From the NCBI GenBank assembly GCA_030123605.1, contig CP126123.1, positions 3,437,237 through 3,501,236 on the forward strand: DNA of 64,000 nt. The letters are read 5' to 3'. Within the stretch, counting starts at the first letter, position 1, and every line of letters starts with the position of its first letter. This stretch comes from Nitrospira sp. (GTDB lineage: Bacteria; Nitrospirota; Nitrospiria; Nitrospirales; Nitrospiraceae). The notes under the pieces were generated by a model that made no database searches, was not told the origin of the DNA, and saw only the letters and a list, made by a program, of their open reading frames with translations. This document shows, piece by piece, positions 1-64,000 of the stretch. Position numbers and translations under genes: made by a program.

Positions 1-592
1 CACCCACCAGAATCAGGAACGATAGGGCCAGCATTTTGATCGTCGGGTGCGCATCCACGAAGTCCCCGATGGCCTTGGCCGCCATCAACATCACCACCAC
101 CGCCAGGATGATCGCGACCGCCATGACCGACACGTGTTCGACCAGGCCGACCGCCGTGATCACCGAATCCAGTGAAAAGACGATATCCAGCAGCGCAATC
201 TGCACCAAGACCATGCCCAAGCCGGCGGCTGCGGCAGGAGCATCCTGTTCCTCGATCCCTTCCAGGCTGTTGTGAATTTCATGCGTCGCCTTGGCCATGA
301 GAAACAGTCCGCCCCCGATCAGAATCAGGTCGCGCCCGGAAATGCCCTGCCCGAAAACCGTCACCCAGGGGTGGGTCAGTCCCATCACCCAGGAAATAGA
401 AAACAACAGCGCCAGGCGGGCCATCATCGCCAGGCCGAGTCCGACCCTGCGTGCGAACGCGCGTTGAGTCTCCGGGAGTCGGCCGACGAGCACGGAGAGA
501 AAAATAATGTTGTCGATCCCCAGCACGATTTCCAGTGCGGTGAGGGTTCCCAGGGCGATCCATGCTTCCGGATCGGCAAGCCATTCCACCAT
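1..592 (-). CDS. TerC family integral membrane protein (3' end beyond window edge)
   Basis: Manual translation from ATG at 592: MVEWLADPEAWIALGTLTALEIVLGIDNIIFLSVLV...DIVFSLDSVITAVG, with both TerC signatures (LGIDN, FSLDSV). Alternative ATG at 604. Confidence 0.9.
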   Translation of the reverse strand, partial: MVEWLADPEAWIALGTLTALEIVLGIDNIIFLSVLVGRLPETQRAFARRVGLGLAMMARLALLFSISWVMGLTHPWVTVFGQGISGRDLILIGGGLFLMAKATHEIHNSLEGIEEQDAPAAAAGLGMVLVQIALLDIVFSLDSVITAVGLVEHVSVMAVAIILAVVVMLMAAKAIGDFVDAHPTIKMLALSFLILVG

Positions 593-776
593 CGGCTGCT
601 CCATTCGTGAAAGAAAGGTCGAAGATGTCGGTTGTTACGCGTAGCGGTACGGATTGATGAGCATGGGGAGAGTCTACCGTCCTACGGAAAGCTGCGCAAT
701 CGAAAGGTGGGATGCGGCAGGCGGAGCGGGCTGCGTCCTGTGGTTGGGCACAGGGTCCCGCCCTGCTTCTCTTGGA

Positions 777-1622
777 TCAGGTCCGTCGAAGAAACGCCGG
801 ACGGTCGCGAATCGATACCATCTTGACTAGGTCCCGAATGGACAACACGCCGAGCACCTTCTCGTTCTCGGTGACGGCCAGGTGACGGACCCGTTTGGCC
901 GCCATGAGGTCGCTGGCATCGCGGATGGTCCGGTTGATGTCGATGTCGATCAGCGGCGAATTCATCAGGGCGCCGACCAGTGTCGTCTCCGGATCGAGCT
1001 GAGAGGCGAGCAGTTTCCGCACCAGGTCGGCTTCGGTTACGATGCCGACCAGTTCGTCCGCTTCCGTCACGAACAACGCTCCGATGTGTTTCTCCATCAT
1101 GCGTTGCGCCGAGGTCAGGGCTGTTTCATCGCTGGTGACGGTTTCGATGGCGCGGTTCATGAGGACGCTCAAGGGGCGGTAGACATCCGTGAGAGCCTCC
1201 ACTGGTCCGCCTTCCGCTTCGACGAAGTGTCGCACCAGGTCGCGTACCGAAATGATTCCGAGGACATCGTTGCCCTCGGCGACTGCGAGGTGCCGTATCT
1301 TCTTGGTCTCCATCAGATGACTGGCATCGAGCATCGGGCGGTTCGGTGCAATGGTGACGAGCGGACAGCTCATGATGTCCGCCATGGTGGAGGAGGCGGG
1401 CACGCGGCGTTGTGCCAACACTTTGCCGACCAGATCGGTTTCTGTGACGATCCCGGTGATCCGGCAATCATTCTGCGGGCGATCGACGGTTTCGATCAGG
1501 ACCGAGCCGATGCTGCGTTCCCGCATTCTGGCGGCCGCGGCGACGGCCGTGGCATCCTGCGGGACGACCTCCAATTGACGGTGCATGTAATCACTGACCT
1601 GTTGGCCCGATACGGTCGTCAT
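777..1622 (-). CDS. CBS domain protein (two tandem CBS pairs)
   Basis: Repeated CBS motifs (GIVTETDLV, GIISVRDLV, GIVTEADLV, GVLSIRDLV); good RBS upstream. Confidence 0.9.
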   Translation of the reverse strand: MTTVSGQQVSDYMHRQLEVVPQDATAVAAAARMRERSIGSVLIETVDRPQNDCRITGIVTETDLVGKVLAQRRVPASSTMADIMSCPLVTIAPNRPMLDASHLMETKKIRHLAVAEGNDVLGIISVRDLVRHFVEAEGGPVEALTDVYRPLSVLMNRAIETVTSDETALTSAQRMMEKHIGALFVTEADELVGIVTEADLVRKLLASQLDPETTLVGALMNSPLIDIDINRTIRDASDLMAAKRVRHLAVTENEKVLGVLSIRDLVKMVSIRDRPAFLRRT

Positions 1623-1659
1623 GGTTGTTCCCTTCTTGGTCGGCCGGGACGGCTCTGTG

Positions 1660-4455
1660 TCATGATCCTTCGTGCGAATTCAACCGATGCGCCCGCAATC
1701 GCCCGCCGGCGAATTTGCGGAGTTCTTCGGCCAGCAGGAGTCCGATCGCTCCGAGGGCCAGCGGCCCGAAGATCCAGGCTGGGAGCGAGGCGGTGCCGAA
1801 GACCAAATGCCCGAGCGGGCTGTAGGTTAGCACGAGCAGGATGGTCAGTTCGACTGCTACGCCGACAAGAATTAGGGGATTGCTGAACCAGCCGAGCCGG
1901 AAGGCCGAGAGCCGGTCGGATCGGCAGGCGAACACATTGGCGATCTGAGCCGACACGATACCGGCAAAGGTGACCGTGGTCGCCTCCTTGTACGAAGAGG
2001 ATGTCCAGTCGAGCGGAGTTCCCCAGGTCCAGCCTTGATGAAAGAGATAGAGAAAGAATCCTCCCATCGCAATGCCCGCTTCGATCAACCCCAAAAATCC
2101 ATACGCCCTCAGCAACAGATCTCGACTCATGAGTCGTTCCGTTCGCGGCCGCGGCGGTTCGTCCATGGCGCCGCGTTGCGGCTGTTCCGCCGCCAGCGCC
2201 AAGGCCGGTACCATGTCCGTTCCCAAATCGACGGCGAGGATCTGCGGTACGGTCAAGGCCAGCGGCATGGATGACAGTCCGAACCCCAGGTAGGGTACGA
2301 TCTCCGGCACGTTGCTCGCCAGCACATAGGTCACGAACTTCCGGATGTTTTGATAGACGGTTCGACCCTCTTCGATGGCATTGACGATGGTGGCGAAATT
2401 GTCGTCGAGCAGGATTATCGAAGCGGTTTCCTTGGCGACGTCGGTGCCGGCCACTCCCATGGCGATACCGATGTCCGCCGCCTTCAACGCCGGCGCATCG
2501 TTCACCCCGTCGCCGGTAACGGCAACGACTTCGTGCATGGCTTTCAGCACCGAGACGATGCGCATTTTGTGCCGCGGCGCCATGCGGGCGAACAGCGGGT
2601 CTGGTTCGCCGGGGGCGGTGGGAGTCAATAATTGGCGTAGTTGCTCGTCACTGAGCGTATCGACTTGCGCTCCTTCGATCACCGGCACGAAGCGGCCGGC
2701 CGTCGTCGTCGGCTGGCCCGGAGCCAGACCGATCCGGCACGCGATCGCCCGGGCCGTCAAGGGATGGTCGCCGGTAATCATGATGACGCGGACCCCGGCC
2801 CGCCTGCACTTCTGAATCGCGTCCGGCACTTCGCGATGCGGCGGGTCCATCATGGCCACGAGCCCGAGAAACGTCAGCCGCTGTTCCACCGTCTCGATCT
2901 CCAGCCGCTCCATGCCGCGCTCCACTTCCCGCGTGGCCAGGGCCAACACCCGATAGGCTTGCTCCGCGAAGGCCTGGCTCTGTGCCAGTACCCTCTTGCG
3001 TTCGTCGGACGTGAGGGCCGTCGGCGCCGCCGACCCCTGTTGTGTGTCGCAGAGAGGCAGCACCGATTCAGGCGCGCCTTTGGTGAAGGCCAGCAATCGG
3101 CCTTCGCTCCAGTGGAGGGTCGTCATGCGTTTGCGATCCGCATCGAAGGGCAATTCGCCCATGCGCCGCAGGGGCGGGCGGTGGAGGAGCCCGTGCTCAG
3201 CGACGAATTCCAGCAATGCCGTTTCGGTGGGGTCACCGGTGACAAGACTGCGGCCGTCGGGGCGGCGCATGCGTTTGGCGTTGTTGCAAAGGGTCATGGC
3301 GTCGAAGAGGAGGCGCCAGCGTTCGGCTTCGGCGGCGCTGACGAGACGGTTCCTGGCGAACAGGTAGCCCTCGCGGGATTCGACGACGAGGTCATCCACG
3401 TACAGCCTGTCGAGCCGCATGCGGTTCTCCGTCAGCGTGCCGGTCTTGTCGGTGCAGATGACGGTCGTGCAGCCCAATGTTTCGACGGAGGTGAGGTGCT
3501 TGATGAGCGCCTTGCGTTTGGCCATGCGCTGGCTGCCCATCGCGAGGGCGAGAGTGACGGTCGGCAGAAGGCCCTCGGGCACGTTGGCTACGATGATGCC
3601 GATGCCGAAAATCGCACTGGTCCAGAAGCCCAGCCCCATGCCCACTCCGATGGTGAAAAAGATCACTCCCATCAGGATGGAAAGTCCGGCGACCAGGTGG
3701 GTGACCTGTACGATCTCCTGCTGCAAGGGACTCAATCCCGTCCGCACCGTCGTCGCGAGGTGGGCGATTTTACCGAACTCCGTCTGAAGGCCGGTGGCGA
3801 AGACGACCGCCTGGCCGTGACCTGAGAGGACCGTCGTGCCGGCGAAAACCAGATTGGCGATGTCGAGGGGGTGGCCTTCGGTGATCGGTTCGGCCGAGCG
3901 CCGTTGGGGTTTTGATTCCCCGGTGAGGGAGGAATTGTCGACGCGAAGCCCGACGGTTTCGATGAGTCTGGCGTCGGCGGGAATCTGCTCGCCTTCTTCC
4001 AGCACGAGGACGTCGCCCGGCACCAGCTCGCTGCGAGGCACCTGCTGATGCTGCCCCTCACGCAGGACCCAGGCCTTGGCCGGCAACAGGCCGCGCAGGG
4101 CTTGGACCGCGCGTTCAGCTCGGTATTCTTGCAGAAAGGCGAAGACGGCGTTGATCAGGATGACGCCGAGGATCGCCCAACCGAGCATGGCCATGCCTTC
4201 GCCGGGGTGAAGCTTGTCGGCGAGGAAGGCGAGGCCTGCCGCAAACCAGAGGAGGAGTGCCAAGAAGTGTGTGAACTGACGGGCGAACCGGCTGAGGAGC
4301 GAAACTCCGCCCAGGTCCTGCAGGCTGTTCGGCCCGTAGCGGAGAGCCCTCCGCCGCACATCGTCCGGAGAGAGGCCCTGCGGTGAGGTGACAAGCGCGC
4401 GATAGACCTGGCTGGGGGCCAGGCGGCAGATCTCCAGCGCAGTCAATTCAGGCAC
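1660..4455 (-). CDS. Cation-transporting P-type ATPase, P2C (Na+/K+ or H+/K+)-like
   Basis: TGES, DKTGT, GDGVND motifs; TM4 VANVPEGL, TM5 YVLASNVPE, TM6 DLGTDMVPA. GTG start overlaps the USP stop. Confidence 0.92.
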   Translation of the reverse strand: MPELTALEICRLAPSQVYRALVTSPQGLSPDDVRRRALRYGPNSLQDLGGVSLLSRFARQFTHFLALLLWFAAGLAFLADKLHPGEGMAMLGWAILGVILINAVFAFLQEYRAERAVQALRGLLPAKAWVLREGQHQQVPRSELVPGDVLVLEEGEQIPADARLIETVGLRVDNSSLTGESKPQRRSAEPITEGHPLDIANLVFAGTTVLSGHGQAVVFATGLQTEFGKIAHLATTVRTGLSPLQQEIVQVTHLVAGLSILMGVIFFTIGVGMGLGFWTSAIFGIGIIVANVPEGLLPTVTLALAMGSQRMAKRKALIKHLTSVETLGCTTVICTDKTGTLTENRMRLDRLYVDDLVVESREGYLFARNRLVSAAEAERWRLLFDAMTLCNNAKRMRRPDGRSLVTGDPTETALLEFVAEHGLLHRPPLRRMGELPFDADRKRMTTLHWSEGRLLAFTKGAPESVLPLCDTQQGSAAPTALTSDERKRVLAQSQAFAEQAYRVLALATREVERGMERLEIETVEQRLTFLGLVAMMDPPHREVPDAIQKCRRAGVRVIMITGDHPLTARAIACRIGLAPGQPTTTAGRFVPVIEGAQVDTLSDEQLRQLLTPTAPGEPDPLFARMAPRHKMRIVSVLKAMHEVVAVTGDGVNDAPALKAADIGIAMGVAGTDVAKETASIILLDDNFATIVNAIEEGRTVYQNIRKFVTYVLASNVPEIVPYLGFGLSSMPLALTVPQILAVDLGTDMVPALALAAEQPQRGAMDEPPRPRTERLMSRDLLLRAYGFLGLIEAGIAMGGFFLYLFHQGWTWGTPLDWTSSSYKEATTVTFAGIVSAQIANVFACRSDRLSAFRLGWFSNPLILVGVAVELTILLVLTYSPLGHLVFGTASLPAWIFGPLALGAIGLLLAEELRKFAGGRLRAHRLNSHEGS

Positions 4456-5350
4456 GCCATCCTCGTACGATCAGCACGGAACAGGAAGCATATTTCAGCA
4501 GCGTTTCCGACACGCTTCCCAACCGGAGCCGTTCCGATTTCGTCAATCCTCGCGATCCCGCTACCAGCAGATCCACCTGGGCCGAGGCGGCTTGCCGGAT
4601 GAGCGAGTCGGTGACATGGTCGATCCGCACCTGCGTCGTGACGGCGTAACCTTCGCGCAGGAACCGGTTGCGCAGTTTTTCTACCGTCTGTTCGGCGGCC
4701 TGTCGTTTCGGGGCGGAGAGCTGGTCCACCTGGTCCTTCGAGAGGTACTTCTCGGCGAGTTCCGTCACCACCGGTTCGACGACCGAACAGACGGTCAGCT
4801 TGGCGGACTCCGGCAGGAGTTTGCAAAGGAAACTGCAGGCGCCCTGCGTGTGTTGAGAGGCATCGGCGGCGAAGAGCACCTGGGACAGTACCGTGAGCGG
4901 ACGTTTGACCACCAGGACCGAGCAGGGAGCCAGCGCGCTGACCTTGCGGGAGACACTACCCAGGAGATAACTTTCCATATCGCTCAACCCACGCGATCCG
5001 AGTACTAGGAGGTCGACCTTCTTGCGTTTGGCCTGCGCGGTGATCGTATCGCCCACCCGTCCATGGGCGAGGACCGTTTCGATGGTGGTGTGAGGTTTCG
5101 TGGTGGCCTGCTGCAGAGCGATTCGTGCGAGACCCTCGAAGCGGCGCAGGATTTGGTCGCCGGCCTTCACCATGGCGGCTGAGGCCTGTTTGGAGAGGGA
5201 GGCCTGTTTGCGAACGGCGGATTTCAACGAAGTGTTGTCGACGACGTGGAGCAAGGTCACCGTTTCCGGCGGACGATCGGCAATGGCCGACAGCATCTGC
5301 ACGCTCCACTCGGCGAATCCCGATCCATCCACTGCGATCATCATATTCAT
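4448..5350 (-). CDS. Universal stress protein (tandem USP domains)
   Basis: IAVDGS start; two GSRG...LGSVS motifs; start placed at ATG 5350 after a GGAG RBS. Confidence 0.9.
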   Translation of the reverse strand: MNMMIAVDGSGFAEWSVQMLSAIADRPPETVTLLHVVDNTSLKSAVRKQASLSKQASAAMVKAGDQILRRFEGLARIALQQATTKPHTTIETVLAHGRVGDTITAQAKRKKVDLLVLGSRGLSDMESYLLGSVSRKVSALAPCSVLVVKRPLTVLSQVLFAADASQHTQGACSFLCKLLPESAKLTVCSVVEPVVTELAEKYLSKDQVDQLSAPKRQAAEQTVEKLRNRFLREGYAVTTQVRIDHVTDSLIRQAASAQVDLLVAGSRGLTKSERLRLGSVSETLLKYASCSVLIVRGWRA

Positions 5351-5668
5351 GGACAGTTCTCCAAGGAATAAGGTCTGGGGTCCTGGAATGAGGTCTGCAT
5401 CGGATATGCCTGCGAAGTGGAACCGGTCCAAAGAGGGATCTCGCGCGATGCCCGACGGTTGACTCGACAGAACAGTGGTTCCACGCGGGTGCGGTTGCGG
5501 CGTTTTGCGGCAGTAGAAGTCGTTTCATTGGGGTAATTGGCGTCAGTCGAATCCGGTGCACAGAGGAGAACATGATGCAGGTGAGCGAATCAGGCAGGAG
5601 GCGAGCCGTGATGACCGGTCGGCGGCCGAGGCATCATGATTGCGTTGTATTATTGGAAGGAGGGATCG

Positions 5669-6217
5669 ATGGAAAGACGTGGTGTGACACGCAGGTTCAC
5701 ATCTCAGTTGGTGAGCGGGGTTCTTGGTGTGACGCTGTGGTTCGTCGGGGTAGAGGCCGTCGCAGGCGGCGTCGTGGCTCGTGTGTTGCCGAGCGATGAC
5801 GCCATTGAGTTGGAGATTCCCACCGACATCGGTCCGCAAAGGGAGACGATTCCGCTCTATCGCAGCGGGAAAATCCGATACTTCAGCGCCGGCATCGGCC
5901 AGGTCGAGCGCGAGGCTGCCTACCCGCCGTTTTCGTTGAAGCTGGTTTTTACGGCTGGCGGGAAGCCCTTCGTGACCGGTGTGGCCTTGTCTCTTCGCGA
6001 TGCCAAGGGAGCGACGGTGTTGACCGTTCCCGGAGAGCAGATCTCAGGCCCCTGGTTTTTCATCGACCTGCCGGAGGGTACGTATGAGATCGCGGCGACG
6101 TTGGGCGGCCAGCAGCAACAGGTGAAGGGCATCAAGGTCAAACAGGGCGGGACGACCACCCAGCACGTGCGTTGGGCGGAGGACAGGAGTCCGCCCCTGG
6201 CGGCAACGGCGGAGTGA
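5669..6217 (+). CDS. Exported hypothetical protein with carboxypeptidase-regulatory-like beta-sandwich
   Basis: Strong RBS (GGAAGGAGGG) before ATG 5669; signal-peptide-like N-terminus; GPWFFIDLPEGTYEIAAT pattern. Confidence 0.65.
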   Translation: MERRGVTRRFTSQLVSGVLGVTLWFVGVEAVAGGVVARVLPSDDAIELEIPTDIGPQRETIPLYRSGKIRYFSAGIGQVEREAAYPPFSLKLVFTAGGKPFVTGVALSLRDAKGATVLTVPGEQISGPWFFIDLPEGTYEIAATLGGQQQQVKGIKVKQGGTTTQHVRWAEDRSPPLAATAE

Positions 6218-6290
6218 AGGCGTGCGAACGACAGGTATCGGATAGGTCGAGGGAGGGATCTATGGTGAAGGCAGATCAAGACCGACCGAA

Positions 6291-7523
6291 TCACACCAGA
6301 ATCGGGGGCTGGTTGCCCGGTGGAACAGGCTGTTTCCGAGCGGCAGAAGAGAAGGTGATGCCGATGATCGTGAGGACGCAGAACAGGGCTCCCGCATAGA
6401 ATGTGAATGGAGCGCCGAGGCTATCCCATACCAATCCGGCCAAGACACTGGCGAGAAGCATGGCGAGCCCCGAGACGAGGTTGAAGCAGCCGTATGCGGT
6501 TCCTCGCAGGTCGGCCGGTGTCGTATCCGCCACCATGGTGGCCAGCAGACCTTGCGTCATCCCCATGTGAATGCCCCAGAGGGCGACACCTCCCAGCACC
6601 GTGCTCCAGCGATCGTCCGAGGCTAAAACCAGATCCGCCGCAATCAACACCACCAGGCCGAGCGTGAGAAGCTTCCTGTGGCTCATGCGATCGGAAAGCC
6701 TGCCGAACGGATAGGCCGAAGCCGCGTAGACCAGGTTCATCGCGACCATGACGAGGGGAATCAGGGCGACAGGGATTCCGCCCTGCTGCGCGCGGAGGAC
6801 AAGGAAGGCTTCGCTGAATCGAGCCAGCGTGAAGACGGCTCCGACTCCCACCACCCACCAATAGGCAGATCCTAAGCTGGTAAAATTGCCAAGGCTGAGG
6901 GGGTTCCTTCTCCGATCGGCTTGCCGGAGCGCAGGTTCCCGTATCCCGACCAGCAGGAGTGCCACGGCCATTATGCCCGGTATGACGGCCACCCAGAAGA
7001 CCGCCCGAAAATCATCGGCCCAGAGCAGCATTAACCCCACTGCGAGCAGGGGACCGAGAAAGGCTCCCACCGTATCGAGCGATTGCCGCAAACCGAATGC
7101 TGCGCCACGGAGCTGCGGTGGCGCGATGTCCGCCACCAACGCATCGCGCGGCGCGCCTCGCACACCCTTGCCCACTCGATCCAACAGGCGGGCGGTCAGC
7201 AGGGTGCCGATATCCGGAGCCACCGCGAAGAGGGGTTTGGTCAGGGCTCCCAAGGCGTAACCGAACAAAGCCAATCCCTTCCGTCTGCCGAGATAGTCGC
7301 TCAAGGTTCCTGAAAAGACCTTGACCACGAGCGCGAGGGACTCGGCCAGCCCTTCCACGATGCCGACTGCGATCGTACCGGCGCCGAGGGTCGTGACCAT
7401 GAACAGGGGCAGCAGGCTGTGGATCATTTCCGACGAGATGTCCATCAGCAGACTGACAAAGCCCAGCACCCAGATGCCGGACGGCATCTGGCGAAGGGAA
7501 CTGTTTGGCTGCAGATTTGGCAT
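6291..7523 (-). CDS. MFS transporter
   Basis: About 12 hydrophobic segments; MFS loop motifs GTLSDYLGRRK and GRLSDRMSHRK. Confidence 0.9.
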   Translation of the reverse strand: MPNLQPNSSLRQMPSGIWVLGFVSLLMDISSEMIHSLLPLFMVTTLGAGTIAVGIVEGLAESLALVVKVFSGTLSDYLGRRKGLALFGYALGALTKPLFAVAPDIGTLLTARLLDRVGKGVRGAPRDALVADIAPPQLRGAAFGLRQSLDTVGAFLGPLLAVGLMLLWADDFRAVFWVAVIPGIMAVALLLVGIREPALRQADRRRNPLSLGNFTSLGSAYWWVVGVGAVFTLARFSEAFLVLRAQQGGIPVALIPLVMVAMNLVYAASAYPFGRLSDRMSHRKLLTLGLVVLIAADLVLASDDRWSTVLGGVALWGIHMGMTQGLLATMVADTTPADLRGTAYGCFNLVSGLAMLLASVLAGLVWDSLGAPFTFYAGALFCVLTIIGITFSSAARKQPVPPGNQPPILV

Positions 7524-7551
7524 GGGATCCTGCGAAGGGGCCGACGACGGT

Positions 7552-7887
7552 CTACATCGTTGAGCGGGGGGTATACATGATGACCGCCATGCCGATCAGG
7601 CAGATGACGGCTCCGATGAGATCGAATCGGTCCGGCCTGGTACCGTCCACGCCCCATCCCCAGAGCAACGAGAGGATGATGAACATCCCGCCATAGGCCG
7701 CGTAGACCCGTCCAAAATGAGCGGGTTGCAAGGTTGGAACGATTCCGTAGAGAATCAGGAGCATCGCTCCTGCCACGGCATAACCGAGGGACTTGCCTTC
7801 GCGAAACCAAAGCCAGACGAGATAGCCGCCGCCGATTTCGCAGAGTCCGGCGATGACGAACAGACCGATCGACAGGGGGAATGACAT
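7552..7887 (-). CDS. ynfA: YnfA/UPF0060 family small multidrug-resistance-like membrane protein
   Basis: [15 protein letters not shown] and [10 protein letters not shown] signatures; start ATG 7887 with GGAGG RBS. Confidence 0.9.
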
Positions 7888-7934
7888 CGGTGCCTCCTCA
7901 CGCCGCCTTTCCTGTTTCGACGGCGCACCTGTTT

Positions 7935-8468
7935 TTAGATACAGGGGTTGCGAGAGAACAGTGTGATGGGAAGTTCTTTGTGATGAACATGGAGAATCAC
8001 GCCGCCGAACAATCGCGGAAGGAATGACAGCTCCTGCCGCTGTTGATCGGCGACAATGTTTCGAACCCTCACCGCCCAGGCGTCCGGTCCCTGCTGATCC
8101 TCGGACGTCCCGTTCATCAGGTGTAACAATCGTCCCTGTTGCCAGGCCTTGACGGGGCCGGCTTGGACGTTGCTGCTTCTGGTTCCGTTTGATTCGCTGG
8201 CTCCCAATGTCAGGCGTCCGGTTTCCAGCGCCTCCACCACATCCTCTCGCAGGGCTGGACAATCGAACCGAACTGCACGGACGTGGTGTAGGGCCTTAAA
8301 GGCCGCCTCGTCCGCCAAAAACTGTCGATATTCTTCCAGCTTCGAAATCGTATGGGTTTGGACATTCAGAACTCGACAGAGGTCCGGTGGACACCATACG
8401 AGAAACAGCACCACCGAGAGAGTTGCCAGCCCGGCAAGAACGAAGCGGGTCAGGGGCGTTCGATTCAC
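7935..8468 (-). CDS. Hypothetical exported/membrane-anchored protein
   Basis: GGAGG RBS before GTG 8468; one N-terminal hydrophobic helix; no family recognised. Confidence 0.45.
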
Positions 8469-8721
8469 ATTGCCTCCCACGAGGGAACCATCGCCTGAAG
8501 ATGGCTCCGGTTCCTGAAATCCTGCGATCGGACACGTATTCATCCCTGTGTTGATAAACCATCCGGAACAGCGTTGTCCAATCTCAGGGACCATGCCATT
8601 TCTGCGGCAGCCTTCTATGAGAAGGGGCAGATCGGCTTTTTCAAACCAGGGAACAGGTGACCTGCTCGGACGAATCCATTTCTTGCTCCGTGAGGAGAAT
8701 TCCCGTATACAGAACGATACA

Positions 8722-8775
8722 CAGGGGATGGAGTCCCCCGTATAACCGCCTCGCCAGGCTGATGACTCCTACGCT
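8722..8775 (+). ncRNA. Fluoride riboswitch (crcB motif)
   Basis: GGGGATGGAGTCCCCCGTATAACCGCCTCGCCAGGCTGATGACTCCTAC matches the consensus GGnGAUGGnGUUCnCC...AACCGC...GCUGAUGACUCCUAC, including pseudoknot complementarity (GGAGT/ACTCC); lies about 90 nt upstream of an antiporter gene. Confidence 0.9.
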
Positions 8776-8862
8776 ACGACGATCGTAGCGCCGGAGCTGT
8801 CGCCCATCGGACGACAGAGCTGTGAGGTGGTTGCTTTTTTGTCCGAAACGGAGGACTCCTCG

Positions 8863-10068
8863 ATGGAACAGCTCTTTGCGACTGCCGCCCTGTGGTTCGC
8901 CCTCGCCCTTCTCTCCGCCCTGCTCGCCGCGCAACTGCGCTTGTCGATCGCCTTGGTCGAAATCTGCGTCGGGGTCGGTATGGCGGCCCTCACCGGCTGG
9001 TTCGATGTCCGTGATGCGTTGGCGTCGCATGCCGAGTGGGTGAAGTTCCTCGCCTCTGCCGGAGCCGTGGTCTTGACCTTTCTCGCCGGGGCGGAATTGG
9101 ACCCCGACGTGATCCGGATGAAATTGACGGAAGTCACTGTCGTGGGACTGGTGGGGTTTCTGGCCCCTTTTCTGGGCTGCGCCGCCGTCGCGTTCTACGG
9201 ACTCGGATGGAATCGGCAGGCCAGCGTGTTGTGCGGCATCGCCCTGTCCACGACATCGATGGCCGTGGTTTACGCGGTGATGCTGGAAACCGGCTTGAAT
9301 AAGACCGAATTCGGCAAGGGTATTCTCGCGTCCTGCTTCGTCAATGACCTGGGAACGGTGATTGCCCTTGGGTTGCTGTTCGCCCCGTTCACCTACAGGA
9401 CCCTGGTCTTTCTTGCGGCAGGAACGGCAGTCCTTGCGGCTTTGCCGGCATTGACGGAACGGCTGACCAGACTCTATGCGTTTCGTACGGCCGCGATCCG
9501 GACCAAATGGGTCATGCTGATCTTGTTTGGATTGGGCGCCCTCGCCCTCTGGTCGGGAAGCGAAGCGGTTCTCCCGGCCTACCTCGCGGGCATGGTGCTG
9601 GCCGGCAGTGCGGCAAGGGATAACCATTGGATTCGCCGGTTGCGGACCATGACGGTGGGGTTTCTCACCCCGTTTTATTTCATTCGAGCCGGGACGTTGG
9701 TCTCGCTGCCGGCGTTACTGGCAGCTCCCCTCGTCTTCCTCGCCCTCCTCATGGGCAAGGTCGCCTGCAAGATTTTCGGCCTCTATCCCGTGATCGGCCT
9801 CTTCCGCCGCGAGCGAACCGAACGTTGGTATTACACCTTGCTGATGTCCACCGGCCTGACCTTCGGGACCATTTCAGCCCTGTATGGGTTGACACACGGT
9901 ATCGTGACACAGGGCCAGTATTCATTTTTGGTCTCAGCCGTCATCGCGAGCGCAGTGGTGCCGACAGCCATTGCGGGGCTGTTCTTCATGCCGACACAAC
10001 TTCTGCCGGAATCGGCCCTTCCCGGTAAGCCGGTCCGTCGGCTGAACGGCCCGAGCGATGAGGGGTAG
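8863..10068 (+). CDS. Cation:proton antiporter (CPA/Na+/H+ exchanger family)
   Basis: About 12 TM segments; STTSMAVV and VNDLGT CPA motifs; GGAGG RBS before ATG 8863. Confidence 0.88.
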   Translation: MEQLFATAALWFALALLSALLAAQLRLSIALVEICVGVGMAALTGWFDVRDALASHAEWVKFLASAGAVVLTFLAGAELDPDVIRMKLTEVTVVGLVGFLAPFLGCAAVAFYGLGWNRQASVLCGIALSTTSMAVVYAVMLETGLNKTEFGKGILASCFVNDLGTVIALGLLFAPFTYRTLVFLAAGTAVLAALPALTERLTRLYAFRTAAIRTKWVMLILFGLGALALWSGSEAVLPAYLAGMVLAGSAARDNHWIRRLRTMTVGFLTPFYFIRAGTLVSLPALLAAPLVFLALLMGKVACKIFGLYPVIGLFRRERTERWYYTLLMSTGLTFGTISALYGLTHGIVTQGQYSFLVSAVIASAVVPTAIAGLFFMPTQLLPESALPGKPVRRLNGPSDEG

Positions 10069-10189
10069 CCGATAACAGGCGGGGGTTCTGTCCGGCGCTC
10101 TCCTCACCGGCAACGTCCTTCCCGCATGCCCTGACCCAGCAGTGGGTGATCCTGCCCCGGATCGCCCTCGACCGTGACGATATCGCGGC

Positions 10190-10306
10190 TCAGCCATCCG
10201 TTCTATAGTCCGGACATTGTACCTCGCCCTTCTCGTGTTGCTTCAGCGTCACGATGATCCACGACTTTTTCCCGCAATCCAGACAGGTGTAGTCGTACAT
10301 GGGCAT
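10190..10306 (-). pseudogene. Truncated FmdB-like zinc-ribbon protein
   Basis: Manual translation MPMYDYTCLDCGKKSWIIVTLKQHEKGEVQCPDYRTDG*; first CxxC intact, second CxxC broken, followed by an early stop. Confidence 0.6.
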
Positions 10307-10317
10307 GGAGCACCGCC

Positions 10318-10863
10318 TCACTGTTCCAGTATGTGGGGAGGTTGAACAATGGTGGCGTGCAGGCCCTTCTCGCCCGGTTCCGTGTCGAACATGACCTCGA
10401 GGCCGTCCTCCAGGTCTTTGAATGTGATGCCCTTGACCGCATTTTTATGAAAATACACTTCCCCGCCTCCGTCTTTGAGGATGAAGCCATATCCCAGCCG
10501 CGGGAACAGCTTGCTCACCACACCGCGGAGCGGCGGGAGCGGTTCGGTCCGCACGACCTTGTGGGCGCGTTTTTCCCGGAACTTCCGCAGTTCGAGCGCC
10601 ACCGCGTCGAAGGCGGCCCTGATCGCCTCCTCGAACGTCTTGTCCTCCTTGCGGGAAGTAATGGTCTGCCTGGTTGGAACCGTCACCAGCACAAGCGCCT
10701 CGGCGACGTTGGCCTGCTTCTTATGGTGTCGATTCTTGGTGAGGGTGACGCGGCTGTGAATGATATCCTCGTGGCCACGCTGCAGGTCGGCCATGCGGTC
10801 CTCAATCTCGGTTTTCCAACGGGGAGTCATGGCGATATTGCGGCTCTCCACTTCCAAGTTCAT
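10318..10863 (-). CDS. HPF/RaiA-like ribosome hibernation domain fused to cold-shock domain
   Basis: N-terminal MNLEVESRNIAMTP...EDKTFEEAIRAAFD (HPF fold) and C-terminal GVVSKLFPRLGYGFI...VYFHKNAV (CSD RNP motifs); GAGGAGG RBS. Confidence 0.85.
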   Translation of the reverse strand: MNLEVESRNIAMTPRWKTEIEDRMADLQRGHEDIIHSRVTLTKNRHHKKQANVAEALVLVTVPTRQTITSRKEDKTFEEAIRAAFDAVALELRKFREKRAHKVVRTEPLPPLRGVVSKLFPRLGYGFILKDGGGEVYFHKNAVKGITFKDLEDGLEVMFDTEPGEKGLHATIVQPPHILEQ

Positions 10864-11140
10864 GGGTGCCTCCTCTCGTCTCACATGGCAACTGTCTCCT
10901 GTCTCAGCAAGGCACATGCCTCCGACGAGATGACCATCGGCCGGCCGGAATGGGCTGAACCGTTGGAAACGAGAGTATTTACCGACCTCGAATGGGAAGG
11001 TCGGGCTACTCATGACCTGATGCTGATGCATAATTCCTCAGTGGTGCGGCGGTCGCTGAAGCTCAATGCACCAGCTGACGATTCGTTTGTCGCTGAAGGA
11101 GGGGATGTTTGTGGGAACGTGTCTTGCTTTTTGGCACGGC

Positions 11141-12226
11141 ATGCCCCTCTTGAAGAAATCTGCGCTCGATGCCTACCTCAAGGCCCGGTTCGGCCCCACC
11201 GCTTCATTGGTCGCCTACGGTCCGATCGGCAAGGAGACCACCGGTGCCAAGTACAAACAGTACGGATACGGTGCTCCGGTACGGTTGACCTTCCGTGTGG
11301 AGGGCAGGGTTCGTCGGGCGGTGTTGGGCACCATGAGTCCCGGTCCCTTCGGCCATGAACATCCAGCCGACCGGGCGCAGGCGATGTTGTGGGACTATGA
11401 TTGCTACGGCCGTCTGCCGCGGCATATCGCGGCACTGGATGTGGGTGCCTTTACCGAGCGTGGCGAGTTGATGTCCGTGGCGGCGGCGAAAGAATTCTTT
11501 CTGCTCACGCAATGGTCGGAGGGTGCCACCTACAACAACGATCTGGAGCGGCTCGCGAGAGCGACCAGGCCGACAGTACTCGACCGGAAGCGGGTGGAGG
11601 CGCTGGCCGATTACCTGGCGACCATCCATCGGGTGAAGCATCGTGATCCGCAGCTCTACCGGCGGCGCCTGCGGGAGTTGCTCGGTCACGGCGAGTGCAT
11701 CATGGGGCTGACCGACAGTTACCCCGATCGGTTCGAGTTCATTTCGGAAGACTTGCTGCAAGCGATCGAAACGGCCTGCAATGGATGGCGTTGGCGTCTG
11801 CGCGGCAAGCACGCTCGCCTGTCGCAGGTACACGGCGATTTCCACCCCTGGAACGTGCTCTTTCGCAAGGGGACCGACTTTTCGGTTCTCGACCGGTCGC
11901 GCGGCGAGTGGGGGGAACCGGCCGACGACGTCACCTCGATGTCGATCAATTATCTGTTCTTCTCCCTCTGCCGACACGGGACTTTGAAGGGACCGCTCGA
12001 AGTGCTGTTTCGATCGTTCTGGGACCGGTATCTGGCGGGCAGCCGCGACCATGGGGTGCTGGACACCACGGCACCGTTCTTTGCCTTCCGAGGTTTGGTA
12101 CTCGCCAGTCCGCTCTGGTATCCGAAATTGACCGTGACCGTGCGGCGGAAGCTGTTCCGGTTCATCGAAAACGTCCTAGCGGCGCCACGGTTCGATCCGG
12201 CCGATGTGAACCGGTATTGCCGATGA
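11141..12226 (+). CDS. Aminoglycoside-phosphotransferase-like (APH/choline kinase superfamily) protein
   Basis: HGDFHPWN catalytic loop; LDRSRGEWGEPADDV metal-binding region. Confidence 0.8.
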   Translation: MPLLKKSALDAYLKARFGPTASLVAYGPIGKETTGAKYKQYGYGAPVRLTFRVEGRVRRAVLGTMSPGPFGHEHPADRAQAMLWDYDCYGRLPRHIAALDVGAFTERGELMSVAAAKEFFLLTQWSEGATYNNDLERLARATRPTVLDRKRVEALADYLATIHRVKHRDPQLYRRRLRELLGHGECIMGLTDSYPDRFEFISEDLLQAIETACNGWRWRLRGKHARLSQVHGDFHPWNVLFRKGTDFSVLDRSRGEWGEPADDVTSMSINYLFFSLCRHGTLKGPLEVLFRSFWDRYLAGSRDHGVLDTTAPFFAFRGLVLASPLWYPKLTVTVRRKLFRFIENVLAAPRFDPADVNRYCR

Positions 12227-12777
12227 TCTCCTCTCCCTTCGCTCTCTGGATCACCGGCCTCCCTGCTTCGGGGAAAAGTTCGATCGTGGCGCGGCTCCTG
12301 CCGAAGCTTGAGGCTTTGGGCATGAACACCGAAGTCTTGGAATCCGACGCGGTCCGTCTCATCCTCACGCCGGTTCCCAGCTACTCACCGGAGGAACGGG
12401 ATCTGTTCTATCGTGCCCTGGCCTTCATGGGCTCGCGACTGGTGGTCCATGGGGCCAATGTGATCTTCGATGCCACGGCGAGCCGGCGCGTCTATCGCGA
12501 GTTCGCCCGCTCATTGATCCCGCAGTTGTTGGAAGTGTCGATCGAATGTCCGCTCTGGGTCTGCATGGAACGCGACAAGAAGGGTACGTACCGACGAGGC
12601 CTGCGAGGCGAGTCTTCTACAGTGCCAGGTCTGCAGGAACCCTATGAAGCGCCGCTCTCGCCGGATTTGAAGATCGATACGACGGTCGTATCTCCGGATA
12701 CCGGAGCAGAACAGATCCTGACCCTCATTCGTTCCCGTCTCGACCGTCCCCTTGCTCAGTCCGGCACCCTTCTATAG
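12223..12777 (+). CDS. P-loop kinase, adenylyl-sulfate-kinase/AAA_33-like
   Basis: WITGLPASGKSS Walker A, LESDAVR, RDKKGTY, PYEAPLSPD; ATGA overlap with the upstream gene. Confidence 0.85.
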   Translation: MISSPFALWITGLPASGKSSIVARLLPKLEALGMNTEVLESDAVRLILTPVPSYSPEERDLFYRALAFMGSRLVVHGANVIFDATASRRVYREFARSLIPQLLEVSIECPLWVCMERDKKGTYRRGLRGESSTVPGLQEPYEAPLSPDLKIDTTVVSPDTGAEQILTLIRSRLDRPLAQSGTLL

Positions 12778-12814
12778 GATGAACGGCGGCACCGCACCAT
12801 AGGGGGAAGGACCT

Positions 12815-14725
12815 ATGCCTGCCTCGCTCGACCATATCCGTCCCGATACACCGATGGGTGCCAACCTCATTGCAGGCGGCGCCACGTTCCGCTGTTGGGC
12901 TCCGCATGCCGAGTCTGTGCATGTGGTCGGCGACTTCAATAACCGCCGGCGCGACAGCGCCTCCCTCCTCACGCGAAACGAGCAGGGCCATTGGTGGGGC
13001 TTCATCCCAGGTGTGAAAGATCGCCAGCACTATATGTTCTATGTCGTCGGCCTCGGCGGCGAGGGGCTCAAGCGCGACCCCTATGCGCGCGAGTTGGAGT
13101 CGCCGTTTCCCAGTCGCTGCGTCGTCCGCCGCACCGACTTTCCCTGGCACGAGAACGGCTACGTCACGCCGCCCTTTCACGAGTTCGTGATCTATCAACT
13201 CCACGTCGGCACTTTTTACACGCCGAACTTGCCGCACAAGGGCGGCACGTTTCTCGACGTGGCCCGCAAGCTGCCCCATCTTGTCGACCTGGGCGTCACG
13301 GCCTTGCAACTCATGCCCATTCAGGAATTTCAAACCGCCTTCAGCCTTGGGTACAACGGTACCGACTACTTTTCGCCCGAGATGGATTTCGCCGTGGTTG
13401 ATGCCGACCTGGCTCACTATGTCGCGGACGTGAACGATCTGCTCGACGCGAAGGGCCAGCGCCGGTACCAGGTGAAAGAGCTGCGAGGCGAAATGAATCA
13501 ACTCAAGGCGCTGGTGGATCTCTGCCACCTGCACGGAATGGCGGTGCTGCTCGACGTGGTCTACAACCACGCAGGCGGGGATTTCGGCGACCAGAGCCTA
13601 TATTTTTTCGATCGGCAAGATCCGGCAGGCGGCCAGCGGAACTCGCTGTACTTTACGGACAAGGGCCATGCGGGCGGCCTCGTGTTCGATTTCGCGAAGC
13701 CGGAGGTGCGTGACTTCCTGATTCACAACGCGAAATTTTTTCTGAACGAATATCGCGTGGACGGATTCCGGTACGACCAGGTGAGCGTGATCGACCATGA
13801 CGGCGCGCCGCAGGGTTGGCGGTTCTGCCAGGACCTCACCTCCACCCTGCATGGGCAGAGGCCGGAAGCGCTGAACCATGCCGAATATTGGAACGTGAAC
13901 CCCTACATCGTGAAGCCGTTGCCGGAAGGGGCCGGATTCGACACGACCCTGACCGACGGCCTGCGCATTGCCGTTCGTGATGTCATCGGGAACGCGAGCG
14001 CGCCGGACGAGCGCCCCCTCGACATGACCGGCCTGGCACGGAGCCTCTGGCCGGGGGGATTCAATGAACAGTGGCGGTTCGTGCAGGGGCCGGAGAATCA
14101 CGACATCGTGTACAACGGTCGAGAGCAACGCATCGCCAGGCTCGGCGATCCGGACCATCCGCGCTCCTGGTTCGCGCGCAGTCGGGCGCGGGTCGCGACA
14201 GGCCTGAGCTTGACTGCGCCGGGAATTCCGATGTTCTTCATGGGCCAGGAGTTCCTGGAAGACAAACAGTGGTCGGACGACTTCGTCGCTCATCACGACC
14301 TGCTCCTCTACTGGGCTGGACTCGATCAAGGCGACAAACAGATGCTCGATCACCTGCGGTTCACAAGGGAATTGCTCGATCTGCGCCGCCGGTCTCCGGC
14401 CCTGCGCGGGCAGGGATTTCGCGTGGTGCATGTCCATGATCGGAATCGCGTACTGGCTTTCCATCGGTGGGTGGAGGGCGAAGGACACGATGTGATCGTG
14501 GTGGCGCACCTGGCCAACTTTACCCGTGCCGGGTATCGCATCGGATTTCCCGGCGCCGGCGATTGGCGTGAGGTGTTCAACAGCGATGTCTATGAGAATT
14601 GGGTCAATGCCGGGGTGATGGGGAACGGCGGGCGCGTGGTCGCCGATCTGCAGCCGTTGCACGGCTTCAACGCGTCGGCGGCGGTCGTGTTGCCCGCGAA
14701 CAGCCTGATGGTGTTTGCGAGGTAG
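12815..14725 (+). CDS. GH13 alpha-amylase family, 1,4-alpha-glucan branching enzyme-like (CBM48 + catalytic domain)
   Basis: FRCWAPHAESVHVVGDFN (CBM48), DVVYNH, DGFRYDQV, ENHD conserved regions. Confidence 0.88.
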   Translation: MPASLDHIRPDTPMGANLIAGGATFRCWAPHAESVHVVGDFNNRRRDSASLLTRNEQGHWWGFIPGVKDRQHYMFYVVGLGGEGLKRDPYARELESPFPSRCVVRRTDFPWHENGYVTPPFHEFVIYQLHVGTFYTPNLPHKGGTFLDVARKLPHLVDLGVTALQLMPIQEFQTAFSLGYNGTDYFSPEMDFAVVDADLAHYVADVNDLLDAKGQRRYQVKELRGEMNQLKALVDLCHLHGMAVLLDVVYNHAGGDFGDQSLYFFDRQDPAGGQRNSLYFTDKGHAGGLVFDFAKPEVRDFLIHNAKFFLNEYRVDGFRYDQVSVIDHDGAPQGWRFCQDLTSTLHGQRPEALNHAEYWNVNPYIVKPLPEGAGFDTTLTDGLRIAVRDVIGNASAPDERPLDMTGLARSLWPGGFNEQWRFVQGPENHDIVYNGREQRIARLGDPDHPRSWFARSRARVATGLSLTAPGIPMFFMGQEFLEDKQWSDDFVAHHDLLLYWAGLDQGDKQMLDHLRFTRELLDLRRRSPALRGQGFRVVHVHDRNRVLAFHRWVEGEGHDVIVVAHLANFTRAGYRIGFPGAGDWREVFNSDVYENWVNAGVMGNGGRVVADLQPLHGFNASAAVVLPANSLMVFAR

Positions 14726-14749
14726 GGAAACGGTCGGGGAGGACGGGTG

Positions 14750-15046
14750 TTACCCGACGTGGATCTCGGTGGGGTGGGCGAAGATCCTCCGCGGGCCGCC
14801 GCGCCGGACCCGACAACGGACCTGCGCTCCGGCAGACAGCCCCGCCTTCTTCGCCGACTCATTCGCCATGTACACCCGTACGACCGTTCCCGCCGCGTCC
14901 GCGAGCAGGTTAGCAAATCCTACCACTGCTTGGGCGCGGCGCACGTGAATCTCCACGACGACGTGCTGAGCCACGTCCGCCGCCGGCGAGACCGACTGCA
15001 CCAACCCCTCCAGGTCCGTCCAATTTTCGATGATCGAGACTGCCAT
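14750..15046 (-). CDS. Small hypothetical protein (possible beta-barrel/OB-like), last gene of the M6/ATP-grasp operon
   Basis: Beta-rich 98-aa ORF co-directional with and overlapping the ATP-grasp gene; alternative start 15055. Confidence 0.55.
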   Translation of the reverse strand: MAVSIIENWTDLEGLVQSVSPAADVAQHVVVEIHVRRAQAVVGFANLLADAAGTVVRVYMANESAKKAGLSAGAQVRCRVRRGGPRRIFAHPTEIHVG

Positions 15047-15986
15047 GGTGCTCATTGTAGGGAGTGAGGAGGTAATCCACAATGGCTTCGGCGATCGGTT
15101 GGCCCGTCTGTTCTTGATAGAAACTGTATGCGGGGGAAGGGTTCACCTCGAAACAATAATAGGCGCCGTCGGGAGTCCGTTTGAGATCGATGCCACAGAG
15201 GGGGAGGTTCAACTCCTGCGAGAGGCGGAGGCAACGAGCGGCGATGTCGTTCGGCAACTCGATCGGCCTCATGGTCAGGTCCTGGCCGTCCCGCGCCGCA
15301 TAACGATAGTCGGTGGCACCGGTCACGATCTCCGTGGCGAACAGGCGCGTTCCGGCCGTGTGCACCCGCAGGTTGACGCCTGGCACGAAGGCCTGGAATT
15401 GAGTGGGAAGGTGCCGCAGCCTCTGCAACCCCCGCCGATCGTTCGGATTGAACTCGCGCACGATGGAGCGAATCGAGCTGATGCTCTTGAAAATGACCCG
15501 GCCGTGCTTCCGGTGAAACGCCACCGCTTCATCGAGGTCGTTCGTCACCAACGTGGTCGGAATCTCGAATCCGCAGCGGTTGATCAACCGGCATTGATAG
15601 GGTTTCGACATGTTGGACGCCATCGCTCCGGGACGGTTGAGCACGCGACAGTCCGCCAGTTCCAGCCATTGACAGAACGCTTCGTGAAAGACCCGCGAAC
15701 GTTCGACTGCCGCCTGGTCCGGGGTGCGATGTCGGAATGTCCGGTTTTCCGGAAGCACGTCGCTGTCGATCATCCGGGAGTAGATCCCTTGAATATCCGA
15801 CAGGCGATAGGTCGCATCACCGATGGCCAACGTGCCGTCGAAGCCCTCTTTGGTGGCGGTCAATCGCAGGCCGAGGTAGTGCGACTCCCGCTGGTTGAGT
15901 AACAGAAACGGCAGCCCGCGTTTCTCCGCCGCCTCGATCGCGAGCCGGAGAGGCTCTTCCGATGGGACACCGCAGAACAGGATCAT
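14910..15986 (-). CDS. RimK/graspetide-synthetase-like ATP-grasp ligase
   Basis: SNMSKPYQ, VIFKSIS, FQAFVPG, DYR, GIDLK, YCFEVNPSP ATP-grasp motifs; ATG at 15986 overlaps the upstream stop (ATGA). The last ~45 aa look like read-through. Confidence 0.88.
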   Translation of the reverse strand: MILFCGVPSEEPLRLAIEAAEKRGLPFLLLNQRESHYLGLRLTATKEGFDGTLAIGDATYRLSDIQGIYSRMIDSDVLPENRTFRHRTPDQAAVERSRVFHEAFCQWLELADCRVLNRPGAMASNMSKPYQCRLINRCGFEIPTTLVTNDLDEAVAFHRKHGRVIFKSISSIRSIVREFNPNDRRGLQRLRHLPTQFQAFVPGVNLRVHTAGTRLFATEIVTGATDYRYAARDGQDLTMRPIELPNDIAARCLRLSQELNLPLCGIDLKRTPDGAYYCFEVNPSPAYSFYQEQTGQPIAEAIVDYLLTPYNEHHGSLDHRKLDGPGGVGAVGLAGGGRGSARRRGDSRAPRPSSGRIC

Positions 15987-16819
15987 GCCGCTACCCTTAT
16001 CTCGGCCAGCGAATCCGCCACGAAGTCGGCTGCCTCCGGCGAAATCTCCGGCAGGGGCGTGGCGCCGCAGAAGCGCCACATGCCGCGCACCATACCTAGG
16101 TGGATCTCCAGGAGATGGTCTCCGCTCAGGCCCGCCAGTCTCGCGCAGGCCTCCGCACTTGCGCCGGGCGGCAGGCCGAGGCAACGTTCGCCGGCAACGA
16201 GGACGCGGCGGCGAGGTCCATCCACCTGCTCTAGGTATTGTACGGGAGCCCGTCCCAGGAGTTCCGGCCGCAGGATCGGCGGCGGATCATCCGTCCCCGC
16301 GCCGTTGTGGATCGCCACATGCGGCATGAACTCTGGGCGACGGAAGCGACGGGCCTCGCTCACCAGCTCGAATCCCCTGGTCGGCAGGCCGGCGCTTGCC
16401 GCCAGTGTCATCCATTCCAATCGGCTGCGGTCCGCCCCGCAGAGGCCGCGCGGACCGGCTCGGTTCACGACCGGGCAGGACAGGCCGGCGAGCCAGCTCA
16501 ATAGCAAGGCCTGCATCTCCGTGACGGCGTACTCGCGATCGGCCGGTTTCGACCCTTCGAACTGGGGCATGTCGAGTTGCTGGATGCGCTGAAACACCAC
16601 CCCCACCCGGTCGCTCTCGATGTGTCTGCCGTCGGCCAACGTCAACTTCGTACCGATGCCCGTGGAGTCCAGGGTATGGCTCCAGCGAGGAGCCAGGGCC
16701 AGCTCCTCGCCGGAGGCCAACTCGACCGCGTCCGCTCCGAGTCGTTTGCGCAGGGCACAGTAGACCCGCACGGCGGACCGGTCGTGGATGGGGCACAGGA
16801 CGAGGCAAGGTGCCTGCAT
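15983..16819 (-). CDS. Degenerate ATP-grasp-like protein
   Basis: DREYAVTEMQALLLSWLAGLSCPVVN parallels the neighbour's QWLELADCRVLN pre-grasp segment; the catalytic ExN motif is not seen. Confidence 0.6.
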   Translation of the reverse strand: MQAPCLVLCPIHDRSAVRVYCALRKRLGADAVELASGEELALAPRWSHTLDSTGIGTKLTLADGRHIESDRVGVVFQRIQQLDMPQFEGSKPADREYAVTEMQALLLSWLAGLSCPVVNRAGPRGLCGADRSRLEWMTLAASAGLPTRGFELVSEARRFRRPEFMPHVAIHNGAGTDDPPPILRPELLGRAPVQYLEQVDGPRRRVLVAGERCLGLPPGASAEACARLAGLSGDHLLEIHLGMVRGMWRFCGATPLPEISPEAADFVADSLAEIRVAA

Positions 16820-16824
16820 GAGGC

Positions 16825-18618
16825 TCAGCCCTCCCGCATCTTACTGTCGTAGAGCCGCTTGGCTTCCGCCGCGCCTTCCCGCATGCGTGCCTGCATTTCC
16901 TCGCAGTCGGATTCCGAGGCCAGCGCGCTTTCCCGCAGATCCGGGCGCAGGTCGCCCGTGATGTAGGGCTCGATGCTCTGCATCATGGATTCGAGGCGGG
17001 AGACGCGGTCCTCCAGGTCCGGTTCGGCCCCCGCCGTCCTCAACCCACCGGGAGGGCGTCCCTCGACGAGGTCCTTGTCCTTTTCCTTGATCTCCTTGAA
17101 GTCTTTCTCCTTCTCCTTAAGGATTTCCTTTCGTTCCTTGATCTCTTTTTCTTTGATCTCCTTGAACCCCTCTTTCCGGTCCTTCTCCTTGATGAACTCC
17201 TTGCGTTCCTTCTCCTTGATGAATTCCTTCCGTTCCTTGATCTCTTTGATCTTGCACTTGACGGCCAGTCGCGCCGTCATCGTGGCTCCGGACGAACCGA
17301 TATTGGTGATAGAGACGCAGGTGTTCACGTTGCCGTAGGACTTCGAATCCGGGTTGGAGGTGGCGTTGAAGGTCACGTTGTTGGCCGATCCGGGATAGGG
17401 ATCGCCGGCATCGCCGCGGTTGGCGCCGGTCGTGAGGTGCTTCAATCCGTCCGCCTGCATCAATGCAACCTGCGGATGGTTCTCATTCGAGTTGCCGCCG
17501 ACGGCTTCATCGACGTGGTAGACCAGCAGGCCCGGACCTGGGAGCATCTTGTCATAGGCCGTCTTTTGGCGATTCTCGACGAGAAAGTACTCATTGCCCG
17601 GCGCCCCGTCCTTCCAGAGCCGGTAGACGGCATGCCCGGTTTTGACGTCGGTGATCGAGACGGTTTGATTGGTCGTTTGGTTCACCACGGACACCCAGCC
17701 CTGGTTGACCTTGCACCAGGCGGAGGGGTGCGCCGGGATGTCGCCGCCGCCGTTCCAGCTGCCGCCCGCCATGAGGCACCAGTTGCCCAGGCCCTCGGAC
17801 GAGTAGTCGGTGTCGTAGAGGTCGGGCCATCCGAAGATCAGGTGCCCGAGTTCGTGGCAACAGACCCCGATCTTGCAGTCTTCCGGCACCGTCAGGTAGG
17901 CATAGATCTTCGTTCCGTCGGCGTTGTACGCGCCGCCGGACAGGACCCACTTGTGAGACCAGATATCGTTGACGTTCCCCGTTTGCTCCGCGCCCCCGCC
18001 GGCATGCAGCACCACGAAGGCATCCACGAACCCGTTGCCGTCGTTGTCGTATTGCGCGAAGTTGACGGTGGGGTTGGAGGCGTCGGCGGCATCCTTCGCC
18101 ATGGTGCGGGCGTTGGGCTCGACGTTGCCCGTGCCGGAGTCGCCGTGCGCATATTCGCTGAGCTTCTTGGGCATGCGGAAAGGCCCGACGACCTCGCCGA
18201 CCATATCGATCAGGCCGTGCGTGACTTCTTTGTAGTAGTCACGCACGCTGCCGTTCGGCAGGACTCCGGTCGAAAAGAACAGATCTTCGAAATGCTTCTT
18301 CGTCTTGGTCATCGGCTTGTCGGAAAAGTCGACCAGCACGACGATGACGCGGACGGTCCCGCGGAGCGGGGCCCGGTCGAGTGCGCCGTTCCGGACCGTA
18401 CGGGCCGATGTCCCGAGGGGATAATGGTCGCCGGGAAAGATCAACCCGTCGTCCATGCCGACGGGTTTGTTGCGGGCAATACGGAGCATGTTGGAAAACG
18501 CGGTTCTGGTCCTGCCTTTGGCCTTGTCCAGGTCGGCCTTCAGCTTTTTCTCCAAGTCGGGATGGGGAGCCACCAGACAGCGTTCGGAGTAACAGTGCAC
18601 GATCTTCCTCGATTCCAT
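16825..18618 (-). CDS. M6 family (immune inhibitor A-like) metalloprotease with C-terminal Lys/Glu repeat tail
   Basis: VIVVLVDFSD, DNDGNGFVD, IWSHKW, HELGH zinc motif, PDLYD, WCLMAGGSW, EYFLVENRQ; GAGGAGGT RBS before ATG 18618; no signal peptide apparent. Confidence 0.92.
   Translation of the reverse strand: MESRKIVHCYSERCLVAPHPDLEKKLKADLDKAKGRTRTAFSNMLRIARNKPVGMDDGLIFPGDHYPLGTSARTVRNGALDRAPLRGTVRVIVVLVDFSDKPMTKTKKHFEDLFFSTGVLPNGSVRDYYKEVTHGLIDMVGEVVGPFRMPKKLSEYAHGDSGTGNVEPNARTMAKDAADASNPTVNFAQYDNDGNGFVDAFVVLHAGGGAEQTGNVNDIWSHKWVLSGGAYNADGTKIYAYLTVPEDCKIGVCCHELGHLIFGWPDLYDTDYSSEGLGNWCLMAGGSWNGGGDIPAHPSAWCKVNQGWVSVVNQTTNQTVSITDVKTGHAVYRLWKDGAPGNEYFLVENRQKTAYDKMLPGPGLLVYHVDEAVGGNSNENHPQVALMQADGLKHLTTGANRGDAGDPYPGSANNVTFNATSNPDSKSYGNVNTCVSITNIGSSGATMTARLAVKCKIKEIKERKEFIKEKERKEFIKEKDRKEGFKEIKEKEIKERKEILKEKEKDFKEIKEKDKDLVEGRPPGGLRTAGAEPDLEDRVSRLESMMQSIEPYITGDLRPDLRESALASESDCEEMQARMREGAAEAKRLYDSKMREG
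17071..17253 (-). repeat. Coding K-E repeat tract including a 2x27-bp tandem repeat (17181-17234)
   Basis: 61 aa KIKEIKERKEFIKEKERKEFIKEKDRKEGFKEIKEKEIKERKEILKEKEKDFKEIKEKDKD; counted 22 K and 21 E/D. Confidence 0.95.
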
Positions 18619-18937
18619 AGCGACCTCCTCGGTTGGGGGAACCTGTTCGTTCGGCGCATTCGACATACTCGCGACGCAATCCTTTCGAATGCGGTTCGCA
18701 AGCAGAGATCGTCGATTGTCGGGGTGGTGCGGTGACCGATGCATCGCTGAGTGAGCAAGGCGCGTGCCCATATGAGGGAGCAGAGCGCTTCGCTTATTTT
18801 TGAGGATGATAGGATTGGAAGTATTTTTACGAGGCCGAGCCTCTGCACGAAAACTGTATCCAAAAGCATAATCGACGGTATTGAAAGAGATACAGGGGAA
18901 GGAAAGGGTGAGGTGGCCGGCTGACGATCCGGTGAAG

Positions 18938-19075
18938 ACACGGCCGGCTCACCGACTCGCCGGCGTGCGCAAACGTGACGCTCTTTCTCCATCGCGTCGC
19001 GCACCTCGCAGACCGCGCACGATCAGAATGTGCCCGGTCGATGCGCGCAAAGGGAGCCCATCCCGGTCACCTTGC
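18938..19075. repeat. Dispersed GC-rich intergenic repeat unit (family B)
   Basis: CACGGCCGGCTCAC..CTCGCCGGCG also occurs near 20785; CCTCGCAGA.CGCGCACGA also at 20849; GATGCGCGCA also at 21022. Confidence 0.65.
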
Positions 19076-19156
19076 GAAAGGAGAGAATGGTACCACCGTG
19101 GAAGCATCTATCCGCTGTGGTTGCTCTCGCGGGGAGGAACGGGAGAAAGGGCGCGG

Positions 19157-20050
19157 TCACCGAGGGTTGGCGATTTGAAGCAGGCTTCCACCGGCGGCCA
19201 ACCTGGCGAACTGCCGCTTCATGCCGTTGACCTGATCAAGGTACCTCCTGGCGTCGTGGTCGCCGCATCGTTGGTGGGGGAGCAGTCGGAAGCCGTGTGC
19301 GACATAGGCACGGCCCGCTCCGATTCCGCAGAGGTGGATCACGGCGGCGAGATCCTGCTTGTGTTGACGGGCGGGTTTGGCCACAGTCCGTCGCCCGACC
19401 GCGTGTGTCACCGCACGGTCGAGTAGGGCCGCCGTCAACTCGATGGCATGACTCGGCAGGACTCGGCTGTAGAGGCTGTTGAACCAACAGGAGTTCACGT
19501 CGTGCCAAGGGCCGTCCCGGACCACCCGGTGATCATGGATGCAGTAGCGCTTGGCTTCTTGGAACGTTCCGTCGGTCATCTGATACATGCCGGCCGCGCT
19601 CGAGGCCGGTCGGTACCACTCCAAGGGATTCCAGCTCAGATGCCATCGCCAGTAGGTCCGCGCCACCGGGTTGCCCCCTCCCTCGACCTGGGCCAGCGCA
19701 GCCAACAACTCGGGCGTGATGACGGCGGTCGCATGCTCGCGGAACAGAGGGCCGTATTCCCGCCATGTTTCAAACGGGCGTTTGTCGAGTGTGTTATCCA
19801 GCGGGAAAAACACTTCCGTCGGTTTGTGGATCGCGTGGTATGCCCAGTTGATGCCGGCACCCAGCAACAGGAGGGTGGTCGCGCCGACCAACAGCCGCAA
19901 CCAGAACGGCAAGGCCCGCAAGGCGACCCACATCGCCTTGAGTCCATGCAGCCAGGATCGCGCGCGCCTGCGGACGGCTGTGAGTGAGATCCGACGGCGG
20001 TGTTTTGTGCGGAGGACTCCGGCCGACCGTACATGGGAGCGGGAGGACAT
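19157..20050 (-). CDS. Lytic transglycosylase (SLT-like) domain protein with N-terminal membrane anchor
   Basis: LAALAQVEGGGNP (catalytic Glu) and SAAGMYQMT motif; TM helix LLVGATTLLLLGAGI. Confidence 0.75.
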   Translation of the reverse strand: MSSRSHVRSAGVLRTKHRRRISLTAVRRRARSWLHGLKAMWVALRALPFWLRLLVGATTLLLLGAGINWAYHAIHKPTEVFFPLDNTLDKRPFETWREYGPLFREHATAVITPELLAALAQVEGGGNPVARTYWRWHLSWNPLEWYRPASSAAGMYQMTDGTFQEAKRYCIHDHRVVRDGPWHDVNSCWFNSLYSRVLPSHAIELTAALLDRAVTHAVGRRTVAKPARQHKQDLAAVIHLCGIGAGRAYVAHGFRLLPHQRCGDHDARRYLDQVNGMKRQFARLAAGGSLLQIANPR

Positions 20051-20104
20051 GACCTCACTATAACCCAAAAAGGAATAGGTGGCGGTTGGATGCGCTCGAT
20101 CGAT

Positions 20105-20590
20105 TTAGGCTGGGGCAGGTGTCGCGGTCTTCGCCGGTTCGCGATACTTGGCGAAACAGATGAGATCCAGATGGTGGTAGTGGTTGGGCAGCAGGGTTTC
20201 CGCTTTGTAGCCCAGGCTCAGGAAAAACTGAATGTTCCTGGCTGTGCGGAGCATGGTGCAGGCGTAGAACTTATGGGCGTCGGTCGTAGCTTGTTCGATT
20301 TCTCTGATCAGCGCTGTTCCCACTCCATGTTTCTGGTGGGCGGGATTCACCGATAACAGCCGGATCACGCAGACCCCGGCTACGGTCCAAAAGCGTACCG
20401 ATCCGACAATGGCCTCTTCTGACTCCGCCACGAAGATACGTTTGTCCTTTGCATCTTGTCTGAGGCTATCGAGCGTTTCCGTGGTCCAGGCGCTCACTTC
20501 GTAGACCGTGGCGTATTCACCGAAGGCTGCCCGTTGAACCCGGAGGATCGCCTCGAAATCGTCTTCGGTGGCTGGCCGGATGTGAATCAT
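20105..20590 (-). CDS. GNAT family N-acetyltransferase
   Basis: IRPATEDD start; LSVNPAHQKHGVGTALI acetyl-CoA motif A. Start uncertain (20590 or 20662). Confidence 0.85.
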   Translation of the reverse strand: MIHIRPATEDDFEAILRVQRAAFGEYATVYEVSAWTTETLDSLRQDAKDKRIFVAESEEAIVGSVRFWTVAGVCVIRLLSVNPAHQKHGVGTALIREIEQATTDAHKFYACTMLRTARNIQFFLSLGYKAETLLPNHYHHLDLICFAKYREPAKTATPAPA

Positions 20591-20689
20591 GAACGGCGCT
20601 CCGATTGGATTCACCTCACCTTGCGAAGGTGAAGATAGCAGAGTGCGACCTTCTTCTTCCATCTTGGCGCGAGGTAACGATTGACCGAT

Positions 20690-21130
20690 TGCCTTAGGGA
20701 GAAACGAGCGAGGTCGGAAGGGGGTGGGGGTGGTCCGTTCGTTTCCTGCGCTCACGCAACGCGCGGCTTCAGATCTTCTAAGGCACGGCCGGCTCACTAT
20801 CTCGCCGGCGCCCACAAGCGTGGCGCTCATTATTCTTCATGCCGTGGACCTCGCAGAACGCGCACGAAAGCGTGAAGCGGGCAGCCTGGTCGTCCTCCTG
20901 CTCGCGGAACGCGAGCCCTCAGAAGGGCCTCGTTCGACGCGCGCATTCGAGGATCGACCAGGCTACCCGAGGAAGAGAACGGGAGGCGAGGGTGGAATGA
21001 CCATCTAGGCGATGCTCGTCCGATGCGCGCAGTGGAGGATCGATTAGCCTCCTTGCGGGAGAAACGAGCGAACCTTGGAAGGAACATCGGTAGTCGGATG
21101 TGCGCACCGGAGAACCAATCGGGCCACTCT
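20690..21130. repeat. Cluster of family-B intergenic repeat units
   Basis: GGGAGAAACGAGCGA at ~20697 and ~21057; 25-bp GCCCTCAGAAGGGCCTCGTTCGACG at 20915-20939 is identical to 55656-55680. Confidence 0.7.
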
Positions 21131-21264
21131 CCAAGATGGTTAAGGCGATGGATACCGCGTTCCTTCGTCATGTTCATGATGACCGAAGGCATCCTTGAGG
21201 GGAAAGAGAAATGGGCGGTTGGGCGGCCGGCGGGAATGTGTAGGCAAGAGGTCGAGGCAGCCGC

Positions 21265-21461
21265 TTAGGCCGCATTATTCATGACGGTTCGTCGCGAAAT
21301 CGCGCGATCGCGTTGCGAGACGGGCGCGCGGAGCTCCGAGAAACCGAGGCATACTTGAAACAGTCTGTCGAGGTTGCGAAGGGCGAGCCTGCCCGCCGAA
21401 GGCTTGTCGCAGCAGCGAATCCGCGACTGCAGCAGAAGCGTTCATGAATAATGCGGGCTAG
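21265..21461. mobile_element. MITE-like element copy A (197 bp including YTAG flanks)
   Basis: Terminal inverted repeats G/CCGCATTATTCATGA...TCATGAATAATGCGGG; flanks TTAG/CTAG; internal sequence similar to 22530-22746 and 42490-42685. Confidence 0.85.
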
Positions 21462-21533
21462 GCTTGAATCTCCCATTCTGCCGGGAGAGAGAAGAAGGTG
21501 ATGAGGGTCGGGGGAGCCATAGGCTACCCTTGC

Positions 21534-21772
21534 TCATGCATAGAAATACAGGCGCAATTCGTCTTCTGAAATGAACCGACTGGCTTGTCGAAAAATGGCG
21601 CGAAGCGTGCCGGGATCCAGTTCATGGTGCAGCGGGACCGTCAATACCTGGCGGACCTCACCGACCTCGCGGACCAGTTTGATATGGCTGCCACGCTGAG
21701 ATGCTTGCTGAAACCCAAAGCTCCGAAGAATGGTCAGGCGTCCCGGCCGGTGAGTCTACGAAGCTTGGGCAT
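21534..21772 (-). pseudogene. hicA: HicA family toxin, frameshifted
   Basis: MPKLRRLTGRDA* and then, in a shifted frame, LTILRSFGFQQASQRGSHIKL...LTVPLHHELDPGTLRAIFRQA (HicA GSH and VPxH motifs). A 1-bp indel near 21737 gives TGA at 21736-21734. Confidence 0.85.
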
Positions 21773-22001
21773 TCGCCGGGTCCAACTCCATGGTCAACAC
21801 CAGGGTGGGTCTATCTCGCAAACCAAAGGCTGCCGGCTGCTCACCCTCCAGATGGAGTGCAGCGGCCTCTTGCAGATGCTTGACGGTTTCATCTAGCGTA
21901 CGTCCCTGGGTAACGACCGCAATCTCCAGACACTCGGCCACATAGCCAACCTCGTCACCTGGACGAATCACCGCTTTGATGGTTTGTTGCAAATAGCTCA
22001 T
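21756..22001 (-). CDS. hicB: HicB family antitoxin (no DNA-binding C-terminal domain)
   Basis: YVAECLEIAVVTQGRTLDETVKHLQEA HicB pattern; overlaps the hicA start. Confidence 0.88.
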   Translation of the reverse strand: MSYLQQTIKAVIRPGDEVGYVAECLEIAVVTQGRTLDETVKHLQEAAALHLEGEQPAAFGLRDRPTLVLTMELDPANAQAS

Positions 22002-22529
22002 CACACCCTTCCGTCTACTGCCGGTCACAATGAGGATACCTTCCTTGGGGACGTGAGGCAAGCGATTCCTTCTACCAGTTCGGGCAATGTATGATTGCAA
22101 GACCGGACTCCACAACTGTTCGAACGATCTTATCAGCCTTGAGATCTAGCCGCCGGCTGGAGTATAGCTCCGAGGAGAATTTCTTGGGAGTTCACTTGCC
22201 ACATGTTTAGAGCTGGAGCCTTCCTCAAGCGTATCGCCCTCCGTTTCTTGGCTCGCAAGATTACGTATAATCTTCTCAGTGACAAGGTTGACAGTCCCGT
22301 TCGCAAGAAGTAGGATCCCGGCGCTTCTGGCGCGTTGGTGCGGCGTAAAAGCCGGCAAGATATTGGCGACGTCCTGCAAGGTGTGATTACAAGACCTTCT
22401 ATCTTCACAGGAGGTGTTGCATTATGGCAGCACAAGAGCGAGACAGATCGCAAAGCTCTCGGTCAGTCGTCTCAAAGACCGTGCGGCCCTGGTGACGACG
22501 CGGAAGAATTCCGTGATTCAAAGTTTCTA

Positions 22530-22746
22530 TTAGCCCACATTATTCATGACGGTTCGTGACGAAACCGCCAAAACGCCAGGTGAGACGGGCACGTGGAGCC
22601 GCGAGGAAGGGAGGCATACTTGATACAGTCTGTCGACCGACCGGGCGGCGAGCCTGCCCGCTTGGATGCCGGAAACTGGCATCCAAGCTTGTCGCAGCGG
22701 CGGATCGGCGGTTGCAGTAGAAGCGGTCATGAATAATGTGGGTTAG
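22530..22746. mobile_element. MITE-like element copy B (217 bp)
   Basis: TIR CCCACATTATTCATGA/TCATGAATAATGTGGG with TTAG directly repeated on both sides; extra perfect 11-bp hairpin at 22660-22688. Confidence 0.88.
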
Positions 22747-22749
22747 CAC

Positions 22750-22840
22750 GTGTGCCAGGCCGGGAACGCGAAGAAGGTGGCGTTGACGGCCTGCATGCGG
22801 AAGCTGCTCGCGATTCTCAATGTGATGTTGAAGAGTGGGA
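22750..22840 (+). pseudogene. IS110-family transposase C-terminal remnant
   Basis: GNAKKVALTACMRKLLAILNVML matches the IS110 C-terminal KVAxxAxMRKLLxILNxM pattern; the 5' part is missing and it abuts MITE B. Confidence 0.7.
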
Positions 22841-23250
22841 GTCGTGGCGGATGCTGGCCAGTCAGCCCGCGTGATGTTTCAGACAGGTGCTGCCCCTTTT
22901 CTACTCAACTCCTTCGTTCCTGGCGCACCAGGATACTGGTAAGGCAGTCCACCTCACCTGCGCACCCTCCGATTGCTCCGCAATCGATCGCCCGCAACAC
23001 GCCTTTCTACAGGAGTGGCCGCAGCAAGCAGGACGCTGGACGATCAAGCCATTCGGTGAGCAGAACGCCGACGGGATTTTCACTATTCTGCAAAGGGACA
23101 CATCCAAATCGGTCGTCACCCTCGTAGATGAGGGCAGACAGTAGGCAAGGGTTGAGCGCACAACCAGTCACCATCACGAGGGTGCGCCACCCAGATACTG
23201 CCGGATTCATACCCATAAAAGGCCGTGAGGCAGAGAAAGGAACCTCGGAC

Positions 23251-23637
23251 ATGACACCTGAGACCATTCGTCCCGCCGTCGCCCGGTATTTCGCGGCAAT
23301 CCGACAGATGGACGCCGACGCCTGGGTCGCCTGTTTTGCGGCGCAAGCGATCAGCTATGAACCGGGGGCTCCCGCTCCCTTGCAGGGCCATGCGGCCTTG
23401 CGCCAGTTCTTCCTGGGAGTCGTCGGGCTCTTCCAGACACTCGACTTGCGTGAAGACCAGATCTTCTTCTCGGGCAACCGGGCTGCGGTGAAGTTCACGG
23501 GGCGTGGCACAGGGAAAACCGGTCGATCAGTCGTCTTCGAGGGCATCGATGTGTTCGAAATCAACCAGGACGGGAAAATTCATATGATGTGGGGATACTG
23601 GGACCCGGCCGCGATGATAGCGCAACTGCAGGGGTGA
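23251..23637 (+). CDS. SnoaL/NTF2-like (ketosteroid isomerase-like) protein
   Basis: VARYFAAI...WVACFA, GHAALRQFF, FEGIDVFEINQDGKI...YWD pattern. Confidence 0.85.
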   Translation: MTPETIRPAVARYFAAIRQMDADAWVACFAAQAISYEPGAPAPLQGHAALRQFFLGVVGLFQTLDLREDQIFFSGNRAAVKFTGRGTGKTGRSVVFEGIDVFEINQDGKIHMMWGYWDPAAMIAQLQG

Positions 23638-23777
23638 ACCCAGCGTCGGCGATCGATCACGACCAGTCGATCGGAGATCCGCTTCGCGAGCTTGTCGGAG
23701 ATCGGATGAAGGCGGCGAGGAAGGCCACGCCGGCCGGAACCCCGTAGGCATGATGAAAACAGGAAGAAGGAGTCACC

Positions 23778-24809
23778 ATGCGCATTCAAGCCATGGCCGC
23801 GAAAAACCCCGGCGATGAATTGGAGCCCTGGACCTACGAACAGCCCATCCTCGGTCCCTTCGACTGTCTGCTGCGCGTCCTGGCCTGTGGGTTGTGTAGC
23901 AGCGACTTGCATATGATCGACAACCACTGGGGCATGTCCCGGTACCCGCTCGTGCCGGGACACGAAGTGATCGGCGAGGTCGTGGAGATCGGCTCACGGG
24001 TCACCAAGCTTTCCGTCGGCGACCGCGTCGGGGTCGGGTGGCAGCGTTCGGCCTGCTTTGAGTGCCATGATTGTCTGAAAGGCAGCGAGCATTGCTGCAA
24101 TCATGGGTATCAAGCCCTTCTCGCAGACGGCTACGGCGGCTTTGCGGACCACATGACGGCGGACAGCCGGTTTTGTTTTCGCATCCCAGACGGGCTCCCG
24201 ACCGAGCAGGCCGGCCCGCTGCTCTGCGGTGGAATCACGGTCTATTCGGCCCTGTGCGGTGCCGGCATGACCGCCAGTCAGGCGTCTCAAGAGATCGGCG
24301 TCATCGGACTCGGCGGCCTCGGGCACCTCGCGATTCAGTTCGCGGCCAAATCGGGGCATCGCGTGACAGTCTTCACGTCCAGCGAGGACAAAGCCGCCGC
24401 CGCGTCACGCTTGGGCGCTCACCGCACGATCCTCACGCAACCAGACGGCCGCCCCGCCGCGGGTCCGGATCGACCTCTCGATCTGCTGATCAGCACGGTG
24501 CCGAGTCAGCTTCCGTGGGGTGCCTATGTCGAGCTGATCCGGCACGGAGGCGCGTTGACGTTCGTGGGTGTCCCACCCGGGCCGTCCACGCTCCCGCTGG
24601 ACGCCCTGATTCCGACCCGTCGTCGATTGCTCACCAGCTCGATTGCCGGTCGTCCGATGATTCGGGAGACGCTGGAAGTCGCCTCGCGCATCGGAGTACA
24701 ACCTGTCATCGAAACCTTCCCGTTGGCCGAGGTCAATCACGCCATCCGGCGGTTACGCGACGGCCGAATCCGCTACCGTGCGGTGTTGATGCTCGATCAA
24801 AGTCGATGA
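23778..24809 (+). CDS. NAD(P)-dependent Zn alcohol dehydrogenase (cinnamyl-ADH/Ahr-like)
   Basis: CGLCSSD, GHEVIG, structural Zn CFECHDC..C, PLLCGGITVY, GLGGLG. Confidence 0.92.
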   Translation: MRIQAMAAKNPGDELEPWTYEQPILGPFDCLLRVLACGLCSSDLHMIDNHWGMSRYPLVPGHEVIGEVVEIGSRVTKLSVGDRVGVGWQRSACFECHDCLKGSEHCCNHGYQALLADGYGGFADHMTADSRFCFRIPDGLPTEQAGPLLCGGITVYSALCGAGMTASQASQEIGVIGLGGLGHLAIQFAAKSGHRVTVFTSSEDKAAAASRLGAHRTILTQPDGRPAAGPDRPLDLLISTVPSQLPWGAYVELIRHGGALTFVGVPPGPSTLPLDALIPTRRRLLTSSIAGRPMIRETLEVASRIGVQPVIETFPLAEVNHAIRRLRDGRIRYRAVLMLDQSR

Positions 24810-25245
24810 GGTGTGCCGCGCCGCCGCAGCGTGGCAGAGGCCGCTCATGTTTCTCGACGGCTCAGCGGGGCGGAGCAATCGAACCCAAATGGTTGGATGG
24901 GTAATACGTTACAGGATTCGATCCTGTGCAGCTCTCCGACATTGGTTTGAATCGTCCAGACGCTCACCTCAAACATCTTCCGAAAGAGAACGACGATACT
25001 GCGGACCATCTCCATCGCCGGGGGCGGTCCGGCCAAGCTGACCGCCCCTGAGGGTCGTTTCGAATCGAGGGCCCATTGAACCCCGTCTGGCACATGGCCT
25101 ATCATGCCACCAGCGATGAAGACCCTCTTCGACCGGATCAGCATCGATCGTCACATCTGCCAAGGTCGGCCCTGTGCGAAAGGGATGTGGAGTATGCGTC
25201 CGGCTCGTTGTCCGGTACCTTGTCATGCACCGTAACCCTGTCACC

Positions 25246-25866
25246 ATGTTGATTCGGGCTGTCGCAAAGGCCAAGGGCTGCGTTCTGCTCCTGGGATTCT
25301 TTACGGCTCTCGTCGGCGTAGTCTCCTGCACCACACCGTTCGACATGTCCGGTGAGCGCATGACTCCTCTCGATCCGGCATGGGGCGTGGTGATCGGTTC
25401 GGTGCTGGTCCAACCGGAAAGAGTCGCGTCCGGTAAAGATGTCACGGAGCGAGATGTTTCCGGCTCTTCCTTTGAATTCGACATCGTGCAGATTCAGCCG
25501 GGCAACCTCAACGGCGAAGATCCCTACGCGAAACACTATCGGCTCGAAGCGAAGGCAGGAGAGGAGCGGTTGTTCATCGCTCGCGTGCGCTCAGGGCAGT
25601 ATCTCATCAAGGGGTTCGACGGGGAAGGCCTGACGGGGCTCGGCGGCGAGTTGGATGTGGTCTTTTCCAGCATGGCCGGTGAGGTTCGGTACATCGGCCG
25701 CCTGCTCGTGAAAATTCCCCGGCGGATGTCCAGAGGGAAAGACTATCGCTTCACCGTCGAAAACGCCCGCGAGGCGACCTTGGGGCAGGTGTCCAAGCAA
25801 CATGCTGAGTTGACGAAAGATGTCGTGAGCGTACCGATGCAGGTGCGCGGCGATGATGGCCGGTGA
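25246..25866 (+). CDS. Putative lipoprotein
   Basis: Hydrophobic stretch ending VVSC (lipobox-like); start uncertain (25225 or 25246). Confidence 0.6.
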   Translation: MLIRAVAKAKGCVLLLGFFTALVGVVSCTTPFDMSGERMTPLDPAWGVVIGSVLVQPERVASGKDVTERDVSGSSFEFDIVQIQPGNLNGEDPYAKHYRLEAKAGEERLFIARVRSGQYLIKGFDGEGLTGLGGELDVVFSSMAGEVRYIGRLLVKIPRRMSRGKDYRFTVENAREATLGQVSKQHAELTKDVVSVPMQVRGDDGR

Positions 25867-25951
25867 CAGCGACCAGGAGGTTGACTTCTTTTCGCGGCAA
25901 GGGTAGAAGGACGAGCCGGTACTGTAGGCTCCTCCAAGGAGTGCTCTTGCG

Positions 25952-26845
25952 ATGCCGACGGTTCGATCCTCCGCCGTTCGATCGATACTGATGTCGGCGT
26001 TCTTTGCGTTGGCAATGGTGAACCTCGCTTCTTGCGGGACCACACCGCCGCCTCCCCCCACGCCTCCCGCTCCGCTGGACTTCGCTCAAGCCCTCCGGTA
26101 TGCCCAGCGGGCCTCGCTCGCCTATGAGCAGGACGCCGCCATTCAGCAGCAGAGCGGCCCTGGAGTGCGAGTCAGTGTCAGCGCGCCTCTTTCATCCGGC
26201 ATCAAGGCCTATGTGGAACAGGACGATGCCGAACACGTGCAGTGGATCGTGGTGCGCGGGACGTCAAACTTGATCAACATCCGATTGGATGTCGATTACA
26301 ACAAGGTGGTGGACAGCCGATTGCAGATCCCGCTTCACAAGGGATTTGCGGACTCCGCGCTTCAGGTGTACCAGTTCGCGAAGCCGCTGTTGAGGTCGGA
26401 CTATGAGACCCGCGTCACCGGCCATAGTCTCGGCGGTGCCGCTGCGGTCGTCGTCCTCATGCTGTTGAAGGAGGATGGGTTCAAACTCGGCCAGGCGATC
26501 ACGTTCGGCCAACCGAAGGTGACGAATCGGGACGGGGCTCAGAAATATCGATCGTTGCCCTTGCTGCGGTTCGTGAACGACAAGGACCCGGTACCGTTGC
26601 TGCCGCCTTTCGAGCTGTTTGCCGTGCTGGACGAGGGTCCGTTTCAACATTTCGGTGCGGAGGTCGTACTGGAGGACGGACCGAATTACCGGTACCTGTC
26701 AGAGCATCAGGCGCAACGTCGGTCCGTGCTGTCGTTCTGGAAAAATCTCAAGAACCTCAGCCTTCAGGATGTGCCGGAACATTTCATCGCCACCTACCTC
26801 ACCCGCATCAAGCAAAAACTTCCGACCGTTTCTCCCGGTCGCTGA
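25952..26845 (+). CDS. Lipase class 3 family lipoprotein
   Basis: Lipobox LASC; VVRGT, HKGF, GHSLGG nucleophile elbow, TFGQP, DPVP, EH. Confidence 0.88.
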   Translation: MPTVRSSAVRSILMSAFFALAMVNLASCGTTPPPPPTPPAPLDFAQALRYAQRASLAYEQDAAIQQQSGPGVRVSVSAPLSSGIKAYVEQDDAEHVQWIVVRGTSNLINIRLDVDYNKVVDSRLQIPLHKGFADSALQVYQFAKPLLRSDYETRVTGHSLGGAAAVVVLMLLKEDGFKLGQAITFGQPKVTNRDGAQKYRSLPLLRFVNDKDPVPLLPPFELFAVLDEGPFQHFGAEVVLEDGPNYRYLSEHQAQRRSVLSFWKNLKNLSLQDVPEHFIATYLTRIKQKLPTVSPGR

Positions 26846-26918
26846 CGACGGAGTCTACCCTGCATGAGAATGGCGATGGGTGCCGTCAGCCTCGCGGCGG
26901 AGACCGTTTCGATGAGTT

Positions 26919-27488
26919 TCACCCGCCTGCGTCGAGAGGGATCTCGAATGTTTTGAAGGTCGGGTCGATGTCGCTAGGTCGATCGGCGAGCGGCGGGCAT
27001 TGGAGATAGGGCTTGAGGTCGCGCAGGAGTTCGTTCTTTTTTCTTTTGGCGATGTCGCAGGCAGGCCCGGTGCAGGAACGTTCGAAATCTGCAGCTGCTT
27101 GGGCGGCGGCCGCGGCATTTCGGCCGGACTCGAAATCGAGCCAGGCCTTGTGAGTCTGCAACGCCTGATCCAATTCCGCCAAATGCCTGTCCACCCCGCG
27201 GAAGTGGTTATCCCTCCTGCACTGATCGCGCACGCCGGAGCCGGGCGAAAAATCGCATCGCCGGTCGCGCACGTGGACTTCCTCGCGGATCAGGCGCTGG
27301 GCTTCCTGAGAGCATCGAAAATAGTCGTCGTTGTACTGAGCCTCGTGCGCCTGTCTGAACTCATCGAGCCGGCCAGGGGTAAAGGACGAGTACACCCAGG
27401 TGTCGAATAACAGCGGCTCTTCGGCCAAGCCCGGCATGGCTTCCGTCAGCACCAAAACACACATCCCTGCAAACAATGTCGTGTTCAT
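26919..27488 (-). CDS. Exported Cys-containing hypothetical protein
   Basis: Signal-peptide-like N-terminus (MNTTLFAGMCVLVLTEAMPGLA); six further Cys; no family recognised. Confidence 0.55.
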   Translation of the reverse strand: MNTTLFAGMCVLVLTEAMPGLAEEPLLFDTWVYSSFTPGRLDEFRQAHEAQYNDDYFRCSQEAQRLIREEVHVRDRRCDFSPGSGVRDQCRRDNHFRGVDRHLAELDQALQTHKAWLDFESGRNAAAAAQAAADFERSCTGPACDIAKRKKNELLRDLKPYLQCPPLADRPSDIDPTFKTFEIPLDAGG

Positions 27489-27696
27489 CGTTCGGAGTAC
27501 GGACAGGATGGTGAATGCTCGTCGAGCATAATCATTGTACTTCGCGCCATGCCGAAATCAAGAGGCAGTCTCTGCACCGGACTTCCCAACCTCGGCACGG
27601 CGTCCCTTCCCTCAGCCCGGCAGTTGACACCACCCCACCCGAACAGTAGGTTGTGCCTGTTGCTCTGCCTCACGCCCCAACCAGGAGGACGCATCC

Positions 27697-28719
27697 ATGC
27701 AGACTCAGGATCAGGCCGGAGGGCCCACGCCCCAATTGTTTTTTCAAACCGCCAATGCGTACCAACGGACCCAGGCGCTGAAGGCGGCCGTCGAACTGGA
27801 TCTGTTCACTGCCATTGGGCTGGGCAAGGACACGGTAGACACGCTCGCGCAACGTTGCGGCGCAGCGGAGCGGGGCGTGCGGATATTGGCGGACTACTTG
27901 ACCATCCAGGGTTTCCTGACGAAGGAGGGGAGCCGGTACAAGCTGACGCCGGATTCCGCGCTGTTCCTCGATCGGCGGTCGCCGGCCTACATGGGGTCGG
28001 TCTTGGGATTCCTGCATGCGCCGAAGTTCACCGAATCGTTTCAGAACCTCACCGAGGCAGTGCGAAAGGGAGGCACCGTGGCAGGCGAGGCCGGCACCGT
28101 CGCTCCTGAACATCCCCTTTGGGTCGAATTTGCGACATCGATGATTCCCATGATGGCCAGACCGGCGGAAGAGATCGGCATCTTCGTGCGGCAGACCCAA
28201 CCGGACGTCAAAAAGGTCCTGGACATCGCAGCGGGACATGGGCTCTTCGGGGTTGAAATCGCCAAACGCTGCCCGCAAGCCGAGATCGTCGCGCTCGATT
28301 GGCCCAACGTCTTGACCGTCGCGCAGGGGCTGGCGCAGCAGGCCGGCGTTCAGGCTCGCTATCGGACGATCGCCGGGGACGCGTTTCAGCAGGATTTCGG
28401 CACAGGCTACGATCTGGTGCTGCTCACCAATTTTCTCCATCACTTTTCCACGGCCACTTGCGAGACGCTGCTCCGTAAGATCCATCGCGCGCTCACCCCA
28501 GGCGGCCGGGTCATCACTCTGGAGTTTATTCCCAACGACGACCGTGTCACGCCACCCCCGGTGGCTGAATTCTGCCTGATCATGCTCGCCACGACACCGG
28601 AAGGGGATGCCTATACGTTCAAGGAATACGAACAGATGTTTCGTGCCGCAGATTATGCCCGCACCGAGCTACACCCGGTGGCCGGTTCGATCGAGCAGGT
28701 GCTCGTGTCGTATCGGTAG
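27697..28719 (+). CDS. SAM-dependent O-methyltransferase (dimerisation domain + class I MTase)
   Basis: ALKAAVELDLF dimerisation helix; VLDIAAGHG SAM motif; AGDAF; NFLHHF; AGGAGG RBS. Confidence 0.9.
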   Translation: MQTQDQAGGPTPQLFFQTANAYQRTQALKAAVELDLFTAIGLGKDTVDTLAQRCGAAERGVRILADYLTIQGFLTKEGSRYKLTPDSALFLDRRSPAYMGSVLGFLHAPKFTESFQNLTEAVRKGGTVAGEAGTVAPEHPLWVEFATSMIPMMARPAEEIGIFVRQTQPDVKKVLDIAAGHGLFGVEIAKRCPQAEIVALDWPNVLTVAQGLAQQAGVQARYRTIAGDAFQQDFGTGYDLVLLTNFLHHFSTATCETLLRKIHRALTPGGRVITLEFIPNDDRVTPPPVAEFCLIMLATTPEGDAYTFKEYEQMFRAADYARTELHPVAGSIEQVLVSYR

Positions 28720-28764
28720 ATGGATTGAATGGCGTCTTGAGCAGGGTTTGATCGGGATCGGCAG

Positions 28765-29304
28765 ATGAGTCAGCGAGAGGACAGAATCGCAGGACCCCTT
28801 ACGAGATTTCTGACGGATGACCACCGGCGGCTCGATGGACTGCTGCAAAAGGCAACGGCCCGTGCCGGGCTTGTCGAGCAGGGAGCGTACGCTCAATTTC
28901 GCGCCGGCCTCCTTCGCCACATCGGGATGGAAGAAAAGATCCTTCTGCCTGTGGTCCAGCGGCTGCGTGGCGGAGAGCCGCTTCCCCTCGCCGCCAAGCT
29001 CCGGCTCGACCATGGGGCCCTGGCCTCGTTGCTCATGCCGACGCCGACCGCCGATATCGTGGCGACGATCCGAGATATTCTGGAGGACCACAATGCCCTG
29101 GAGGAGGGGCCGGCCGGCTTGTACGAGATCTGTGACGATCTGGCCGGCTCGGAAGCGGAACCACTCCTGGCCGATCTCCAAGCGGCACCGGAAGTCTCGG
29201 TCATGCCGCACTCCGACAGTCCCGCGGTGATGAATGCCGTGCGTCGAGCACTGGAGAGAGCCGGATATCGCTTGCGCGGCGCCGAAGACGGCGAGAGGAG
29301 ATGA
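28765..29304 (+). CDS. Hemerythrin-like domain protein
   Basis: DHRRLD, RHIGMEEKILLP, DHG, HNALEE His/Glu pattern. Confidence 0.8.
   Translation: MSQREDRIAGPLTRFLTDDHRRLDGLLQKATARAGLVEQGAYAQFRAGLLRHIGMEEKILLPVVQRLRGGEPLPLAAKLRLDHGALASLLMPTPTADIVATIRDILEDHNALEEGPAGLYEICDDLAGSEAEPLLADLQAAPEVSVMPHSDSPAVMNAVRRALERAGYRLRGAEDGERR
29255..29287 (+). repeat. 33-bp direct repeat, left copy (3' end of hemerythrin gene)
   Basis: AGAGAGCCGGATATCGCTTGCGCGGCGCCGAAG is identical to 33346-33378; weaker similarity continues ~20 bp. Confidence 0.92.
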
Positions 29305-29384
29305 GACGGAAGCAGCCGCTCCTTCCTTCAGAGCTCAGCAATCACACGTAACAATAGCCGCTCATCATTCGGTCGAGTCTCCGC

Positions 29385-29421
29385 GGTTTCATGGCGAACC
29401 TTCATGAATAATGTGCGCTAA
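29385..29421. mobile_element. Single MITE end (partial copy D)
   Basis: GAACCTTCATGAATAATGTGCG followed by CTAA; matches the TIR of copies A-C, with no partner end found. Confidence 0.6.
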
Positions 29422-29632
29422 GGCACTCGCATGTTTTTATCACCTTAGGCTAAACGCCTCTCACACTGAGTTCGTGCCGCGATACGAGCGCCACGTACCG
29501 CAGGACGAGGCGGAATCTGATTGTTCAGCCGGTTCTTCTACTTGCGGCTTCCTAAAAAAGTGACGACGTGGCCCCTTAGCGCAGCCACGAATCGTTGAAA
29601 CGTGACCTTCCCCCAGTTTCGTGGACACCTGG

Positions 29633-30496
29633 TTACGCGACTGCCGTCCTCGATTCATACTCGACCGGGGAGTGATAGCCGAGGGTCGAGTGCCGACGCG
29701 TCCGATTGTAGAACACCTCAATGTATTCGAAGATGTCCTGCTTGGCTTCGGCTCGTGTGGCATAGTGCCGATGGTACACGAGCTCGCGCTTCAGTGTCCC
29801 GAAGAAGCTCTCCACGCAGGCGTTGTCCCAGCAATTGCCTTTGCGGCTCATGCTGGCCGTGATACCGTGCGTGGTGAGCAGCTGCTGGTACGGCCCTGCG
29901 GCATACTGACTCCCGCGATCGGAGTGATGCAGGCGTCCAGCTTCGGGCAGCCGAGTGGTGAGCGCCATGCGGAGGGCCTGTTCGGTTAAATCTCCTGTCA
30001 ATCGTGGGCCCATCGCCCAGCCGATGACTGCACGCGAGTACAGATCCAGCAGCACGGCCAGATACAGCCACCCCTCCAGGGTCCAGACGTAGGTGATATC
30101 GCCTGCCCAGACCCGGTTGGGCTGCGACACCGTGAACTGGCGGTCAAGCGTGTTCGCTGCCACGGGCAAGCGGTGCGACGAGTGCGTCGTGGCCCGCCAT
30201 TTCTTCACGGTCTTGGCCCGGAGGCCATCGTGGCGCATCAGCCGGGCCACGCGATGCTCCCCAACCCGGTGGCCCTGTTTGCGGAGAGCCCGCCAGATGC
30301 TCGGACTGCCATAGGTCTGACGACTGTCCTGATGGAGCACTCGAATTGTGACGAGCAGCGTACGATTGGCGGCCGCCCGCCGACTTTCTGGACGTCCTCG
30401 CCACGCGTAATACCCCGCGGGGGAGACCGCCAGCGCTCGGCACATCAGGCGGATCGGATAGCGACGGTCGTGCTCCTGGATCGCGCGGTATCTCAT
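29633..30496 (-). CDS. IS3 transposase OrfB (DDE/rve integrase core)
   Basis: WAGDITY, HHSDRGSQY, DNACVESFF, IFEYIEVFYNRTRRHSTLGY. Confidence 0.95.
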   Translation of the reverse strand: MRYRAIQEHDRRYPIRLMCRALAVSPAGYYAWRGRPESRRAAANRTLLVTIRVLHQDSRQTYGSPSIWRALRKQGHRVGEHRVARLMRHDGLRAKTVKKWRATTHSSHRLPVAANTLDRQFTVSQPNRVWAGDITYVWTLEGWLYLAVLLDLYSRAVIGWAMGPRLTGDLTEQALRMALTTRLPEAGRLHHSDRGSQYAAGPYQQLLTTHGITASMSRKGNCWDNACVESFFGTLKRELVYHRHYATRAEAKQDIFEYIEVFYNRTRRHSTLGYHSPVEYESRTAVA

Positions 30497-30789
30497 TGGG
30501 ACTCCCTCGCGAAGAACGCCGCCGCACGTTTTAAAAAATCCCGCTCCTGCTTCAAGACGGCATTTTCACGCCGCAGCTGGGCCAGTTCCGTCTGCTCGGC
30601 CTGTAGAGATTGCCGGGGCTGTCCACGCTCCTCTGCCTGCTGCTGCTCCGCTCGCCACCGGTAGAGGAGATGATCGGCAATCCCCAGATCCCGCGCCACC
30701 TGTGTAACGGGATGCCCAGACTCCCGTACCAAACGCACCGCTTCTTCTTTGAACACCGCCGTATACGACCGTCGTGTCTTCGTGCTCAT
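30493..30789 (-). CDS. IS3 transposase OrfA (HTH)
   Basis: RRSYTAVFKEEAV...VARDLGI HTH; ERDFLKRAAAFFA end containing an in-frame T TTA AAA slippery heptamer. Confidence 0.93.
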   Translation of the reverse strand: MSTKTRRSYTAVFKEEAVRLVRESGHPVTQVARDLGIADHLLYRWRAEQQQAEERGQPRQSLQAEQTELAQLRRENAVLKQERDFLKRAAAFFARESQ

Positions 30790-31541
30790 GCTGTCCTCCG
30801 ATTTCCTCATTCTCCCACTTATGGAAGTGTCTGTGAAATCGGGGGAAGATCAACGTGAGATCATCGGCAGGTTGCAAGATTCTTGTCCTCGGTGAATTTG
30901 TCGCCATCATGAAACAGGCCGAAGTATACAGCCGCTCTAACACCAAACGACGACAGAGCAGCTCATACCGCTTGCTATAGGAGACGCCTGCATATCGTCG
31001 GAGGCTTTTCGTATCTTTGAGGGAAGCTTCGCCGCGGAACTCCGGATCAACTTGGAAATACGGTTCTTTGTTTGAGACAGGCGTGTGTGCGTTATTGCGA
31101 TCTTCCAACAGGAACAAGTACCCAAGAAAAGGAGCAGGGGACAGACCAAATCGGCTTTCTCGAAATGCAGTCCAGATATCCTTGGCACTGCCGACTGCTT
31201 CCTCCGCGCGGTTGTTTACATTGTTGCCGATCGATTTGCCGGCTTGGGACTTGAACTCCATCGCGAGGACCAAAGTGCCGTTAGATACCACTATCAAATC
31301 CCATTTTTTTGTGGCTCTGAAATAGCCGGGGAGCTCGAGCGCGGTCCTCGTACGCACATCCAATTTCTTTAAACCCGCCTCACAGAGGATGTCCGACACT
31401 AACACCTCAAGCGCACCCATTTGAGTGCCTCCTGTCACTTCGCCACGCGTGCCTGCATCGATTTTCCCAGATTGGACCTGCTTGGCTTTGTTTTTTCTCC
31501 GAGCGTCCCAATAACTTTGGACAGCGATCCGCAACCTCTTG

Positions 31542-33260
31542 TCAATGTCCAAGCGCTGCCTCCATCAGAGGCGAGTCAATCCCATACAACGTAAAAGCTA
31601 CGTGCGTTGCCTGTTGTCTGTCACGATGGCGGAAGGCGTCTCGCAGTTCCCGAGATTGTTTTTCCGAGAGACTCTTTGGCTCAGGCACTCGAATCCGGCG
31701 CAGGTACTGAGCTTGGAAACGCAGGTAGCCTCCCCGCATGCGGACCCCGTACGACTCGACAAAAAATTGAGCGACGGACGACATCAGTAATCCGCCAAGC
31801 ACTTCGAGATCCCAGTCATCCGACTGGACAACATACAGATTGTGGTGCGGGTATGTATCGCCTCGATCCAAGACCGGCTCTAGGATATTCCTGATATCCG
31901 GGATATAGAGTTTGGGTTTGTTGATGAGCGCATAGTTGACACGATCGATAGTTTTGTACCAACCGGTCGCATTCTTCTCGGCCGTATGACGTTTTCTGAG
32001 GGAAGTAGCATGGTGCTCATAATAGGCTTTCAGTTTGAGATAGTCGTTCAGATCGACAAGTCCGTCGTGGTTCCACGGATTCACAAGGTAGTGGCCTGAC
32101 CAGTCGAGTATTCCGCCTGCCACATCCTTCACAAGTGCCAGCTTGAGAAGGCGAGAAGGCTCCACAAGCTCTGCATCGGTCGTGATGTAGACGCTATCGT
32201 TCCCTGTGGCAACGCCTATGCCGACTTTGGCAGTCATCTCTAGCAATGGAAACTCTTCTTCAAGCTGCCGGAGAAGCGCCAATTGCTCGGGTGAATGACA
32301 GGGCCAAGGGTCTGCGCCTTTGAACCACGTGTTTATCACTGCTACATGGATTCCTTCCAGCGAAGTGGGCCTTGTATCAGAACCTTTCCCGAGGAGCCGC
32401 GTTGCCAGTCGTGTCGGCTGGACCTTTTCAGCTGCGGGATCTGCCCTAGCCACGACGGCAGATCTCTGTTTCATGTGTCGAATGACAGTAATTGCGGGAT
32501 AGGCATCCACTTCGTGTTCAAAAGCATTCACGTTATGCATGCTTAGGAGGACTTCAACGCTATACGCCGAGGTAATAAGTTGCCGCAGCTCGGCCCCGTA
32601 GTGATTACGCATCCAACGATCGGCGCAGATGAAGGTGCAAACCCCCCCGGTTTTAAGTTGGCGAAGTGCGGCTTCAAAAAAAGCCACATAAAGATCAGCT
32701 CGGCCGCGCATTGTCGGATATGCTTTGCGGTAAACCGAGACGGTCTCTTCCGGAATATCTTCCAGCCGCACATACGGAGGATTTCCGATTATGAAATCCG
32801 CCGCTCTGCAGTCGGTCTCGAAAAGGTAATCCCTCGATACGACCCATGTTTGGGCCAATCGTTCTGCGAGGGTTGGACTCACCCCTCGTTCTTCGAGGGT
32901 TCTCTGAGCAAGGGCCCTGGTACGGACAGCGCTGTTGTCATCCAACTCGTATGCGATGAGGGATCGTTCACACTCAGATAACGGCCGACCGAGCTTCCGG
33001 CAGGAAGCCAGGAGACGTTCGATCATAGGCCCGAGAAATGCGCCGTCACCTGCGGCCGGTTCAACCGCCAGGGCATCCACCAGGTTCTGCTCATGGGAAT
33101 AGCCGCTCAAATCGAGAAGAAGTTCCACGACCCAACGTTTTGTATAAACGGCCCCCTTCTGCTCGATTCTTTCTGCAGGAGATGGGAGGTTGCAGGGTGC
33201 CAGGATTTGAAGCTGAATGCCTTGTGTCGCAATCGATGGGGTGATCTGGCCTTTTGTCAC
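31542..33260 (-). CDS. N6-adenine DNA methyltransferase, gamma class (M.PaeR7I/M.XhoI/Eco57I-like)
   Basis: GAVYTKRWVV, EPAAGDGAFL (motif I), IGNPPYVR (motif IV), PHHNLY, MRGGYLRFQAQYLRRIR; overlaps the REase start. Confidence 0.93.
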   Translation of the reverse strand: MTKGQITPSIATQGIQLQILAPCNLPSPAERIEQKGAVYTKRWVVELLLDLSGYSHEQNLVDALAVEPAAGDGAFLGPMIERLLASCRKLGRPLSECERSLIAYELDDNSAVRTRALAQRTLEERGVSPTLAERLAQTWVVSRDYLFETDCRAADFIIGNPPYVRLEDIPEETVSVYRKAYPTMRGRADLYVAFFEAALRQLKTGGVCTFICADRWMRNHYGAELRQLITSAYSVEVLLSMHNVNAFEHEVDAYPAITVIRHMKQRSAVVARADPAAEKVQPTRLATRLLGKGSDTRPTSLEGIHVAVINTWFKGADPWPCHSPEQLALLRQLEEEFPLLEMTAKVGIGVATGNDSVYITTDAELVEPSRLLKLALVKDVAGGILDWSGHYLVNPWNHDGLVDLNDYLKLKAYYEHHATSLRKRHTAEKNATGWYKTIDRVNYALINKPKLYIPDIRNILEPVLDRGDTYPHHNLYVVQSDDWDLEVLGGLLMSSVAQFFVESYGVRMRGGYLRFQAQYLRRIRVPEPKSLSEKQSRELRDAFRHRDRQQATHVAFTLYGIDSPLMEAALGH

Positions 33261-33345
33261 TGTGGCCTCGAATCCTTTGATAACCTTTCTGAAAAGTCGC
33301 GGCTGATACTAGCTTGTCCGGTGCCTTCGTTCAAGACGGATGGCT

Positions 33346-33378
33346 AGAGAGCCGGATATCGCTTGCGCGGCGCCGAAG
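33346..33378 (+). repeat. 33-bp direct repeat, right copy (displaced hemerythrin 3' end)
   Basis: Identical to 29255-29287. Confidence 0.92.
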
Positions 33379-33639
33379 GTGCGAGACGAGATGAGGCGGG
33401 GGCAGAGGGGCAGACAGGAGAATGAAGGATTTCTTGGACGTGCGCAATTTCCGTCGCGCCTCGTCTGGACCTTGTGCCTTCTCGCGAGTCAGTCAGGTGA
33501 TGTCGATCCGTCGGTGTATCCGGACAATCCGGTTTCGATAGGTATCTTCTCGGATACAGTCACGTATCCCGTCGGATACAGGTTCTATCCCTCCCAAAAC
33601 AGTTCAGCGTGAGGAACCACCGATGAACGCATCGCGTTC

Positions 33640-33876
33640 ATGCGCACCAAGGCAATGCCCACGCCGCACATACAATGGCCGGATAAAAATATCTCTAACG
33701 GAACGAGCCTTGCATCTTCACCCTCATGGATTCGCATCGGGCTTATTCCTGAAGCGGCTACGACACCGCATCGCGTCCGGCGCGATTCGGAATCGGTCGA
33801 TCTCGTCGCCGAGCAAAACAAGATCCGCGATTCTGCAGGCGCTCGTGTCGAGCGCCTCAACCCCATGGAGGAGTGA
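33640..33876 (+). CDS. Small hypothetical protein upstream of serine protease
   Basis: GAGG RBS nearby; stop 3 nt before the protease ATG; no recognisable motif. Confidence 0.3.
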   Translation: MRTKAMPTPHIQWPDKNISNGTSLASSPSWIRIGLIPEAATTPHRVRRDSESVDLVAEQNKIRDSAGARVERLNPMEE

Positions 33877-33879
33877 CCC

Positions 33880-34977
33880 ATGCCTAGTACGGACAGACCG
33901 TTATTGGTCGAAGAGTGGTCGAAACACCTTAAATCTCAAAAGGCTCAGCGTGCAGCCAAAAGTTTTGAGGTGGTGCTTGCCAGCATTGAGGTGGATGCGG
34001 CGCTGGCCCGCTCGGTGAAGATGCGCCGCACGAAAGGGCGCGTGGAACTGGTGGGCAAAGGCAATACCTTTGGGACCCGCCTCTTTCCGCCCGCGGTGAA
34101 GTCCGTCAGTCTGGCCCGTACCAAACGGGTCGAGTTCCAGGAACCGATCGGACTGCGCCCCACGCATCTCGACTTTCGAGCGCTTCCGAATGAACTTCCT
34201 AAAGCCCTTCGTCAGCTCAACCGCATCCGCCGGTACGATTTGGAACTGGGGGAAGACATGGGGTTGCCAAGCAATGTCTTTTCGCCGGATGACCGTTACA
34301 CGTTTGCCGATACGGCGTTTCCTTGGAGCACCTGTGGGCGCGTCGATACGGCCGCCGGCTACGGTTCCGGCGTCATGATCGGACCACGCCATCTGTTGAC
34401 GGCCAGCCATGTCGTGAACTGGGGGCCGAACAATACCGCCGGTTGGTTGAAGTTCACCCCGCTGTTCTTTGACGGCAACGAACCGTTCGGCCATACGTTC
34501 GCCAACATGATTTACTCGTGGAACAAGGCGGATGGCTCAGACGGCATCAATGCCGATGAGTGCGCATTCGACTACGTGGTGTGCGTGTTGGACATGCGCA
34601 TGGGTGATGTCACGGGCTGGATGGGGTCCCGGGGCTATTCCACCGCCTGGGACGGTGGAAACTACTGGGGGCATGTCGGCTATCCCAGCGACCTTGCCAA
34701 TGGCTCGCGTCCGGCCTTCGTCGGCTATCAGGCGATGGATTCCACGTTCACCCGCACGATCGGCGGGCGCGATTCGTTCGGGATCAAGCACCGGATCGAT
34801 GTCATTCCCGGCCAGTCCGGCGGGCCGTACTTTGGCTGGTGGGACAATGAACCTTGGCCGCGTGTCGTCTCCACGCAGAGCGCCCATCAGTGGGGTGGAA
34901 GCACTGGTCCGAATACCAGCGGCGGCGGCAATCCGCTTCCAGAGCTGATCAACCATGCCAGGACCGTTTCGCCATAG
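33880..34977 (+). CDS. Trypsin-like serine protease (S1B/glutamyl-endopeptidase-like)
   Basis: GSGVMIGPRHLLTASHV (His), FDY (Asp), GQSGGP (Ser); GGAGGAG RBS. Confidence 0.88.
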   Translation: MPSTDRPLLVEEWSKHLKSQKAQRAAKSFEVVLASIEVDAALARSVKMRRTKGRVELVGKGNTFGTRLFPPAVKSVSLARTKRVEFQEPIGLRPTHLDFRALPNELPKALRQLNRIRRYDLELGEDMGLPSNVFSPDDRYTFADTAFPWSTCGRVDTAAGYGSGVMIGPRHLLTASHVVNWGPNNTAGWLKFTPLFFDGNEPFGHTFANMIYSWNKADGSDGINADECAFDYVVCVLDMRMGDVTGWMGSRGYSTAWDGGNYWGHVGYPSDLANGSRPAFVGYQAMDSTFTRTIGGRDSFGIKHRIDVIPGQSGGPYFGWWDNEPWPRVVSTQSAHQWGGSTGPNTSGGGNPLPELINHARTVSP

Positions 34978-35249
34978 GAGGGTGTTCAAGGTTTCACCGC
35001 ATGGAGCGAAGGGCTGATTTCCGGCATGGACCATACTCACTCTCGTCCGTATCCTACTGAGCCCTTCCTTGTTGGTCTGATATCTGGCTCTCGATAAATA
35101 CGTGTATTTGCCTGAGTGTTCAGGTTGACAGTAATAGTCGGTAGACATAGGATCTCGCCCACCGGATCTTGTGGCAGCGCGCATGGCTGTCGTCAATGGA
35201 GGCCTGTACGTACCCTTGGCCATGAATCCTGATCGTGCAGGAGGGGGCA

Positions 35250-38200
35250 ATGTATTGGAATAGGTTGAACCCGCAACATGATTCCGAGGTCTCGCTTCTT
35301 GACCGAGAGAACCCTGACTTCCAGAGCATAATCAAACATCTCGATGAGCAGTACAGGCTCGGGCTTGAGGCTGAATTGCGGAAATACGCACTGGGCCATG
35401 AGAAGGCACCTATTCGCTCCATAAAAAGGAAGTCGTTAAGGTTCTATAAACAATTTTCGGACCGCACGCCGCCCGATGGACAAAGCCTTCACGACAGCAA
35501 CTCTTCCGAGTCGAAAGGTGCCGATCAAGCTAAACCGCCGGAGTTGTTTGAGGTCGAGCTCGATCTCAGCGCGATCGACGAACGATATGGCGACAAGTCC
35601 CTGACGAACTACGAATGGACGCGGGTGTATCTGGTCAGGGTTGGTAAAGAGAAGATTAAGGACAAGGCCGACGACGAGTCCGAACAGTCTACGGACGGTT
35701 ATGAGTGGTATCTGCTAAATGGAGAGAGCGGTGTTCTGCATGCTTTGAACGCAAAATTCGGTGGAATCAATATTGATAACTCTTCATGCGCAAGTGAGTA
35801 TCTCGATTTCTTCTGTTCGTTCCTGTGCTCGGAAGAGGGAGTGTTCGCTCTCATTCAACAGGAAGCGGATCTGACGGAACTTGAAGATCACGGTGAGCGA
35901 TTCAAAGAGGAACTTTATAAACGTCGTGGACACGCAATATTTGCTCAAAAGCAGACGTACATCCGGCAGCCATGGGGCGAAGTAGAGGCGGAGCTCAAAG
36001 AAAAGCTCCAAAAACTGAATGGGCCGCAGCCCAATTTGTCAGGCCAAGGTGCTAGCGGTGAGGGTGGGGATTTAGCTGCGACGGATTCTCAAACTGAGAA
36101 GAAGAAGGAATGGTACGGGTTGGTCTTGTACGACAAGGAGGTTCGGGAAGCTCGTTTTGAACTGACTGAATCCGGGGTCGTCACGATGGTGGGGGATCAG
36201 AAGGTCCAGTCTGGTCTGCCAGTTAGGCGCCACACGACAGTGCGCCACAAAAGATCCGGTATCATTCGGTTTGCCAAGAGCGCTTCCAGGAAGCTCATCT
36301 CCGCGGCTGAGTTTAAGGAGTACGTATTGAAGGCAACGGGAGTTGCGAGGTTTTACAATGTGTTGATAGAAGAAAATTTGAGATTTGATCCGACCGATAG
36401 AGTAGGTGCACTTGAATGCTTGGATGTGCACTTTTTAGGTGAGGTGACTTTCGACCACTGCCATGTGTCGGCGGTGTTTCGATTCGAAGATTGCAAGTTC
36501 CTCGGTGGTTTCCGTGCTCCCGGCACAACCTTCACTTCCCAAGTCTCCTTCGAGAAGTCTGAGACTTTTTTTCTTTCTGAGATGTGGCTGGCGCAGCCAC
36601 CTACGCAGAGGCAAGGGGGAGACTATCCGGTAGCACTGAACTTGAACTATGCCAGGGTCAATGGAAGCCTCGGTTTGGAACGACTCACTGTCCATGGGTC
36701 GGTGAGTTGTCGCCATCTCACCGTCAAATCGGATGCCAATTTTAGAGGGCTCCAAGTGGTTCCACTTGTGGATGGAAACCAGGAAGATCCGCAAGGAGGG
36801 AAAGAGAAGTCCAACAAGCCCAAACTACCCTTCAAAGCTGCCCCTGGCAATGGTCCGGTGTTGTTGGATCTTCAGCGCAGTTCGTTCGCTGGATCCCTCA
36901 ATCTCGGGATCTCCGTGGAGAAGGAGGTGGGGCTGAAGAAGGGCAAGGTCTTGCGGCGAACCCGCGTGACCGTGTGTGGTGACTGCCGGTTCGATACTAT
37001 GTCCGTTGGTAAGTCTCTCATCATCGAGGGGCTGGCGGTTGTGAAGCCGAACAACGAGGTTGACCTTAAGGACTATCGATATGGGGCTTTGGATTGGCCT
37101 CTTTCGCTTTCCATGTCCAACGTGATGGTCAAGGGAAACATTCAATCATGGGAGTACGATTCGTGGGATGTAACCGGTCAAACGATCCTCCCTCCTCTCG
37201 TCGTCGATGGAACCATTGATCTGAAGTGGTCCAAGATAGGCGGTTACGTCGATCTCAGGATGTCGCAGGTGAGAGAAAATCTCGATTGCATCGGTGTATG
37301 TGCTGCCTGGCTTACATTGCAGCCTTCTCGACTCAATGACGTTTCATCGAACGATGACGAGCGCCGGAAGGCAGGCGAAAGAGATTGGGTGCAGTATTCG
37401 GTATTGGATCCAGTCTCCTTATCCCCACCAGTCGGGAATGCACCATCTAAATGGATGGAAGCCTTCACATGGCGGATGTCATCCATTGGGGGCGATCTAA
37501 AATTGGGTAATGCGATCATTCCTGGCGGAGTGACGTTGACGGGTACGACGGTTAAGGGAACGGTTGACGTACGTCTTGGCGCTCAACTAGGCCAGATCAA
37601 GGCCATGCCGGCGTTTGGCATCGATACTGAATTTGAAACAAAAAAACGTACGGTGGTCAAGCAAAGCGCCTTCCTAGGCGGCCTTTCAATCCGGGATAGC
37701 ACCATCGCAGGACCTGTCTATCTGTGGGGTGCTCGAGTCGGAAAAGAAAATGCGGGCAATCAAAATGCAGCGCCTAGACCGGTGATTGATATCGCCACCT
37801 CGAACCTCAAGGGCGGATTGTATCTGCATGTGCGGTCCAGTTGGGAAGGGCAGCAGATTGTCTTGGACTCATTCGCCGATGGTAAGCATTGGCGTGATGA
37901 CGAGAAGGCCAGCACCGATTGGGTGGGCCATCAGGGACACCAAGTGTCCACTAATAAGGATAATTTTGAGCATGGAGCCGACGCCTATTTCTGGAAAACC
38001 GTCTCAGACATATTTCACACGACCGTGAATGGCAATGTGGACGTATTGGCTTCCGACATCGGAACTGACTTGGATTTGACGAACACAAAGGTGATGGGAC
38101 GAGTCCGCCTGAACGATTCCCATGTTAAATGCGATGTCAGAGCGGTGGCCTGCTTGCAGGAGTTGGATGTCAAAGAGAAAGCACCTCCCCAGTCTGAGCG

Positions 38201-39296
38201 AGAAGCCGCGCTGCAGACTGGGTTAAAAACGACGTGTAAGAGTTTCGAATTCCAGTCTCTGCGCTGTGATGGGGACCTGATGCTGGCAGGCCTTGTTACC
38301 GAGAAGGATGTCGATGGCAGGAATGCCGTGGTGCAGGGGCATGTGGAATTTGTTTCCGAGGGTAGGGAGGCGACTATAAAAGGAACTCTCACTCTCTGCG
38401 GGTTTGAGGTTGGGCTCCTGCGAGTGAGCGGCAAGAGTTTCGAGGAGAGGGGCACGATTGATCTGGCGCGAGCCACGATTTCGACCCTTAACATCAGCAC
38501 TCGCCTGTCTATAAAAATTAATCTGCAGAGTATTAAGGTTAATCACTGGGAAATCATGAAATCGGAACAGGAGAAGCAAGAAGATGCAATTCTAAGTCTC
38601 CTTGACGCCACAAAGGAGCATTATGATTCGTGGCCCTACAAGAGCATTGAGAACTGGTTGATTGCCAAGGGAGAAGATGATGCTGCGAAGGCAGTCTTCA
38701 GGCGCAAGAACCAGGCTGAATGGGAAAAGAAAGATAAGTACATTCACAATTCATTAACAAATGGGAAAAGCCTCTCTCTGATTAGCTCCTGGTGTTGGCA
38801 TCATGTAAAAGAGTGGATGTGGGGTAGATTTATGGGGTTTGGCACGATTCTTTGGAAAGCAGTAGTGCTTTGGGTAGCACTCTCTCTTTTCCTGGCATGG
38901 GTACTGAGCAATCCTAATAACGTTCAGCCTACCTTTGCTGCGGTCAATGTTGGGCTTGGGAAGATAAAGTTTGATGATATTAAGATGACAGAGATCGGTG
39001 CCAAAATCCAAGACACCAGAAATGAGTTACAGAAGCAATTTCCCAAGGAACGCGAATGGGGGTTTCGGCATGCGTTTTGGCTGGCCCTTGACATCACCGT
39101 GCCGTTAGTGCCCTTCAACCTTCATGATGAATGGGAACCAAGAGACTCAACCGAGAATACAGTCTTTCCTTTTTGCTTGCGCAGCGAGATGCCCATAGCG
39201 CCAAAAATGCTGGCGAACATCTTTGTTGTAGCCTCCTGGTTTATATGGTCCTTATTTGCCACTGCCCTTGCAGGTGCAATGTGGACAAGAAAGTAA
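35250..39296 (+). CDS. Large low-GC protein: unknown N-terminal domain, beta-helix/pentapeptide-like repeats, C-terminal membrane domain
   Basis: 1348-aa uninterrupted ORF; A/T-richer than flanks; repeats such as HFLGEVTFDHCHVSAVFRFEDCKFLGGFRAPGTTF; C-terminal hydrophobic helices with a LDITVPLVP...EW motif. Confidence 0.8.
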   Translation: MYWNRLNPQHDSEVSLLDRENPDFQSIIKHLDEQYRLGLEAELRKYALGHEKAPIRSIKRKSLRFYKQFSDRTPPDGQSLHDSNSSESKGADQAKPPELFEVELDLSAIDERYGDKSLTNYEWTRVYLVRVGKEKIKDKADDESEQSTDGYEWYLLNGESGVLHALNAKFGGINIDNSSCASEYLDFFCSFLCSEEGVFALIQQEADLTELEDHGERFKEELYKRRGHAIFAQKQTYIRQPWGEVEAELKEKLQKLNGPQPNLSGQGASGEGGDLAATDSQTEKKKEWYGLVLYDKEVREARFELTESGVVTMVGDQKVQSGLPVRRHTTVRHKRSGIIRFAKSASRKLISAAEFKEYVLKATGVARFYNVLIEENLRFDPTDRVGALECLDVHFLGEVTFDHCHVSAVFRFEDCKFLGGFRAPGTTFTSQVSFEKSETFFLSEMWLAQPPTQRQGGDYPVALNLNYARVNGSLGLERLTVHGSVSCRHLTVKSDANFRGLQVVPLVDGNQEDPQGGKEKSNKPKLPFKAAPGNGPVLLDLQRSSFAGSLNLGISVEKEVGLKKGKVLRRTRVTVCGDCRFDTMSVGKSLIIEGLAVVKPNNEVDLKDYRYGALDWPLSLSMSNVMVKGNIQSWEYDSWDVTGQTILPPLVVDGTIDLKWSKIGGYVDLRMSQVRENLDCIGVCAAWLTLQPSRLNDVSSNDDERRKAGERDWVQYSVLDPVSLSPPVGNAPSKWMEAFTWRMSSIGGDLKLGNAIIPGGVTLTGTTVKGTVDVRLGAQLGQIKAMPAFGIDTEFETKKRTVVKQSAFLGGLSIRDSTIAGPVYLWGARVGKENAGNQNAAPRPVIDIATSNLKGGLYLHVRSSWEGQQIVLDSFADGKHWRDDEKASTDWVGHQGHQVSTNKDNFEHGADAYFWKTVSDIFHTTVNGNVDVLASDIGTDLDLTNTKVMGRVRLNDSHVKCDVRAVACLQELDVKEKAPPQSEREAALQTGLKTTCKSFEFQSLRCDGDLMLAGLVTEKDVDGRNAVVQGHVEFVSEGREATIKGTLTLCGFEVGLLRVSGKSFEERGTIDLARATISTLNISTRLSIKINLQSIKVNHWEIMKSEQEKQEDAILSLLDATKEHYDSWPYKSIENWLIAKGEDDAAKAVFRRKNQAEWEKKDKYIHNSLTNGKSLSLISSWCWHHVKEWMWGRFMGFGTILWKAVVLWVALSLFLAWVLSNPNNVQPTFAAVNVGLGKIKFDDIKMTEIGAKIQDTRNELQKQFPKEREWGFRHAFWLALDITVPLVPFNLHDEWEPRDSTENTVFPFCLRSEMPIAPKMLANIFVVASWFIWSLFATALAGAMWTRK

Positions 39297-39314
39297 CCTC
39301 CGGGGGGCTTGTTC

Positions 39315-39541
39315 TTACTGCGTGCGCTCCAGTTCCCTCTCCATCTTCCGATGAGTGATGCCGGCATCGAGGAATAGGTCGCCGATTGGGCGGAAGCCGG
39401 CCCGTTCGTAAAACCCGATCGTGTGGGTCTGGGCCGAGAGGGTGACGCGCGCGAGGCCTCGTTGCGCGGCCAGTTCCAGTAATACGCCGAGCAGGGCGCG
39501 GCCGATACCGCGACCACGCCAGTCCTTGAGCACCGCCATCC
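39315..39541 (-). pseudogene. Duplicated 3' half of the GNAT gene at 40649-41116
   Basis: 39341-39541 aligns with 40693-40893 (201 bp, 8 mismatches counted); sequence upstream of GRMAVLK is unrelated. Confidence 0.88.
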
Positions 39542-39840
39542 GACCGTCGGAGGTGTCTCCTTTGTGAAACGTCAGATTGAGCGAGGTGGCTCCCTTCTTT
39601 CCTTCTGAGGGCGCGTTCATAGAGCAGGAGGACGACCAGGTTGCCTGATTCACTCTTTCGTGCGCGTTCTGCGAGCACAAAGACCACACCGGCCACCTCG
39701 CTTCTCTTCTCCGAGCCATACGCCGTCAGTTATAAGCTCCCATGGGTCTCCTCGGCTCCATTCGTCCTCGAGACGTGATTGACCGCCCAACGTCACACTG
39801 CTATCATTTTGGTAGCATTTCGTTCGAAGGAGGAAGAAGC

Positions 39841-40074
39841 ATGGCGCAAGTTCTTGTTCGGCAGCTCGACAACAAAGTGGTCGATCGGTTAAAGAAGCGG
39901 GCGAAGGAGCATGGTCGTTCTCTGCAATCGGAGGTGAAGACGATTCTGGAAGAAGCGGTGCCGGACTATGAGGCGGCTTGGAAGCGGATCGAGGGGATTC
40001 GCAAACGATTGGGAAAGTCTGGTCGGAAGTTCAGTGACAGTGCGGATCTCATCCGTGAGGATCGCGACCGGTGA
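39841..40074 (+). CDS. FitA/Arc-like ribbon-helix-helix antitoxin
   Basis: MAQVLVRQLD...LKKRAKEHGRSLQSEVKTIL; GGAGG RBS; GTGA overlap with the toxin. Confidence 0.9.
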   Translation: MAQVLVRQLDNKVVDRLKKRAKEHGRSLQSEVKTILEEAVPDYEAAWKRIEGIRKRLGKSGRKFSDSADLIREDRDR

Positions 40075-40502
40075 GTGGCTATATTGTGGATGCCAGTGTG
40101 GCGATCAAGTGGTTCATTCCTGAAATCCACTCTGAGGCCGCGAACCTGGTGAGGAGGGCACGCCATCGACTCCATGTCCCAGCCTTTCTGGCGCTGGAGC
40201 TCGGCAATGTCATCGCCAAGAAGATTCGAAGAGCGGAACTCACTCGGGAGGACGGGAAGGCAATTCTGAAGGAGCTGCAACATCTTCCGCTCCAGCGACA
40301 TGCCGATGATCGACTTTTTCCCGCCGCCTACGAACTCGCGGTGGATACTCAGCAAAGTCTGTATGATTGTCTTTATCTTGCCTTAGCTGAAGTGGTCGAT
40401 GGTCGAATGATTACCGCCGACCGTAAATTTTACAGTGCGCTAACCGGGGGATCATATGGCCACCGGTTGCTGTGGGTTGAGGATCTGGCACGGCTGACGT
40501 AA
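40071..40502 (+). CDS. vapC: VapC/PIN domain toxin
   Basis: IVDASVAIKW, LELGNV, SLYDCLYLALA, MITADRK PIN acidic residues. Confidence 0.92.
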   Translation: MSGYIVDASVAIKWFIPEIHSEAANLVRRARHRLHVPAFLALELGNVIAKKIRRAELTREDGKAILKELQHLPLQRHADDRLFPAAYELAVDTQQSLYDCLYLALAEVVDGRMITADRKFYSALTGGSYGHRLLWVEDLARLT

Positions 40503-40648
40503 TTGCCCATTGTTCCCACTGACTCGCCGTTGTACGTTCTACTGCAGAGTGCACCGCGAACCCGCTGTCGGCTCTTGGGGGCGCGAACGGGATTTGGCGA
40601 ATGACTGATGGAAAAGTCCGTGCCGCTGACCTCAGTGGAGGAGGGGGA

Positions 40649-41116
40649 TCATTGCTTCTCCGGACCGGCGGGCGGCAACCCCAGCTCCTTCACCATCTTC
40701 CGGTGCGGAATGCCGGCATCGAGGAATAGGTCGCCGATTGGGCGGAAGCCGGCCCGTTCGTAAAACCCGATCGCGTGGGTCTGGGCCGAGAGGGTGACGC
40801 GCGCGAGGTCTCGTTGCGCGGCCAGTTCCAGTAATGCGCTGAGCAGGGCGCGGCCGATACCGCGACCACGCCAGTCCTTGAGCACCGCCATCCTGCCGAT
40901 CGTTCCGTTCACCTGCATGCGCGCCGTGCCGATCGCCTCTCCATGGTCATCCCACGCGAGCACATGGGCACAGGCCGGATCGAGACCGTCCCACTCCAAG
41001 TCTTTCGGCACTCCCTGTTCGACGATGAATACCGTTTCGCGGATCGCCCTTATGGCTCGCTCGGCCTCGTCCCATTGTACAAGTTCCACCCGCAGATCTC
41101 TGAATTGTCGGGCCAT
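40649..41116 (-). CDS. GNAT acetyltransferase (ElaA/YjcF-like)
   Basis: IRETVFIVEQGVP..LEWD, IGRMAVLKDWRGRGIG, LSAQTHAIGFYE, DAGIPH. Confidence 0.92.
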   Translation of the reverse strand: MARQFRDLRVELVQWDEAERAIRAIRETVFIVEQGVPKDLEWDGLDPACAHVLAWDDHGEAIGTARMQVNGTIGRMAVLKDWRGRGIGRALLSALLELAAQRDLARVTLSAQTHAIGFYERAGFRPIGDLFLDAGIPHRKMVKELGLPPAGPEKQ

Positions 41117-41255
41117 GGATTTGTTCGGCTCTCCGATCTGTGTCGGTTTCTACATCTAACTCCGGCCGCCACGCGAATCAAGCTGGTAAGGCAGCAACAG
41201 CCCATTTTTTGCCGCTTTCTTGACGGTCTTTCGGTCCGGGCGTAGGGTTTTCCTG

Positions 41256-41600
41256 ATGAAACGTGATCGATGGCTCTATGGGATTGCCTTGCTGTCCGGC
41301 ACCGCGGTGTGGGCTTTCATCGCCGCCGTCTCCGGGAGGGGAGAGGCGTGGGATTCCGAACTCTACGTTACCTTCGGCATTCCGTTCCTCTGTCTGGTCG
41401 CCGGCCTTCTGGGCTATCTCGCCCCGAGCCACCCTTGGCGTTGGGGAGTGATCCCGCTCGTGGGGCAGGCCCTCTGGCTGTTCGCCGCTCAAGGGCTCGG
41501 CAACCTCTGGGTGCTCGGCCTTGTCATGTTCGGAATCTATGCCGTGCCCTCGATCGTGGCGGCACGGCTCGGCGCCGCCGTCGCGAACAGGCGAGGGTAA
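41256..41600 (+). CDS. Small 4-TM membrane protein
   Basis: Four hydrophobic segments; GNLWVLG motif. Confidence 0.65.
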   Translation: MKRDRWLYGIALLSGTAVWAFIAAVSGRGEAWDSELYVTFGIPFLCLVAGLLGYLAPSHPWRWGVIPLVGQALWLFAAQGLGNLWVLGLVMFGIYAVPSIVAARLGAAVANRRG

Positions 41601-42094
41601 GTAGATTCCTGCTTCACCACCTCGCAACAAATTGCTTTCTCGTTTGGCGGACCACGGACCACGTGGTACGGTTCACAAGAGCGGCGCGTATCAGGATATG
41701 AAGCGGCGCGTGACGTTGTTCACCATCAATGAGAGGCCAAGCAGTGATGACGAAAGACTGGTATGACATCGCTCCCATGTATCGAAGCGGCTGGTCAGGA
41801 TCGTGCGGTTGCTGGTACCGGACCGACGGGAAGCCCGGAATTTCTCCTGCCCTGTTCGGTTGGGAATTGTTGCGAACGATCTGGTCTCTGCTCTGTCTGG
41901 TCACGGGGCGCAGAATGGCTCGTGGCGATGGACGCCGGACCTACTGGGGGCACAAGCTGCCCGGCCGCTCGCGCCGCCGTGCCTCGGCAATCTACGGCCG
42001 CATCGCCTGATCCCTCGTGCCGGTCCGTCGGTACTCCCATCCTGATCGTCCCGCCCGCCGTCCTTCGGCCTTGCGCCATGCCGGTCGCCTCTCC

Positions 42095-42481
42095 ATGAAT
42101 CGAGCGCAGGTGTGGTTGTTGACCGCCTTCGTCACCTGTTTTCTCGCGGTCGGCATTCCCTATTGGCTGATTCCCTACCGGCTGGTTTCGCTGCCCGACT
42201 CGTTGACAGGTCCCGGTCTGTTCGCTGTCGGTCTTGCGGCGTTCCTGTTGGCGGTCGGTGCTGTCACGCCTGCCTGGACTATCGTGCTCGTGCCGGCAGT
42301 GTCGGTACCGGCCTCAGTGTTCGTACGGGTGGTGGCGGATGGTCTCAGTGATCCGACCTCGCACAGTCTCTGGCCCTTGGAAGGGATGATTGCAGCGGGA
42401 GTAGGGTTGTTCTACGCATTCATCGGAGCGTTGGCGGGGCGTATGTCGGTGAAGATTGTCAGGTGGCGGCGACCCACGTGA
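42095..42481 (+). CDS. Small 4-TM membrane protein
   Basis: Four hydrophobic segments; PTSHSLWPLE motif. Confidence 0.65.
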   Translation: MNRAQVWLLTAFVTCFLAVGIPYWLIPYRLVSLPDSLTGPGLFAVGLAAFLLAVGAVTPAWTIVLVPAVSVPASVFVRVVADGLSDPTSHSLWPLEGMIAAGVGLFYAFIGALAGRMSVKIVRWRRPT

Positions 42482-42489
42482 TGGGAAAC

Positions 42490-42685
42490 CTAGCCCACAT
42501 TATTCATGAACCCTTCTACTGCAATCGCCGATCCGCTGCTACGACGAGCCTTCGGCCGGCGGGCTCGCCCCTCGTTCCCTCAACGTACTGCACGAGTACG
42601 CCTCGGGTCCTTACGGCTCCGCGCGCCGGTCTCGCGACGCGGCTCCGCGATTTCGCCACGAACCGTCATGAATACTGTGGGCTAG
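42490..42685. mobile_element. MITE-like element copy C (196 bp, opposite orientation to A and B)
   Basis: CTAG-CCCACATTATTCATGA...TCATGAATACTGTGGG-CTAG. Confidence 0.88.
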
Positions 42686-43716
42686 CGCGCCGGCGCGGGA
42701 GCCCCCTTTCGGACTTCTTCCTCCAATGTCGCCAGGCGTTGTTCGAGGCGCCGGATGATTTCGAGGAGGCGTTGATTGGTTTCCTGGAACGCCGGCTGAG
42801 TGCTCTCGATCGGGGCAGGCGTTGTCGGAAGGGGTGAGGTATCACCCCGTTTCAGCTTCAATTCTAGGTCTTCCTTCGATCGTTCCAATTCGGAGATCCG
42901 GCGTTGCAGATCGGCAATGACCTTGGCCTCATCCTTGCCGAAGTGCTCCTGTTGAGCCGACTGCTTCACTTCTTCCACCCGTTTGGCCCGGTCGGGGTTC
43001 GACGCCAAAAACGGCCGGTAGGCAATTCCCAACGTCCGTTCCGGATACCCGAACAGGTCGCCTCGGCGGCTCTGTCTCTGATACTGCGGATCGTCGAAAA
43101 AGATCGCGAAGTCCTGTTCGCCGACGGAGAACCATGGATGGGCTCGGACGTAGTCCGTGGTTTCCCGCACATCCTCCAACTTGTCGATCGCTCCCACGTC
43201 CGATTGCCGGCGTCGGATCGGATGCCGGAAGTTGGCGATCATCACATAGAGGATCTCGTTCTGCACGAACAATGTTCCTGAGGTGACGGTCGATTGACCT
43301 TCCTGGCCGGGATGCTCGCAGGAAAAGGTGACGACTTCATCCGGTTTCGCCTGTTCGAGTGCCTCCTTGAGCGACGGAGCCAGGACCTCGATCTCTTTTG
43401 GTTCAAAGAGCCTTGGCGTGCCGGGAGTGCCGAGAAACGACCGCAGCAGACCGATTTTGTTACGGCCTGAAATGGAGGTCAGGAGGATCTCCAGCTGGTC
43501 CTCGCTGAACGGGACCGGGTGGTCGTGGGCGATTTCACCTGCCGCAGGTATCCGTCCGTTTGGTTCCAGCCGCACGATCGCATCGGGACTTTCATGGATG
43601 GTCCGTGCGGCAGGCAGCGTGGTCGTACATCCGCCTATGAGCAGTCCCATGGTAACGAAGGCGAGCCAGCGCGCTCGTGTCGTTCGATTCGTTGCGGGTT
43701 CGTGAAGCCGGTCCAT
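42682..43716 (-). CDS. Putative lipoprotein with C-terminal coiled coils
   Basis: Lipobox LIGGC; heptad-like LQRRISELE and IRRLEQRLATLEEE; starts ~20 nt after the aioA stop. Confidence 0.75.
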   Translation of the reverse strand: MDRLHEPATNRTTRARWLAFVTMGLLIGGCTTTLPAARTIHESPDAIVRLEPNGRIPAAGEIAHDHPVPFSEDQLEILLTSISGRNKIGLLRSFLGTPGTPRLFEPKEIEVLAPSLKEALEQAKPDEVVTFSCEHPGQEGQSTVTSGTLFVQNEILYVMIANFRHPIRRRQSDVGAIDKLEDVRETTDYVRAHPWFSVGEQDFAIFFDDPQYQRQSRRGDLFGYPERTLGIAYRPFLASNPDRAKRVEEVKQSAQQEHFGKDEAKVIADLQRRISELERSKEDLELKLKRGDTSPLPTTPAPIESTQPAFQETNQRLLEIIRRLEQRLATLEEEVRKGAPAPAR

Positions 43717-43735
43717 AAGCAAACATTCGCCGCAG

Positions 43736-46198
43736 CTACGATTGATTCGTCGGAATAAAGGTCAGACGCTCTTGCCACTCGGGCAACGCGCCGACTTTTC
43801 TGATACCGGCTTTGGTGCCCTTATAATAGGGGATCGTCGTGGCGGGGTCGACATAGCCCGTGGTCAAGCTGTTCAGCCAGCCATTCGGATGTTCGAACAA
43901 CATAAAGACATGCCCGGGTCGATTCGAGTCCACAAGGACCGCCATCGCCGTGACACTCCCGTACGGATTGAACAGTTCGATCAGGTCGCCGTTGGCCACC
44001 GCTAGCTTCGCCGCATCCTCCGGATGAAGTTCCACGAACGGCAGCGGCTCACGTCCCGCCACGTATGGCTTGCGCAGGTCGTCGTACAGGGTTTGCCAGC
44101 CGTGGTTGGATCGTCCGTTGTTCACCCAGAAGGGATAACGGTTGTCGTCCATGAGTTGCCGGATCGGCGCGGGATAGCCGGGCCACTTTGCCGGAATGAA
44201 GGTGAACCGCCCCCCCTCTTCATAGAGCCGTACTGTCCCGACGGGTGTGCCGTTTTCGATCCTCTTCACCGGTGTCTGCACGCCGTTGGTGCCGAGTGTT
44301 TTCAGCATGGCATAGGTGGTCTCGCCGTAATCTTCCTGAGCTCCTTTGACGCCGACCGCTGCCGCGCGAAAGACTTCTTCATCCGTCTGCCAATCGAATC
44401 CGCTGAAGCGCGCGGCCCTGTCCTGCTTGCCCTCATCGAGATACAGGCGTTCGATGCGTTGCGCCATCATCGCCATGATTTTCCAGTCCGGTTTCGCCAC
44501 GCCGGGCGGATCCATGAATTTCTGGTACAGTCGCAGCCGGCGTTCGCCATTGATCGACGTGAGGTTCATTTCACCCCATTGCGCGGCTGGAAATACCACA
44601 TGGGCAAATTTCGCGGTTTCGATCGGATAGATGTCCTGCACTAGGAGGAACAGACCCCCCTGTTTCATCGCGTCGAGGAGGGCGGCGACCCGTTGCTCCA
44701 TCGTCCTGCCTGCCGTCCGGTCCAACGCGTGGTTGACGAGTGCCGTCCGTCTTGCCAATGTGAGACGAAATTGTTGGGCGTTGAGTGTGCCCCCTGCCGG
44801 ATTGCAGCCGGCCACCCAAAAGACTTTGGATGCGCCTCCGTTGATCGCGACCTCATCGACGTTGACCGGTGGGCGTGTGCCCGGATAGTCGGGTCGGCTG
44901 TACCCTTCCTGATGGCCGCCCAGTCTCCCGCAGCCCGTGCCGGGCTTGCCGAGATTGCCGGTGAGGAGGGCGAGATCCACGACCGAGGCGACGTTTTCAT
45001 AGTTCTTCAGTCCCCAGATCAACCCCTTCTCATAGAGAAACAATGTTCGACGCCGGACGTTCGGGGCCTTCGGTTTCGCGATCCATTCGGCCGCCTGTAA
45101 CAGTTGAGCCTTGGACAGACCGGTCAGCGCGCTTGCTTCGTCGAGGTCCTGCGTCAGGTTGGTCGCCTTCATCGCGTCGAAGTTCTCGGTCTGCCGATCG
45201 ATGAACGCCTGATCCTGCCACCCTTGCTCATAGATCAAGCGGGACAAGGCATTCATCAACAGCATGTCGGTGCCGTTCCGGAGTTGCAGATGCAGAACGT
45301 TGTGTTTTCCCGCGGCAGACTCGGCGATCGCGACTGTTGACGTGCGCCGAGGGTCCACGATGATCATTTTCCCGGCCGCATGGGGCTCCTGCGGCAAGAG
45401 TTGCTTCTTCTTGGAGAGGGATGCCCCCGTCAGGTTGGGCAGCATGTGTTCGAGGAAATAGATGGATTGGGTTTCGTAGGAATTGGCTCCGACCAGGACG
45501 ATCGTGTCGGCCAGTTCCGCATCCAGGTAGGCGGAGGGAAGGGCGGCGATGCCCGCATCACGAGAGGCGAAGACCTCGCTGTTGTAGGCCGGCCGGTTGT
45601 GGATCGAGGCCATTTTGGTGCCGATGCCGGTGAAGAAAAATTTTCCGACCGCCCAATTGTTTTCGAAACCGCCTCCGCCTCCTCCGTGATCGAAGCACTT
45701 CATCGCCACGGTATCCGGCCCCCATGTGTCCATCGCGGCCTTGATCACGCGGGCACCCAGATCGATCGCCTCCTGCCAGGTCGTGGGCAGCTGAGTGCCG
45801 CCCCGATAGATCAACGGATGGAGGAGCCGGTCCGCCGTAGGACGATCCGGCGCATAGAGCACCGAGCCGTGCGTGCCGCCGCGAATCGAGTGATTGCCTC
45901 GGTTGACCACGCAGTCACTGTCCGGAAGCACGACCACGTGCGACTGGTTGCCGTCGTGGTCCGTGACGACGCTGTGCATCGCGGGCGAGATCCATTTCCC
46001 GGATTGTGCCGCCTGCTGTCTGGTGAAATCGGCCTGCAGAGCATTTTGCTCCGGCTTCGGTCCGCCCTCTTGCCCCTGCGGCCACTTGTAGACCCGATAG
46101 CCGCAGCCCACGATGCAATAGGAACAGACGGTGGTGAATTGTTCCGCATCGCGTGGGGGGATCGGCACCCGGTCTGGTCCATGGAAAATTGTGCTCAT
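43736..46198 (-). CDS. aioA: Arsenite oxidase large (molybdopterin) subunit
   Basis: CSYCIVGCGY [3Fe-4S] motif, HNRPAYNSE signature, EKGLIWG, RLGGHQEG, SINGERRLRLY, NNGR. Confidence 0.96.
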   Translation of the reverse strand: MSTIFHGPDRVPIPPRDAEQFTTVCSYCIVGCGYRVYKWPQGQEGGPKPEQNALQADFTRQQAAQSGKWISPAMHSVVTDHDGNQSHVVVLPDSDCVVNRGNHSIRGGTHGSVLYAPDRPTADRLLHPLIYRGGTQLPTTWQEAIDLGARVIKAAMDTWGPDTVAMKCFDHGGGGGGFENNWAVGKFFFTGIGTKMASIHNRPAYNSEVFASRDAGIAALPSAYLDAELADTIVLVGANSYETQSIYFLEHMLPNLTGASLSKKKQLLPQEPHAAGKMIIVDPRRTSTVAIAESAAGKHNVLHLQLRNGTDMLLMNALSRLIYEQGWQDQAFIDRQTENFDAMKATNLTQDLDEASALTGLSKAQLLQAAEWIAKPKAPNVRRRTLFLYEKGLIWGLKNYENVASVVDLALLTGNLGKPGTGCGRLGGHQEGYSRPDYPGTRPPVNVDEVAINGGASKVFWVAGCNPAGGTLNAQQFRLTLARRTALVNHALDRTAGRTMEQRVAALLDAMKQGGLFLLVQDIYPIETAKFAHVVFPAAQWGEMNLTSINGERRLRLYQKFMDPPGVAKPDWKIMAMMAQRIERLYLDEGKQDRAARFSGFDWQTDEEVFRAAAVGVKGAQEDYGETTYAMLKTLGTNGVQTPVKRIENGTPVGTVRLYEEGGRFTFIPAKWPGYPAPIRQLMDDNRYPFWVNNGRSNHGWQTLYDDLRKPYVAGREPLPFVELHPEDAAKLAVANGDLIELFNPYGSVTAMAVLVDSNRPGHVFMLFEHPNGWLNSLTTGYVDPATTIPYYKGTKAGIRKVGALPEWQERLTFIPTNQS

Positions 46199-46230
46199 GA
46201 GGTCGCCCCTTCTTCGATTCGGTTGTGGTG

Positions 46231-46755
46231 TTATCCGAGAATATTCGCTCGTCGGCCATAGACCAATCCCATGATCCCGACTGCATAGATGTCGCCCGTC
46301 CCGTCCACCTCCAATCGGATTTGCGGAAGGTTGTCGGTGGCTTGTCCGATGACCGTCAGGCCGCCCTTGGCCGCATCGAACCGGGCATAGTGCAACGGGC
46401 AGTGGAAGGCTCCGGTGTCCGGTCGAAAATCCAGCGCCCCGCCCATGTGGCTACAGAGGCGACTGTAGGCGACGATGTCGGAGTCCGGTCCGATTCCATT
46501 GATCGCCTTCTTACCCAGTTTCAGCAGGCTGATCGGCGAGTCGTTGTCGGGGTAGGTCAATCTTATTTCGACGCCCGCTTTGAGTTGCGCGCTGTTGGCG
46601 AGCTTGAGGCGTGGGTAGGGCAACACCGTTGTGATGGTCGGCCGGTCCGGGGCCTCTCGTGAAGCCGCAGCTTCAGAGAGTGCTTCACCGGCACACACTC
46701 CTCCTGCCGCGCAGGCACCGAGCTTCAGAAAACTTCTTCGCGACATCCCGCTCAT
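46231..46755 (-). CDS. aioB: Arsenite oxidase small Rieske subunit, Tat-exported
   Basis: SRRSFLK twin-arginine signal; CSHMG and CPLHYARFD Rieske boxes; YPDNDSP, GIGPDSDIVAYS, LVYGR. Confidence 0.96.
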   Translation of the reverse strand: MSGMSRRSFLKLGACAAGGVCAGEALSEAAASREAPDRPTITTVLPYPRLKLANSAQLKAGVEIRLTYPDNDSPISLLKLGKKAINGIGPDSDIVAYSRLCSHMGGALDFRPDTGAFHCPLHYARFDAAKGGLTVIGQATDNLPQIRLEVDGTGDIYAVGIMGLVYGRRANILG

Positions 46756-46800
46756 GCTGAGACTCCTTTCTCCGCCGGTTCGTGTCGTCTAGGCTCGCCG

Positions 46801-48276
46801 TTACAATACATATTGGAATCGAGTGAAGATTTCGTAGATATGCCGTTCGACCCCCGTCGCCTGGGTTCGGTTTGCCAAGAAACTCCCCATGAAGGCATGG
46901 GCGGCGCCTACGTCCAGGTTGAGATTCTTGGCGAGGTTGTAGGTCAACATGGCGCCGTTCTCCGTCCCCATGTATGTAGAACCACCACGGGTTCCAAAAT
47001 CGCGCGACCTGGCGGCCGAGAAGTAGGCGCTTTCCAAGGTGCCGGTCAGTTTGGGCACGATGGGGAATTTCAGCTGTCCTTGTACGGTCCAGAGTCCGGC
47101 CCCTCCGTTATTGAGGTTCGTCCCGAAATCGTTCACGTCGCCCGGTGCATTGGCATTGAAAATGTGTGAATAGCCCCAATAGCCGTTGGTGCCGAGAATG
47201 GCTTCCGGGGTCGTGAACTGGTTGGCGGTGTATCCGGCCTTGTCGCCCGAGGCGTACAGCATGAAGAGATTCACAGTCGTGGCTCCGATCGGCAGACTGC
47301 CTTCGAACTTTCCCGAATAGCCGGTATGGTTGTTGCCGGTCAACCCGGTTCCGATACGGCCGGTATTGAGCATAAGGTAACCGTTCCAAGCCCCGATTCC
47401 GAACAGCGATCCCGACGCCGTCAGAGCCGCCCAATGTTCATGGGTGTCGCCGATGTCGATGTTCTCGGTCTTGCCGAGGTTCATCGTATAGTAGTGCCCG
47501 CCGACTTTCAGATCGTAGCCGCCCATTGTGATCGGCTTGTTGTAATCCACGACCCACATGTCGCCGTTCTTGCCGAATCCCGTCCCGATCGTGCCGGCTT
47601 TCAAGTCCGAGGCAAAGCGGTAAAACCCGACTCGATAGTCGCCGTCGCCGATTTTTCCACCGAGCGCCGCGCCGCCCACGAAGAAATCCCATTCACCGTC
47701 CCAGAGCACCCGCCCGACCTGGTCCATGGTGGGGAGAATGCCCACGACCAAGGTGTGGTTTTCGATCGGCGTCACATAGATGTACCCGTAACGAATCCCA
47801 CGCGCCTGGAGGCGGTTGAACGCGTTGGGCGTTCCATCGACATTGGCGCCCGATTCTCCGCGCGGATCGCTCGCAGCGGGGCTCGATCCTCCGAATCCGC
47901 CGCGATATTCCATCTGGAAATAGCCGCCGACATTGTCGGAACCCTTGGGGCGAATGTCGAAGGCCAGCCGCATGCGTTGCCGCGCAAAATCATAGCCCGT
48001 CGTATCGCCGAAGTTAAGCCGCCCCGGGCCTGTTCCGGCCGAGGGTAATGATCCGCTGTTGACTCCGCTCGGAATGTTGCTCGCGTTGAACATGATCCGA
48101 TACTGAGCCCAGACGCGCAGGCGGATGTTCTCGATCGGCACGGCGTAGGCATTTTCGTTGGCCGGTTCCGGGAAGGGGATCTGATCGGCGCAGGCGGAGG
48201 TTGTCACGAGGAAGTGCGCCCCATTCAGAATAATTATCAGCGCAAGGAATGCGAGGTTCAGTTGCTGGTTCTTCAT
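46801..48276 (-). CDS. Outer-membrane beta-barrel/porin-like protein
   Basis: Sec signal; alternating amphipathic beta-strands rich in G/Y/F/N; C-terminal IFTRFQYVL. Confidence 0.75.
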   Translation of the reverse strand: MKNQQLNLAFLALIIILNGAHFLVTTSACADQIPFPEPANENAYAVPIENIRLRVWAQYRIMFNASNIPSGVNSGSLPSAGTGPGRLNFGDTTGYDFARQRMRLAFDIRPKGSDNVGGYFQMEYRGGFGGSSPAASDPRGESGANVDGTPNAFNRLQARGIRYGYIYVTPIENHTLVVGILPTMDQVGRVLWDGEWDFFVGGAALGGKIGDGDYRVGFYRFASDLKAGTIGTGFGKNGDMWVVDYNKPITMGGYDLKVGGHYYTMNLGKTENIDIGDTHEHWAALTASGSLFGIGAWNGYLMLNTGRIGTGLTGNNHTGYSGKFEGSLPIGATTVNLFMLYASGDKAGYTANQFTTPEAILGTNGYWGYSHIFNANAPGDVNDFGTNLNNGGAGLWTVQGQLKFPIVPKLTGTLESAYFSAARSRDFGTRGGSTYMGTENGAMLTYNLAKNLNLDVGAAHAFMGSFLANRTQATGVERHIYEIFTRFQYVL

Positions 48277-48386
48277 GCCGCCCTTTCTTTCGATCTGCCG
48301 GGTATGTATATCAACATATCTCAATGTATCGATGTCATGGCCGGGAGAATCCGACCGTCGCGTTTTGCAACCCCTGTGATTGAGAA

Positions 48387-49538
48387 TTAAGAGCCCGAGG
48401 AGGATCTCGTGAGCACCCACTCGACAAGGAGATAGGCCGCACCGGCAAAGAAGGCGCTTGCCGGGAGGGTGACGACCCAGGCCAACAACATGTCCCGCAC
48501 GGTTCGCCATTGGATCGTGCGCCAGCCGCGCAGGAAGCCGATCCCGATAATGGCGCTGCTACTGAGATGCGTGGTGGAAACCGGCAGGCCGAGCGTCGCA
48601 GACGTAAGCACCAGAGATGAGGTCGTCACATTGGCCGAGAGTCCTTCGATGTGGTCCATTTTCGTGACCTTCTCCGCCAGGACCTCCGTCACCCGCCGGC
48701 CGCCCCAATAGCTTCCCAGCCCCATGGCAAGGGTGGCTCCGCCGAAGGTCGTAACTTGCAGCAGTGGGCTCGGCCACGTAGCGACGCCGCTTCCGAGCAA
48801 CAGGATGGCGGCGATCTTGGGGGTATCGTTGGCTCCCCTGGCAAAGGCCGTGAGACCGCTCGATAACCAATGCAGACTGTCCAGACCGATCACGAACCCT
48901 TTCAGCCCCTCACGCTCACACTGGGCCGGGACCGCCGCGATCGGTGTCCGGAATCCAGTCGCTTGATAGAGCGTTCTCGTGCCACCTTGTGCATCGACCA
49001 TGATGAGCGCGCGGTAGGTGGGCGTGAGGCACAGACAGGAACCTTTCCACCTGGTTGCCATGCGTTTGATCAACGGATAGAACAGGAGCGCGACCACGAG
49101 GGCAAAGAGCGGACTTAACAAGAGAGGTAATCCGATCTTCTTCACGAGACTCGACCAGATCAATTGCTCGAAGCCGTAGGCTAAAAGGCCGGTTCCTACC
49201 AATGATCCCATCAATGCATGGGTGGTCGAAACGGGCAGGCCTGTTTTTGATGCCAACAGCACCCAGGCTACGGAGCCGGTGAGGACCGAAATTGCCAGCG
49301 ACGGTTGGATGGTGGCTTGTGTCGGTAAAAATCCTGTGCTGAAGGTCTTCACCATGGCGGTTGCGAGGAAAGCCGACAATCCTGCGCCGGCGATCGTCCA
49401 ACAGGTTCCCCACACGATGGCGGTGCCGTAGTTCGTGACCCCGCTCCCCACGAGGGTGGCGATGGACTTCGATACATCGTTCGTGCCGTTTGCGAATGCG
49501 AGCAAGAGCACAAGTATGAAGGTGAACGTGGTCAGCAT
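48387..49538 (-). CDS. PiT (inorganic phosphate transporter) family protein
   Basis: Two PiT signatures ANGTNDVSKSIAT and ARGANDTPK; two PVSTTH motifs. Confidence 0.9.
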   Translation of the reverse strand: MLTTFTFILVLLLAFANGTNDVSKSIATLVGSGVTNYGTAIVWGTCWTIAGAGLSAFLATAMVKTFSTGFLPTQATIQPSLAISVLTGSVAWVLLASKTGLPVSTTHALMGSLVGTGLLAYGFEQLIWSSLVKKIGLPLLLSPLFALVVALLFYPLIKRMATRWKGSCLCLTPTYRALIMVDAQGGTRTLYQATGFRTPIAAVPAQCEREGLKGFVIGLDSLHWLSSGLTAFARGANDTPKIAAILLLGSGVATWPSPLLQVTTFGGATLAMGLGSYWGGRRVTEVLAEKVTKMDHIEGLSANVTTSSLVLTSATLGLPVSTTHLSSSAIIGIGFLRGWRTIQWRTVRDMLLAWVVTLPASAFFAGAAYLLVEWVLTRSSSGS

Positions 49539-49588
49539 CCCAAGGAGTCGTCCATCGTCGAGGGTTCTTACGGCGCAACGCCGGGTCA

Positions 49589-49942
49589 TTAATGACTGGT
49601 GCGGCTCCGGAGAATGGTTTCTGGAAAGGTCAGTTGGCAGCAGCCGAAGTCGAGGGCCTGTGCTTTTGTCGCGGTCAATGCCCGCCGGAACTGAGGGTTG
49701 ACTCTGTAGCAAATCCGTTGCCCCTCGCGGATGCCCTCGATGAGTCCTGCATGCCGCAATATCCGGAGGTGGTGAGAAACATGCGGCTGCGATTTTTGGA
49801 GTTCGGAAACCAAATCCGTGACACATTGTTCGTGTGTCAGCAACGATTCGAGAATCCTCAGGCGGGTCTTGTCTCCCAATGCTCGTAACAGATCGGCGCA
49901 CTCGCCGGTGCTCAGGACGTCTGTGGGCGTAGATTTCACCAT
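49589..49942 (-). CDS. arsR: ArsR/SmtB family transcriptional repressor with C-terminal vicinal Cys pair
   Basis: LRALGDKTRLRIL, SQPHVSHHLRILRHAGLI wHTH; DFGCC; GGGGAGGG RBS. Confidence 0.88.
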   Translation of the reverse strand: MVKSTPTDVLSTGECADLLRALGDKTRLRILESLLTHEQCVTDLVSELQKSQPHVSHHLRILRHAGLIEGIREGQRICYRVNPQFRRALTATKAQALDFGCCQLTFPETILRSRTSH

Positions 49943-50056
49943 GGGCCACACCCTCCCCGCTTTGACGGTGTTCGCTGCAGGACCCTGTTGATTCGGACGT
50001 TCAGGGCTTGAAGTCGTATAAAAGTAACTGCATGTATCAATTAGTCGGTCTCGGAG

Positions 50057-50069
50057 TCAAATGATTTGA
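50057..50069. promoter_or_regulatory. Candidate operator palindrome TCAAAT-G-ATTTGA in the arsR/usp divergent region
   Basis: Perfect 6-1-6 inverted repeat in an AT-rich intergenic stretch; function not demonstrated. Confidence 0.3.
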
Positions 50070-50201
50070 TTCTGGGCTTCTCCAGCGGAAGGTGAACAGG
50101 ATCTATTGACCTGATTCTCGATTGTGGCGAATATGCGCCTTCGTGGCACGGAGCCTGCACCTGCCATCTACAATAATCGACCAGCCGATGGGGGACTGTC
50201 T

Positions 50202-51056
50202 ATGAAAGTGCTGATTGCGACCGATGGATCGAAGTACGGGAAGTGGGCGACGGAATGGGCGGCGCGGATGCCCTTCGCAGACAAGCCGCAGTTCACGTTG
50301 GTGCATGTGGCGGATGTCGAGGCGCTGCGCGCCCCCTTCATGTTTCAGCCGGTGGTGATCGGCAATGAGCCGTTCATTCAGGAAGAGATCAAGCGCATCG
50401 AGGCTCGCGGAAAGATCACGATGGCCGCGGCCAAGGCCCAGATGGCTTCGCTTGACATGAAGGGCAAGCTGGTCTCGGAACGTGGTCCTGTCGGCCGGAC
50501 GATCCTGAAGTTGGCGCCGCGGCGAGGCGGACTGGTGGCGCTCGGCAGCCGGGGGTTGGATGCGCTCGACCGGTTCATGCTCGGCAGCGTCTCGACGCAG
50601 GTCACCCTACATGCGCCCTGTTCGGTCCTCATCGTGAAGGAAGCGCCTCGTCCCCTGAGCCGAATTTTGTTCGCGACCGACGGCTCCAAGGCATCGGACA
50701 AGGCATTGCAATTTCTCTCGACCAAACTCCATCCGGAGGCGGGCGAAGGCCGGAAGCCGATGGAAGTCGTGGTGACCCATGTCATGCCCTTCCTCAAATA
50801 TCCGGAATTGAAAGCAGCCGGCAGCAGCCTGATTGAGCAATGCGCAAGCAAACTCGACAAGGCTGGTTATGTGGTGGACGAAGTGGTCCGGCTCGGGAAG
50901 CCGGCCGATGAGATTTTGAAGGTGGCGTCCAAAAAGAAGGTCGATCTCATTGTGACGGGAGCCAAAGGCCTGGGGGCGGTCGCACGATTTTTGCTCGGGA
51001 GTATTTCGACGAAGGTGGTTCAACACAGTGTCTGCTCGGTTCTCGTGGTTCGGTAG
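50202..51056 (+). CDS. Universal stress protein (tandem USP domains)
   Basis: VLIATDGS, GSRG..MLGSVS, ILFATDGS, GAKG..LLGSIS. Confidence 0.92.
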   Translation: MKVLIATDGSKYGKWATEWAARMPFADKPQFTLVHVADVEALRAPFMFQPVVIGNEPFIQEEIKRIEARGKITMAAAKAQMASLDMKGKLVSERGPVGRTILKLAPRRGGLVALGSRGLDALDRFMLGSVSTQVTLHAPCSVLIVKEAPRPLSRILFATDGSKASDKALQFLSTKLHPEAGEGRKPMEVVVTHVMPFLKYPELKAAGSSLIEQCASKLDKAGYVVDEVVRLGKPADEILKVASKKKVDLIVTGAKGLGAVARFLLGSISTKVVQHSVCSVLVVR

Positions 51057-51247
51057 GGGTGAGTTGTGAACGGATGTGGTTCTGAGCCCCATCGATGACG
51101 CTGTGGCATTTCACCCCGCTCTCAGGCTCCATAACGTAGCAAAAGGCTGCTACGACTTTCTCGTTCCTTTCGAAATCACGGTTCCCGCCTGGCATGGTCC
51201 CTGCTGTTCATAAGAACAATTGATGCTGCTGTCCGGGTGACTGGAGC

Positions 51248-52486
51248 ATGAAACAAGCAGCGGCTGGTCTGAGGGAGGGCCTCTGCGGAGAGCCGCGACA
51301 GGCAAAGCCTTCGCCCTGTCGCTCGGCGTTTCACCTGCTCATCTGGGTCATCCTCCTGGCGGGTGCCGGCTGTGAGCGTGATCCGCCGGCAGGACCTCCG
51401 GTCGGAAAGTTGGCCGCCAGGGCCGCCGAAGGGGTCGTGCATCTCGCCGCGCATGAAATCGCCCGAGCCGGCATCGAGGTGCGGGCGGTCAAGAAAGAGC
51501 CCTTCCCCCTCCATCGTGAGTTTCCCGCCACGGTTCAAGCCAATGAAAACGAACTCGCCGAAGTGACGACCCTCATCCGGGGGCGGGTGGTCGAGGTGTC
51601 GGTCGATGTGGGCAAGGATGTGAAAAGGGGGGAGCGCCTCGCGTTGCTCGACAGCGCCGATTTGGGCGTGGCGGAAGGGGCCTACCTCAAGGCGGCGGCC
51701 AAGCAACATGAGGCGCAACTCGTCTATGAGCGTGCGACCGATCTCCATCAACACCGGGCGATCAGCCTGGCGGAGGTGCAACGCCGGGAAGCGGAGATGA
51801 AAACCGCACGGGCGGACGCGCGGGAAGCTTCCAATCGCCTCGCGCTCCTCGGGGTGCCGACCCAGGAGATCCGACGGCTCGATCGCGAGCAGACCATCAG
51901 GTCCGATGTCGCGCTTCGGGCGCCGTTCGCGGGCCGGGTGATCATGCGCGATATTACGCGTGGCGAAGTGGTGGAGATCTCGCAGAAATGTTTCACCGTC
52001 GCCGACCTGTCCGATGTGTGGGTCGTCGGGAGCGTACCGGAGAAGGATGTGCGTTTCATCCGTCCGGACCAGACGGTCGAAGTCGCCGTTGCAGCCTATC
52101 CACATGCGCTCTGGTCGGGCACCATCACCTACATCAGCGATGTGCTCGACCCGGCGACCAGGACCATGCGGCTCCGCGTGACGGTGAAGAATCCAGACCG
52201 GATCTTGAAGCCGGAAATGTTCGCCACGGTTCATGTCTATGCTATGCCGGCTCAGGAGCTGCTGACGGTGCCGTTGGCGGCGGTGCAAAACGACGGGACA
52301 GGCAGGATCGTCTTCGTCCGCAAGGGGGAGGATCGATTCGAGCCGCGCCGAGTGGCGCTGGGAAATGAGCAGGGCGAGAACATCGCTGTGCTGGAGGGAC
52401 TGCGGCAAGGGGAGGAGGTGGTGGTGAAGGGGGCCTTTGCCCTCAAGTCGGAGGTAGAAATCCACAAGCTCGAGCCATCGCCATGA
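51248..52486 (+). CDS. RND efflux periplasmic adaptor (CzcB/CusB family)
   Basis: Lipobox-like LAGAGC; VDVGKDVKRGERLA, LRAPFAG, DLSDVWV, LDPATRT, LKPEMF. Confidence 0.92.
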   Translation: MKQAAAGLREGLCGEPRQAKPSPCRSAFHLLIWVILLAGAGCERDPPAGPPVGKLAARAAEGVVHLAAHEIARAGIEVRAVKKEPFPLHREFPATVQANENELAEVTTLIRGRVVEVSVDVGKDVKRGERLALLDSADLGVAEGAYLKAAAKQHEAQLVYERATDLHQHRAISLAEVQRREAEMKTARADAREASNRLALLGVPTQEIRRLDREQTIRSDVALRAPFAGRVIMRDITRGEVVEISQKCFTVADLSDVWVVGSVPEKDVRFIRPDQTVEVAVAAYPHALWSGTITYISDVLDPATRTMRLRVTVKNPDRILKPEMFATVHVYAMPAQELLTVPLAAVQNDGTGRIVFVRKGEDRFEPRRVALGNEQGENIAVLEGLRQGEEVVVKGAFALKSEVEIHKLEPSP

Positions 52487-55400
52487 TCGTCTCCTTGCTG
52501 GAATTCTCCCTGCGCCAACGGATCTTGATCATCGGAGTGGCTTGTCTCTGTGCGGTCGCCGGTATCGTGGCCTTCCGGTCACTTCCCATCGACGCCTATC
52601 CCGACGTCACCAACGTGCAGGTGCAGGTGCTGACGGACGCGCCGGGCCTGTCCCCGGTCGAAGTCGAACGGTTCATTACCTATCCCATCGAACTCCAGAT
52701 GACCGGATTGCCGGGATTGACGGAAATCCGCTCGCTCTCGAAGTTCGCGCTCTCACAGGTGACGGTGGTCTTCGAAGACGATGTGGATGTGTATTTCGCC
52801 CGCCAGTTGGTGCTGGAGCGGATGATGGTGGTCAAGGAGCGGCTTCCGGCCGGGGTCGATCCGGTCATGGCCCCGGTGACGACCGGGCTGGGCGAGATCT
52901 ACCAGTATTATCTTGAGGGGCCGCATGGCGCGGCGGGTGATCCGACTTTGGTCGAAACAGAGCTGACGAATCAGCGGACGCTGCAGGACTGGGTGCTCCG
53001 CCCCTTGCTCAAGGGCGTTCCCGGGGTGATCGACGTGAACGGTTTGGGCGGGTTTGTGAAGCAGTTTCAGGTGCTGGTCGATCCCGCCAAGTTGCGGAAG
53101 TACGGCCTCACCCTGCACGAGGTTTATGAATCTGTGGGAAAGAACAACGCCAATGCCGGCGGCAACGTCCTGGAGCGGCACGCAGAGCGCGCCATCGTCC
53201 GCGGGCTGGGGCTCATCAAGGCAGTCCCGGACATCGAGAGCATCATCGTCAAGGAAGCGGGCGGCACCCCGGTGTTCGTCCGCGATGTGGCGGAGGTGCG
53301 CATCGGGCATGCGGTTCGTCATGGGGCTGCGGTGTTGAACGGCGAGCGGGAGGTGGTGGCCGGCACGGTGTTGATGTTGCGCGGGGGGAACGCGCGGGAA
53401 GTCGTCCAGGCGGTGAAGCGCAGGGTGGAGTCGATCCAGCAGAGCGCGCTGCTGCCGAAGGGCCTGACGATCGTGCCGTTCTACGACCGCATCGAACTCG
53501 TGACGGCGGCCATCAATACGGTGCGTGATGCGTTGATCGAAGGGATCGTTCTGGTGACCGTGGTGTTTTTCCTGTTCCTCGGCCATGCGCGCAGCGCTAT
53601 TGTGGTCACGGCATCGCTGTTGGTGACGCCCTTGATCACCTTCTTAGTCATGCAGCGTGTGGGGCTTACCGCGAATCTTATGACGCTGGGCGGGCTGGCG
53701 ATCGGGATCGGTGAAATTGCCGACGGTTCGTTGGTCGTGGTGGAGAACATCTATCGCCATCTGTCCGAGAATCGGATCCAGCAACGATCCCGCCTCGAAG
53801 TGATTCGACGGGCGACGAGCGAAGTGGGACGACCCATCCTGTTCGGCATCCTCATCATCAGCGTCGTATTTCTGCCCTTGATGACCTTGCACGGCATGGA
53901 GGGAAAAATGTTCGCCCCCCTGGCCCATGCGCTGGTGATCTCGCTGCTGGTGTCGGTCGTCGTGACCTTGACCCTCTCGCCGGTGCTCGCATCGCTGGTG
54001 TTGCGCGGCGACCATCCTGAAGACACCAGACTGACCCTGTGGATGAAGACGCGCTATCAGCCGTTGTTGCGATGGACGCTCTCCCATCCGCTGTGGGTGC
54101 TGGCGGGATCGACTGCCATCGTGCTGGTGAGCCTGGTGCTTCTGCCGTTCGTGGGACGGGAATTCATTCCCATCTTGGAGGAAGGGGCGTTGACGCCTCA
54201 GATCGTACGGCTGCCGAGCGTGTCGTTGCAGGAGTCGATCGACATCGAGAAGCAGGCCCACAGGGCCATGCTGGAGTTTCCGGAAGTGCGGCTCGCGGTG
54301 AGCAAGATCGGGCGGCCCGATATCGCCGTCGGCCCGGAGGAACCGAACGAGAGTGACCCGATCGTCACGCTGCGCCCCCGCGACACCTGGACCACCGCAC
54401 ACAGCCAATCCGGCCTCGTCGATGCCATCAGGAAGCGACTGGCTGAGATCCCCGGCATTTCCGTCCTCATGAGCCAGCCGATTCAAGAACGGGTGGATGA
54501 GTTGATTTCCGGGATCCGGACGGAATGCGCCGTCAAACTGTTCGGCGACGACCTGGATCTGCTGTCTCAGCATGCGGAGGCGATCGCCGACTTGATGCGG
54601 ACCGTCGAGGGGGTGAAAGACGTCAAGGTCGAACAGGTGGCGGGCCAACCCTACCTGACGGTGGACATCGACCGGCAGAGAATCGCCCGATACGGAATCA
54701 ACGTGTCGGATGTGCAGGAGATCATCACGACTGCGGTGGGCGGCAAGCCTGCGACGCAGGTGTACGAAGGCGAACGCCGGTTTCAGTTGATCCTCCGGTT
54801 TCCGGAGCGCTCGCGCAACAGCATCGGGGCCATCGGGGACATCCGGGTGCGTTCGGCGTCCGGCGCGCCGATTCCGTTGAGCGAACTGGCTGCCATCGAC
54901 ATGCGGGAAGGTCCGGCGCGCATCAGCCGCGAGCAGGCGAAGCGCCGCATCTATATCGGTTTCAACGTGGTGGGGCGGGACATCGGCAGCGTCGTCGACG
55001 AAGGCCGGAGGAAACTGGCCGAACGGGTTCGCCTGCCGCAAGGGTACACGGTGACGTGGGGCGGAGCCTTTGAAAATATGGAACGGGCCAATGCGCGGCT
55101 CCTGTTCGTGGTGCCGGTCACGCTCGGGTTGGTGTTTTTTCTGTTGTTTTGGGCGTTTCATTCCCTGCGGTACGCGTCCTTGATCATGTTGAATCTGCCG
55201 TTCGCCTTGATCGGCGGGGTGTTGTCCCTGTGGCTCAGCGGCCAGTACCTGAGTGTTCCGGCCTCTATCGGTTTCATTGAGTTGTTCGGGTTGGCCGTGG
55301 GGAACGGCATCGTGCTCGTGTCGTACATCAACCAGTTGCGAAACGGAGGTCTGCACACGGAGGCGGCGATCATGACCGGTTGCCTGTTGAGGCTTCGTCC

Positions 55401-55611
55401 CGTGATCATGACCATGATGACCACCTTGCTCGGCCTATTGCCGCTGGCGTTGGCTCAGGGGATCGGCGCGGAGGTACAGCGGCCGCTGGCCACGGTCGTC
55501 GTGGGCGGCCTGTTCACCTCGACTGCGTTGACGTTGGTGGTGCTCCCGGCCCTGTATCGAAGTTTTGCCGAACCGGAGATGGTGGAGGAGCATGCGCCGG
55601 AATGGGTGTGA
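52483..55611 (+). CDS. CzcA/CusA family heavy-metal RND permease
   Basis: LPIDAYPDVTNVQVQV, NLMTLGGLAIGIG, EGKMFAPLA, RLRPVIMT, GAEVQRPLATVVVGG. Confidence 0.95.
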   Translation: MIVSLLEFSLRQRILIIGVACLCAVAGIVAFRSLPIDAYPDVTNVQVQVLTDAPGLSPVEVERFITYPIELQMTGLPGLTEIRSLSKFALSQVTVVFEDDVDVYFARQLVLERMMVVKERLPAGVDPVMAPVTTGLGEIYQYYLEGPHGAAGDPTLVETELTNQRTLQDWVLRPLLKGVPGVIDVNGLGGFVKQFQVLVDPAKLRKYGLTLHEVYESVGKNNANAGGNVLERHAERAIVRGLGLIKAVPDIESIIVKEAGGTPVFVRDVAEVRIGHAVRHGAAVLNGEREVVAGTVLMLRGGNAREVVQAVKRRVESIQQSALLPKGLTIVPFYDRIELVTAAINTVRDALIEGIVLVTVVFFLFLGHARSAIVVTASLLVTPLITFLVMQRVGLTANLMTLGGLAIGIGEIADGSLVVVENIYRHLSENRIQQRSRLEVIRRATSEVGRPILFGILIISVVFLPLMTLHGMEGKMFAPLAHALVISLLVSVVVTLTLSPVLASLVLRGDHPEDTRLTLWMKTRYQPLLRWTLSHPLWVLAGSTAIVLVSLVLLPFVGREFIPILEEGALTPQIVRLPSVSLQESIDIEKQAHRAMLEFPEVRLAVSKIGRPDIAVGPEEPNESDPIVTLRPRDTWTTAHSQSGLVDAIRKRLAEIPGISVLMSQPIQERVDELISGIRTECAVKLFGDDLDLLSQHAEAIADLMRTVEGVKDVKVEQVAGQPYLTVDIDRQRIARYGINVSDVQEIITTAVGGKPATQVYEGERRFQLILRFPERSRNSIGAIGDIRVRSASGAPIPLSELAAIDMREGPARISREQAKRRIYIGFNVVGRDIGSVVDEGRRKLAERVRLPQGYTVTWGGAFENMERANARLLFVVPVTLGLVFFLLFWAFHSLRYASLIMLNLPFALIGGVLSLWLSGQYLSVPASIGFIELFGLAVGNGIVLVSYINQLRNGGLHTEAAIMTGCLLRLRPVIMTMMTTLLGLLPLALAQGIGAEVQRPLATVVVGGLFTSTALTLVVLPALYRSFAEPEMVEEHAPEWV

Positions 55612-55620
55612 TGGTGGAAC

Positions 55621-55706
55621 GACACCGGCGGTGGTCCGTTGCTCCCGGAGCGCGCGCCCTCAGAAGGGCCTCGTTCGACGGCCGCGGTCGGACCACCACC
55701 GGTATC
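55621..55706. repeat. Family-B repeat unit enclosed in a 15-bp inverted repeat, just after the czcA-like stop
   Basis: ACCGGCGGTGGTCCG (55624-38) pairs with CGGACCACCACCGGT (55689-703), 1 mismatch; the loop holds the 25-mer shared with 20915-20939. Confidence 0.75.
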
Positions 55707-55933
55707 GTTCCTGAAGGGTGGCAGTGAGCTGCATGGGAACGTTGAAGGTGAATGGACGAGCCTTCCGGACTGTTCCGATCGATGATCTGCTCCTTGAGGT
55801 TCATCAGCCGGCGTCGATCGGCGTGCCGCTGTTCCCTGCAATCCAGCATCTCCTTGACTGTGGGAAGTGATGTAGTACAACCAGTAGGAGGAATCCATAC
55901 GGCTTTTCTTCCTTTCTTGAGATTTGCACGAGG

Positions 55934-57457
55934 ATGCCCATGGCCTGTTCCGCGCAGTCGTCCGACCGCCCTCAATACGATCCGCAGGTGTTGTTGAACT
56001 CGCAGCCGGTCATCGTATCGGTGATCGATCCTACGACCCATGCCGTGCAGTTTCAAAACCAGACTGGTCTGGACACATTCGGCGACATCGTGGGCGCCAA
56101 CTGTTACAAGAGGATCGCGGCCAACAGCGCCCCTTGTGAATTTTGTCGCATGTCGGAGGCGGTGACCAGCGAAGGAGTGGTGTCGGAGGAGGTGGAGATG
56201 CCGAACGGCCGCCATCTCGTGATCCATTGGGCCAAGGCCCTGACCACGGACGGGCGCGTTCATGTCGTCGAAACGATCGTCGATGTGACGAAACACAAAC
56301 AGGCCGAACAGGGGTTACGGCAGTCGCAAAAGATGGAAGCGCTCGGGCGTCTGGCGGCCGGCATCGCGCATGACTTCAATAATCTGCTCATGGTCGTGAC
56401 GGGCCATGCGCAGCGGGTCATGCAGCAGTTGGGGACGCACCCTTGCCGCCATGAGATCGAAGTGATCGGCCAGGCCGGCTCCAGGGCTGCGGCCTTGACG
56501 AAGAAGTTGTTGACGTTCAGCCGCCGTCAGGTGCTGGAACAACGGGAGGTGCCTCTCAACACGTTGATCCGCGAGATGGAGGACATCCTGCGGCGTCTGA
56601 TCGGGGAACAGATCCAGACGGTCATCGTGCTCGATCCTCAGGCCGGGTATGTGTTGGGAGACTCCGTACAAATCGAGCAGGTGCTCCTCAATCTGGCGCT
56701 CAATGCACGTGATGCCATGACGGAGGGAGGTATCCTGACGATCGAGACGGGCAATGTCGATCTGGACGAGGCCTACGTTCGCACTCACCCCGGGGCTATG
56801 CCTGGTCCCTACGTCAAGATCGTGGTGGAGGACACAGGCTGCGGGATCGATGCCGAGACCCTGGCGCATATCTTTGAGCCGTTCTTCAGCACGAAGGAAT
56901 CAGGCAAAGGAACCGGTCTGGGGTTGGCCACGGTGTACGGCATCGTGAAGGAGAACCGCGGCTATATCGATGTGACCAGTCAGCCGTCGCGTGGTTCGCG
57001 GTTCACCGTCATGTTGCCGAGGGTTCCGAAGCAGTTGGCGGAGGTCGAGCCTGTGGTTGCTTCTCTGCCCCTTCCGACCAATCGCGCTACCGTGCTTCTT
57101 GTCGAAGATGATGAGGGAATCAGGCGGCTGGTGGCGGCCGTTCTCCGTGATCAGGGGTATGAAATATTGGAGGCGGCGGACGGCGTCGAGGCCTTGCAAA
57201 TGCTCCAAGTTCGAAAAGGCGGTTGCGACCTGCTGATCACGGATGTGATTTTGCCGAGAATGAAGGCGGCCGTGCTGGCGCAGGGAGCGAAGACGATGCT
57301 GCCTCAGATCAAGGTGCTCTATATTTCCGGCTATGCCGGAGATATGTTGGTAGCTCACGGGGTGGATGCCCAGGCCGCCTATCTCCAAAAACCGTTCCTT
57401 CCGCAGGTGCTCATCGAGAAGGTTGCCGAACTTCTCGTGCCTGTTCGCCTGTCATAG
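55934..57457 (+). CDS. Hybrid sensor histidine kinase/response regulator (PAS-like N-terminus)
   Basis: AHDFNNLL H-box, [28 protein letters not shown]; receiver LLVEDD..TDVILP..KPF. Confidence 0.95.
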
Positions 57458-57597
57458 CCTTTCTTAGCAGGGTGATGTTCGGTCGTTCGGTACCTGCCGA
57501 GTCAGAGCCCTCCCCGATCCCTCTCCTCGGATTCCGACGCCGCGTGGAACGCGACGCCGGTGGCCTGCCGAAAGTTTTGACGACTGTGAGAGAAGGT

Positions 57598-57993
57598 TTA
57601 CGAGGGACTGAGAGCGCCGCGGTTTTCTCTCAGAGCGAAGGCCGGGAGCGAGATGACCCGGCTGCTTTCGTCCGGCGTCTGGGCATCCAGAAGCAACTCA
57701 TAGACTTGCTTGACCCGGGCCAGTGTTTCCCCGGATTGGTTCGAAAACTCGACGCCGAAATCATTTTTTTGAGTCCAGGTCACGACGGCATGTTTGATCT
57801 CGGTCGGTTCCAGGCGATCCGGCAGTGAGAATCGCAATGTCAGTCGCATGCCGCAATAGACCTTGGCATCGACCCGATGGATTCGGCAGCCGCGTGGAGA
57901 AAAATTCTGTACCGTACCCTGGCTGGTTCCGTACGGCCCGTGAAACTCGACGGATCGACTCATCTCAACCCGGCTGGCCCTTCGTTTCGGCAT
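57598..57993 (-). CDS. PilZ domain protein
   Basis: RxxxR (RRASR) and NxSxxG (NFSPRG) c-di-GMP motifs; FGVEF. Confidence 0.85.
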   Translation of the reverse strand: MPKRRASRVEMSRSVEFHGPYGTSQGTVQNFSPRGCRIHRVDAKVYCGMRLTLRFSLPDRLEPTEIKHAVVTWTQKNDFGVEFSNQSGETLARVKQVYELLLDAQTPDESSRVISLPAFALRENRGALSPS

Positions 57994-58129
57994 CACAACC
58001 CCCTTTCATGGTGCGACTCCGTTCAACCGTATCAAGAGTCGCGTGGTCGGATAAGCCTCGGAGGCGGTACTTCAGAGGAGGGGCGTCAAGGGGCCTGCTT
58101 CGTTGATGGCTGAAGCTTGGTGCTCGGAA

Positions 58130-59119
58130 TCAGATGGCCGGCTGCATGAGCGAGTCCGCCCATGTTCGGAAGAGGGGGTCCAGCATGAACTGTGAGAAGG
58201 AGATATCCTGCCGAGGGTCCGGCATGGCGTCGCCTGCGCTCCTGTCCTGTTTATTGCGAAAGGCGTTGAGGAGGGATTGCATCGCCTTGCCTCGCTCGTT
58301 CATCTCGGCATAGGTACGGGCCAGATGGTAATGAAACAGGGGATTGGCAGGGTCCTGCGAAAGGCCGTATTCGAAAGTGCTGTGAGCCTGGAGGAATTTT
58401 CCGGTCACGTGATAGGCCGTTCCCAAGTTGTCGATGAGCAGTCGCCAGAGAAGCCTGTCCAGTGTGGAGTTGGATTGTTCCAGCATGAGCGCCTGTTCAT
58501 AATGCGAAATGGCTTCTGCATAGTTCCCCTGGAGGTACGGTACGCTCCCTGCTCGAAAGTGATCGAGGCTGCCGACGGTGGCGGCAGCCTCGATATGGAC
58601 CGTATTCAACATCGCGCGCAATAGCGGTTCGTCGTTCGGTTGGGCGCCGGTCTTCGAGATGTGAATGTCCGCATAAACATTGTCTCTTCCTGTGCACGCG
58701 AACAGATGGAGTTGCCCTGATCGTTGATCCTGCGAGGTCGGAATCAGATATTCGATCACGAGCAGGTGCCGGGCTTCGTCTTGCGTGATGCCCTGCCCGA
58801 TGCTTCCCGCCGATGCCTGAGCAAGGTGTTCCATGTGGCTGCGACAACCCTGATCCGTTGCCTGCCCGGAGACCGCCTCCAAAGTGACTGAGAGGCTCAT
58901 CGACGTTGTAGCGTCGGTCGCAAAGAAGTACCGTCGCCCATCCGGTTTCATCCCGTCCATGTGAACCTTGTAACCGGTGATATCCACGGCCACAGCCCAA
59001 GGCTTTTCGACAAAGGCGATCGTTGCCCTCTGTCGTGGCTGCTCTGCAGTGGCGATGCCGACGGACAGAGCGGCGACCACGAGCGCTGCGAGCGAGAGGG
59101 CTTTCGTTGACGACGACAT
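58130..59119 (-). CDS. Exported TPR-containing protein
   Basis: Signal peptide; TPR-like helices (GNYAEAISHYEQAL, DNLGTAY, DPANPLFHYHLARTYAE). Confidence 0.8.
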   Translation of the reverse strand: MSSSTKALSLAALVVAALSVGIATAEQPRQRATIAFVEKPWAVAVDITGYKVHMDGMKPDGRRYFFATDATTSMSLSVTLEAVSGQATDQGCRSHMEHLAQASAGSIGQGITQDEARHLLVIEYLIPTSQDQRSGQLHLFACTGRDNVYADIHISKTGAQPNDEPLLRAMLNTVHIEAAATVGSLDHFRAGSVPYLQGNYAEAISHYEQALMLEQSNSTLDRLLWRLLIDNLGTAYHVTGKFLQAHSTFEYGLSQDPANPLFHYHLARTYAEMNERGKAMQSLLNAFRNKQDRSAGDAMPDPRQDISFSQFMLDPLFRTWADSLMQPAI

Positions 59120-59467
59120 CGGTTCTCCCGGCCCTGCAACGATTGGGCAGGACTGTGATACGTTGCCCGTATTCTAGCGCTCGCGTCCCATCGGCCCAAG
59201 CAAAAGCATGAAACAAGCTTGTTCACGTCAGCAGGCGCCGTCAGCGGTTAAGGGTGTGGTCTCGCGATCAGCCCGATAACCTCAACGTCGAGCTGACGCC
59301 TCCTGCAACAACGTCGAGGGAAGGGTGGGGTATTTTTCGTCAGCGGTCTTGCCATAAGGAAGGCCGGTCGGTCTGTTCGTCAACGAAGACAAGGCATAAC
59401 GACATAATCGACTGGTCGGGTACCGGCTTTGCAGGAGTCTGTCTTGTCCGGGCGGAGTTGTCGGTGT

Positions 59468-59911
59468 TCAGGCAGCGGCAGCCGTAGAGGCCGTGCCGAG
59501 CAATTTCTTGACACTGGCGTGTGCAAGAACCACATCCGGCGTTCGTTGCAGGGCTTCATAGTAGCTGCGTTCGAATCCGTCGCCTTGTTCCGACGGACGG
59601 AGCATCGCGCGGGCCTCCGAGAGCAGTTCCTGTGTATCCTCGATCGAGGTGTCCTCCTGGCCTTCCAGGACGACATCGATACGTACCACGAGGTGCGACA
59701 GGGGATGAAGCCAGGCGAACCAGGGATCGTTCATGACAAGCTGCAACAGCTGTCCTGCCGAAGAGACGCGCCCATAGATGCGTTCATAGGTGAGCTGTTC
59801 TGAGACGATCAAGGATTTGTGCAGGGCAAGCAACCCGTGGCGAAGATCTTTCAGGCTGTGGCGCAGACTATCCGGCAGCGGATTCGGTGTCGACCAGGAC
59901 GAACGTGTCAT
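59468..59911 (-). CDS. Hypothetical protein
   Basis: Helical ORF with normal composition (LLQLVMNDPWFAWLHPLS); RBS-like sequence upstream. Confidence 0.7.
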   Translation of the reverse strand: MTRSSWSTPNPLPDSLRHSLKDLRHGLLALHKSLIVSEQLTYERIYGRVSSAGQLLQLVMNDPWFAWLHPLSHLVVRIDVVLEGQEDTSIEDTQELLSEARAMLRPSEQGDGFERSYYEALQRTPDVVLAHASVKKLLGTASTAAAA

Positions 59912-60070
59912 ATATCACCAATTCTAGCAGATCCACAGCGACAAGCGACGGCTGTTCCCACCACAGGAACGAGGCCCTCTCCAGGGCCGGTACTTCCGTC
60001 CTTCATGGATACTGTATCGGCGGGTTTTCGCCGGGATTGAGCCCCGTGTCGGTCGCAAGAAAGATTTTCT

Positions 60071-62785
60071 ATGGCAGCGCGCGGCAGGGTTGAACAGGGC
60101 ACAAAAAGCCTGCCACGGTGGTTCGCCCGTTCCGCTGAAGAACTTGGACAGGAACTTGGCGTTTCTCTGTCCGAAGGCCTGACCCAAGCTGAAGCCCTGC
60201 GCCGTCTGGCGGCCCATGGATCCAATGAACTCCCAGAAGCTCCGCCGCCCTCCCCCTGGCACATCTTTCAGACGCAATGTACCAGCCTGATTGTCTGGGT
60301 CCTCATCGGTGCCGCCGTTATTTCCGGGCTCCTGGGCGAATGGATCGATACCGGCGCCATCCTGGCCATCGTCCTGTTGAACGCGCTCCTGGGATTCGTC
60401 CAGGAATACCGAGCCGAGCAGTCGCTGGCGGCCTTGAAAACCATGGCCGTTACCCATGCGCGGGTGATTCGAAACGGCCTGCGCAGTTCGCTCTTGTCTC
60501 GTGATCTGGTGCCCGGCGACCTCATCGACGTAGAGGCCGGCGATCGTGTCCCGGCCGACGTGCGACTCATTCATGCCTCATCCTTACGGACACAGGAAGC
60601 GGCGCTCACGGGTGAATCCACTTCGGTCGACAAGGTCGATAGTCCTCTGGCCGAAGGCGACCTTCCCTTGGCCGATCAACGGAACATGTTGTTTTTGGGG
60701 ACGACGATCACGGGAGGGAAGGGGCGGGCGCTCGTCGTTGCGACCGGCATTGAAACAGCGTTGGGCCGGATCGCGACGCTGATGACGACCGTCTCGGTCG
60801 AGCCGACACCGTTACAGCGACGCTTGGAACAATTCGGCCAGGTGCTGCTGCTGTTGTCGCTCGGGATTGTCGCCGTCGTGTTTGCCCTGGGACTGTGGCG
60901 AGGCGAGCCGGCCTTCAACATGTTTTTGACGGCCGTCAGCCTGGCAGTCGCGGCGATTCCGGAAGGATTGCCGGCGATCGTGACGACGACGCTGGCCCTC
61001 GGCGTGATGCGCATGGTGAAGCGGCATGCACTCATCCGCCGATTACCGGCCGTCGAAACGCTCGGAGCGGCGACGGTGATTTGTACCGACAAGACCGGAA
61101 CCCTCACAAAAAACGAAATGACGGTCACACGCCTCTACGTCGACGGGCTGGTGTACGACGTGACAGGGGAAGGGTATGGACCGCAGGGCCAGATCGTCGG
61201 GGGTGATCCTCGTAAGGGCGGTTTGCAGGATCTCCTGATGAGCGCGCTGTTGTGTAACGGCGCCTCACTCAAGAAGGTGAACGGAAGTTGGACGGTGGTG
61301 GGCGATCCGACGGAAGGGGCCTTACTGGTGGCGGGAGCCAAGGCAGGATTGTGGAAGGAGGCGTTGGAGTCGGTACAGCCCTTCGTGGCGGAAATTCCTT
61401 TCGACTCAGATCGCAAGATGATGACGGTCGTGCGACGTTCAGGAGCGCAATGGATGGCCTATGTGAAGGGCGCGCCGGATCTGTTGCTCAGCCATTGCAG
61501 CGACTACCTGACGGCTACGGGCGAGGCGCGCCCCCTGGCCGGTGAGACTCGTGACCGGATTGCGGCGACCGATCGGCAGTTTGCCCGGCAGGCGCTGCGC
61601 GTTGTCGGGCTGGCGCAGCGGCGGCTCGGTCCGACACCGGTGACGGTACGGGCCGATGTCGTTGAACAGGGGTTGGTCTTCATCGGTTTGGCTGCCATGA
61701 AAGATCCCCTGCGCCCGGAAGTCAAAGCGGCGGTGGAGCTGTGCCGATCGGCTGGGATCACCACGGTGATGATTACCGGCGACCACAAGGAGACGGCCTT
61801 GGCGATCGCGCGTGAGGCGGGCTTCCCGACCGGCCCGGCCCAGGCCCTGTCCGGCCTGGAGTTGAACGCATTGACCGATGCCGAATTGGCGGGGCGAGTC
61901 CAGGATCTCTCGGTCTACGCGCGGGTCTCGGCGGAACACAAGCTCAGGATCGTCAAGGCTTGGCGCGCGCGAGGAGCGATCGTCGCCATGACCGGGGATG
62001 GGGTGAACGATGCGCCGGCGTTGCGGGAAGCGGATATCGGCATTGCCATGGGGATGACGGGAACGGATGTGACGAAGGAAGCGTCGGACATGGTCGTGAC
62101 CGACGACAACTTCGCCTCGATTGCCGCCGCGGTCGAGGAGGGCCGGATCATCTATGACAACATCCGCAAGGCTGTGCACTATCTTCTGTCCTGCAATCTG
62201 AGCGAGGTGTTGGTGATGTTGGGCAGCACGTTGGTGGGCTGGCCCTTGCCGCTGCTGCCGGTTCAGATTCTGTGGATCAATCTAGTGACGGACGGGTTTC
62301 CAGCCTTGGCCTTGGCGGTCGATCCGGCGGACCCCGATGCCATGAAACGGCCGCCCCGAGATCCTCAGACCAAGTTGCTGGGTCGGGAACGAATGTTGGC
62401 GGTAGGCTTGCAGGGGAGCGTGATGGCGCTGACGACCTTGGCGGTGTTCTGGGTCGCCCTGTCCATCTGGGAAGATGATGTCTCGTCGGTACGGACCATG
62501 ACCTTCACGACACTCGTGTTGGTGCAGCTCCTCCACGCATTCAGTTGCCGCCACGAACGGTACTCCTTGTTCCGGATCGGCGTGACGAGCAATCGGACAT
62601 TGGTGGCCGCGGTGTCGCTCTCCGCCCTCCTGCAGGTGGGGATTCTAGTGAGCCCTTGGGGGCAGGAGATTTTCAGACTCGTTCCGCTTCGAGGCGACGA
62701 GTGGTGGCTGATGGTGGGACTCGGAGTCCTACCCTTCGCGGCCATGGAATTGTGGAAGGCATGGAGCAGAATGAGAGGGACCTGA
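60071..62785 (+). CDS. P-type ATPase, Ca2+-transporting P2A-like
   Basis: TGES, VAAIPEGL, DKTGT, GDGVND, QILWINLVTDG. Confidence 0.94.
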   Translation: MAARGRVEQGTKSLPRWFARSAEELGQELGVSLSEGLTQAEALRRLAAHGSNELPEAPPPSPWHIFQTQCTSLIVWVLIGAAVISGLLGEWIDTGAILAIVLLNALLGFVQEYRAEQSLAALKTMAVTHARVIRNGLRSSLLSRDLVPGDLIDVEAGDRVPADVRLIHASSLRTQEAALTGESTSVDKVDSPLAEGDLPLADQRNMLFLGTTITGGKGRALVVATGIETALGRIATLMTTVSVEPTPLQRRLEQFGQVLLLLSLGIVAVVFALGLWRGEPAFNMFLTAVSLAVAAIPEGLPAIVTTTLALGVMRMVKRHALIRRLPAVETLGAATVICTDKTGTLTKNEMTVTRLYVDGLVYDVTGEGYGPQGQIVGGDPRKGGLQDLLMSALLCNGASLKKVNGSWTVVGDPTEGALLVAGAKAGLWKEALESVQPFVAEIPFDSDRKMMTVVRRSGAQWMAYVKGAPDLLLSHCSDYLTATGEARPLAGETRDRIAATDRQFARQALRVVGLAQRRLGPTPVTVRADVVEQGLVFIGLAAMKDPLRPEVKAAVELCRSAGITTVMITGDHKETALAIAREAGFPTGPAQALSGLELNALTDAELAGRVQDLSVYARVSAEHKLRIVKAWRARGAIVAMTGDGVNDAPALREADIGIAMGMTGTDVTKEASDMVVTDDNFASIAAAVEEGRIIYDNIRKAVHYLLSCNLSEVLVMLGSTLVGWPLPLLPVQILWINLVTDGFPALALAVDPADPDAMKRPPRDPQTKLLGRERMLAVGLQGSVMALTTLAVFWVALSIWEDDVSSVRTMTFTTLVLVQLLHAFSCRHERYSLFRIGVTSNRTLVAAVSLSALLQVGILVSPWGQEIFRLVPLRGDEWWLMVGLGVLPFAAMELWKAWSRMRGT

Positions 62786-62795
62786 GAGGGGCACT

Positions 62796-63683
62796 CTACG
62801 GTGCGGACGGGGGCGTCGCCCAGATGCCGGTGAGTGGGCGGGCCTGCCGACTGTGGCCGACCGGTTGTGCTCCATACATCTCCACGATCGTGCGGAGCAA
62901 TCCATAGTGATCGATTCTTTCGTCGTAACGGCCTTGCCGGACCATCGGCCCCACGAGGATCGTCGGGATCCGATTGTCGGATTTTCCGTTGTCTTCATCC
63001 CAGGTGACGATCAACAAGCTGTTGTGGGTTTTCGCCCATTGCACATAGCGGTCGAGGTTGGTTCTCAGCCACTGGTCCGCACGTTGGATGCGGTCTGGAT
63101 CGAGGCCGTCATGCATGTCGTGCTGCTGATTGGGAACGACGATGCTGACGGTCGGCAGCGTGCTGAGGTCCGTCGGGAAATCCGAGAAGGGGCGATTTTC
63201 CTCGGCCGGAACCTGGTTGACGGGAGACCGTTGCCAATTGACCCAGGGGTTATGTTTGCGCACGTAGGACGCCACGATGCAATCAGTCGATCCGACGGCA
63301 GGGAGATCTTCGGAATATCCGGTGAAGGAATGTCCTGCCTGGGCCAAGGTGCTGCGAAGATTCGGGGCCGTCAATTCAAGGGGACAATTGTTGGCGATGA
63401 TCCCTTCGGTGGAGCCAGCGAACAGGGCGATGTAGTTGGGCTGGCTTGGATGGGTGACGGCGTAGGAATTGGTCAACAGGGCGCCTCGTTGAATCAGGGC
63501 ATTGAGATAGGGAGCTGCCGGTGAATCGACGATCTGGTCGAACGAATGATTTTCCTCGATCACGATCACGATGTGATCGGGCCGGGGCAGCGGCGTCTGA
63601 GCGGAAACCGGTCCGACCTGGAAGAGCACAATCGCCAACGGTACGAGTATCGCAACGACGTATCTGTTCATCAGCATCACCAT
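62796..63683 (-). CDS. Exported phosphoesterase/acid phosphatase (alkaline-phosphatase-like superfamily)
   Basis: IVIEENHSFD, THPSQPNYIALF, YVRKHNPW, HDMHDG, TWDED, DHYGLLRTI. Confidence 0.9.
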   Translation of the reverse strand: MVMLMNRYVVAILVPLAIVLFQVGPVSAQTPLPRPDHIVIVIEENHSFDQIVDSPAAPYLNALIQRGALLTNSYAVTHPSQPNYIALFAGSTEGIIANNCPLELTAPNLRSTLAQAGHSFTGYSEDLPAVGSTDCIVASYVRKHNPWVNWQRSPVNQVPAEENRPFSDFPTDLSTLPTVSIVVPNQQHDMHDGLDPDRIQRADQWLRTNLDRYVQWAKTHNSLLIVTWDEDNGKSDNRIPTILVGPMVRQGRYDERIDHYGLLRTIVEMYGAQPVGHSRQARPLTGIWATPPSAP

Positions 63684-63688
63684 AGGGG

Positions 63689-64000
63689 TCAGGCCGGCAG
63701 TTCGCTCAGCCGCAGGGTGTAGAGATAGTGATAGAGGCCCTGTTGTTCCAGGAGGGCGGTGTGAGTCCCTTCTTCGACGATTCTGCCCTTATTCAGGACG
63801 AGAATACGGTCGGCACGCTGAATCGTGCTGAGCCGATGCGCGACGACGAAGGTCGTGCGGTTGACCATGAGGTGCTCCAGCGCCTGCTGAACCAGCCGTT
63901 CCGATTCGGTATCCAGTGCCGAGGTGGCCTCGTCGAGCAGGAGAATTCGCGGGTTCTTCAGAATCGCGCGGGCAATCGCGACGCGCTGTCGTTGACCGCC
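63689..64000 (-). CDS. ABC transporter ATP-binding domain (MsbA-like), C-terminal part only
   Basis: [39 protein letters not shown]. Confidence 0.93.

What the first reader, a model, noticed from the sequence alone, without database searches (positions are those of the whole stretch)
39315..41116. vapBC islet bounded by a 201-bp duplication of a GNAT gene's 3' half: second instance of the same architecture
Seen: intact GNAT (41116-40649), then vapBC, then a ~96% identical copy of its 3' half with a different last few codons. This matches the hemerythrin/R-M case 10 kb away: gene, selfish addiction cargo, displaced 3' end, and no recombinase. Inference: a recurring route by which small TA/R-M cassettes integrate via homology to gene 3' ends (Campbell-type recombination or trans-acting integrase) and are then kept by post-segregational killing, since the repeat would otherwise allow loop-out.
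Basis: partly seen in the sequence, partly recalled or inferred. Interest (0 to 1): 0.62.

Follow-up and report, generated by a model that had tools for sequence, protein, structure and literature searches.

The report
vapBC between two GNAT-gene ends
A small toxin-antitoxin pair in a Nitrospira genome sits between an intact acetyltransferase gene and a leftover copy of that gene's back half; this is a scar of recombinase-free cassette swapping at a hotspot, and the same layout surrounds most other toxin-antitoxin genes in this genome.

Summary
A 218-nt direct repeat (39329-39546 / 40681-40898, 94-95% identical, only these two copies in the 4.3-Mb genome) brackets a 1.13-kb segment carrying vapB, vapC and no recombinase.

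About 100 related Nitrospira loci each have one GNAT gene, so there are no ancient paralogues. The gene borders a genus-wide hotspot (slt303...GNAT): about 145 nt in many relatives, 20.6 kb here.

The two GNAT ends are different alleles:
- The fragment and its tail match the G004 clade, where the 1353-aa gene abuts GNAT.
- The intact gene is G001-like in its 5' half and tail.
- The intact gene carries a G004-type patch (gene nt ~226-416) that starts where the fragment starts.

The best reading is a homology-anchored event: one homologous exchange in GNAT plus one illegitimate joint, or equivalently a Campbell-type single crossover. This displaced the older gene end instead of replacing it, and gene conversion between the copies followed.

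The architecture recurs. Four of the five VapC-type genes (P about 6e-8), plus hipBA, parE, pemK, hicAB and the XhoI-type R-M, lie between unique long direct repeats. In five relatives the figure is about 4 of 20.

The closest known class is R-M "insertion with long target duplication". Retention by post-segregational killing is plausible but untested.

The parts
35042..39296 (+). 1353-aa pentapeptide-repeat/membrane protein gene (ORF 35235-39296) with 193 nt of upstream sequence. This is the older hotspot cassette that carries the GNAT fragment at its 3' side.
   Evidence: In the G004 clade (L044, L064, L086) this gene abuts the GNAT stop codon. Window 35042-35266 is 88-89% identical to those loci. 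The gene body is a mosaic, 48-91% identical.
39315..39546 (-). Copy A: the 3'-terminal 232 nt of a second GNAT allele (gene nt 219 to the stop, tail ERELERTQ*). It reads as part of a chimeric 134-aa ORF (39315-39719) and is probably a pseudogene.
   Evidence: The core is 89% identical to the G004 clade and 73-74% to G001, and the tail matches G004.
39547..39777 (.). Spacer Y. The illegitimate joint lies at 39546|39547. Y contains a degenerate copy (39585-39714) of a dispersed intergenic repeat.
   Evidence: Homology to GNAT stops at 39546. The repeat family has at least 16 copies in the genome and also occurs in relatives. It matches no Rfam family.
39779..39817 (+). vapBC promoter-like site TTGACC-17-TATCAT, overlapping the palindrome TGCTATCA...TGGTAGCA (a candidate VapB operator).
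   Evidence: Homology with the vapBC cassette of a relative (L023) starts at 39778.
39841..40074 (+). vapB antitoxin, 77 aa, ribbon-helix-helix.
   Evidence: Pfam FitA-like_RHH, E=4e-15. GGAGG lies 8 nt upstream of the start codon, and the stop overlaps the vapC start (GTGA).
40071..40502 (+). vapC toxin, 143 aa, PIN domain with an intact acidic quartet (D7, E43, D99, D117, read from the sequence).
   Evidence: Pfam PIN, E=1e-13. Relatives at 68-77% aa identity occur in 9 of 38 other genomes of the genus, at other loci.
40503..40648 (.). Spacer between vapC and the GNAT stop. 40624-40648 is native GNAT-downstream sequence; 40503-40623 is unique.
   Evidence: Homology with G001, G020 and G013 runs up to 25 nt past the GNAT stop, to 40624.
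40649..41116 (-). Intact GNAT acetyltransferase (copy B), a three-part mosaic. Gene nt 1-225 are G001-type. Gene nt ~226-416 (window ~40701-40891) are G004-clade type and 96-97% identical to copy A. From gene nt ~417 through the tail the sequence is G001/G013-type.
   Evidence: Fisher p=4e-9; split {B,G001} 99%; {A,B} 98%; {A,B,G004 clade} 100%.
40681..40898 (-). The repeat copy inside the intact GNAT, partner of 39329-39546.

Best explanation
What is there (shown). A self-contained type II vapBC cassette, with its own promoter and palindrome, lies 146 nt downstream of an intact GNAT gene. It is followed by the last 232 nt of a second GNAT allele.

The locus is the GNAT-proximal edge of a genus-wide integration hotspot between slt303 and GNAT. 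Many Nitrospira have about 145 nt there. Others hold a different cassette: the 1353-aa gene, a trypsin-like protease, an XhoI-type R-M, or a 4.4-kb gene set in G001 that I read by eye as Vsr/Dcm-type. This genome holds 20.6 kb.

How it arose (inferred). No dedicated recombinase was involved. DNA carrying 'GNAT end (tail B) + vapBC' met a chromosome carrying 'GNAT end (tail A) + 1353-aa gene'. The two were joined by one homologous exchange in or upstream of GNAT and one illegitimate joint (spacer Y to GNAT nt 219). The same product would come from a single crossover of a circularised fragment, that is, Campbell-type integration. Either way the older GNAT end was displaced outward instead of being replaced, which left a partial duplication.

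The two ends are different alleles. The roughly 190-nt tract they share is a G004-type patch inside an otherwise G001-type gene, and it begins where the fragment begins. The copies therefore exchanged sequence by gene conversion, from fragment to intact gene, during or after the event.

Why it persists (inferred). Recombination between the repeats would loop out vapBC and leave a whole hybrid GNAT. Segregants would lose VapB while keeping VapC protein. Such reversible insertions would therefore survive mainly when the cargo is addictive. That would explain why TA and R-M genes dominate the repeat-bracketed intervals of this genome.
For: Repeat and gene content.

One GNAT per genome in 24 genus genomes and about 60 metagenomic Nitrospira loci; none has a second GNAT piece or an adjacent vapBC.

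The G004 clade shows the uninterrupted 1353-aa gene / GNAT junction with an A-type tail.

Hotspot map across loci: for G001 and G020.

Mosaic structure:
- Segment identities are 5' 85.5% to G001 against 69% to G004, core 89% to G004 against 75% to G001, and tail 84% to G013.
- Informative sites switch at gene nt 225/234 and 414/417.
- The trees give {B,G001} 99%, {A,B} 98% and {A,B,G004 clade} 100%.
- G001 and G004 keep the same neighbours in both segments, so the intact gene is the recombinant.

Native sequence continues 25 nt past the intact gene's stop.

No recombinase and no motif shared among the eight repeat pairs.

Recurrence:
- Unique long direct repeats bracket 4 of 5 VapC-type genes. 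Such intervals make up 1.04% of the genome, so binomial P=5.8e-8.
- They also bracket hipBA, phd-parE/parE, pemK, hicAB and the R-M.
- About 4 of 20 VapC-type genes in five relatives show the same.
- One such vapBC structure is shared with G004, which shows long-term stability.

Precedents:
- Single crossover of recircularised fragments gave 109-950-bp duplications flanking the insert in E. coli (PMC3240628).
- Homology-facilitated illegitimate recombination (HFIR) was proposed for sequential displacement of T6SS effector-immunity modules and Rhs orphan arrays (PMC5361080).
- R-M insertion with long target duplication (PMC2853133).
Against: - No strain-level relative was found, so neither the pre-insertion state nor a donor with vapBC downstream of GNAT has been seen.
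- The order of events cannot be resolved: vapBC may have arrived last, or the block with the 1353-aa gene may have.
- Before conversion the two copies would have been only about 75% identical, with identity blocks of at most 13 nt. That is poor substrate for RecA. An alternative without conversion needs an older crossover that coincides within 15 nt with the duplication boundary.
- The tract differs at 8 of 181 sites between the copies, so the exchange is not recent.
- At least one other case, hipBA beside a 357-nt element that I read as tmRNA, could be a decayed integrase island. The recurrent architecture may therefore have more than one origin.
- Post-segregational killing and excision were not tested. 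Natural competence and end-joining in Nitrospira were not examined.
Confidence: 0.55

Rival explanations
1. True 'insertion with long target duplication' by a selfish vapBC unit. The cassette, carrying a short foreign GNAT tail at one end, entered a pre-existing mosaic GNAT, and 218 nt of the recipient's own sequence was duplicated by staggered breaks or another unknown mechanism. Both repeat copies are then recipient-derived and diverged afterwards.
For: It has the same formal architecture as the R-M cases of Furuta et al. 2010. The hipBA case here has 392-nt repeats that are 97% identical to each other but at most 84% identical to any relative, which looks like a genuine duplication of a resident target. 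The architecture is strongly recurrent in this genome.
Against: It needs an earlier G001/G004 crossover at gene nt 226-233 that coincides with the duplication edge at nt 219. The cassette would have to carry an authentic GNAT tail plus 25 nt of GNAT-downstream sequence from another lineage. That in itself points to homologous exchange at the same locus. vapBC relatives elsewhere have no such repeats.
Confidence: 0.17
2. Remnant of an integrase-mediated genomic island that targeted the GNAT 3' end. The repeats are attL and attR, the island supplied a replacement 3' end, and the integrase and most of the cargo were later deleted, leaving vapBC.
For: Islands that target gene 3' ends do restore the gene with their own copy. 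The region is an accretion hotspot of 20.6 kb. One other repeat-bracketed TA, hipBA, sits at what I read as a tmRNA gene end, a classic att site.
Against: No integrase or remnant lies in 33.3-42.5 kb. The repeat is 218 nt with graded similarity rather than a short identical core. The eight repeat pairs share no motif. About 100 related loci show many different cassettes here but none with GNAT-end repeats.
Confidence: 0.07
3. Two ancient full-length GNAT paralogues in tandem, one later truncated at its 5' end, with vapBC inserted between them.
For: The downstream copy still reads in frame for 77 codons.
Against: Every relative with the gene has exactly one copy. The 58 codons upstream of the fragment have no GNAT signal and consist of an intergenic repeat. 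The fragment groups with the orthologues of one clade, not as a separate paralogue lineage.
Confidence: 0.03
4. Assembly artefact: the duplication or the mosaic was created by mis-joining reads from co-occurring strains.
For: Nitrospira genomes often come from enrichments or metagenomes. The intact gene's mosaic could in principle be chimeric.
Against: The genome is a single 4.316-Mb contig with completeness 99.98% and contamination 0.86%. The repeat is short (218 nt), 5% diverged and only 1.35 kb from its partner, so it is easily spanned by reads. The flanks are colinear with relatives on both sides.
Confidence: 0.03

Closest known systems
R-M 'insertion with long target duplication' (Nobusato et al. 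2000, Gene 259:99; Furuta, Abe & Kobayashi 2010, NAR 38:2428, PMC2853133)
   Same: A small addiction-type cassette with no mobility gene is bracketed by long direct repeats (46-423 bp in their tables) that are single-copy at the empty site in relatives. The repeats often overlap the 3' end of a neighbouring gene. The authors proposed a life cycle that uses the repeats.
   Different: The cargo here is a vapBC toxin-antitoxin pair, not R and M genes, so their inclusion criterion is not met. The two repeat copies sit on tails of two different alleles, and the intact gene is a phylogenetic mosaic, which points to allele juxtaposition plus conversion rather than a plain target duplication. The host is Nitrospira, not one of their mostly competent proteobacteria.
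Single-crossover (Campbell-type) integration of recircularised fragments, and homology-facilitated illegitimate recombination (de Vries & Wackernagel 2002; Prudhomme et al. 2002; Amarir-Bouhram et al. 2011, PMC3240628)
   Same: There is one homologous interaction plus one non-homologous joint. In E. coli most recombinants carried a 109-950-bp duplication of the homologous segment flanking the insert, which is exactly this geometry.
   Different: Those are laboratory events with engineered substrates. Here the event is only inferred from the end product, the microhomology at the joint is at most a few nt, and the transfer route is unknown.
Sequential displacement of T6SS effector-immunity modules and Rhs/CDI orphan arrays (Kirchberger et al. 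2017, PMC5361080)
   Same: New cassettes enter next to a conserved anchor gene and push older ones outward, leaving orphan 3' pieces. Copies within one genome are of different phylogenetic origin rather than duplicates.
   Different: The anchor here is an unrelated housekeeping-type GNAT gene rather than the toxin gene itself, and the cargo is mixed TA, R-M and other genes.
Chromosomal type II vapBC (FitAB-like RHH antitoxin plus PIN toxin)
   Same: The gene order, 4-nt overlap, sizes, domains, acidic quartet, and promoter with a palindrome all match.
   Different: Nothing unusual in the genes themselves. Activity was not tested.
Microcystis aeruginosa parDE module fenced by two identical 152-bp direct repeats (Klemencic et al. 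2021, PMC7935541)
   Same: A TA pair downstream of a host gene is bracketed by long direct repeats.
   Different: Those repeats are intergenic and contain inverted repeats. They are not a duplicated gene 3' half.

Membership tests
Insertion with long target duplication (Furuta et al. 2010 criteria) | The insert is flanked by direct repeats longer than 30 bp. | tested here: met
   218 nt at 94-95% identity, with two copies in the genome.
Insertion with long target duplication (Furuta et al. 2010 criteria) | The repeated sequence is single-copy at the corresponding site of a related genome that lacks the insert. | tested here: met
   In G004, L064 and L086 the 1353-aa gene abuts one GNAT. About 100 loci have a single copy.
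Insertion with long target duplication (Furuta et al. 2010 criteria) | The insert is under 20 kb and has no integrase or transposase. | tested here: met
   The 1,134-nt insert holds only RHH and PIN ORFs.
Insertion with long target duplication (Furuta et al. 2010 criteria) | The insert contains R and M gene homologues. | tested here: not met
   The cargo is vapBC. This is an analogue of the class, not a member under their strict criterion.
Insertion with long target duplication (Furuta et al. 2010 criteria) | Both repeat copies derive from one recipient target. | tested here: inconclusive
   The cores are sisters (98% support), but the tails are two different alleles and the intact gene is a mosaic.
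Type II toxin-antitoxin, VapBC | A small DNA-binding antitoxin gene lies directly upstream of, and overlaps, a PIN-domain toxin gene. | tested here: met
   FitA-like RHH at 4e-15 and PIN at 1e-13, with a GTGA overlap.
Type II toxin-antitoxin, VapBC | Conserved acidic residues of the PIN active site. | tested here: met
   D7, E43, D99 and D117 were read from the translation; the PIN profile is matched at positions 1-116 of 120.
Type II toxin-antitoxin, VapBC | The toxin arrests growth and the antitoxin neutralises it. | not testable with these tools
   This needs expression in a laboratory strain.
Integrase-mediated island at a gene 3' end | A tyrosine or serine recombinase gene within or beside the repeats. 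| tested here: not met
   None in 33.3-42.5 kb. The nearest mobility gene is an IS3 at 29.6-30.8 kb.
Integrase-mediated island at a gene 3' end | A short conserved core site shared by att repeats. | tested here: not met
   The eight repeat pairs of this genome share no motif.
Campbell-type single crossover / HFIR product | Duplication of the homologous arm flanking the insert, with one junction lacking homology. | tested here: met
   The arm is gene nt 219 to about 445. Homology ends abruptly at 39546|39547.
Campbell-type single crossover / HFIR product | Donor-type sequence is contiguous with the insert on the homologous side. | tested here: met
   Tail B plus 25 nt downstream is an authentic GNAT end of G001/G013/G020 type, distinct from tail A.
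Campbell-type single crossover / HFIR product | The event is RecA-dependent and independent of a recombinase. | not testable with these tools
   Inference from the end product only.
GNAT N-acetyltransferase | Full GNAT fold including the acetyl-CoA motif. | tested here: met
   The intact gene matches Acetyltransf_10/1/7. The fragment matches only the C-terminal part of these profiles, from about position 27-56 to the end.

The most novel reading that the evidence does not exclude
Toxin-antitoxin and R-M cassettes in Nitrospira may behave as autonomous 'homology parasites'. Each would carry an arm copied from a conserved host gene end, loop out through the long repeats as a circle, and re-enter the same gene end in other strains or species by single crossover. 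Post-segregational killing would make each reversible insertion stick. On this reading the long repeats are the element's mobility device, and addiction modules would be a recombinase-free class of mobile element outside the competent proteobacteria where this was first proposed for R-M.
Probability: 0.18. Interest if true: 0.7.

Novelty: new member of a known kind. Interest (0 to 1): 0.42.

Why it matters
This gives a worked example, with phylogenetic polarity, of how small addiction cassettes pile up at a chromosomal hotspot without any recombinase. It extends the R-M 'long target duplication' pattern to ordinary toxin-antitoxin pairs in an environmentally important nitrite oxidiser.

Four of five VapC genes, plus several other TA and R-M cassettes, lie in repeat-bracketed intervals that cover 1% of the genome. 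That enrichment turns a long-standing idea into something testable with simple excision assays: reversible, homology-driven insertions are retained only when the cargo punishes its own loss.

It is also a caution for annotation. The 134-aa 'GNAT' ORF is a chimeric remnant, and the intact GNAT is a three-part recombinant.

Tried and rejected
1. Looked for a second full GNAT paralogue in 41 relatives and 80 metagenomic loci. None was found.
2. Looked for vapBC next to GNAT, or for flanking repeats around the nine closest vapBC relatives. None was found within 1.5 kb.
3. An exact-protein look-up of GNAT in public assemblies returned nothing. No relative above about 80% aa identity turned up in the metagenome scan, so there is no strain-level empty site or donor.
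4. Asked whether spacer Y is coding or a known RNA. Two frames are open but not convincing. The consensus fold shows only two compensatory pairs. There is no Rfam hit at gathering or lax thresholds. Y turned out to be a copy of a dispersed intergenic repeat.
5. Tested whether the sequence left of the 1353-aa block (34978-35041) and Y were once contiguous. No evidence.
6. Considered that G004, rather than this genome, is the recombinant. Rejected, because G004 and G001 keep the same neighbours in both gene segments.
7. Searched for a common core motif in the eight repeat pairs. None.
9. Tandem duplication of a larger unit was rejected: the sequence after the second repeat copy (the GNAT 5' half) is unrelated to the sequence after the first.
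Full report
**Observation**

The window lies in a single-contig 4.316-Mb Nitrospira genome with 59% G+C (the genus name is taken from earlier scan notes).

The repeat:
- The repeat finder reports one long direct repeat in the region: 39329-39546 and 40681-40898, 218 nt at 94%.
- BLAST against the whole genome finds exactly these two copies: 213 nt, 94.8%, E=1e-92.

The layout on the + strand:
- a 1353-aa ORF, 35235-39296 (+);
- a GNAT 3' fragment, 'copy A', 39546<-39315 (-);
- a 294-nt upstream region, 39547-39840 (spacer 'Y', 39547-39777, then the vapB promoter region);
- vapB, 39841-40074 (FitA-like RHH, 4e-15);
- vapC, 40071-40502 (PIN, 1e-13, GTGA start/stop overlap);
- a 146-nt spacer;
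- the intact 155-aa GNAT, 'copy B', 41116<-40649.

The two copies end differently: VKELGLPPAGPEKQ* in B and ERELERTQ* in A. A sigma-70-like promoter (TTGACC-17-TATCAT) overlapping a palindrome precedes vapB.

**The locus in relatives**

Twenty-four of 41 related genomes have this GNAT. Each has one copy, at 69-77% aa identity. An 80-locus metagenome scan gave no closer relative. None of about 100 loci shows a second GNAT piece or vapBC beside it. This removes the 'two ancestral paralogues' alternative.

Mapping neighbour genes shows that GNAT borders a genus-wide hotspot:
- In many loci GNAT is followed within about 100-300 nt by a transglycosylase-like gene, the homologue of window 19157-20068, which I call slt303.
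- In the G004 clade (L044, L064, L086) the 1353-aa gene fills the gap and abuts the GNAT stop.
- In G018 and L073 a trypsin-like protease does so, 91% identical to window 33880-34977.
- In G020 an XhoI-type R-M lies between hemerythrin and GNAT.
- In G001, the closest relative (flanking genes 90-96% aa identity), about 4.4 kb of other genes lie there. I read them by eye as Vsr, Dcm and a large ATPase-like protein, and did not test this.
- In this genome slt303 and GNAT are 20.6 kb apart.

**The two GNAT ends are different alleles, and the intact gene is a mosaic**

Copy A with its tail is contiguous with the 1353-aa gene, exactly as in G004. The junction aligns, and the 225 nt spanning the upstream region and first codons of that gene (window 35042-35266) are 88-89% identical to the G004 clade.

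Segment identities for the intact gene:

| Segment of copy B | Best match | Comparison |
|---|---|---|
| nt 25-217 | 85.5% to G001 | 69% to G004 |
| nt 219-400 | 89% to the G004 clade | 75% to G001; 96.7% to copy A |
| tail, nt 437-468 | 84% to G013 | 59% to G001; 40% to G004 |

Further evidence:
- Sites that distinguish G001 from G004 switch from G001-like to G004-like between nt 225 and 234, and back between 414 and 417-425. Fisher p=4e-9 for 5' against core.
- Maximum-likelihood trees give the split {B,G001} 99% support for the 5' segment. For the core they give {A,B} 98% and {A,B,G004,L064,L086} 100%.
- G001 and G004 keep the same neighbours in both segments, so B is the recombinant.
- Homology to G001, G020 and G013 continues up to 25 nt beyond B's stop.

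Tail B and the 5' half are therefore native-type. Copy A is a G004-type allele fragment. B carries a G004-type patch that begins within 15 nt of the point where fragment A begins (nt 219).

Inside the patch the copies differ at 8 of 181 sites, three unique to B and five unique to A. The exchange is therefore not recent.

**Mechanism**

The end product needs one non-homologous joint (39546|39547, a few nt of microhomology at most) and one homologous interaction in GNAT. Two formally equivalent routes give it:
- Homology-facilitated illegitimate recombination of a linear fragment whose illegitimate end landed inside the resident GNAT. The resident 3' half was then retained.
- Single crossover of a circularised fragment carrying a GNAT arm.

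The second route produced 109-950-bp duplications flanking the insert in most E. coli recombinants studied by Amarir-Bouhram et al. (PMC3240628). The first has been proposed for sequential displacement of T6SS effector-immunity modules and Rhs orphans (PMC5361080).

The co-termination of B's foreign patch with the fragment is most simply explained by gene conversion from A into B over the whole usable homology. Without conversion, an older crossover would have to coincide with the duplication edge. A weakness of the conversion reading is that pre-conversion identity would have been about 75%, with identity blocks of at most 13 nt.

I cannot say which cassette arrived last. I therefore hold the general mechanism (recombinase-free, homology-anchored, displacement rather than replacement) at about 0.55, and the plain 'target duplication by a selfish vapBC unit' at about 0.17.

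Arguments against an integrase remnant:
- No recombinase gene lies in 33.3-42.5 kb.
- The similarity at the tail end of the repeat is graded rather than a sharp identical core.
- The repeat pairs of this genome share no motif.

**Is it a recurring route?**

A genome-wide self-comparison with Pfam checks found other unique long direct repeats around addiction cassettes:

| Cassette | Genome position | Repeat | Repeated sequence / note |
|---|---|---|---|
| vapBC | 1.001 Mb | 219 nt, 82% | N-terminal part of a HEAT-repeat gene |
| hipBA | 2.876 Mb | 392 nt, 97% | LysR gene 3' end plus the start of a conserved 357-nt element that I read as tmRNA |
| PIN gene | 2.970 Mb | 82 nt, 94% | 3' end of a CREG/PNPOx-like gene |
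| PIN gene | 2.499 Mb | 128 nt, 83% | |
| hicB/phd-parE/parE cluster | 3.884 Mb | 193 nt, 87% | |
| hicA/hicB with an IS5 | 2.409 Mb | 60 nt, 97% | |
| pemK | 4.208 Mb | 128 nt, 86% | |
| XhoI-type R-M at hemerythrin | window 29255-33405 | 61 nt, 88.5% | |

The genome has only six PIN matches. Five are VapC-sized. Four of those lie in such intervals, which cover 1.04% of the genome (binomial P=5.8e-8). The fifth lies between two identical IS copies.

In five complete or near-complete relatives, about 4 of 20 VapC-sized genes have flanking direct repeats within 1.5 kb. One of these structures, the HEAT-gene case, is shared by this genome and G004 at 79% identity, so it has been stable for a long time.

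The architecture is therefore genuinely recurrent, though not universal, and it probably has mixed origins. The hipBA case could be an old tmRNA-targeting island.

That remains an inference.

**Comparison with the known**

The closest described class is R-M 'insertion with long target duplication' (Nobusato 2000; Furuta 2010, PMC2853133; reviewed with TA systems in PMC3874152).

All of their criteria except the R-M cargo are met. Whether both repeat copies derive from one target is inconclusive. I therefore file this as a new member or analogue of a known kind rather than a new kind. A TA pair fenced by direct repeats has been noted in Microcystis (PMC7935541), but there the repeats are intergenic.

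**Limits**

- No strain-level relatives were available.
- Toxin activity, excision and competence are untested.

An earlier AI note on the hemerythrin/R-M case (e1-5232451) reached the same literature class. I re-checked only its repeat and the G020 arrangement.

Noticed in passing
window 42486-42685; also 21265-21461, 22530-22746, and a fragment at 29379-29421: A 200-nt MITE-like element with terminal inverted repeats (CTAGCCCACATTATTCATGA...). The genome holds about 40 full or partial copies, and one lies 1.4 kb upstream of GNAT.
   Followed up: partly
window 39585-39714, 20780-20926, 18935-19022; genome 1295279, 1577640, 1600729, 2136665 and others: A dispersed intergenic repeat with the core ...CACTGCGCGCATCGGACGAGCAC...ATCGTGCGCGTTCTGCGAG..., in a hairpin form and a longer form. 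There are at least 16 copies here, and it occurs in other Nitrospira. In G001 a copy sits at the edge of the hotspot beside the hemerythrin 3' end. It matches no Rfam family.
   Followed up: partly
window 19157-41116: The whole 20.6 kb between the slt303-like gene and GNAT is hotspot content. Many Nitrospira have only about 100-300 nt there. Different lineages hold the 1353-aa gene, a protease, an R-M, a second GNAT, or other genes.
   Followed up: partly
window 35235-39296: The 1353-aa pentapeptide-repeat/membrane protein gene is itself a mosaic. Against G004-clade alleles and L062 its segments alternate between 48% and 91% identity, which suggests frequent intragenic recombination.
   Followed up: partly
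genome 2875836-2878558 (L127): hipBA lies between 392-nt direct repeats that include the LysR gene 3' end and the first ~35 nt of a 357-nt element. That element is 95-99% conserved across the genus and looks like tmRNA from its T-arm-like end. Relatives have LysR directly beside the element.
   Followed up: partly
genome 1000868-1002122 (L128) and G004:C1:397915-400237: A vapBC pair between 219-nt repeats of a HEAT-repeat gene's N-terminal part is shared, repeats included, by this genome and the distant G004. It is an old and stable repeat-bracketed TA.
   Followed up: partly
L043 6444-10361 (G001): At the same hotspot G001 carries about 4 kb of genes that look, by eye, like Vsr, a C5 cytosine methyltransferase, a 650-aa ATPase-like protein and a 152-aa protein. 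This is probably a methylation-linked defence cassette. It was not scanned against Pfam.
   Followed up: no
window 8715-8778 (+): Fluoride riboswitch (Rfam RF01734, 56 bits).
   Followed up: no
window 34900-34976 vs L019, L073, L081: The trypsin-like protease gene (33880-34977) is the direct convergent neighbour of GNAT in G018 and two metagenomic loci (91% aa). Here it is separated from GNAT by the 1353-aa block and vapBC, which is consistent with serial outward displacement of cassettes.
   Followed up: partly

Follow-up and report, generated by a model that had tools for sequence, protein, structure and literature searches.

Probable two-layer organisation of the Nitrospira arsenite-oxidation locus: a porin-aioB-aioA-lipoprotein cassette beside an arsR-PiT pair

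Current models of how bacteria oxidise arsenite deal with the enzyme in the periplasm, the acceptor of its electrons, regulation by AioXSR, ArsR and PhoB, and phosphate transport; on the crossing of the outer membrane by substrate and product they are silent. The words "porin" and "outer membrane" are absent from the text of a 2020 review (PMC7533571). For the genus Nitrospira, aioBA has already been published: aoxAB/aioAB was described in Candidatus Nitrospira defluvii by Lücker et al. 2010, to whom PMC5767232 and bioRxiv 10.1101/138586 refer. No discussion of the accessory genes was found in the papers surveyed, and those on the N. defluvii genes name only the two enzyme subunits. Here, a 64,000-nucleotide stretch of a Nitrospira genome (GCA_030123605.1, contig CP126123.1, positions 3,437,237 to 3,501,236; the window) was analysed, in which aioBA is accompanied by four further genes. 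The question was whether these genes form one dedicated module and what each would contribute.

Six co-directional genes were located on the minus strand in the order arsR, PiT, a 491-aa porin gene, aioB, aioA and the gene for a 346-aa lipoprotein (X), with gaps of about 50, 110, 45, 32 and 13-19 nt. This agreed with the initial annotation, which had listed six co-directional genes with short gaps. No terminator-like site was found in any gap between the six genes by a terminator scan; a consensus promoter/terminator scan of the locus had no informative outcome. The same annotation had noted the absence of aioX/aioS/aioR, cytochrome c and arsC/acr3 from the window, which was confirmed by ORF reading, tblastn and a CXXCH scan. 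aioX, aioS and aioR were missing among the ORFs flanking the cluster, and ArsR is, as claimed before, the adjacent regulator gene in their place. None of the 62 best ORFs of the window encoded a CXXCH cytochrome; the sole CXXCH motif was found in a 343-aa protein, called zinc-type dehydrogenase-like from a reading of its sequence. Acr3 and low-molecular-weight arsC gave no tblastn match in the window, and Acr3 (TIGR00832), ArsB (PF02040) and arsC were also absent from the whole genome.

The enzyme itself is, by homology, a canonical Tat-exported periplasmic arsenite oxidase. The Rieske small subunit gene aioB (46231..46755, minus strand) scored 154.3 bits with TIGR02694 (cut-off 95.65), and its product carries the Tat motif SRRSFLK and matched AioB chain 8R3A_B with 131 bits. 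It lies directly upstream of aioA (gap 32 nt). The molybdopterin/[3Fe-4S] large subunit gene aioA (43736..46198, minus strand) reached 1039.7 bits with TIGR02693 (cut-off 359), with matches to PF18465 (the N-terminal [3Fe-4S] Rieske_3 domain, 3.7e-41), PF00384 and PF01568. Residues 9-814 aligned to A. faecalis Aio (1G8J_A) with 761 bits. The stretches IHNRPAYNSE and R-x-GGHQEGY were identical to 1G8J, and we take them to hold the published catalytic His/Glu/Arg/His residues.

The porin gene (46801..48276, minus strand) encodes a signal-peptide protein that had no Pfam (E <= 0.01) or NCBIfam match. A profile of 31 homologs had no match to PDB sequences at E <= 1. An AlphaFold model (pLDDT 75, pTM 0.76) contained about 18 strands and was compared by Foldseek. 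The best match was AlgE (3RBH; E 8e-17, TM 0.60/0.71), followed by MOMP, OccK/OccD and OprP, the last being weaker (E 1e-10, TM 0.43-0.50). Identity to the matched structures was 8-15%. The protein is thus predicted to be an AlgE/OprD-like 18-stranded outer-membrane barrel, and the earlier label "porin" is supported by the modelled strands and the AlgE fold match. Like AlgE, OprD/Occ and OprP/OprO of Pseudomonas, it would be a monomer-type barrel, closest to AlgE, then OccK/OccD and OprP, and it shares conserved arginines with AlgE and OprP. AlgE and OprP are anion-selective. It differs from these channels in that its genomic partners are molybdoenzymes rather than alginate or phosphate-uptake genes, and it belongs to none of Alginate_exp, OprD and Porin_O_P (PF07396), since it has no Pfam match at all.

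Members of this uncurated porin family are encoded beside periplasmic Mo-bisPGD enzymes of the DMSO-reductase superfamily in several phyla. An enzyme of this kind was present within 5 kb of the porin-family gene in 27 of 41 non-Nitrospira loci; in most of the remaining 14 the contig ends near the porin gene, and just three of them (L043, L046, L060) extend beyond it by more than 1.5 kb in both directions. Together with L007, these three are among the family members that do not adjoin a molybdoenzyme. Partners were Aio (Aquificota, Calditrichota), Arr/Arx-like, Ttr-like and Psr/Phs-like enzymes and one unassigned clade, often accompanied by FeS, NrfD and TorD proteins. Linkage to aio is found again in Aquificota and Calditrichota, where it involves two separate clades of the porin and an opposite order of the genes. 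In the family alignment, arginines R60, R99/R101/R103, R125, R139, R155, R159, R162 and R215 are invariant. We infer that the porin serves as a private outer-membrane route of Aio, which would admit As(OH)3 and, because of the arginines placed by this alignment, would especially release arsenate from the periplasm. As(OH)3 is uncharged, and the direction and selectivity of a channel are not readable from sequence. The initial annotation had the porin admit As(III), and this was not borne out: given the invariant arginines and partner enzymes that look anion-acting, exit of arsenate appears at least as likely as entry of As(III).

Within Nitrospira, the order porin-aioB-aioA-X was present in 20 of 20 tabulated aio loci. 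The porin profile matched exactly eight of 151 Nitrospiraceae genomes, which are those with an AioA of roughly 1000 bits, and the two genes were always adjacent. Full-length X occurred in the same eight genomes, only directly downstream of aioA, and in one decayed locus (G124), where it stands beside a truncated aioA after loss of the porin gene, aioB and part of aioA. The porin and the lipoprotein, named earlier as companions of aioBA, are therefore strictly co-inherited with it in both surveys. An AT-rich quasi-palindromic element (48297..48346) lies in the PiT-porin gap. It can be aligned over about 35 bp among 19 distinct Nitrospira loci, where it precedes the porin start by 40-70 nt, and it is kept whether the upstream gene encodes PiT, PstB, ArsR or a VTT-domain protein. 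When the window's own copy was left out of the weight matrix, the element was the top site of the window (11.2, against a background of -74 +/- 15). The four-gene cassette thus appears to have its own conserved AT-rich candidate promoter/operator. A sigma-54 promoter was also sought in this gap by eye; GG/GC elements at the correct spacing were absent.

The PiT gene (48387..49538, minus strand) showed a different distribution. Its product matched PF01384 over profile positions 1-350 of 350 (227 bits, 4e-67) and scored 84 bits with the PitA equivalog model NF033774 (cut-off 800), and thus represents a divergent subfamily. The motifs G-x-C-L-C-x-x-P and P-[AS]-x-C-x-R, which form a conserved three-cysteine central loop, were found in 107 of the 120 top homologs, aio-less Nitrospira included. 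The second PiT of this genome lacks both motifs and is 29% identical to that of the locus. In aio-less Nitrospira the gene lies in the order ArsM2>ArsS>PiT> <arsC<acr3, with a 35-bp gap where aio-positive genomes hold the cassette. In five aio-positive loci (L004, L032, L033, L036, L037) it is replaced by PstSCAB, with PstC and PstA above NCBIfam cut-offs, and in some other aio-positive loci it is missing altogether. The ABC transporter of L004 had been considered as a molybdate importer for the Mo enzyme, which was ruled out by its identity as PstSCAB. A phosphate transporter is a usual neighbour of the porin, aioBA and X, which supports this part of the initial annotation; PiT itself is not aio-specific and, being part of the arsM-arsS/ars island of aio-less genomes, does not qualify as a piece of one dedicated aio module. 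Most likely, PiT, interchangeable with PstSCAB in sister lineages, would secure phosphate uptake while arsenate is produced.

The arsR gene (49589..49942 or 49951, minus strand) encodes an ArsR/SmtB metalloregulator with a winged-helix HTH_5 domain (PF01022, 2.9e-17, 62.7 bits), above the subfamily cut-off (NF033788, 87.5 bits, cut-off 55). The ORF starts at a GTG (49951), and the ATG at 49942 agrees better with orthologs. C18, C43, C80 and the vicinal pair C103-C104 (FGCC[QE]L) were invariant in 14 distinct Nitrospira orthologs, with only one Cys of the classical CVC motif. The C-terminal pair presumably resembles the A. ferrooxidans type. With this pair, ArsR is likely a cytoplasmic As(III) sensor that would control both the arsR-PiT and the porin-aioB-aioA-X units. 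The weight-matrix match upstream of arsR was weak (1.8, fifth best in the window), which counts against control of both.

Lipoprotein X (42682..43722, minus strand; 344-346 aa) had no Pfam, NCBIfam or PDB sequence family, with only coiled-coil noise. In the predicted structure (pLDDT 72.5), the signal/lipobox precedes an alpha+beta domain, which a linker joins to two long C-terminal helices. Near the N-terminus, a hydrophobic stretch leads into [ST/I/N]-[GA]-C, with C32 conserved in at least 90% of 23 homologs, so that the earlier assignment as a lipoprotein holds as a prediction from signal peptide and lipobox. The motifs SVGEQDFAxFFDDP and YPERTL are highly conserved. No fold was assigned: the best PDB match, ketosteroid isomerase-like, had E 0.26 and TM below 0.2. 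X had also been proposed to wire the enzyme. This is unlikely because X has no haem motif (CXXCH) and no conserved Cys besides that of the lipobox, and a role as redox partner was rejected. Two to ten paralogs of its N-terminal domain were found per genome in 149 of 151 Nitrospiraceae genomes. In 16 genomes the arrangement is PhoB-like | PstS-like > X-paralog > < Porin_O_P, with the porin gene convergent to the paralog; in four loci a Porin_O_P-like gene, a ModA-like binding protein gene and the paralog follow one another. These associations represent a few orthologous loci rather than many independent events, and the convergent porin of the commonest locus counts against X as a porin partner. 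By hhalign, the aio porin showed no homology to the OMP-like neighbours of the paralogs. In the Aquificota aio loci, tblastn found no X relative after the porin gene, and the small downstream genes matched no NCBIfam family. X is a Nitrospiraceae-specific lipoprotein whose paralogs lie by phosphate-type porins (OprO/P) and PstS-like or ModA-like binding proteins. We infer an accessory role in oxyanion traffic at the outer membrane and periplasm, either as a porin partner or as an oxyanion handler; X would possibly tether Aio nearby and would not act as a redox carrier.

Taken together, the locus is probably the Nitrospira form of the arsenite-oxidation locus and consists of two layers, with the component roles proposed above. 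One would be the porin-aioB-aioA-X cassette with its own promoter/operator; the other, arsR-PiT, would be a remnant of a resident arsM-arsR-arsS-PiT arsenic island. The initial annotation had instead read all six genes as one self-contained module, with As(III) import through the porin, a PiT that settles the As(V)/phosphate conflict on behalf of Aio, and a lipoprotein anchoring or wiring the enzyme. Besides co-direction and short gaps, this has in its favour that the six-gene order recurs in L001, L002, L022 and L023 and occupies at least two genomic sites, one with the Usp/GNAT flanks common to the window and its sister genome L022, the other next to a sigma-54 two-component pair in L001 and L023. 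In this genome the block also lies 42 kb from the remaining ars genes, and to that extent the six genes do stand apart from the rest of the ars island in this lineage. They are nevertheless unlikely to be one evolutionary module. The PiT subfamily is widespread within arsM-arsS-PiT of aio-less Nitrospira, other aio-positive loci have PstSCAB or no PiT, and the cassette has a conserved upstream element to itself. No cofactor motif is present in X, and N. defluvii-type loci place the cassette inside a larger island, with arsS upstream and arsC-acr3-arsM-arsR downstream. Of the earlier interpretation, the porin, X and phosphate-transporter companions and ArsR were retained, and the single module, the admission of As(III) and the wiring were not. 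A related doubt concerns PiT, which might handle arsenic, as an exporter of arsenate or As(III) or as a channel gated by As(III), instead of importing phosphate. Its three invariant loop cysteines, an altered first PiT signature (GTNDVSK instead of the usual one) and its position after arsR or arsS in all contexts point in this direction, and an alternative efflux route would be useful to a genome without Acr3 and ArsB. Most relatives, however, carry both PiT and Acr3, and we know of no exporter in the PiT family. In sister aio loci its place is taken by PstSCAB with a PstS-family binding protein; such binding-protein-dependent systems are importers, and the common role is therefore probably phosphate uptake. 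An arsenic-handling PiT is accordingly held to be doubtful.

For X, the alternative to oxyanion traffic is that it belongs with AioAB, as a third subunit, a membrane anchor or an assembly factor, and is unrelated to the porin. It follows aioA, not the porin gene, in every locus; in L001 and L009 the aioA stop and the X start share 4 nt. A partner of Aio would fit this arrangement just as well. The segment at about 165-245, with both conserved motifs, is specific to the aio-linked subfamily, and X persists beside the truncated aioA of G124. Against this, Aio clusters outside Nitrospira have the porin and no X, solved Aio structures were deposited as AioA/AioB chains, and the N-terminal-domain paralogs occur in Aio-less loci beside anion porins and oxyanion-binding proteins. 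X as part of AioAB is thus regarded as the less probable case, with some real chance of being right. Both proteins could also be general envelope proteins that hitch-hike beside aioBA; neither belongs to a curated family or has an experimentally known function, and some porin homologs, such as that of Hydrogenobacter thermophilus TK-6, adjoin no molybdoenzyme. The porin and Nitrospiraceae AioA, however, co-occur strictly (8 of 8 AioA genomes, 0 of 143 others), the porin was lost along with aioB and part of aioA when the cassette decayed, and the linkages to aio in two clades and to molybdoenzymes in the 27 loci recur outside Nitrospira. Hitch-hiking is therefore considered very improbable. Should neither the porin nor X matter for the function of Aio, the locus would be the known Nitrospira aioBA in its usual context.

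The closest described locus is that of N. defluvii (FP929003, L028), with arsM-arsR-arsS-PiT-porin-aioB-aioA-X and then convergent arsC-acr3-arsM-arsR. AioA is 76%, the porin 80% and X 43% identical to the window proteins, and the window genome is another species; arsS is missing from its block, and arsC and acr3 from its genome. The arrangement, previously termed an atypical operon, is atypical only against the proteobacterial paradigm because it is the norm in Nitrospira, including this published genome. Proteobacterial aioXSR-aioBA-cytC clusters and arsenic islands (Li et al. 2013, PMC3834237; PMC7533571) share the enzyme, the aioB-aioA order and the linkage to phosphate-transport and ars genes. 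In contrast to Types I and II of PMC7533571, the Nitrospira cluster and its immediate surroundings contain no aioXSR and no gene for cytochrome c or azurin, and an outer-membrane channel and a lipoprotein belong to the operon as fixed members. In Thiomonas arsenitoxydans, the aioBA operon itself includes the gene for the ArsR/SmtB-family protein AioF, which works together with AioXSR and binds DNA when arsenic is present (Moinier et al. 2014, as summarised in PMC7533571). The Nitrospira ArsR resembles AioF, as far as that summary describes it, in being an ArsR-family protein encoded with aioBA that probably regulates it in response to arsenic; it differs in lying upstream with PiT and in the lack of AioXSR, and the likeness is drawn at the level of the protein family. 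In Dissulfuribacter thermophilus, an OprO/P-like porin gene lies in synteny with a ttrBCA homolog; proteomics showed the two to be co-regulated, and the authors suggested substrate import (PMC13490349, 2026). This too is a porin gene beside a periplasmic molybdopterin oxidoreductase; it is an isolated remark on one organism and a reported OprO/P homolog, likened here by description only.

To the existing models, the present analysis adds a specific channel gene fixed in the Nitrospira aio cassette and the linkage of the same channel family to aioBA in Aquificota and Calditrichota and elsewhere to Arr/Arx-, Psr- and Ttr-like enzymes. Together, these linkages provide a testable candidate for the missing outer-membrane step in arsenic and sulfur redox cycling. 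Because its relatives adjoin arsenic and sulfur molybdenum enzymes in many phyla, the porin family may be an overlooked part of these pathways. A bolder reading, to which only a small chance is given, is that porin, AioAB and X assemble physically into a single complex on the inner side of the outer membrane, and that in many phyla the porin family supplies the outer-membrane part so far missing for periplasmic respiratory enzymes of the Aio, Arr/Arx, Psr and Ttr types. X, lipid-anchored and oligomerised by its C-terminal coiled coil, would dock Aio beneath a channel lined by the arginines. Arsenite would be oxidised on entry and arsenate expelled via the same pore, and arsenate would therefore not build up near the phosphate transporters.

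Nitrospira arsenic islands can be reread as a resident arsM-arsS-PiT/ars island and a separable aio cassette, which was found intact, relocated or as deletion scars. The X family, present across Nitrospiraceae, is flagged as tied to oxyanion porins. A sigma-54 regulator and CHASE3 kinase beside aio in L001 and L009 were considered as an AioSR analogue. tblastn found no ortholog of the pair in the window, and the candidate was dropped; in this genome, the ortholog is found at a distance of 660 kb, adjoining a formate/nitrite transporter gene, which also accompanies the pair in the L001 and L009 loci.

The arsR-PiT-porin-aioB-aioA-X block was located at 42682-49951 on the minus strand of the window as six consecutive ORFs. 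arsR encodes 120 aa when read from GTG at 49951 (starts of its orthologs match ATG at 49942) and was assigned with NF033788 (87.5 bits, cut-off 55). It is followed by the genes for the PiT transporter (49538-48387; PF01384, 227 bits), the 491-aa porin (48276-46801), AioB (46755-46231; TIGR02694, 154 bits, cut-off 96; Tat motif), AioA (46198-43736; TIGR02693, 1040 bits, cut-off 359; Rieske_3 [3Fe-4S] domain) and the 346-aa predicted lipoprotein X (43722-42682). Neither the porin nor X matched Pfam or NCBIfam. The porin start was placed at MKNQQ because its homologs are 487-493 aa long. Intergenic gaps from arsR through X measured ~50, 110, 45, 32 and 13-19 nt, and no terminator-like site was found in any of them. 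Six co-directional genes with short gaps, as described in the initial annotation, were thus present at this place (gaps of ~13-110 nt). Its statement that the window lacks aioX, aioS, aioR, cytochrome c, arsC and acr3 also held on tblastn and ORF inspection: acr3, low-molecular-weight arsC and aioXSR-like genes gave no tblastn match in the window, and no c-type cytochrome was found there.

AioA residues 9-814 were aligned to the solved A. faecalis enzyme 1G8J (761 bits), in which the stretches IHNRPAYNSE and R-x-GGHQEGY are identical; AioB resembled solved AioB chains by sequence. This is the usual arsenite-oxidase locus of Nitrospira; the enzyme itself is already known. The aoxAB/aioAB genes of Ca. 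N. defluvii were published (Lücker 2010, as cited in PMC5767232) and are also treated in bioRxiv 10.1101/138586, and the arsenic islands in PMC3834237 include N. defluvii. The best homologs were from Nitrospira MAGs. The window's genome, a single contig of 4.316 Mb, is not that of Ca. N. defluvii FP929003 (locus L028), with which it shares 80% identity in the porin, 76% in AioA and 43% in X.

For the synteny survey of aioBA neighbours, 20 Nitrospira/Nitrospiraceae loci (L numbers) were tabulated by tblastn. The order porin>aioB>aioA>X was found in 20/20, and the genes preceding this core varied. arsR-PiT precedes it in the window, L022, L001 and L023, arsM-arsR-arsS-PiT (N. defluvii type) in L024 and L026-L030, and arsM-arsR-arsS-pstSCAB in L004, L032 and L036 (partial views in L033 and L037). 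L031 has arsR alone and L009 nothing related. The L004 transporter is PstSCAB (PstC 249 bits, cut-off 196; PstA 244, cut-off 193), with PstB (326 vs 343) and the PstS-family protein (178 vs 207) slightly below their cut-offs. In many loci, an arsC-acr3-arsM-arsR set converges on the core from its 3' side. The expectation that PiT, porin and lipoprotein genes would recur beside aioBA was therefore borne out for the porin and X, but for PiT in some loci only.

PiT is a component of the arsenic island rather than of aio. Nitrospira homologs of the window's PiT (63-68% identity) run into the thousands and far outnumber aio carriers. The aio-less Nitrospira sp. NS4 (L079) carries arsM2>arsS>PiT> followed by convergent arsC<acr3<arsR and Band7, and the aio-less CG24E (L080) carries arsM2>arsS>PiT. 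In L079 the stops of PiT and arsC are 35 bp apart; in L011 and L028 the same junction holds the ~5.7-kb cassette. A central loop of PiT contains three conserved cysteines (G-x-C-L-C-x-x-P and P-[AS]-x-C-x-R). This loop occurred in 107 of the best 120 homologs, aio-less genomes among them, and was absent from the second PiT of the window's genome (29% identical); it thus characterises the PiT subfamily and not aio linkage. The simplest role common to PiT and the binding-protein-dependent PstSCAB, which replaces it in sister loci, is phosphate import, although the cysteine loop may have an arsenic-specific role.

In the window's genome, the remaining arsenic island (Band7, arsR, arsM, arsS, arsM2) lies at genome positions 3,529,807-3,534,652, 42 kb from the window's arsR. 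Its arsS encodes a radical SAM protein of the arsenosugar type, and arsM2 is a second arsM-like gene. In the interval from arsM to arsS, tblastn gave a faint acr3 trace (E 0.036); Acr3 (TIGR00832) and ArsB (PF02040) had no match anywhere in this genome, and one ArsC/Spx-family gene (PF03960) was found at 670654-670977. On both sides the block has the same neighbours as in L022, its closest relative (Usp upstream, GNAT downstream). L001, L023 and L009 adjoin a sigma-54 two-component pair whose ortholog in the window's genome is 660 kb away. In this lineage the six genes therefore form a single block apart from the ars island, in partial agreement with the self-contained module of the initial annotation.

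Among 151 Nitrospiraceae genomes (G numbers), AioA was found in 9. The porin profile matched exactly the 8 with a ~1000-bit AioA, adjoining it every time, and full-length X was present in those 8 and in G124. The ninth AioA (G068:C453, L125; another Nitrospiraceae genus) is part of a divergent AioB/AioA-like pair; it shares 29% identity with the window's AioA, yet scored 396 bits on TIGR02693, barely above the cut-off, and neither porin nor X was found on the 6 kb fetched. G124 (L122, G124:C130) retains arsM-arsR-arsS-PiT followed by AioA residues 513-820 only and then X. In G148 (L124, G148:C32) and G116 (L123, G116:C1) the sole remnant is the C-terminal third of X, positioned in G148 between arsS and Band7. 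From these deletion scars in aio-less Nitrospira, the cassette was lost by deletion in some lineages.

Nineteen distinct loci carry an AT-rich quasi-palindrome of ~35 bp (approximate consensus ACATATAGACATATCTCCATGYATTKATGTATCAG) 40-70 nt 5' of the porin start, regardless of the preceding gene. A weight matrix that left out the window's own copy gave 48297-48346 as the best match in the whole window (score 11.2 vs background -74 +/- 15). The element is a candidate cassette-specific regulatory site. The fifth-best match, 5' of arsR (50011-50054, score 1.8), is no more than a weak hint, both regions being AT-rich. C18, C43, C80 and the vicinal C103-C104 were invariant among ArsR orthologs, a set compatible with predicted As(III) sensing. 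arsR-PiT and porin-aioBA-X would be two units, both under putative ArsR control.

The porin was modelled from an alignment of 31 homologs (pLDDT 75, pTM 0.76, ~18 strands). Foldseek ranked AlgE first (E 8e-17, TM 0.60/0.71), followed by Campylobacter MOMP, OccK/OccD channels and OprP. Invariant charged residues in the family include R60, R99/R101/R103 (alternating along one strand), E123/R125, R139, R155, R159, R162 and R215. AlgE and OprP are anion-selective; by analogy, these residues suggest an anion-selective lumen.

Outside Nitrospira, 41 porin loci were sampled (one genome per species), and a DMSO-reductase-family enzyme was encoded within 5 kb of the porin in 27. Most of the other 14 have a contig end near the porin; only L043, L046 and L060 extend >1.5 kb on both sides. 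AioBA partners (46-47% identity, porin directly downstream) were found in Aquificaceae MAGs, Sulfurihydrogenibium yellowstonense SS-5, a Calditrichaceae MAG and an unclassified bacterium. Further partners were Arr/Arx-like (ArrA model scores of 1134 and 1124 bits, below the cut-off of 1600), Ttr-like, Psr/Phs-like, and, in Nitrospinota and Nitrospirota, an unassigned clade of Fdh/Nas-like type. These enzymes are often accompanied by matching FeS subunits, NrfD-like proteins and chaperones of the TorD type. In a maximum-likelihood tree, Nitrospira aio-porins formed one clade (100/100) lying within a set of porins whose partner enzymes are Psr-, Arr- and Ttr-like, and the aio-porins of Aquificota and Calditrichota formed a separate clade; the porin family therefore switched enzyme partners more than once.

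In L038, L068, L069 and L071 (Nitrospirota and Nitrospinota MAGs), a distance of 0.3-0.8 kb separates the porin homolog from a ~850-aa molybdoenzyme of Tat type, which had Fdh-alpha, PhsA and NasC as best partial matches and no NCBIfam equivalog match. Several Aquificaceae loci (among L047, L050, L057, L058, L059 and L062) encode a ~290-aa periplasmic protein, AioX-like by eye, and L047, L050 and L059 additionally a sigma-54 regulator. A conserved ~140-aa protein without NCBIfam match is encoded 3' of the aio-linked porin in L051, L054, L057 and L058. In L052 and L053 (Calditrichaceae and unclassified bacterium), the porin is followed by a 155-166-aa signal-peptide protein, cupredoxin-like by eye and a possible electron acceptor.

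All 23 X homologs have a signal peptide with lipobox Cys, a ~200-aa domain with strongly conserved GLLRSF, PGTPRLF, VTSG, SVGEQDFAxFFDDP and YPERTL, a Pro/Ser-rich linker and two long C-terminal helices. In the fold comparison with PDB, the X model (pLDDT 72.5) reached E 0.26 at best, and no haem or copper-site pattern was found in X. An exhaustive profile search returned a handful of full-length representatives and 722 of the N-terminal domain (~150 aa), of which 149/151 Nitrospiraceae genomes carry 2-10 copies each. The commonest conserved paralog locus (16 of 36 genomes sampled) has a PhoB-like regulator gene, then PstS-like and X-paralog genes converging with Porin_O_P (106 bits). Another, Porin_O_P-like > ModA-like binding protein > X-paralog, occurs twice in the window's genome and also in N. 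defluvii and one more genome; a third context is beside an OEP/TolC-type gene. In the window's genome, X-paralog loci lie at 1359517-1362957 and 1366626-1369836. Counted as few orthologous loci and not as many independent events, these contexts repeatedly link the X family with periplasmic proteins that bind oxyanions and with anion porins, and this lipoprotein family seems to belong to oxyanion uptake systems. Speaking against a purely porin-centred role, X itself follows aioA every time, with a 4-nt overlap between the aioA stop and the X start in L001 and L009. The roles proposed for porin, X and PiT draw on synteny and one predicted fold.

The literature search returned no paper tying a porin or a lipoprotein to aioBA, and a 2020 arsenite-oxidation review contains neither 'porin' nor 'outer membrane'. 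An OprO/P-like porin syntenic with a ttrBCA homolog was described in one Desulfobacterota isolate (PMC13490349), the only comparable remark found. Relative to the literature searched, four points are new: the fixed cassette porin-aioB-aioA-X; an uncurated porin family that in several phyla accompanies molybdoenzymes of the periplasm; a lipoprotein family specific to Nitrospiraceae and linked with oxyanion porins; and the view that PiT/Pst is an exchangeable part of the ars island.

Elsewhere in the window, an HlyD/RND efflux pair (51248-55611, plus strand) lies between the Usp gene and a hybrid histidine kinase. It has no counterpart in L022, where the kinase and Usp flanks are ~0.5 kb apart, reflecting either insertion in the window's lineage or deletion in L022. 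A fluoride riboswitch (RF01734, 56 bits, gathering score 34) was detected at 8715-8778 on the plus strand, directly 5' of a 413-aa ORF (8827-10068).

Follow-up and report, generated by a model that had tools for sequence, protein, structure and literature searches.

The gene under study lies in a window of 64,000 nucleotides (the whole stretch of DNA that was analysed) from the closed genome of a Nitrospira sp. (contig CP126123.1) and encodes a PiT-type permease with a cysteine-bearing central loop, here called the Cys-loop PiT. The gene belongs to an operon that starts with an ArsR/SmtB-family repressor gene and continues into an outer-membrane channel gene, the arsenite oxidase genes aioB and aioA and a last conserved gene (Table 1). 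The preliminary description of this DNA had noted that the permease gene follows arsR directly, and a gap of 50 nt was indeed all that separated the two. Translation of the permease could also begin 17 residues earlier, at an alternative in-frame ATG at position 49589 that shares bases with the arsR stop codon (TAATG).

Table 1 Features of the operon and of the Cys-loop PiT gene (positions in the window)
Feature	Position	Strand	Remarks
arsR-family repressor gene, first of operon	49589..49951	minus	Pfam HTH_5 2.9e-17; NF033788 87.5 bits
Cys-loop PiT permease gene	48387..49538	minus	383 aa, stop-free translation; PHO4 profile match
First repeat signature NGTNDVSK, residues 17-24	49467..49490	minus	N20, D21 kept; K24 for Asn of GANDVAN
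Cys-triad loop, residues 165-211 (KGSCLCLTPT...PAQCEREG)	48906..49046	minus	predicted beta-hairpin and short helix
Loop cysteine codons	C168 49035-49037; C170 49029-49031; C207 48918-48920	minus	
Second repeat signature RGANDTPK, residues 234-241	48816..48839	minus	N237, D238 kept; K241 as in PitA-type
Asn303 codon	48630..48632	minus	position of acidic third-cation-site residue (TmPiT D327, hPiT2 E575), by alignment
PiT-porin spacer, 110 nt	48277..48386	minus	AT-rich GATACAT/GATATACATA element
Outer-membrane beta-barrel channel gene	46801..48276	minus	491 aa, about 18 strands; fold comparison
aioB, arsenite oxidase Rieske subunit with Tat signal	46231..46755	minus	TIGR02694 154 bits vs cut-off 95.65
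aioA, arsenite oxidase molybdopterin subunit	43736..46198	minus	TIGR02693 1040 bits vs cut-off 359
Conserved 346-aa protein gene, last of operon	42682..43722	minus	no family match

The repressor carries conserved Cys18, Cys43 and Cys91 and a C-terminal Cys113-Cys114 pair, a pattern that was kept in the orthologues from loci L104, L107, L108 and L004. The AT-rich core of the spacer behind the PiT gene was partly conserved in L104, L107 and L108, and this putative element may act as an internal promoter or operator. The channel protein was identified by fold comparison only: Pfam and a sequence search of the PDB returned no match, and its AlphaFold2 model (pLDDT 77.5) was closest to AlgE and the OccK/OprD porins (TM 0.56-0.69). 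Its alternating arginines (R99, R101, R103 and others) were invariant in the alignment, which suggests an anion channel.

The arsR-PiT-channel-aioBA operon was conserved in relatives down to 76% PiT identity. In operons of this aio type the channel gene always came after the PiT gene, and the gene for the 346-aa protein was also found behind aioA in loci L104-L110, L113 and L114. The arsR-PiT order was the same in L004 and L104-L110, and arsR lay inside the island in L113 and L114. By its position with arsR and arsenic genes, conserved across relatives, the PiT gene is a putative member of an ars regulon. In L004 the channel gene and aioBA were deleted and the arsR-PiT pair remained, an arrangement that resembles a minimal regulator-plus-pump unit.

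Residues 17-365 of the permease matched positions 1-350 of the Pfam PHO4 profile (PF01384, TC 2.A.20) with 227.1 bits (cut-off 33.7, E 3.8e-67). This was the sole meaningful Pfam match, and the arsenic-permease families gave none. A match to HTH_IclR at residues 95-120, with 22.8 bits just above the cut-off of 22, was judged spurious because it is located on the membrane hairpin GLPVSTTH. The best NCBIfam matches were to the sulfate permease CysP (NF053884, 86.7 bits against 400) and to the PitA equivalog (NF033774, 84.1 bits against 800), and with scores so far under the cut-offs the protein was assigned to neither. An AlphaFold2 model (pLDDT 94.2, pTM 0.91) showed the two inverted five-helix repeats with re-entrant hairpins that define the PiT fold (helices at residues 2-31, 37-67, 79-98, 105-121 and 128-164, and a mirrored set at 219-381). 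Using Foldseek, the model was aligned at TM 0.73-0.75 with TmPiT from Thermotoga maritima (PDB 6L85; E 7.9e-29), the one relative whose structure has been solved.

TmPiT and the Cys-loop PiT share the 5+5 inverted-repeat core and its two re-entrant hairpins, as well as the Asn-Asp pairs and Ser-Thr-Thr hairpin tips that form the site for phosphate and two sodium ions. All eight phosphate-binding residues were retained (D21, S104/T105/T106, D238 and S321/T322/T323, aligned with TmPiT D22, S105-T107, D258 and S345-T347) and in the homologue alignment each was either invariant or conserved at 90% or more. The pocket for an oxyanion of phosphate shape is intact, and since the full constellation is kept, import of phosphate or arsenate is possible. 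The cation site, in contrast, was remodelled, with Asn303 in place of Asp/Glu, His223 in place of Gln and Lys24 in place of Asn. The third sodium site of TmPiT (T29, Q243, S247, D327) corresponds to T28, H223, S227 and N303 here, and a role in that site has been described for the position of TmPiT D327 and hPiT2 E575 (PMC7413737). Where TmPiT-type signatures read GANDVAN, the Cys-loop PiT has GTNDVSK, the departure already pointed out in the preliminary description, and GANDTPK in the second repeat. With the acidic third-site residue absent and both signatures ending in Lys, the protein departs from the pattern of sodium-coupled PiT (SLC20) carriers.

These changes had to be read against other members of the same Pfam family, namely E. 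coli PitA and a second PiT of the window genome that is linked to PhoU_div, which are 33-39% identical to the Cys-loop PiT. PitA-type carriers are proton-coupled metal-phosphate symporters. They differ from the Cys-loop PiT by a His-Asp in the first signature, by the lack of a Cys loop, by a PhoU-like partner gene and by having no arsenic neighbours; the second-signature lysine (GANDAQK or GANDGQK) is common to both. The two signature lysines were considered as proof of lost cation coupling, a reading that was tempered by the presence of the second lysine in PitA importers. E. coli PitA, an importer, also has no acidic residue at the aligned third-site position. The site changes are therefore no proof of export, and by alignment only the first-repeat lysine is special to the Cys-loop PiT.

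The largest structural difference from TmPiT lies between the repeats, where two scaffold helices (residues ~161-244) are replaced by a 55-residue Cys-bearing beta-hairpin. The three-cysteine loop reported in the preliminary description was thus found where it had been placed, between the two PiT halves. Variability of these cysteines was one of two conditions that together were to refute the arsenic role proposed there; instead, C168, C170 and C207 were invariant in 121/121 homologues (63-100% identity), and C46 was not conserved among the same 121. Cysteine made up 5.0% of the loop versus 0.35% of the remainder of the protein, so that by composition the loop cysteines exceed chance. Across the wider family, 83 loci were picked by an N-terminal motif without regard to cysteine, and CxC...C was found in 73 of them and other Cys-rich patterns in 4 more. 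The arrangement differed among members (CxC..C, CC..C, C..CxxCxC) with at least three cysteines retained. Some family members had no loop or no cysteines and still adjoined arsM/arsS, and the triad is therefore not essential to the arsenic role.

In the AlphaFold2 model the loop comprised strands at residues 168-171, 173-181, 187-196 and 200-202 and a helix at 204-209 (pLDDT 74-93), and it was predicted with confidence to be a cytoplasmic beta-hairpin. The triad sat on the linker that joins the two inverted repeats, in a soluble loop outside the membrane path. The termini of TmPiT are extracellular (PMC7413737). With the N-terminus outside by this topology the loop comes after the third membrane crossing, and from this and from the positive charges that flank the loop we infer that it faces the cytoplasm. 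In that compartment the three thiols would be reduced and would form a putative three-sulfur site, which by analogy may be like the As(III) sites of ArsR, ArsD and ArsA. The retention of at least three cysteines in varied arrangements, as in convergent As(III) sites, was seen in the PiT loop, here in what would be a reducing compartment. A disulfide role for the cysteines was rejected because an odd number of crossings from an extracellular N-terminus leaves the loop cytoplasmic. A Cys3-His zinc site with His223 was weakened as a candidate, given that this residue was equally conserved in members lacking the loop or its cysteines.

A tree was built with FastTree. The Cys-loop PiT branch was present in at least 584 species-representative genomes and had a single member in the window genome; the 80 loci examined spanned more than 10 phyla, and nitrite oxidisers and anammox bacteria were among the hosts. 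In 59/83 loci arsM/arsS lay within 5 kb of the PiT gene, mostly directly upstream and on the same strand, and for Cys-triad members whose loci had 3 kb or more of sequence on each side they were nearby in 32/42. Linkage of this extent, over more than 10 phyla, indicates that the arsenic context is not incidental. Usual neighbours were ArsS (455 bits), ArsM-like methyltransferases, a TIGR04283 glycosyltransferase and a VTT/DedA membrane protein, so that arsenosugar-type ArsM-ArsS clusters (TIGR04167, TIGR04283) form the usual neighbourhood of the branch. NCBIfam models exist for the enzymes of these clusters and none exists for the transporter. An arsC gene was nearby in 4/83 loci only, rhodanese genes occurred in 5 loci, and no phosphate-regulon gene (PhoU, PstS, Pho) was found beside any sampled member of the branch.

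The window differs from these clusters in that its PiT gene is away from arsM/arsS and heads an aio operon. Within the genus Nitrospira the aio link held in 7/8 AioA-positive genomes. It was rejected as the context that defines the branch, being seen only in this genus, with arsM/arsS as the partners elsewhere. The linkage to ars genes that the preliminary description suggested examining extended far beyond the window, and the linkage to aio genes was confined to Nitrospira. The new arsenic PiT subfamily proposed there was borne out as a distinct multi-phylum branch with conserved cysteines and ties to arsenic genes, but its main link is to arsM/arsS rather than to arsR or aio.

Nitrospira arsenic islands have the order arsM-arsR-arsS-PiT-channel-aioB-aioA-x, followed by arsC-acr3-arsM-arsR, and most of them also carry Acr3 and ArsC. 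In the window genome the island is split, with arsM/arsS 46 kb away from the PiT gene. A profile search of this closed genome gave no match to ArsB (PF02040), Acr3 (TIGR00832) or ArsP (PF03773), and LMWP ArsC was absent from it as well; Acr3 was present in 21/24 Nitrospira congeners. The separate PhoU_div-PiT pair of the window genome covers housekeeping phosphate uptake.

The recognised membrane carriers of arsenic are ArsB, Acr3, ArsP, ArsJ, ArsK and the aquaglyceroporins, and phosphate carriers are regarded only as an accidental route of entry for arsenate. To our knowledge, and within the papers searched, no characterised arsenic permease is a PiT. In the literature searched, no PiT was described from clusters of the ars, arsM or arsenosugar kind, and the Cys-loop PiT branch is apparently undescribed. 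Like the genes for ArsB, Acr3, ArsP, ArsJ and ArsK, the PiT gene follows arsR in a setting of ars, arsM and aio genes; unlike their products, the Cys-loop PiT has an unrelated fold and family. Its gene context recalls the transporter-enzyme pairing of GAPDH-ArsJ, and its use of cysteine recalls ArsP, with its cysteine pair, and Acr3, in which one cysteine is essential.

Taken from sequence and gene context, the product is probably a dedicated arsenic-handling carrier. Our preferred, though tentative, reading is that it is an ArsR-controlled arsenical exporter with an arsenate-type oxyanion as the favoured cargo and a Cys triad that, by binding trivalent arsenic, serves to sense it or to hand it on. 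As(III) would lift ArsR repression so that the carrier is made, trivalent arsenic would then occupy the triad, and the carrier would export an arsenical from the cytoplasm. The intact anion site favours a pentavalent arsenic oxyanion, arsenate or another, and trivalent species would be possible cargo. Sodium-free movement of the anion, driven outward by the membrane potential, would be in keeping with a cation site that has lost its acidic residue and acquired fixed lysines. The arginine-lined outer-membrane channel would let anionic arsenate exit, including arsenate made by the periplasmic Aio.

Points for export are the conservation of the cysteines, the arsM/arsS linkage, the conserved arsR-PiT-channel-aioBA operon and the arsR-PiT pair of L004. 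Further points are the lack of Acr3, ArsB, ArsP and LMWP ArsC in the genome, the separate housekeeping PiT and the absence of phosphate-regulon neighbours. Against export, the eight phosphate-binding residues are kept, and on chemical grounds the protein could simply take up phosphate; most Nitrospira islands have Acr3 and ArsC and show no obvious need for a further exporter. Arsenate is moreover neither substrate nor product of ArsM/ArsS, which weakens arsenate export as a reading of the family-wide linkage.

Retention of the phosphate site would also suit an importer. One such reading, which we consider unlikely, is a phosphate importer that discriminates against arsenate and is co-expressed with arsenic genes to secure phosphate for a cell whose periplasm fills with arsenate from Aio; phosphate would enter through the channel, acting as a porin, and the triad would activate the carrier in response to As(III). 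The adjacent arginine-lined channel is consistent with this, as is the lack of arsC in the window genome, which would make keeping arsenate out important, and pst/pho/phn genes adjoin aioBA in proteobacterial arsenic islands (PMC3834237). However, the family-wide partner is arsM/arsS and not aio, and sampled members have no PhoU, PstS or Pho gene beside them, unlike the housekeeping PiT, which is paired with PhoU_div. We also know of no PiT carriers that discriminate well against arsenate. Rather improbable is an arsenate importer that feeds organoarsenical synthesis (ArsC to ArsM to ArsS), in which As(III) on the triad would be a feedback brake, tethering the two repeats and halting uptake when arsenite accumulates. 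The intact oxyanion site, the tight and often adjacent same-strand placement with arsM/arsS, the position of the triad on the linker between the repeats and the ArsC of full Nitrospira islands all point this way. ArsC was nearby in just 4/83 loci, though, and ArsR-induced import would be harmful where the carrier stands alone (L004) or where the genome has no arsenate reductase (the window genome); oxidising As(III) outside, then importing and re-reducing it, would be wasteful.

The arsM/arsS linkage itself is best fitted by a permease for efflux of trivalent arsenicals (As(OH)3, MAs(III), DMAs(III)), as the substrates and products of these enzymes are trivalent. With the triad in the substrate path and Aio oxidising what is exported, this would also account for the gene order PiT-channel-aioBA, the minimal pair in L004 and the absence of Acr3, ArsB and ArsP from the window genome, and the cysteines of ArsP and Acr3 offer an analogy. 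It is nevertheless distinctly improbable: the eight retained phosphate-binding residues point to a four-oxygen anion, Cys-less members keep the arsenic context, and the cysteines are in a soluble loop and not in the membrane path. Very improbable, finally, is an ordinary phosphate or CysP-like sulfate permease whose cysteines coordinate a structural zinc or have nothing to do with arsenic, its arsenic neighbourhood being incidental or reflecting the sulfur demand of detoxification. CysP and PitA as the best NCBIfam matches (both far under cut-offs), the rhodanese genes in 5 loci and the nearness of His223 and Asp219 to the loop as a possible fourth zinc ligand could be cited for it. Against these stand the extent of the arsM/arsS linkage (59/83 loci, more than 10 phyla), the retention of His223 in members lacking the loop or cysteines, a constant feature of three cysteines rather than four ligands and the housekeeping PiT that is already present.

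A bolder form of the preferred export reading, possible but doubtful, would make the branch a new family of bacterial arsenic efflux permeases on the phosphate-transporter fold, in which the cytoplasmic triad bridges the inverted repeats and As(III) held by it gates the elevator movement. Fixed lysines would stand in for the sodium ions, and the arsenic oxyanion would be expelled by the membrane potential. The PiT, the arginine-lined channel and the periplasmic arsenite oxidase would then form a complete two-membrane line of arsenic disposal.

The window genome is the discriminating case among these readings, as its PiT gene stands apart from arsM/arsS, heads the aio operon and is accompanied by no known arsenite pump. 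More generally, a cysteine-marked PiT branch travels with genes that methylate arsenic, start arsenosugar synthesis and oxidise arsenite, and is thereby a frequent participant in the cycling of arsenic in the environment. The Cys-loop PiT may further illustrate the rewiring of a sodium-coupled elevator carrier through fixed charges and a linker that binds a metalloid.

The arsR, PiT, channel, aioB, aioA, and x genes lie on one strand, and the gaps from PiT through x are 110, 45, 32, and 13 nt. The PiT protein was covered end to end by the PHO4 model from Pfam (227 bits, E = 3.8e-67). Residues 17-24 read NGTNDVSK, residues 234-241 read RGANDTPK, and loop residues 165-211 read KGSCLCLTPT...PAQCEREG. 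A preliminary description had placed a PiT gene behind arsR, with GTNDVSK as first signature and this cysteine loop between its halves, and was correct as written. At the junction, TAATG (49587-49591) overlaps the arsR stop with an ATG in frame with PiT. A start there would lengthen the protein by 17 mostly basic residues to the 400 aa of protein P0002 and would give translational coupling. The 383-aa form is used by most gene callers and homologues, and its start fits better with both the homologues and the positive-inside rule.

Features of the Cys-loop PiT operon and of the second arsenic locus in the window genome
Feature	Position	Strand	Details
Region upstream of arsR	49952-50080		contains TTGATACATG
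ArsR/SmtB gene	49589-49951	-	ends 50 nt upstream of PiT gene
Cys-loop PiT gene	48387-49538	-	open frame, 383 codons
PiT-channel spacer	48277-48386		contains AT-rich element GATACATTGAGATATGTTGATATACATA
Channel gene	46801-48276	-	491-aa outer-membrane protein, no family match, downstream of PiT
aioB		-	TIGR02694, downstream of channel gene
aioA		-	TIGR02693 (1040 bits), downstream of aioB
Gene x	42682-43722	-	346 aa, no family match, downstream of aioA
Second arsenic locus (L103), beside hflKC	G000 (window genome) C1:3524000-3542000		ArsM-like (399 aa)-ArsS facing ArsM (321 aa)-ArsR

The spacer element was partly conserved in three related operons, and it and the element upstream of arsR could serve as ArsR operators or as an internal promoter. 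Protein x was found behind aioA in every Nitrospira operon (42-44% identity in distant copies) and is a conserved, unassigned part of the Nitrospira aio system. In the ArsR encoded by the aio-type operon, only one Cys of the classical CVC motif is present (QCVTDL), along with a conserved C-terminal Cys-Cys pair. The CVC motif itself was present in the genome's second ArsR and, in the same comparison, in E. coli ArsR; the two patterns thus indicate two types of As(III) site in one genome.

TmPiT (PDB 6L85) was the sole solved relative by both sequence (E = 7.9e-29) and fold (TM 0.73-0.75). An AlphaFold2 model built on 96 family members (pLDDT 94.2, pTM 0.91) showed a 5+5 inverted-repeat core. 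Between the repeats TmPiT has two scaffold helices, whereas the window PiT was modelled with a small beta-hairpin domain (residues 165-218, pLDDT 74-93; strands 168-171, 173-181, 187-196, and 200-202; helix 204-209). Both TmPiT termini are outside the cell (PMC7413737). Given a similarly placed N-terminus, followed by three crossings and one re-entrant hairpin, the Cys loop should be cytoplasmic, as flanking basic residues also suggest, and its thiols would therefore be free. All eight phosphate ligands of TmPiT (D22, D258, S105/T106/T107, and S345/T346/T347; PMC7413737) are kept as D21, D238, S104-T106, and S321-T323, positions with little or no variation in the family alignment of this branch, and the oxyanion pocket is intact. 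The third sodium site of TmPiT (T29, Q243, S247, and D327, where D327Q abolishes phosphate binding; PMC7413737) corresponds to T28, H223, S227, and N303. Of the two changed positions (223 and 303), the PitA-like protein of the window genome has Gln at the first and Glu at the second, the acidic one, which is Gln in E. coli PitA; cation coupling is probably altered in the Cys-loop PiT. Lys24, in place of the Asn of GANDVAN, is specific to the Cys-loop branch, and Lys241 also occurs in PitA types (GANDAQK).

By profile, fold, and substrate residues, the window protein is a true PiT-family member. It was assigned to a separate branch based upon the PHO4, fold, and residue comparisons and upon NCBIfam scores far under the cut-offs for PitA (84 bits vs 800) and CysP (87 vs 400). 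It belonged to none of the sodium-coupled SLC20 type, the PitA and CysP equivalogs, and the known arsenic permease families.

Conservation of the loop cysteines, on which the proposal of an arsenic-handling PiT had leaned, was borne out: C168, C170, and C207 occurred in 121/121 best database homologues (63-100% identity), among which the fourth cysteine, C46, was not conserved. Among 1.84 billion cluster representatives, 417 relatives were found with E ≤ 1e-30. Cys stood at each triad position in 106-115 of the 139 full-length top representatives, and those without the triad mostly had a short loop. One genome per prokaryotic species was then scanned using only the N-terminal motif NG[AS]ND[NVI][SF]K[GA], which gave at least 584 loci; the 80 that most resembled the query were combined with the window and two assemblies into a set of 83. 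CxC...C was found in 73 of these, C...CxxCxC in three, and CC...C in one (Cupriavidus), while a few had a short loop without cysteines. Cys made up 5.0% of loop residues vs 0.35% elsewhere in the protein, and exactly three was the commonest loop count (46/81). Loop sequence and the length between cysteines varied freely across phyla. Three thiolates are the classical As(III) ligand set, established for ArsR, ArsD, and ArsA, and a variable arrangement with a constant minimum of three would have the look of convergent As(III) sites.

In order to describe the genomic neighborhood, every ORF lying up to 5 kb from PiT was clustered across the 83 loci, and neighbors, taken as raw ORFs, were recognized by BLAST seeds. 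Since many contigs end short of the full neighborhood, the counts are lower bounds. The biggest cluster (63 loci) comprised ArsS radical SAM enzymes (TIGR04167, 455 bits) and ArsM-like methyltransferases, most directly upstream of PiT on the same strand. The suggested linkage of the family to ars and aio genes held for ArsM or ArsS (59/83 loci) but hardly for ArsR (7/83) or AioA (1/83, the window); seeds also recognized a TIGR04283 arsenosugar glycosyltransferase (17/83), a VTT/DedA membrane protein (15/83), LMWP ArsC (4/83), and Acr3 (1/83). Where both flanks reached 3 kb or more (49 loci), ArsM/ArsS was found at 32/42 Cys-triad members and 4/7 others. Carriers belonged to Nitrospirota, Nitrospinota, Acidobacteriota, Gemmatimonadota, Chloroflexota, Planctomycetota (anammox), Verrucomicrobiota, Bacteroidota, Myxococcota, Bdellovibrionota, Omnitrophota, Actinomycetota, and Pseudomonadota. 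NCBIfam holds curated models for the ArsS, glycosyltransferase, and ArsM of such clusters and none for the Cys-loop PiT carrier, and a literature search of incomplete coverage found no description of PiT in ars, arsM/arsS, or aio clusters.

Within the genus, the Cys-loop PiT was present in 14/25 genomes and AioA in 8/25; in 7/8 AioA-positive genomes PiT lay ~2.2 kb upstream of aioA on the same strand. One congener (G015) had two aioA copies (C3:520881-523259 and C34:9244-11622) and no Cys-loop PiT at E ≤ 1e-40, so the oxidase can exist without this carrier. Two loci (L113 and L114) hold a full island beside hflK, ArsM(395)-ArsR-ArsS-PiT-channel-AioB-AioA-x followed by ArsC-Acr3-ArsM(321)-ArsR, and two others (L115 and L005) the same island without channel-aioBA. 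The hflK site of the window genome is syntenic with this island and retains its ArsM-ArsS and ArsM-ArsR parts, having lost PiT, ArsC, and Acr3. The arsR-PiT-channel-aioB-aioA-x module lies 46 kb away and is kept in relatives with PiT 87, 80, and 76% identical. At L113 (4862-5194) and L114 (11471-11764), a window-type arsR (57-59% identity) separates the ArsM-like gene from arsS, so the window arsR-PiT junction looks like the island string minus arsS. In a FastTree phylogeny, the five arsR-led PiT copies formed one clade (support 100), sister to arsS-led Nitrospira copies, both within a Nitrospirota clade (support 100). At L004, a 106-codon ORF after arsR-PiT (11265-11585) joins the N-terminus of the channel (60% identity) to the end of x (87%), which indicates that channel-aioB-aioA was deleted and arsR-PiT left intact.

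The channel protein has a signal peptide and matched nothing in Pfam or, by sequence, in the PDB. Its model is a barrel of ~18 strands (pLDDT 77.5), closest to the alginate exporter AlgE and OccK/OprD channels (TM 0.56-0.69), which carry anionic substrates. Many Arg are invariant in the family alignment, including R60, R99, R101, R103, R159, R162, and R215; R99, R101, and R103 alternate and on a strand would face one side, and the pore may be anion-selective. Between Nitrospira genomes with just 62% PiT identity, the channel was 85% identical.

We tentatively read the Cys-loop PiT as an ArsR-controlled exporter of an arsenical, which is plausible if short of probable. The arsR-PiT pair has persisted by itself, as a minimal regulator-pump operon would, the PiT-channel-aioBA order resembles a disposal line, and the window genome is without another known arsenic pump. 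A search of the whole closed genome found no Acr3, ArsB, ArsP, or LMWP ArsC; since the PF02040 (ArsB) search gave no hit in its E. coli control, and arsB is present in E. coli K-12, absence of ArsB was rechecked by tblastn. One 116-aa CxxC ArsC/Spx-like gene, in an unrelated place, and one MIP channel were found. Against export, most islands also hold Acr3 and ArsC (Acr3 was present in 21/24 congeners), Cys-less members keep the arsenic context, and E. coli PitA, an importer, shares two of the site changes. Two import readings are reasonable rivals, each less likely than export: arsenate import with As(III) as a feedback brake and, somewhat likelier, selective phosphate import, which would be analogous to the pst/pho genes that occur in proteobacterial arsenic islands (PMC3834237). 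A housekeeping phosphate carrier is encoded elsewhere in the genome, which favors export; this second PiT (330 aa, PHO4 310 bits) is paired, as usual, with PhoU_div, unlike the Cys-loop PiT. Loci without arsenic neighbors had unrelated genes, and no phosphate-regulon gene was seen.

For an exporter, the intact four-oxygen pocket favors arsenate (or methylarsonate) as cargo, whereas arsM/arsS linkage favors a trivalent arsenic species. ArsR would control the carrier, the Cys triad would be a sensor or hand-off site for As(III) or methyl-As(III), and the Arg-lined channel would be the exit for arsenate, including that made by Aio.
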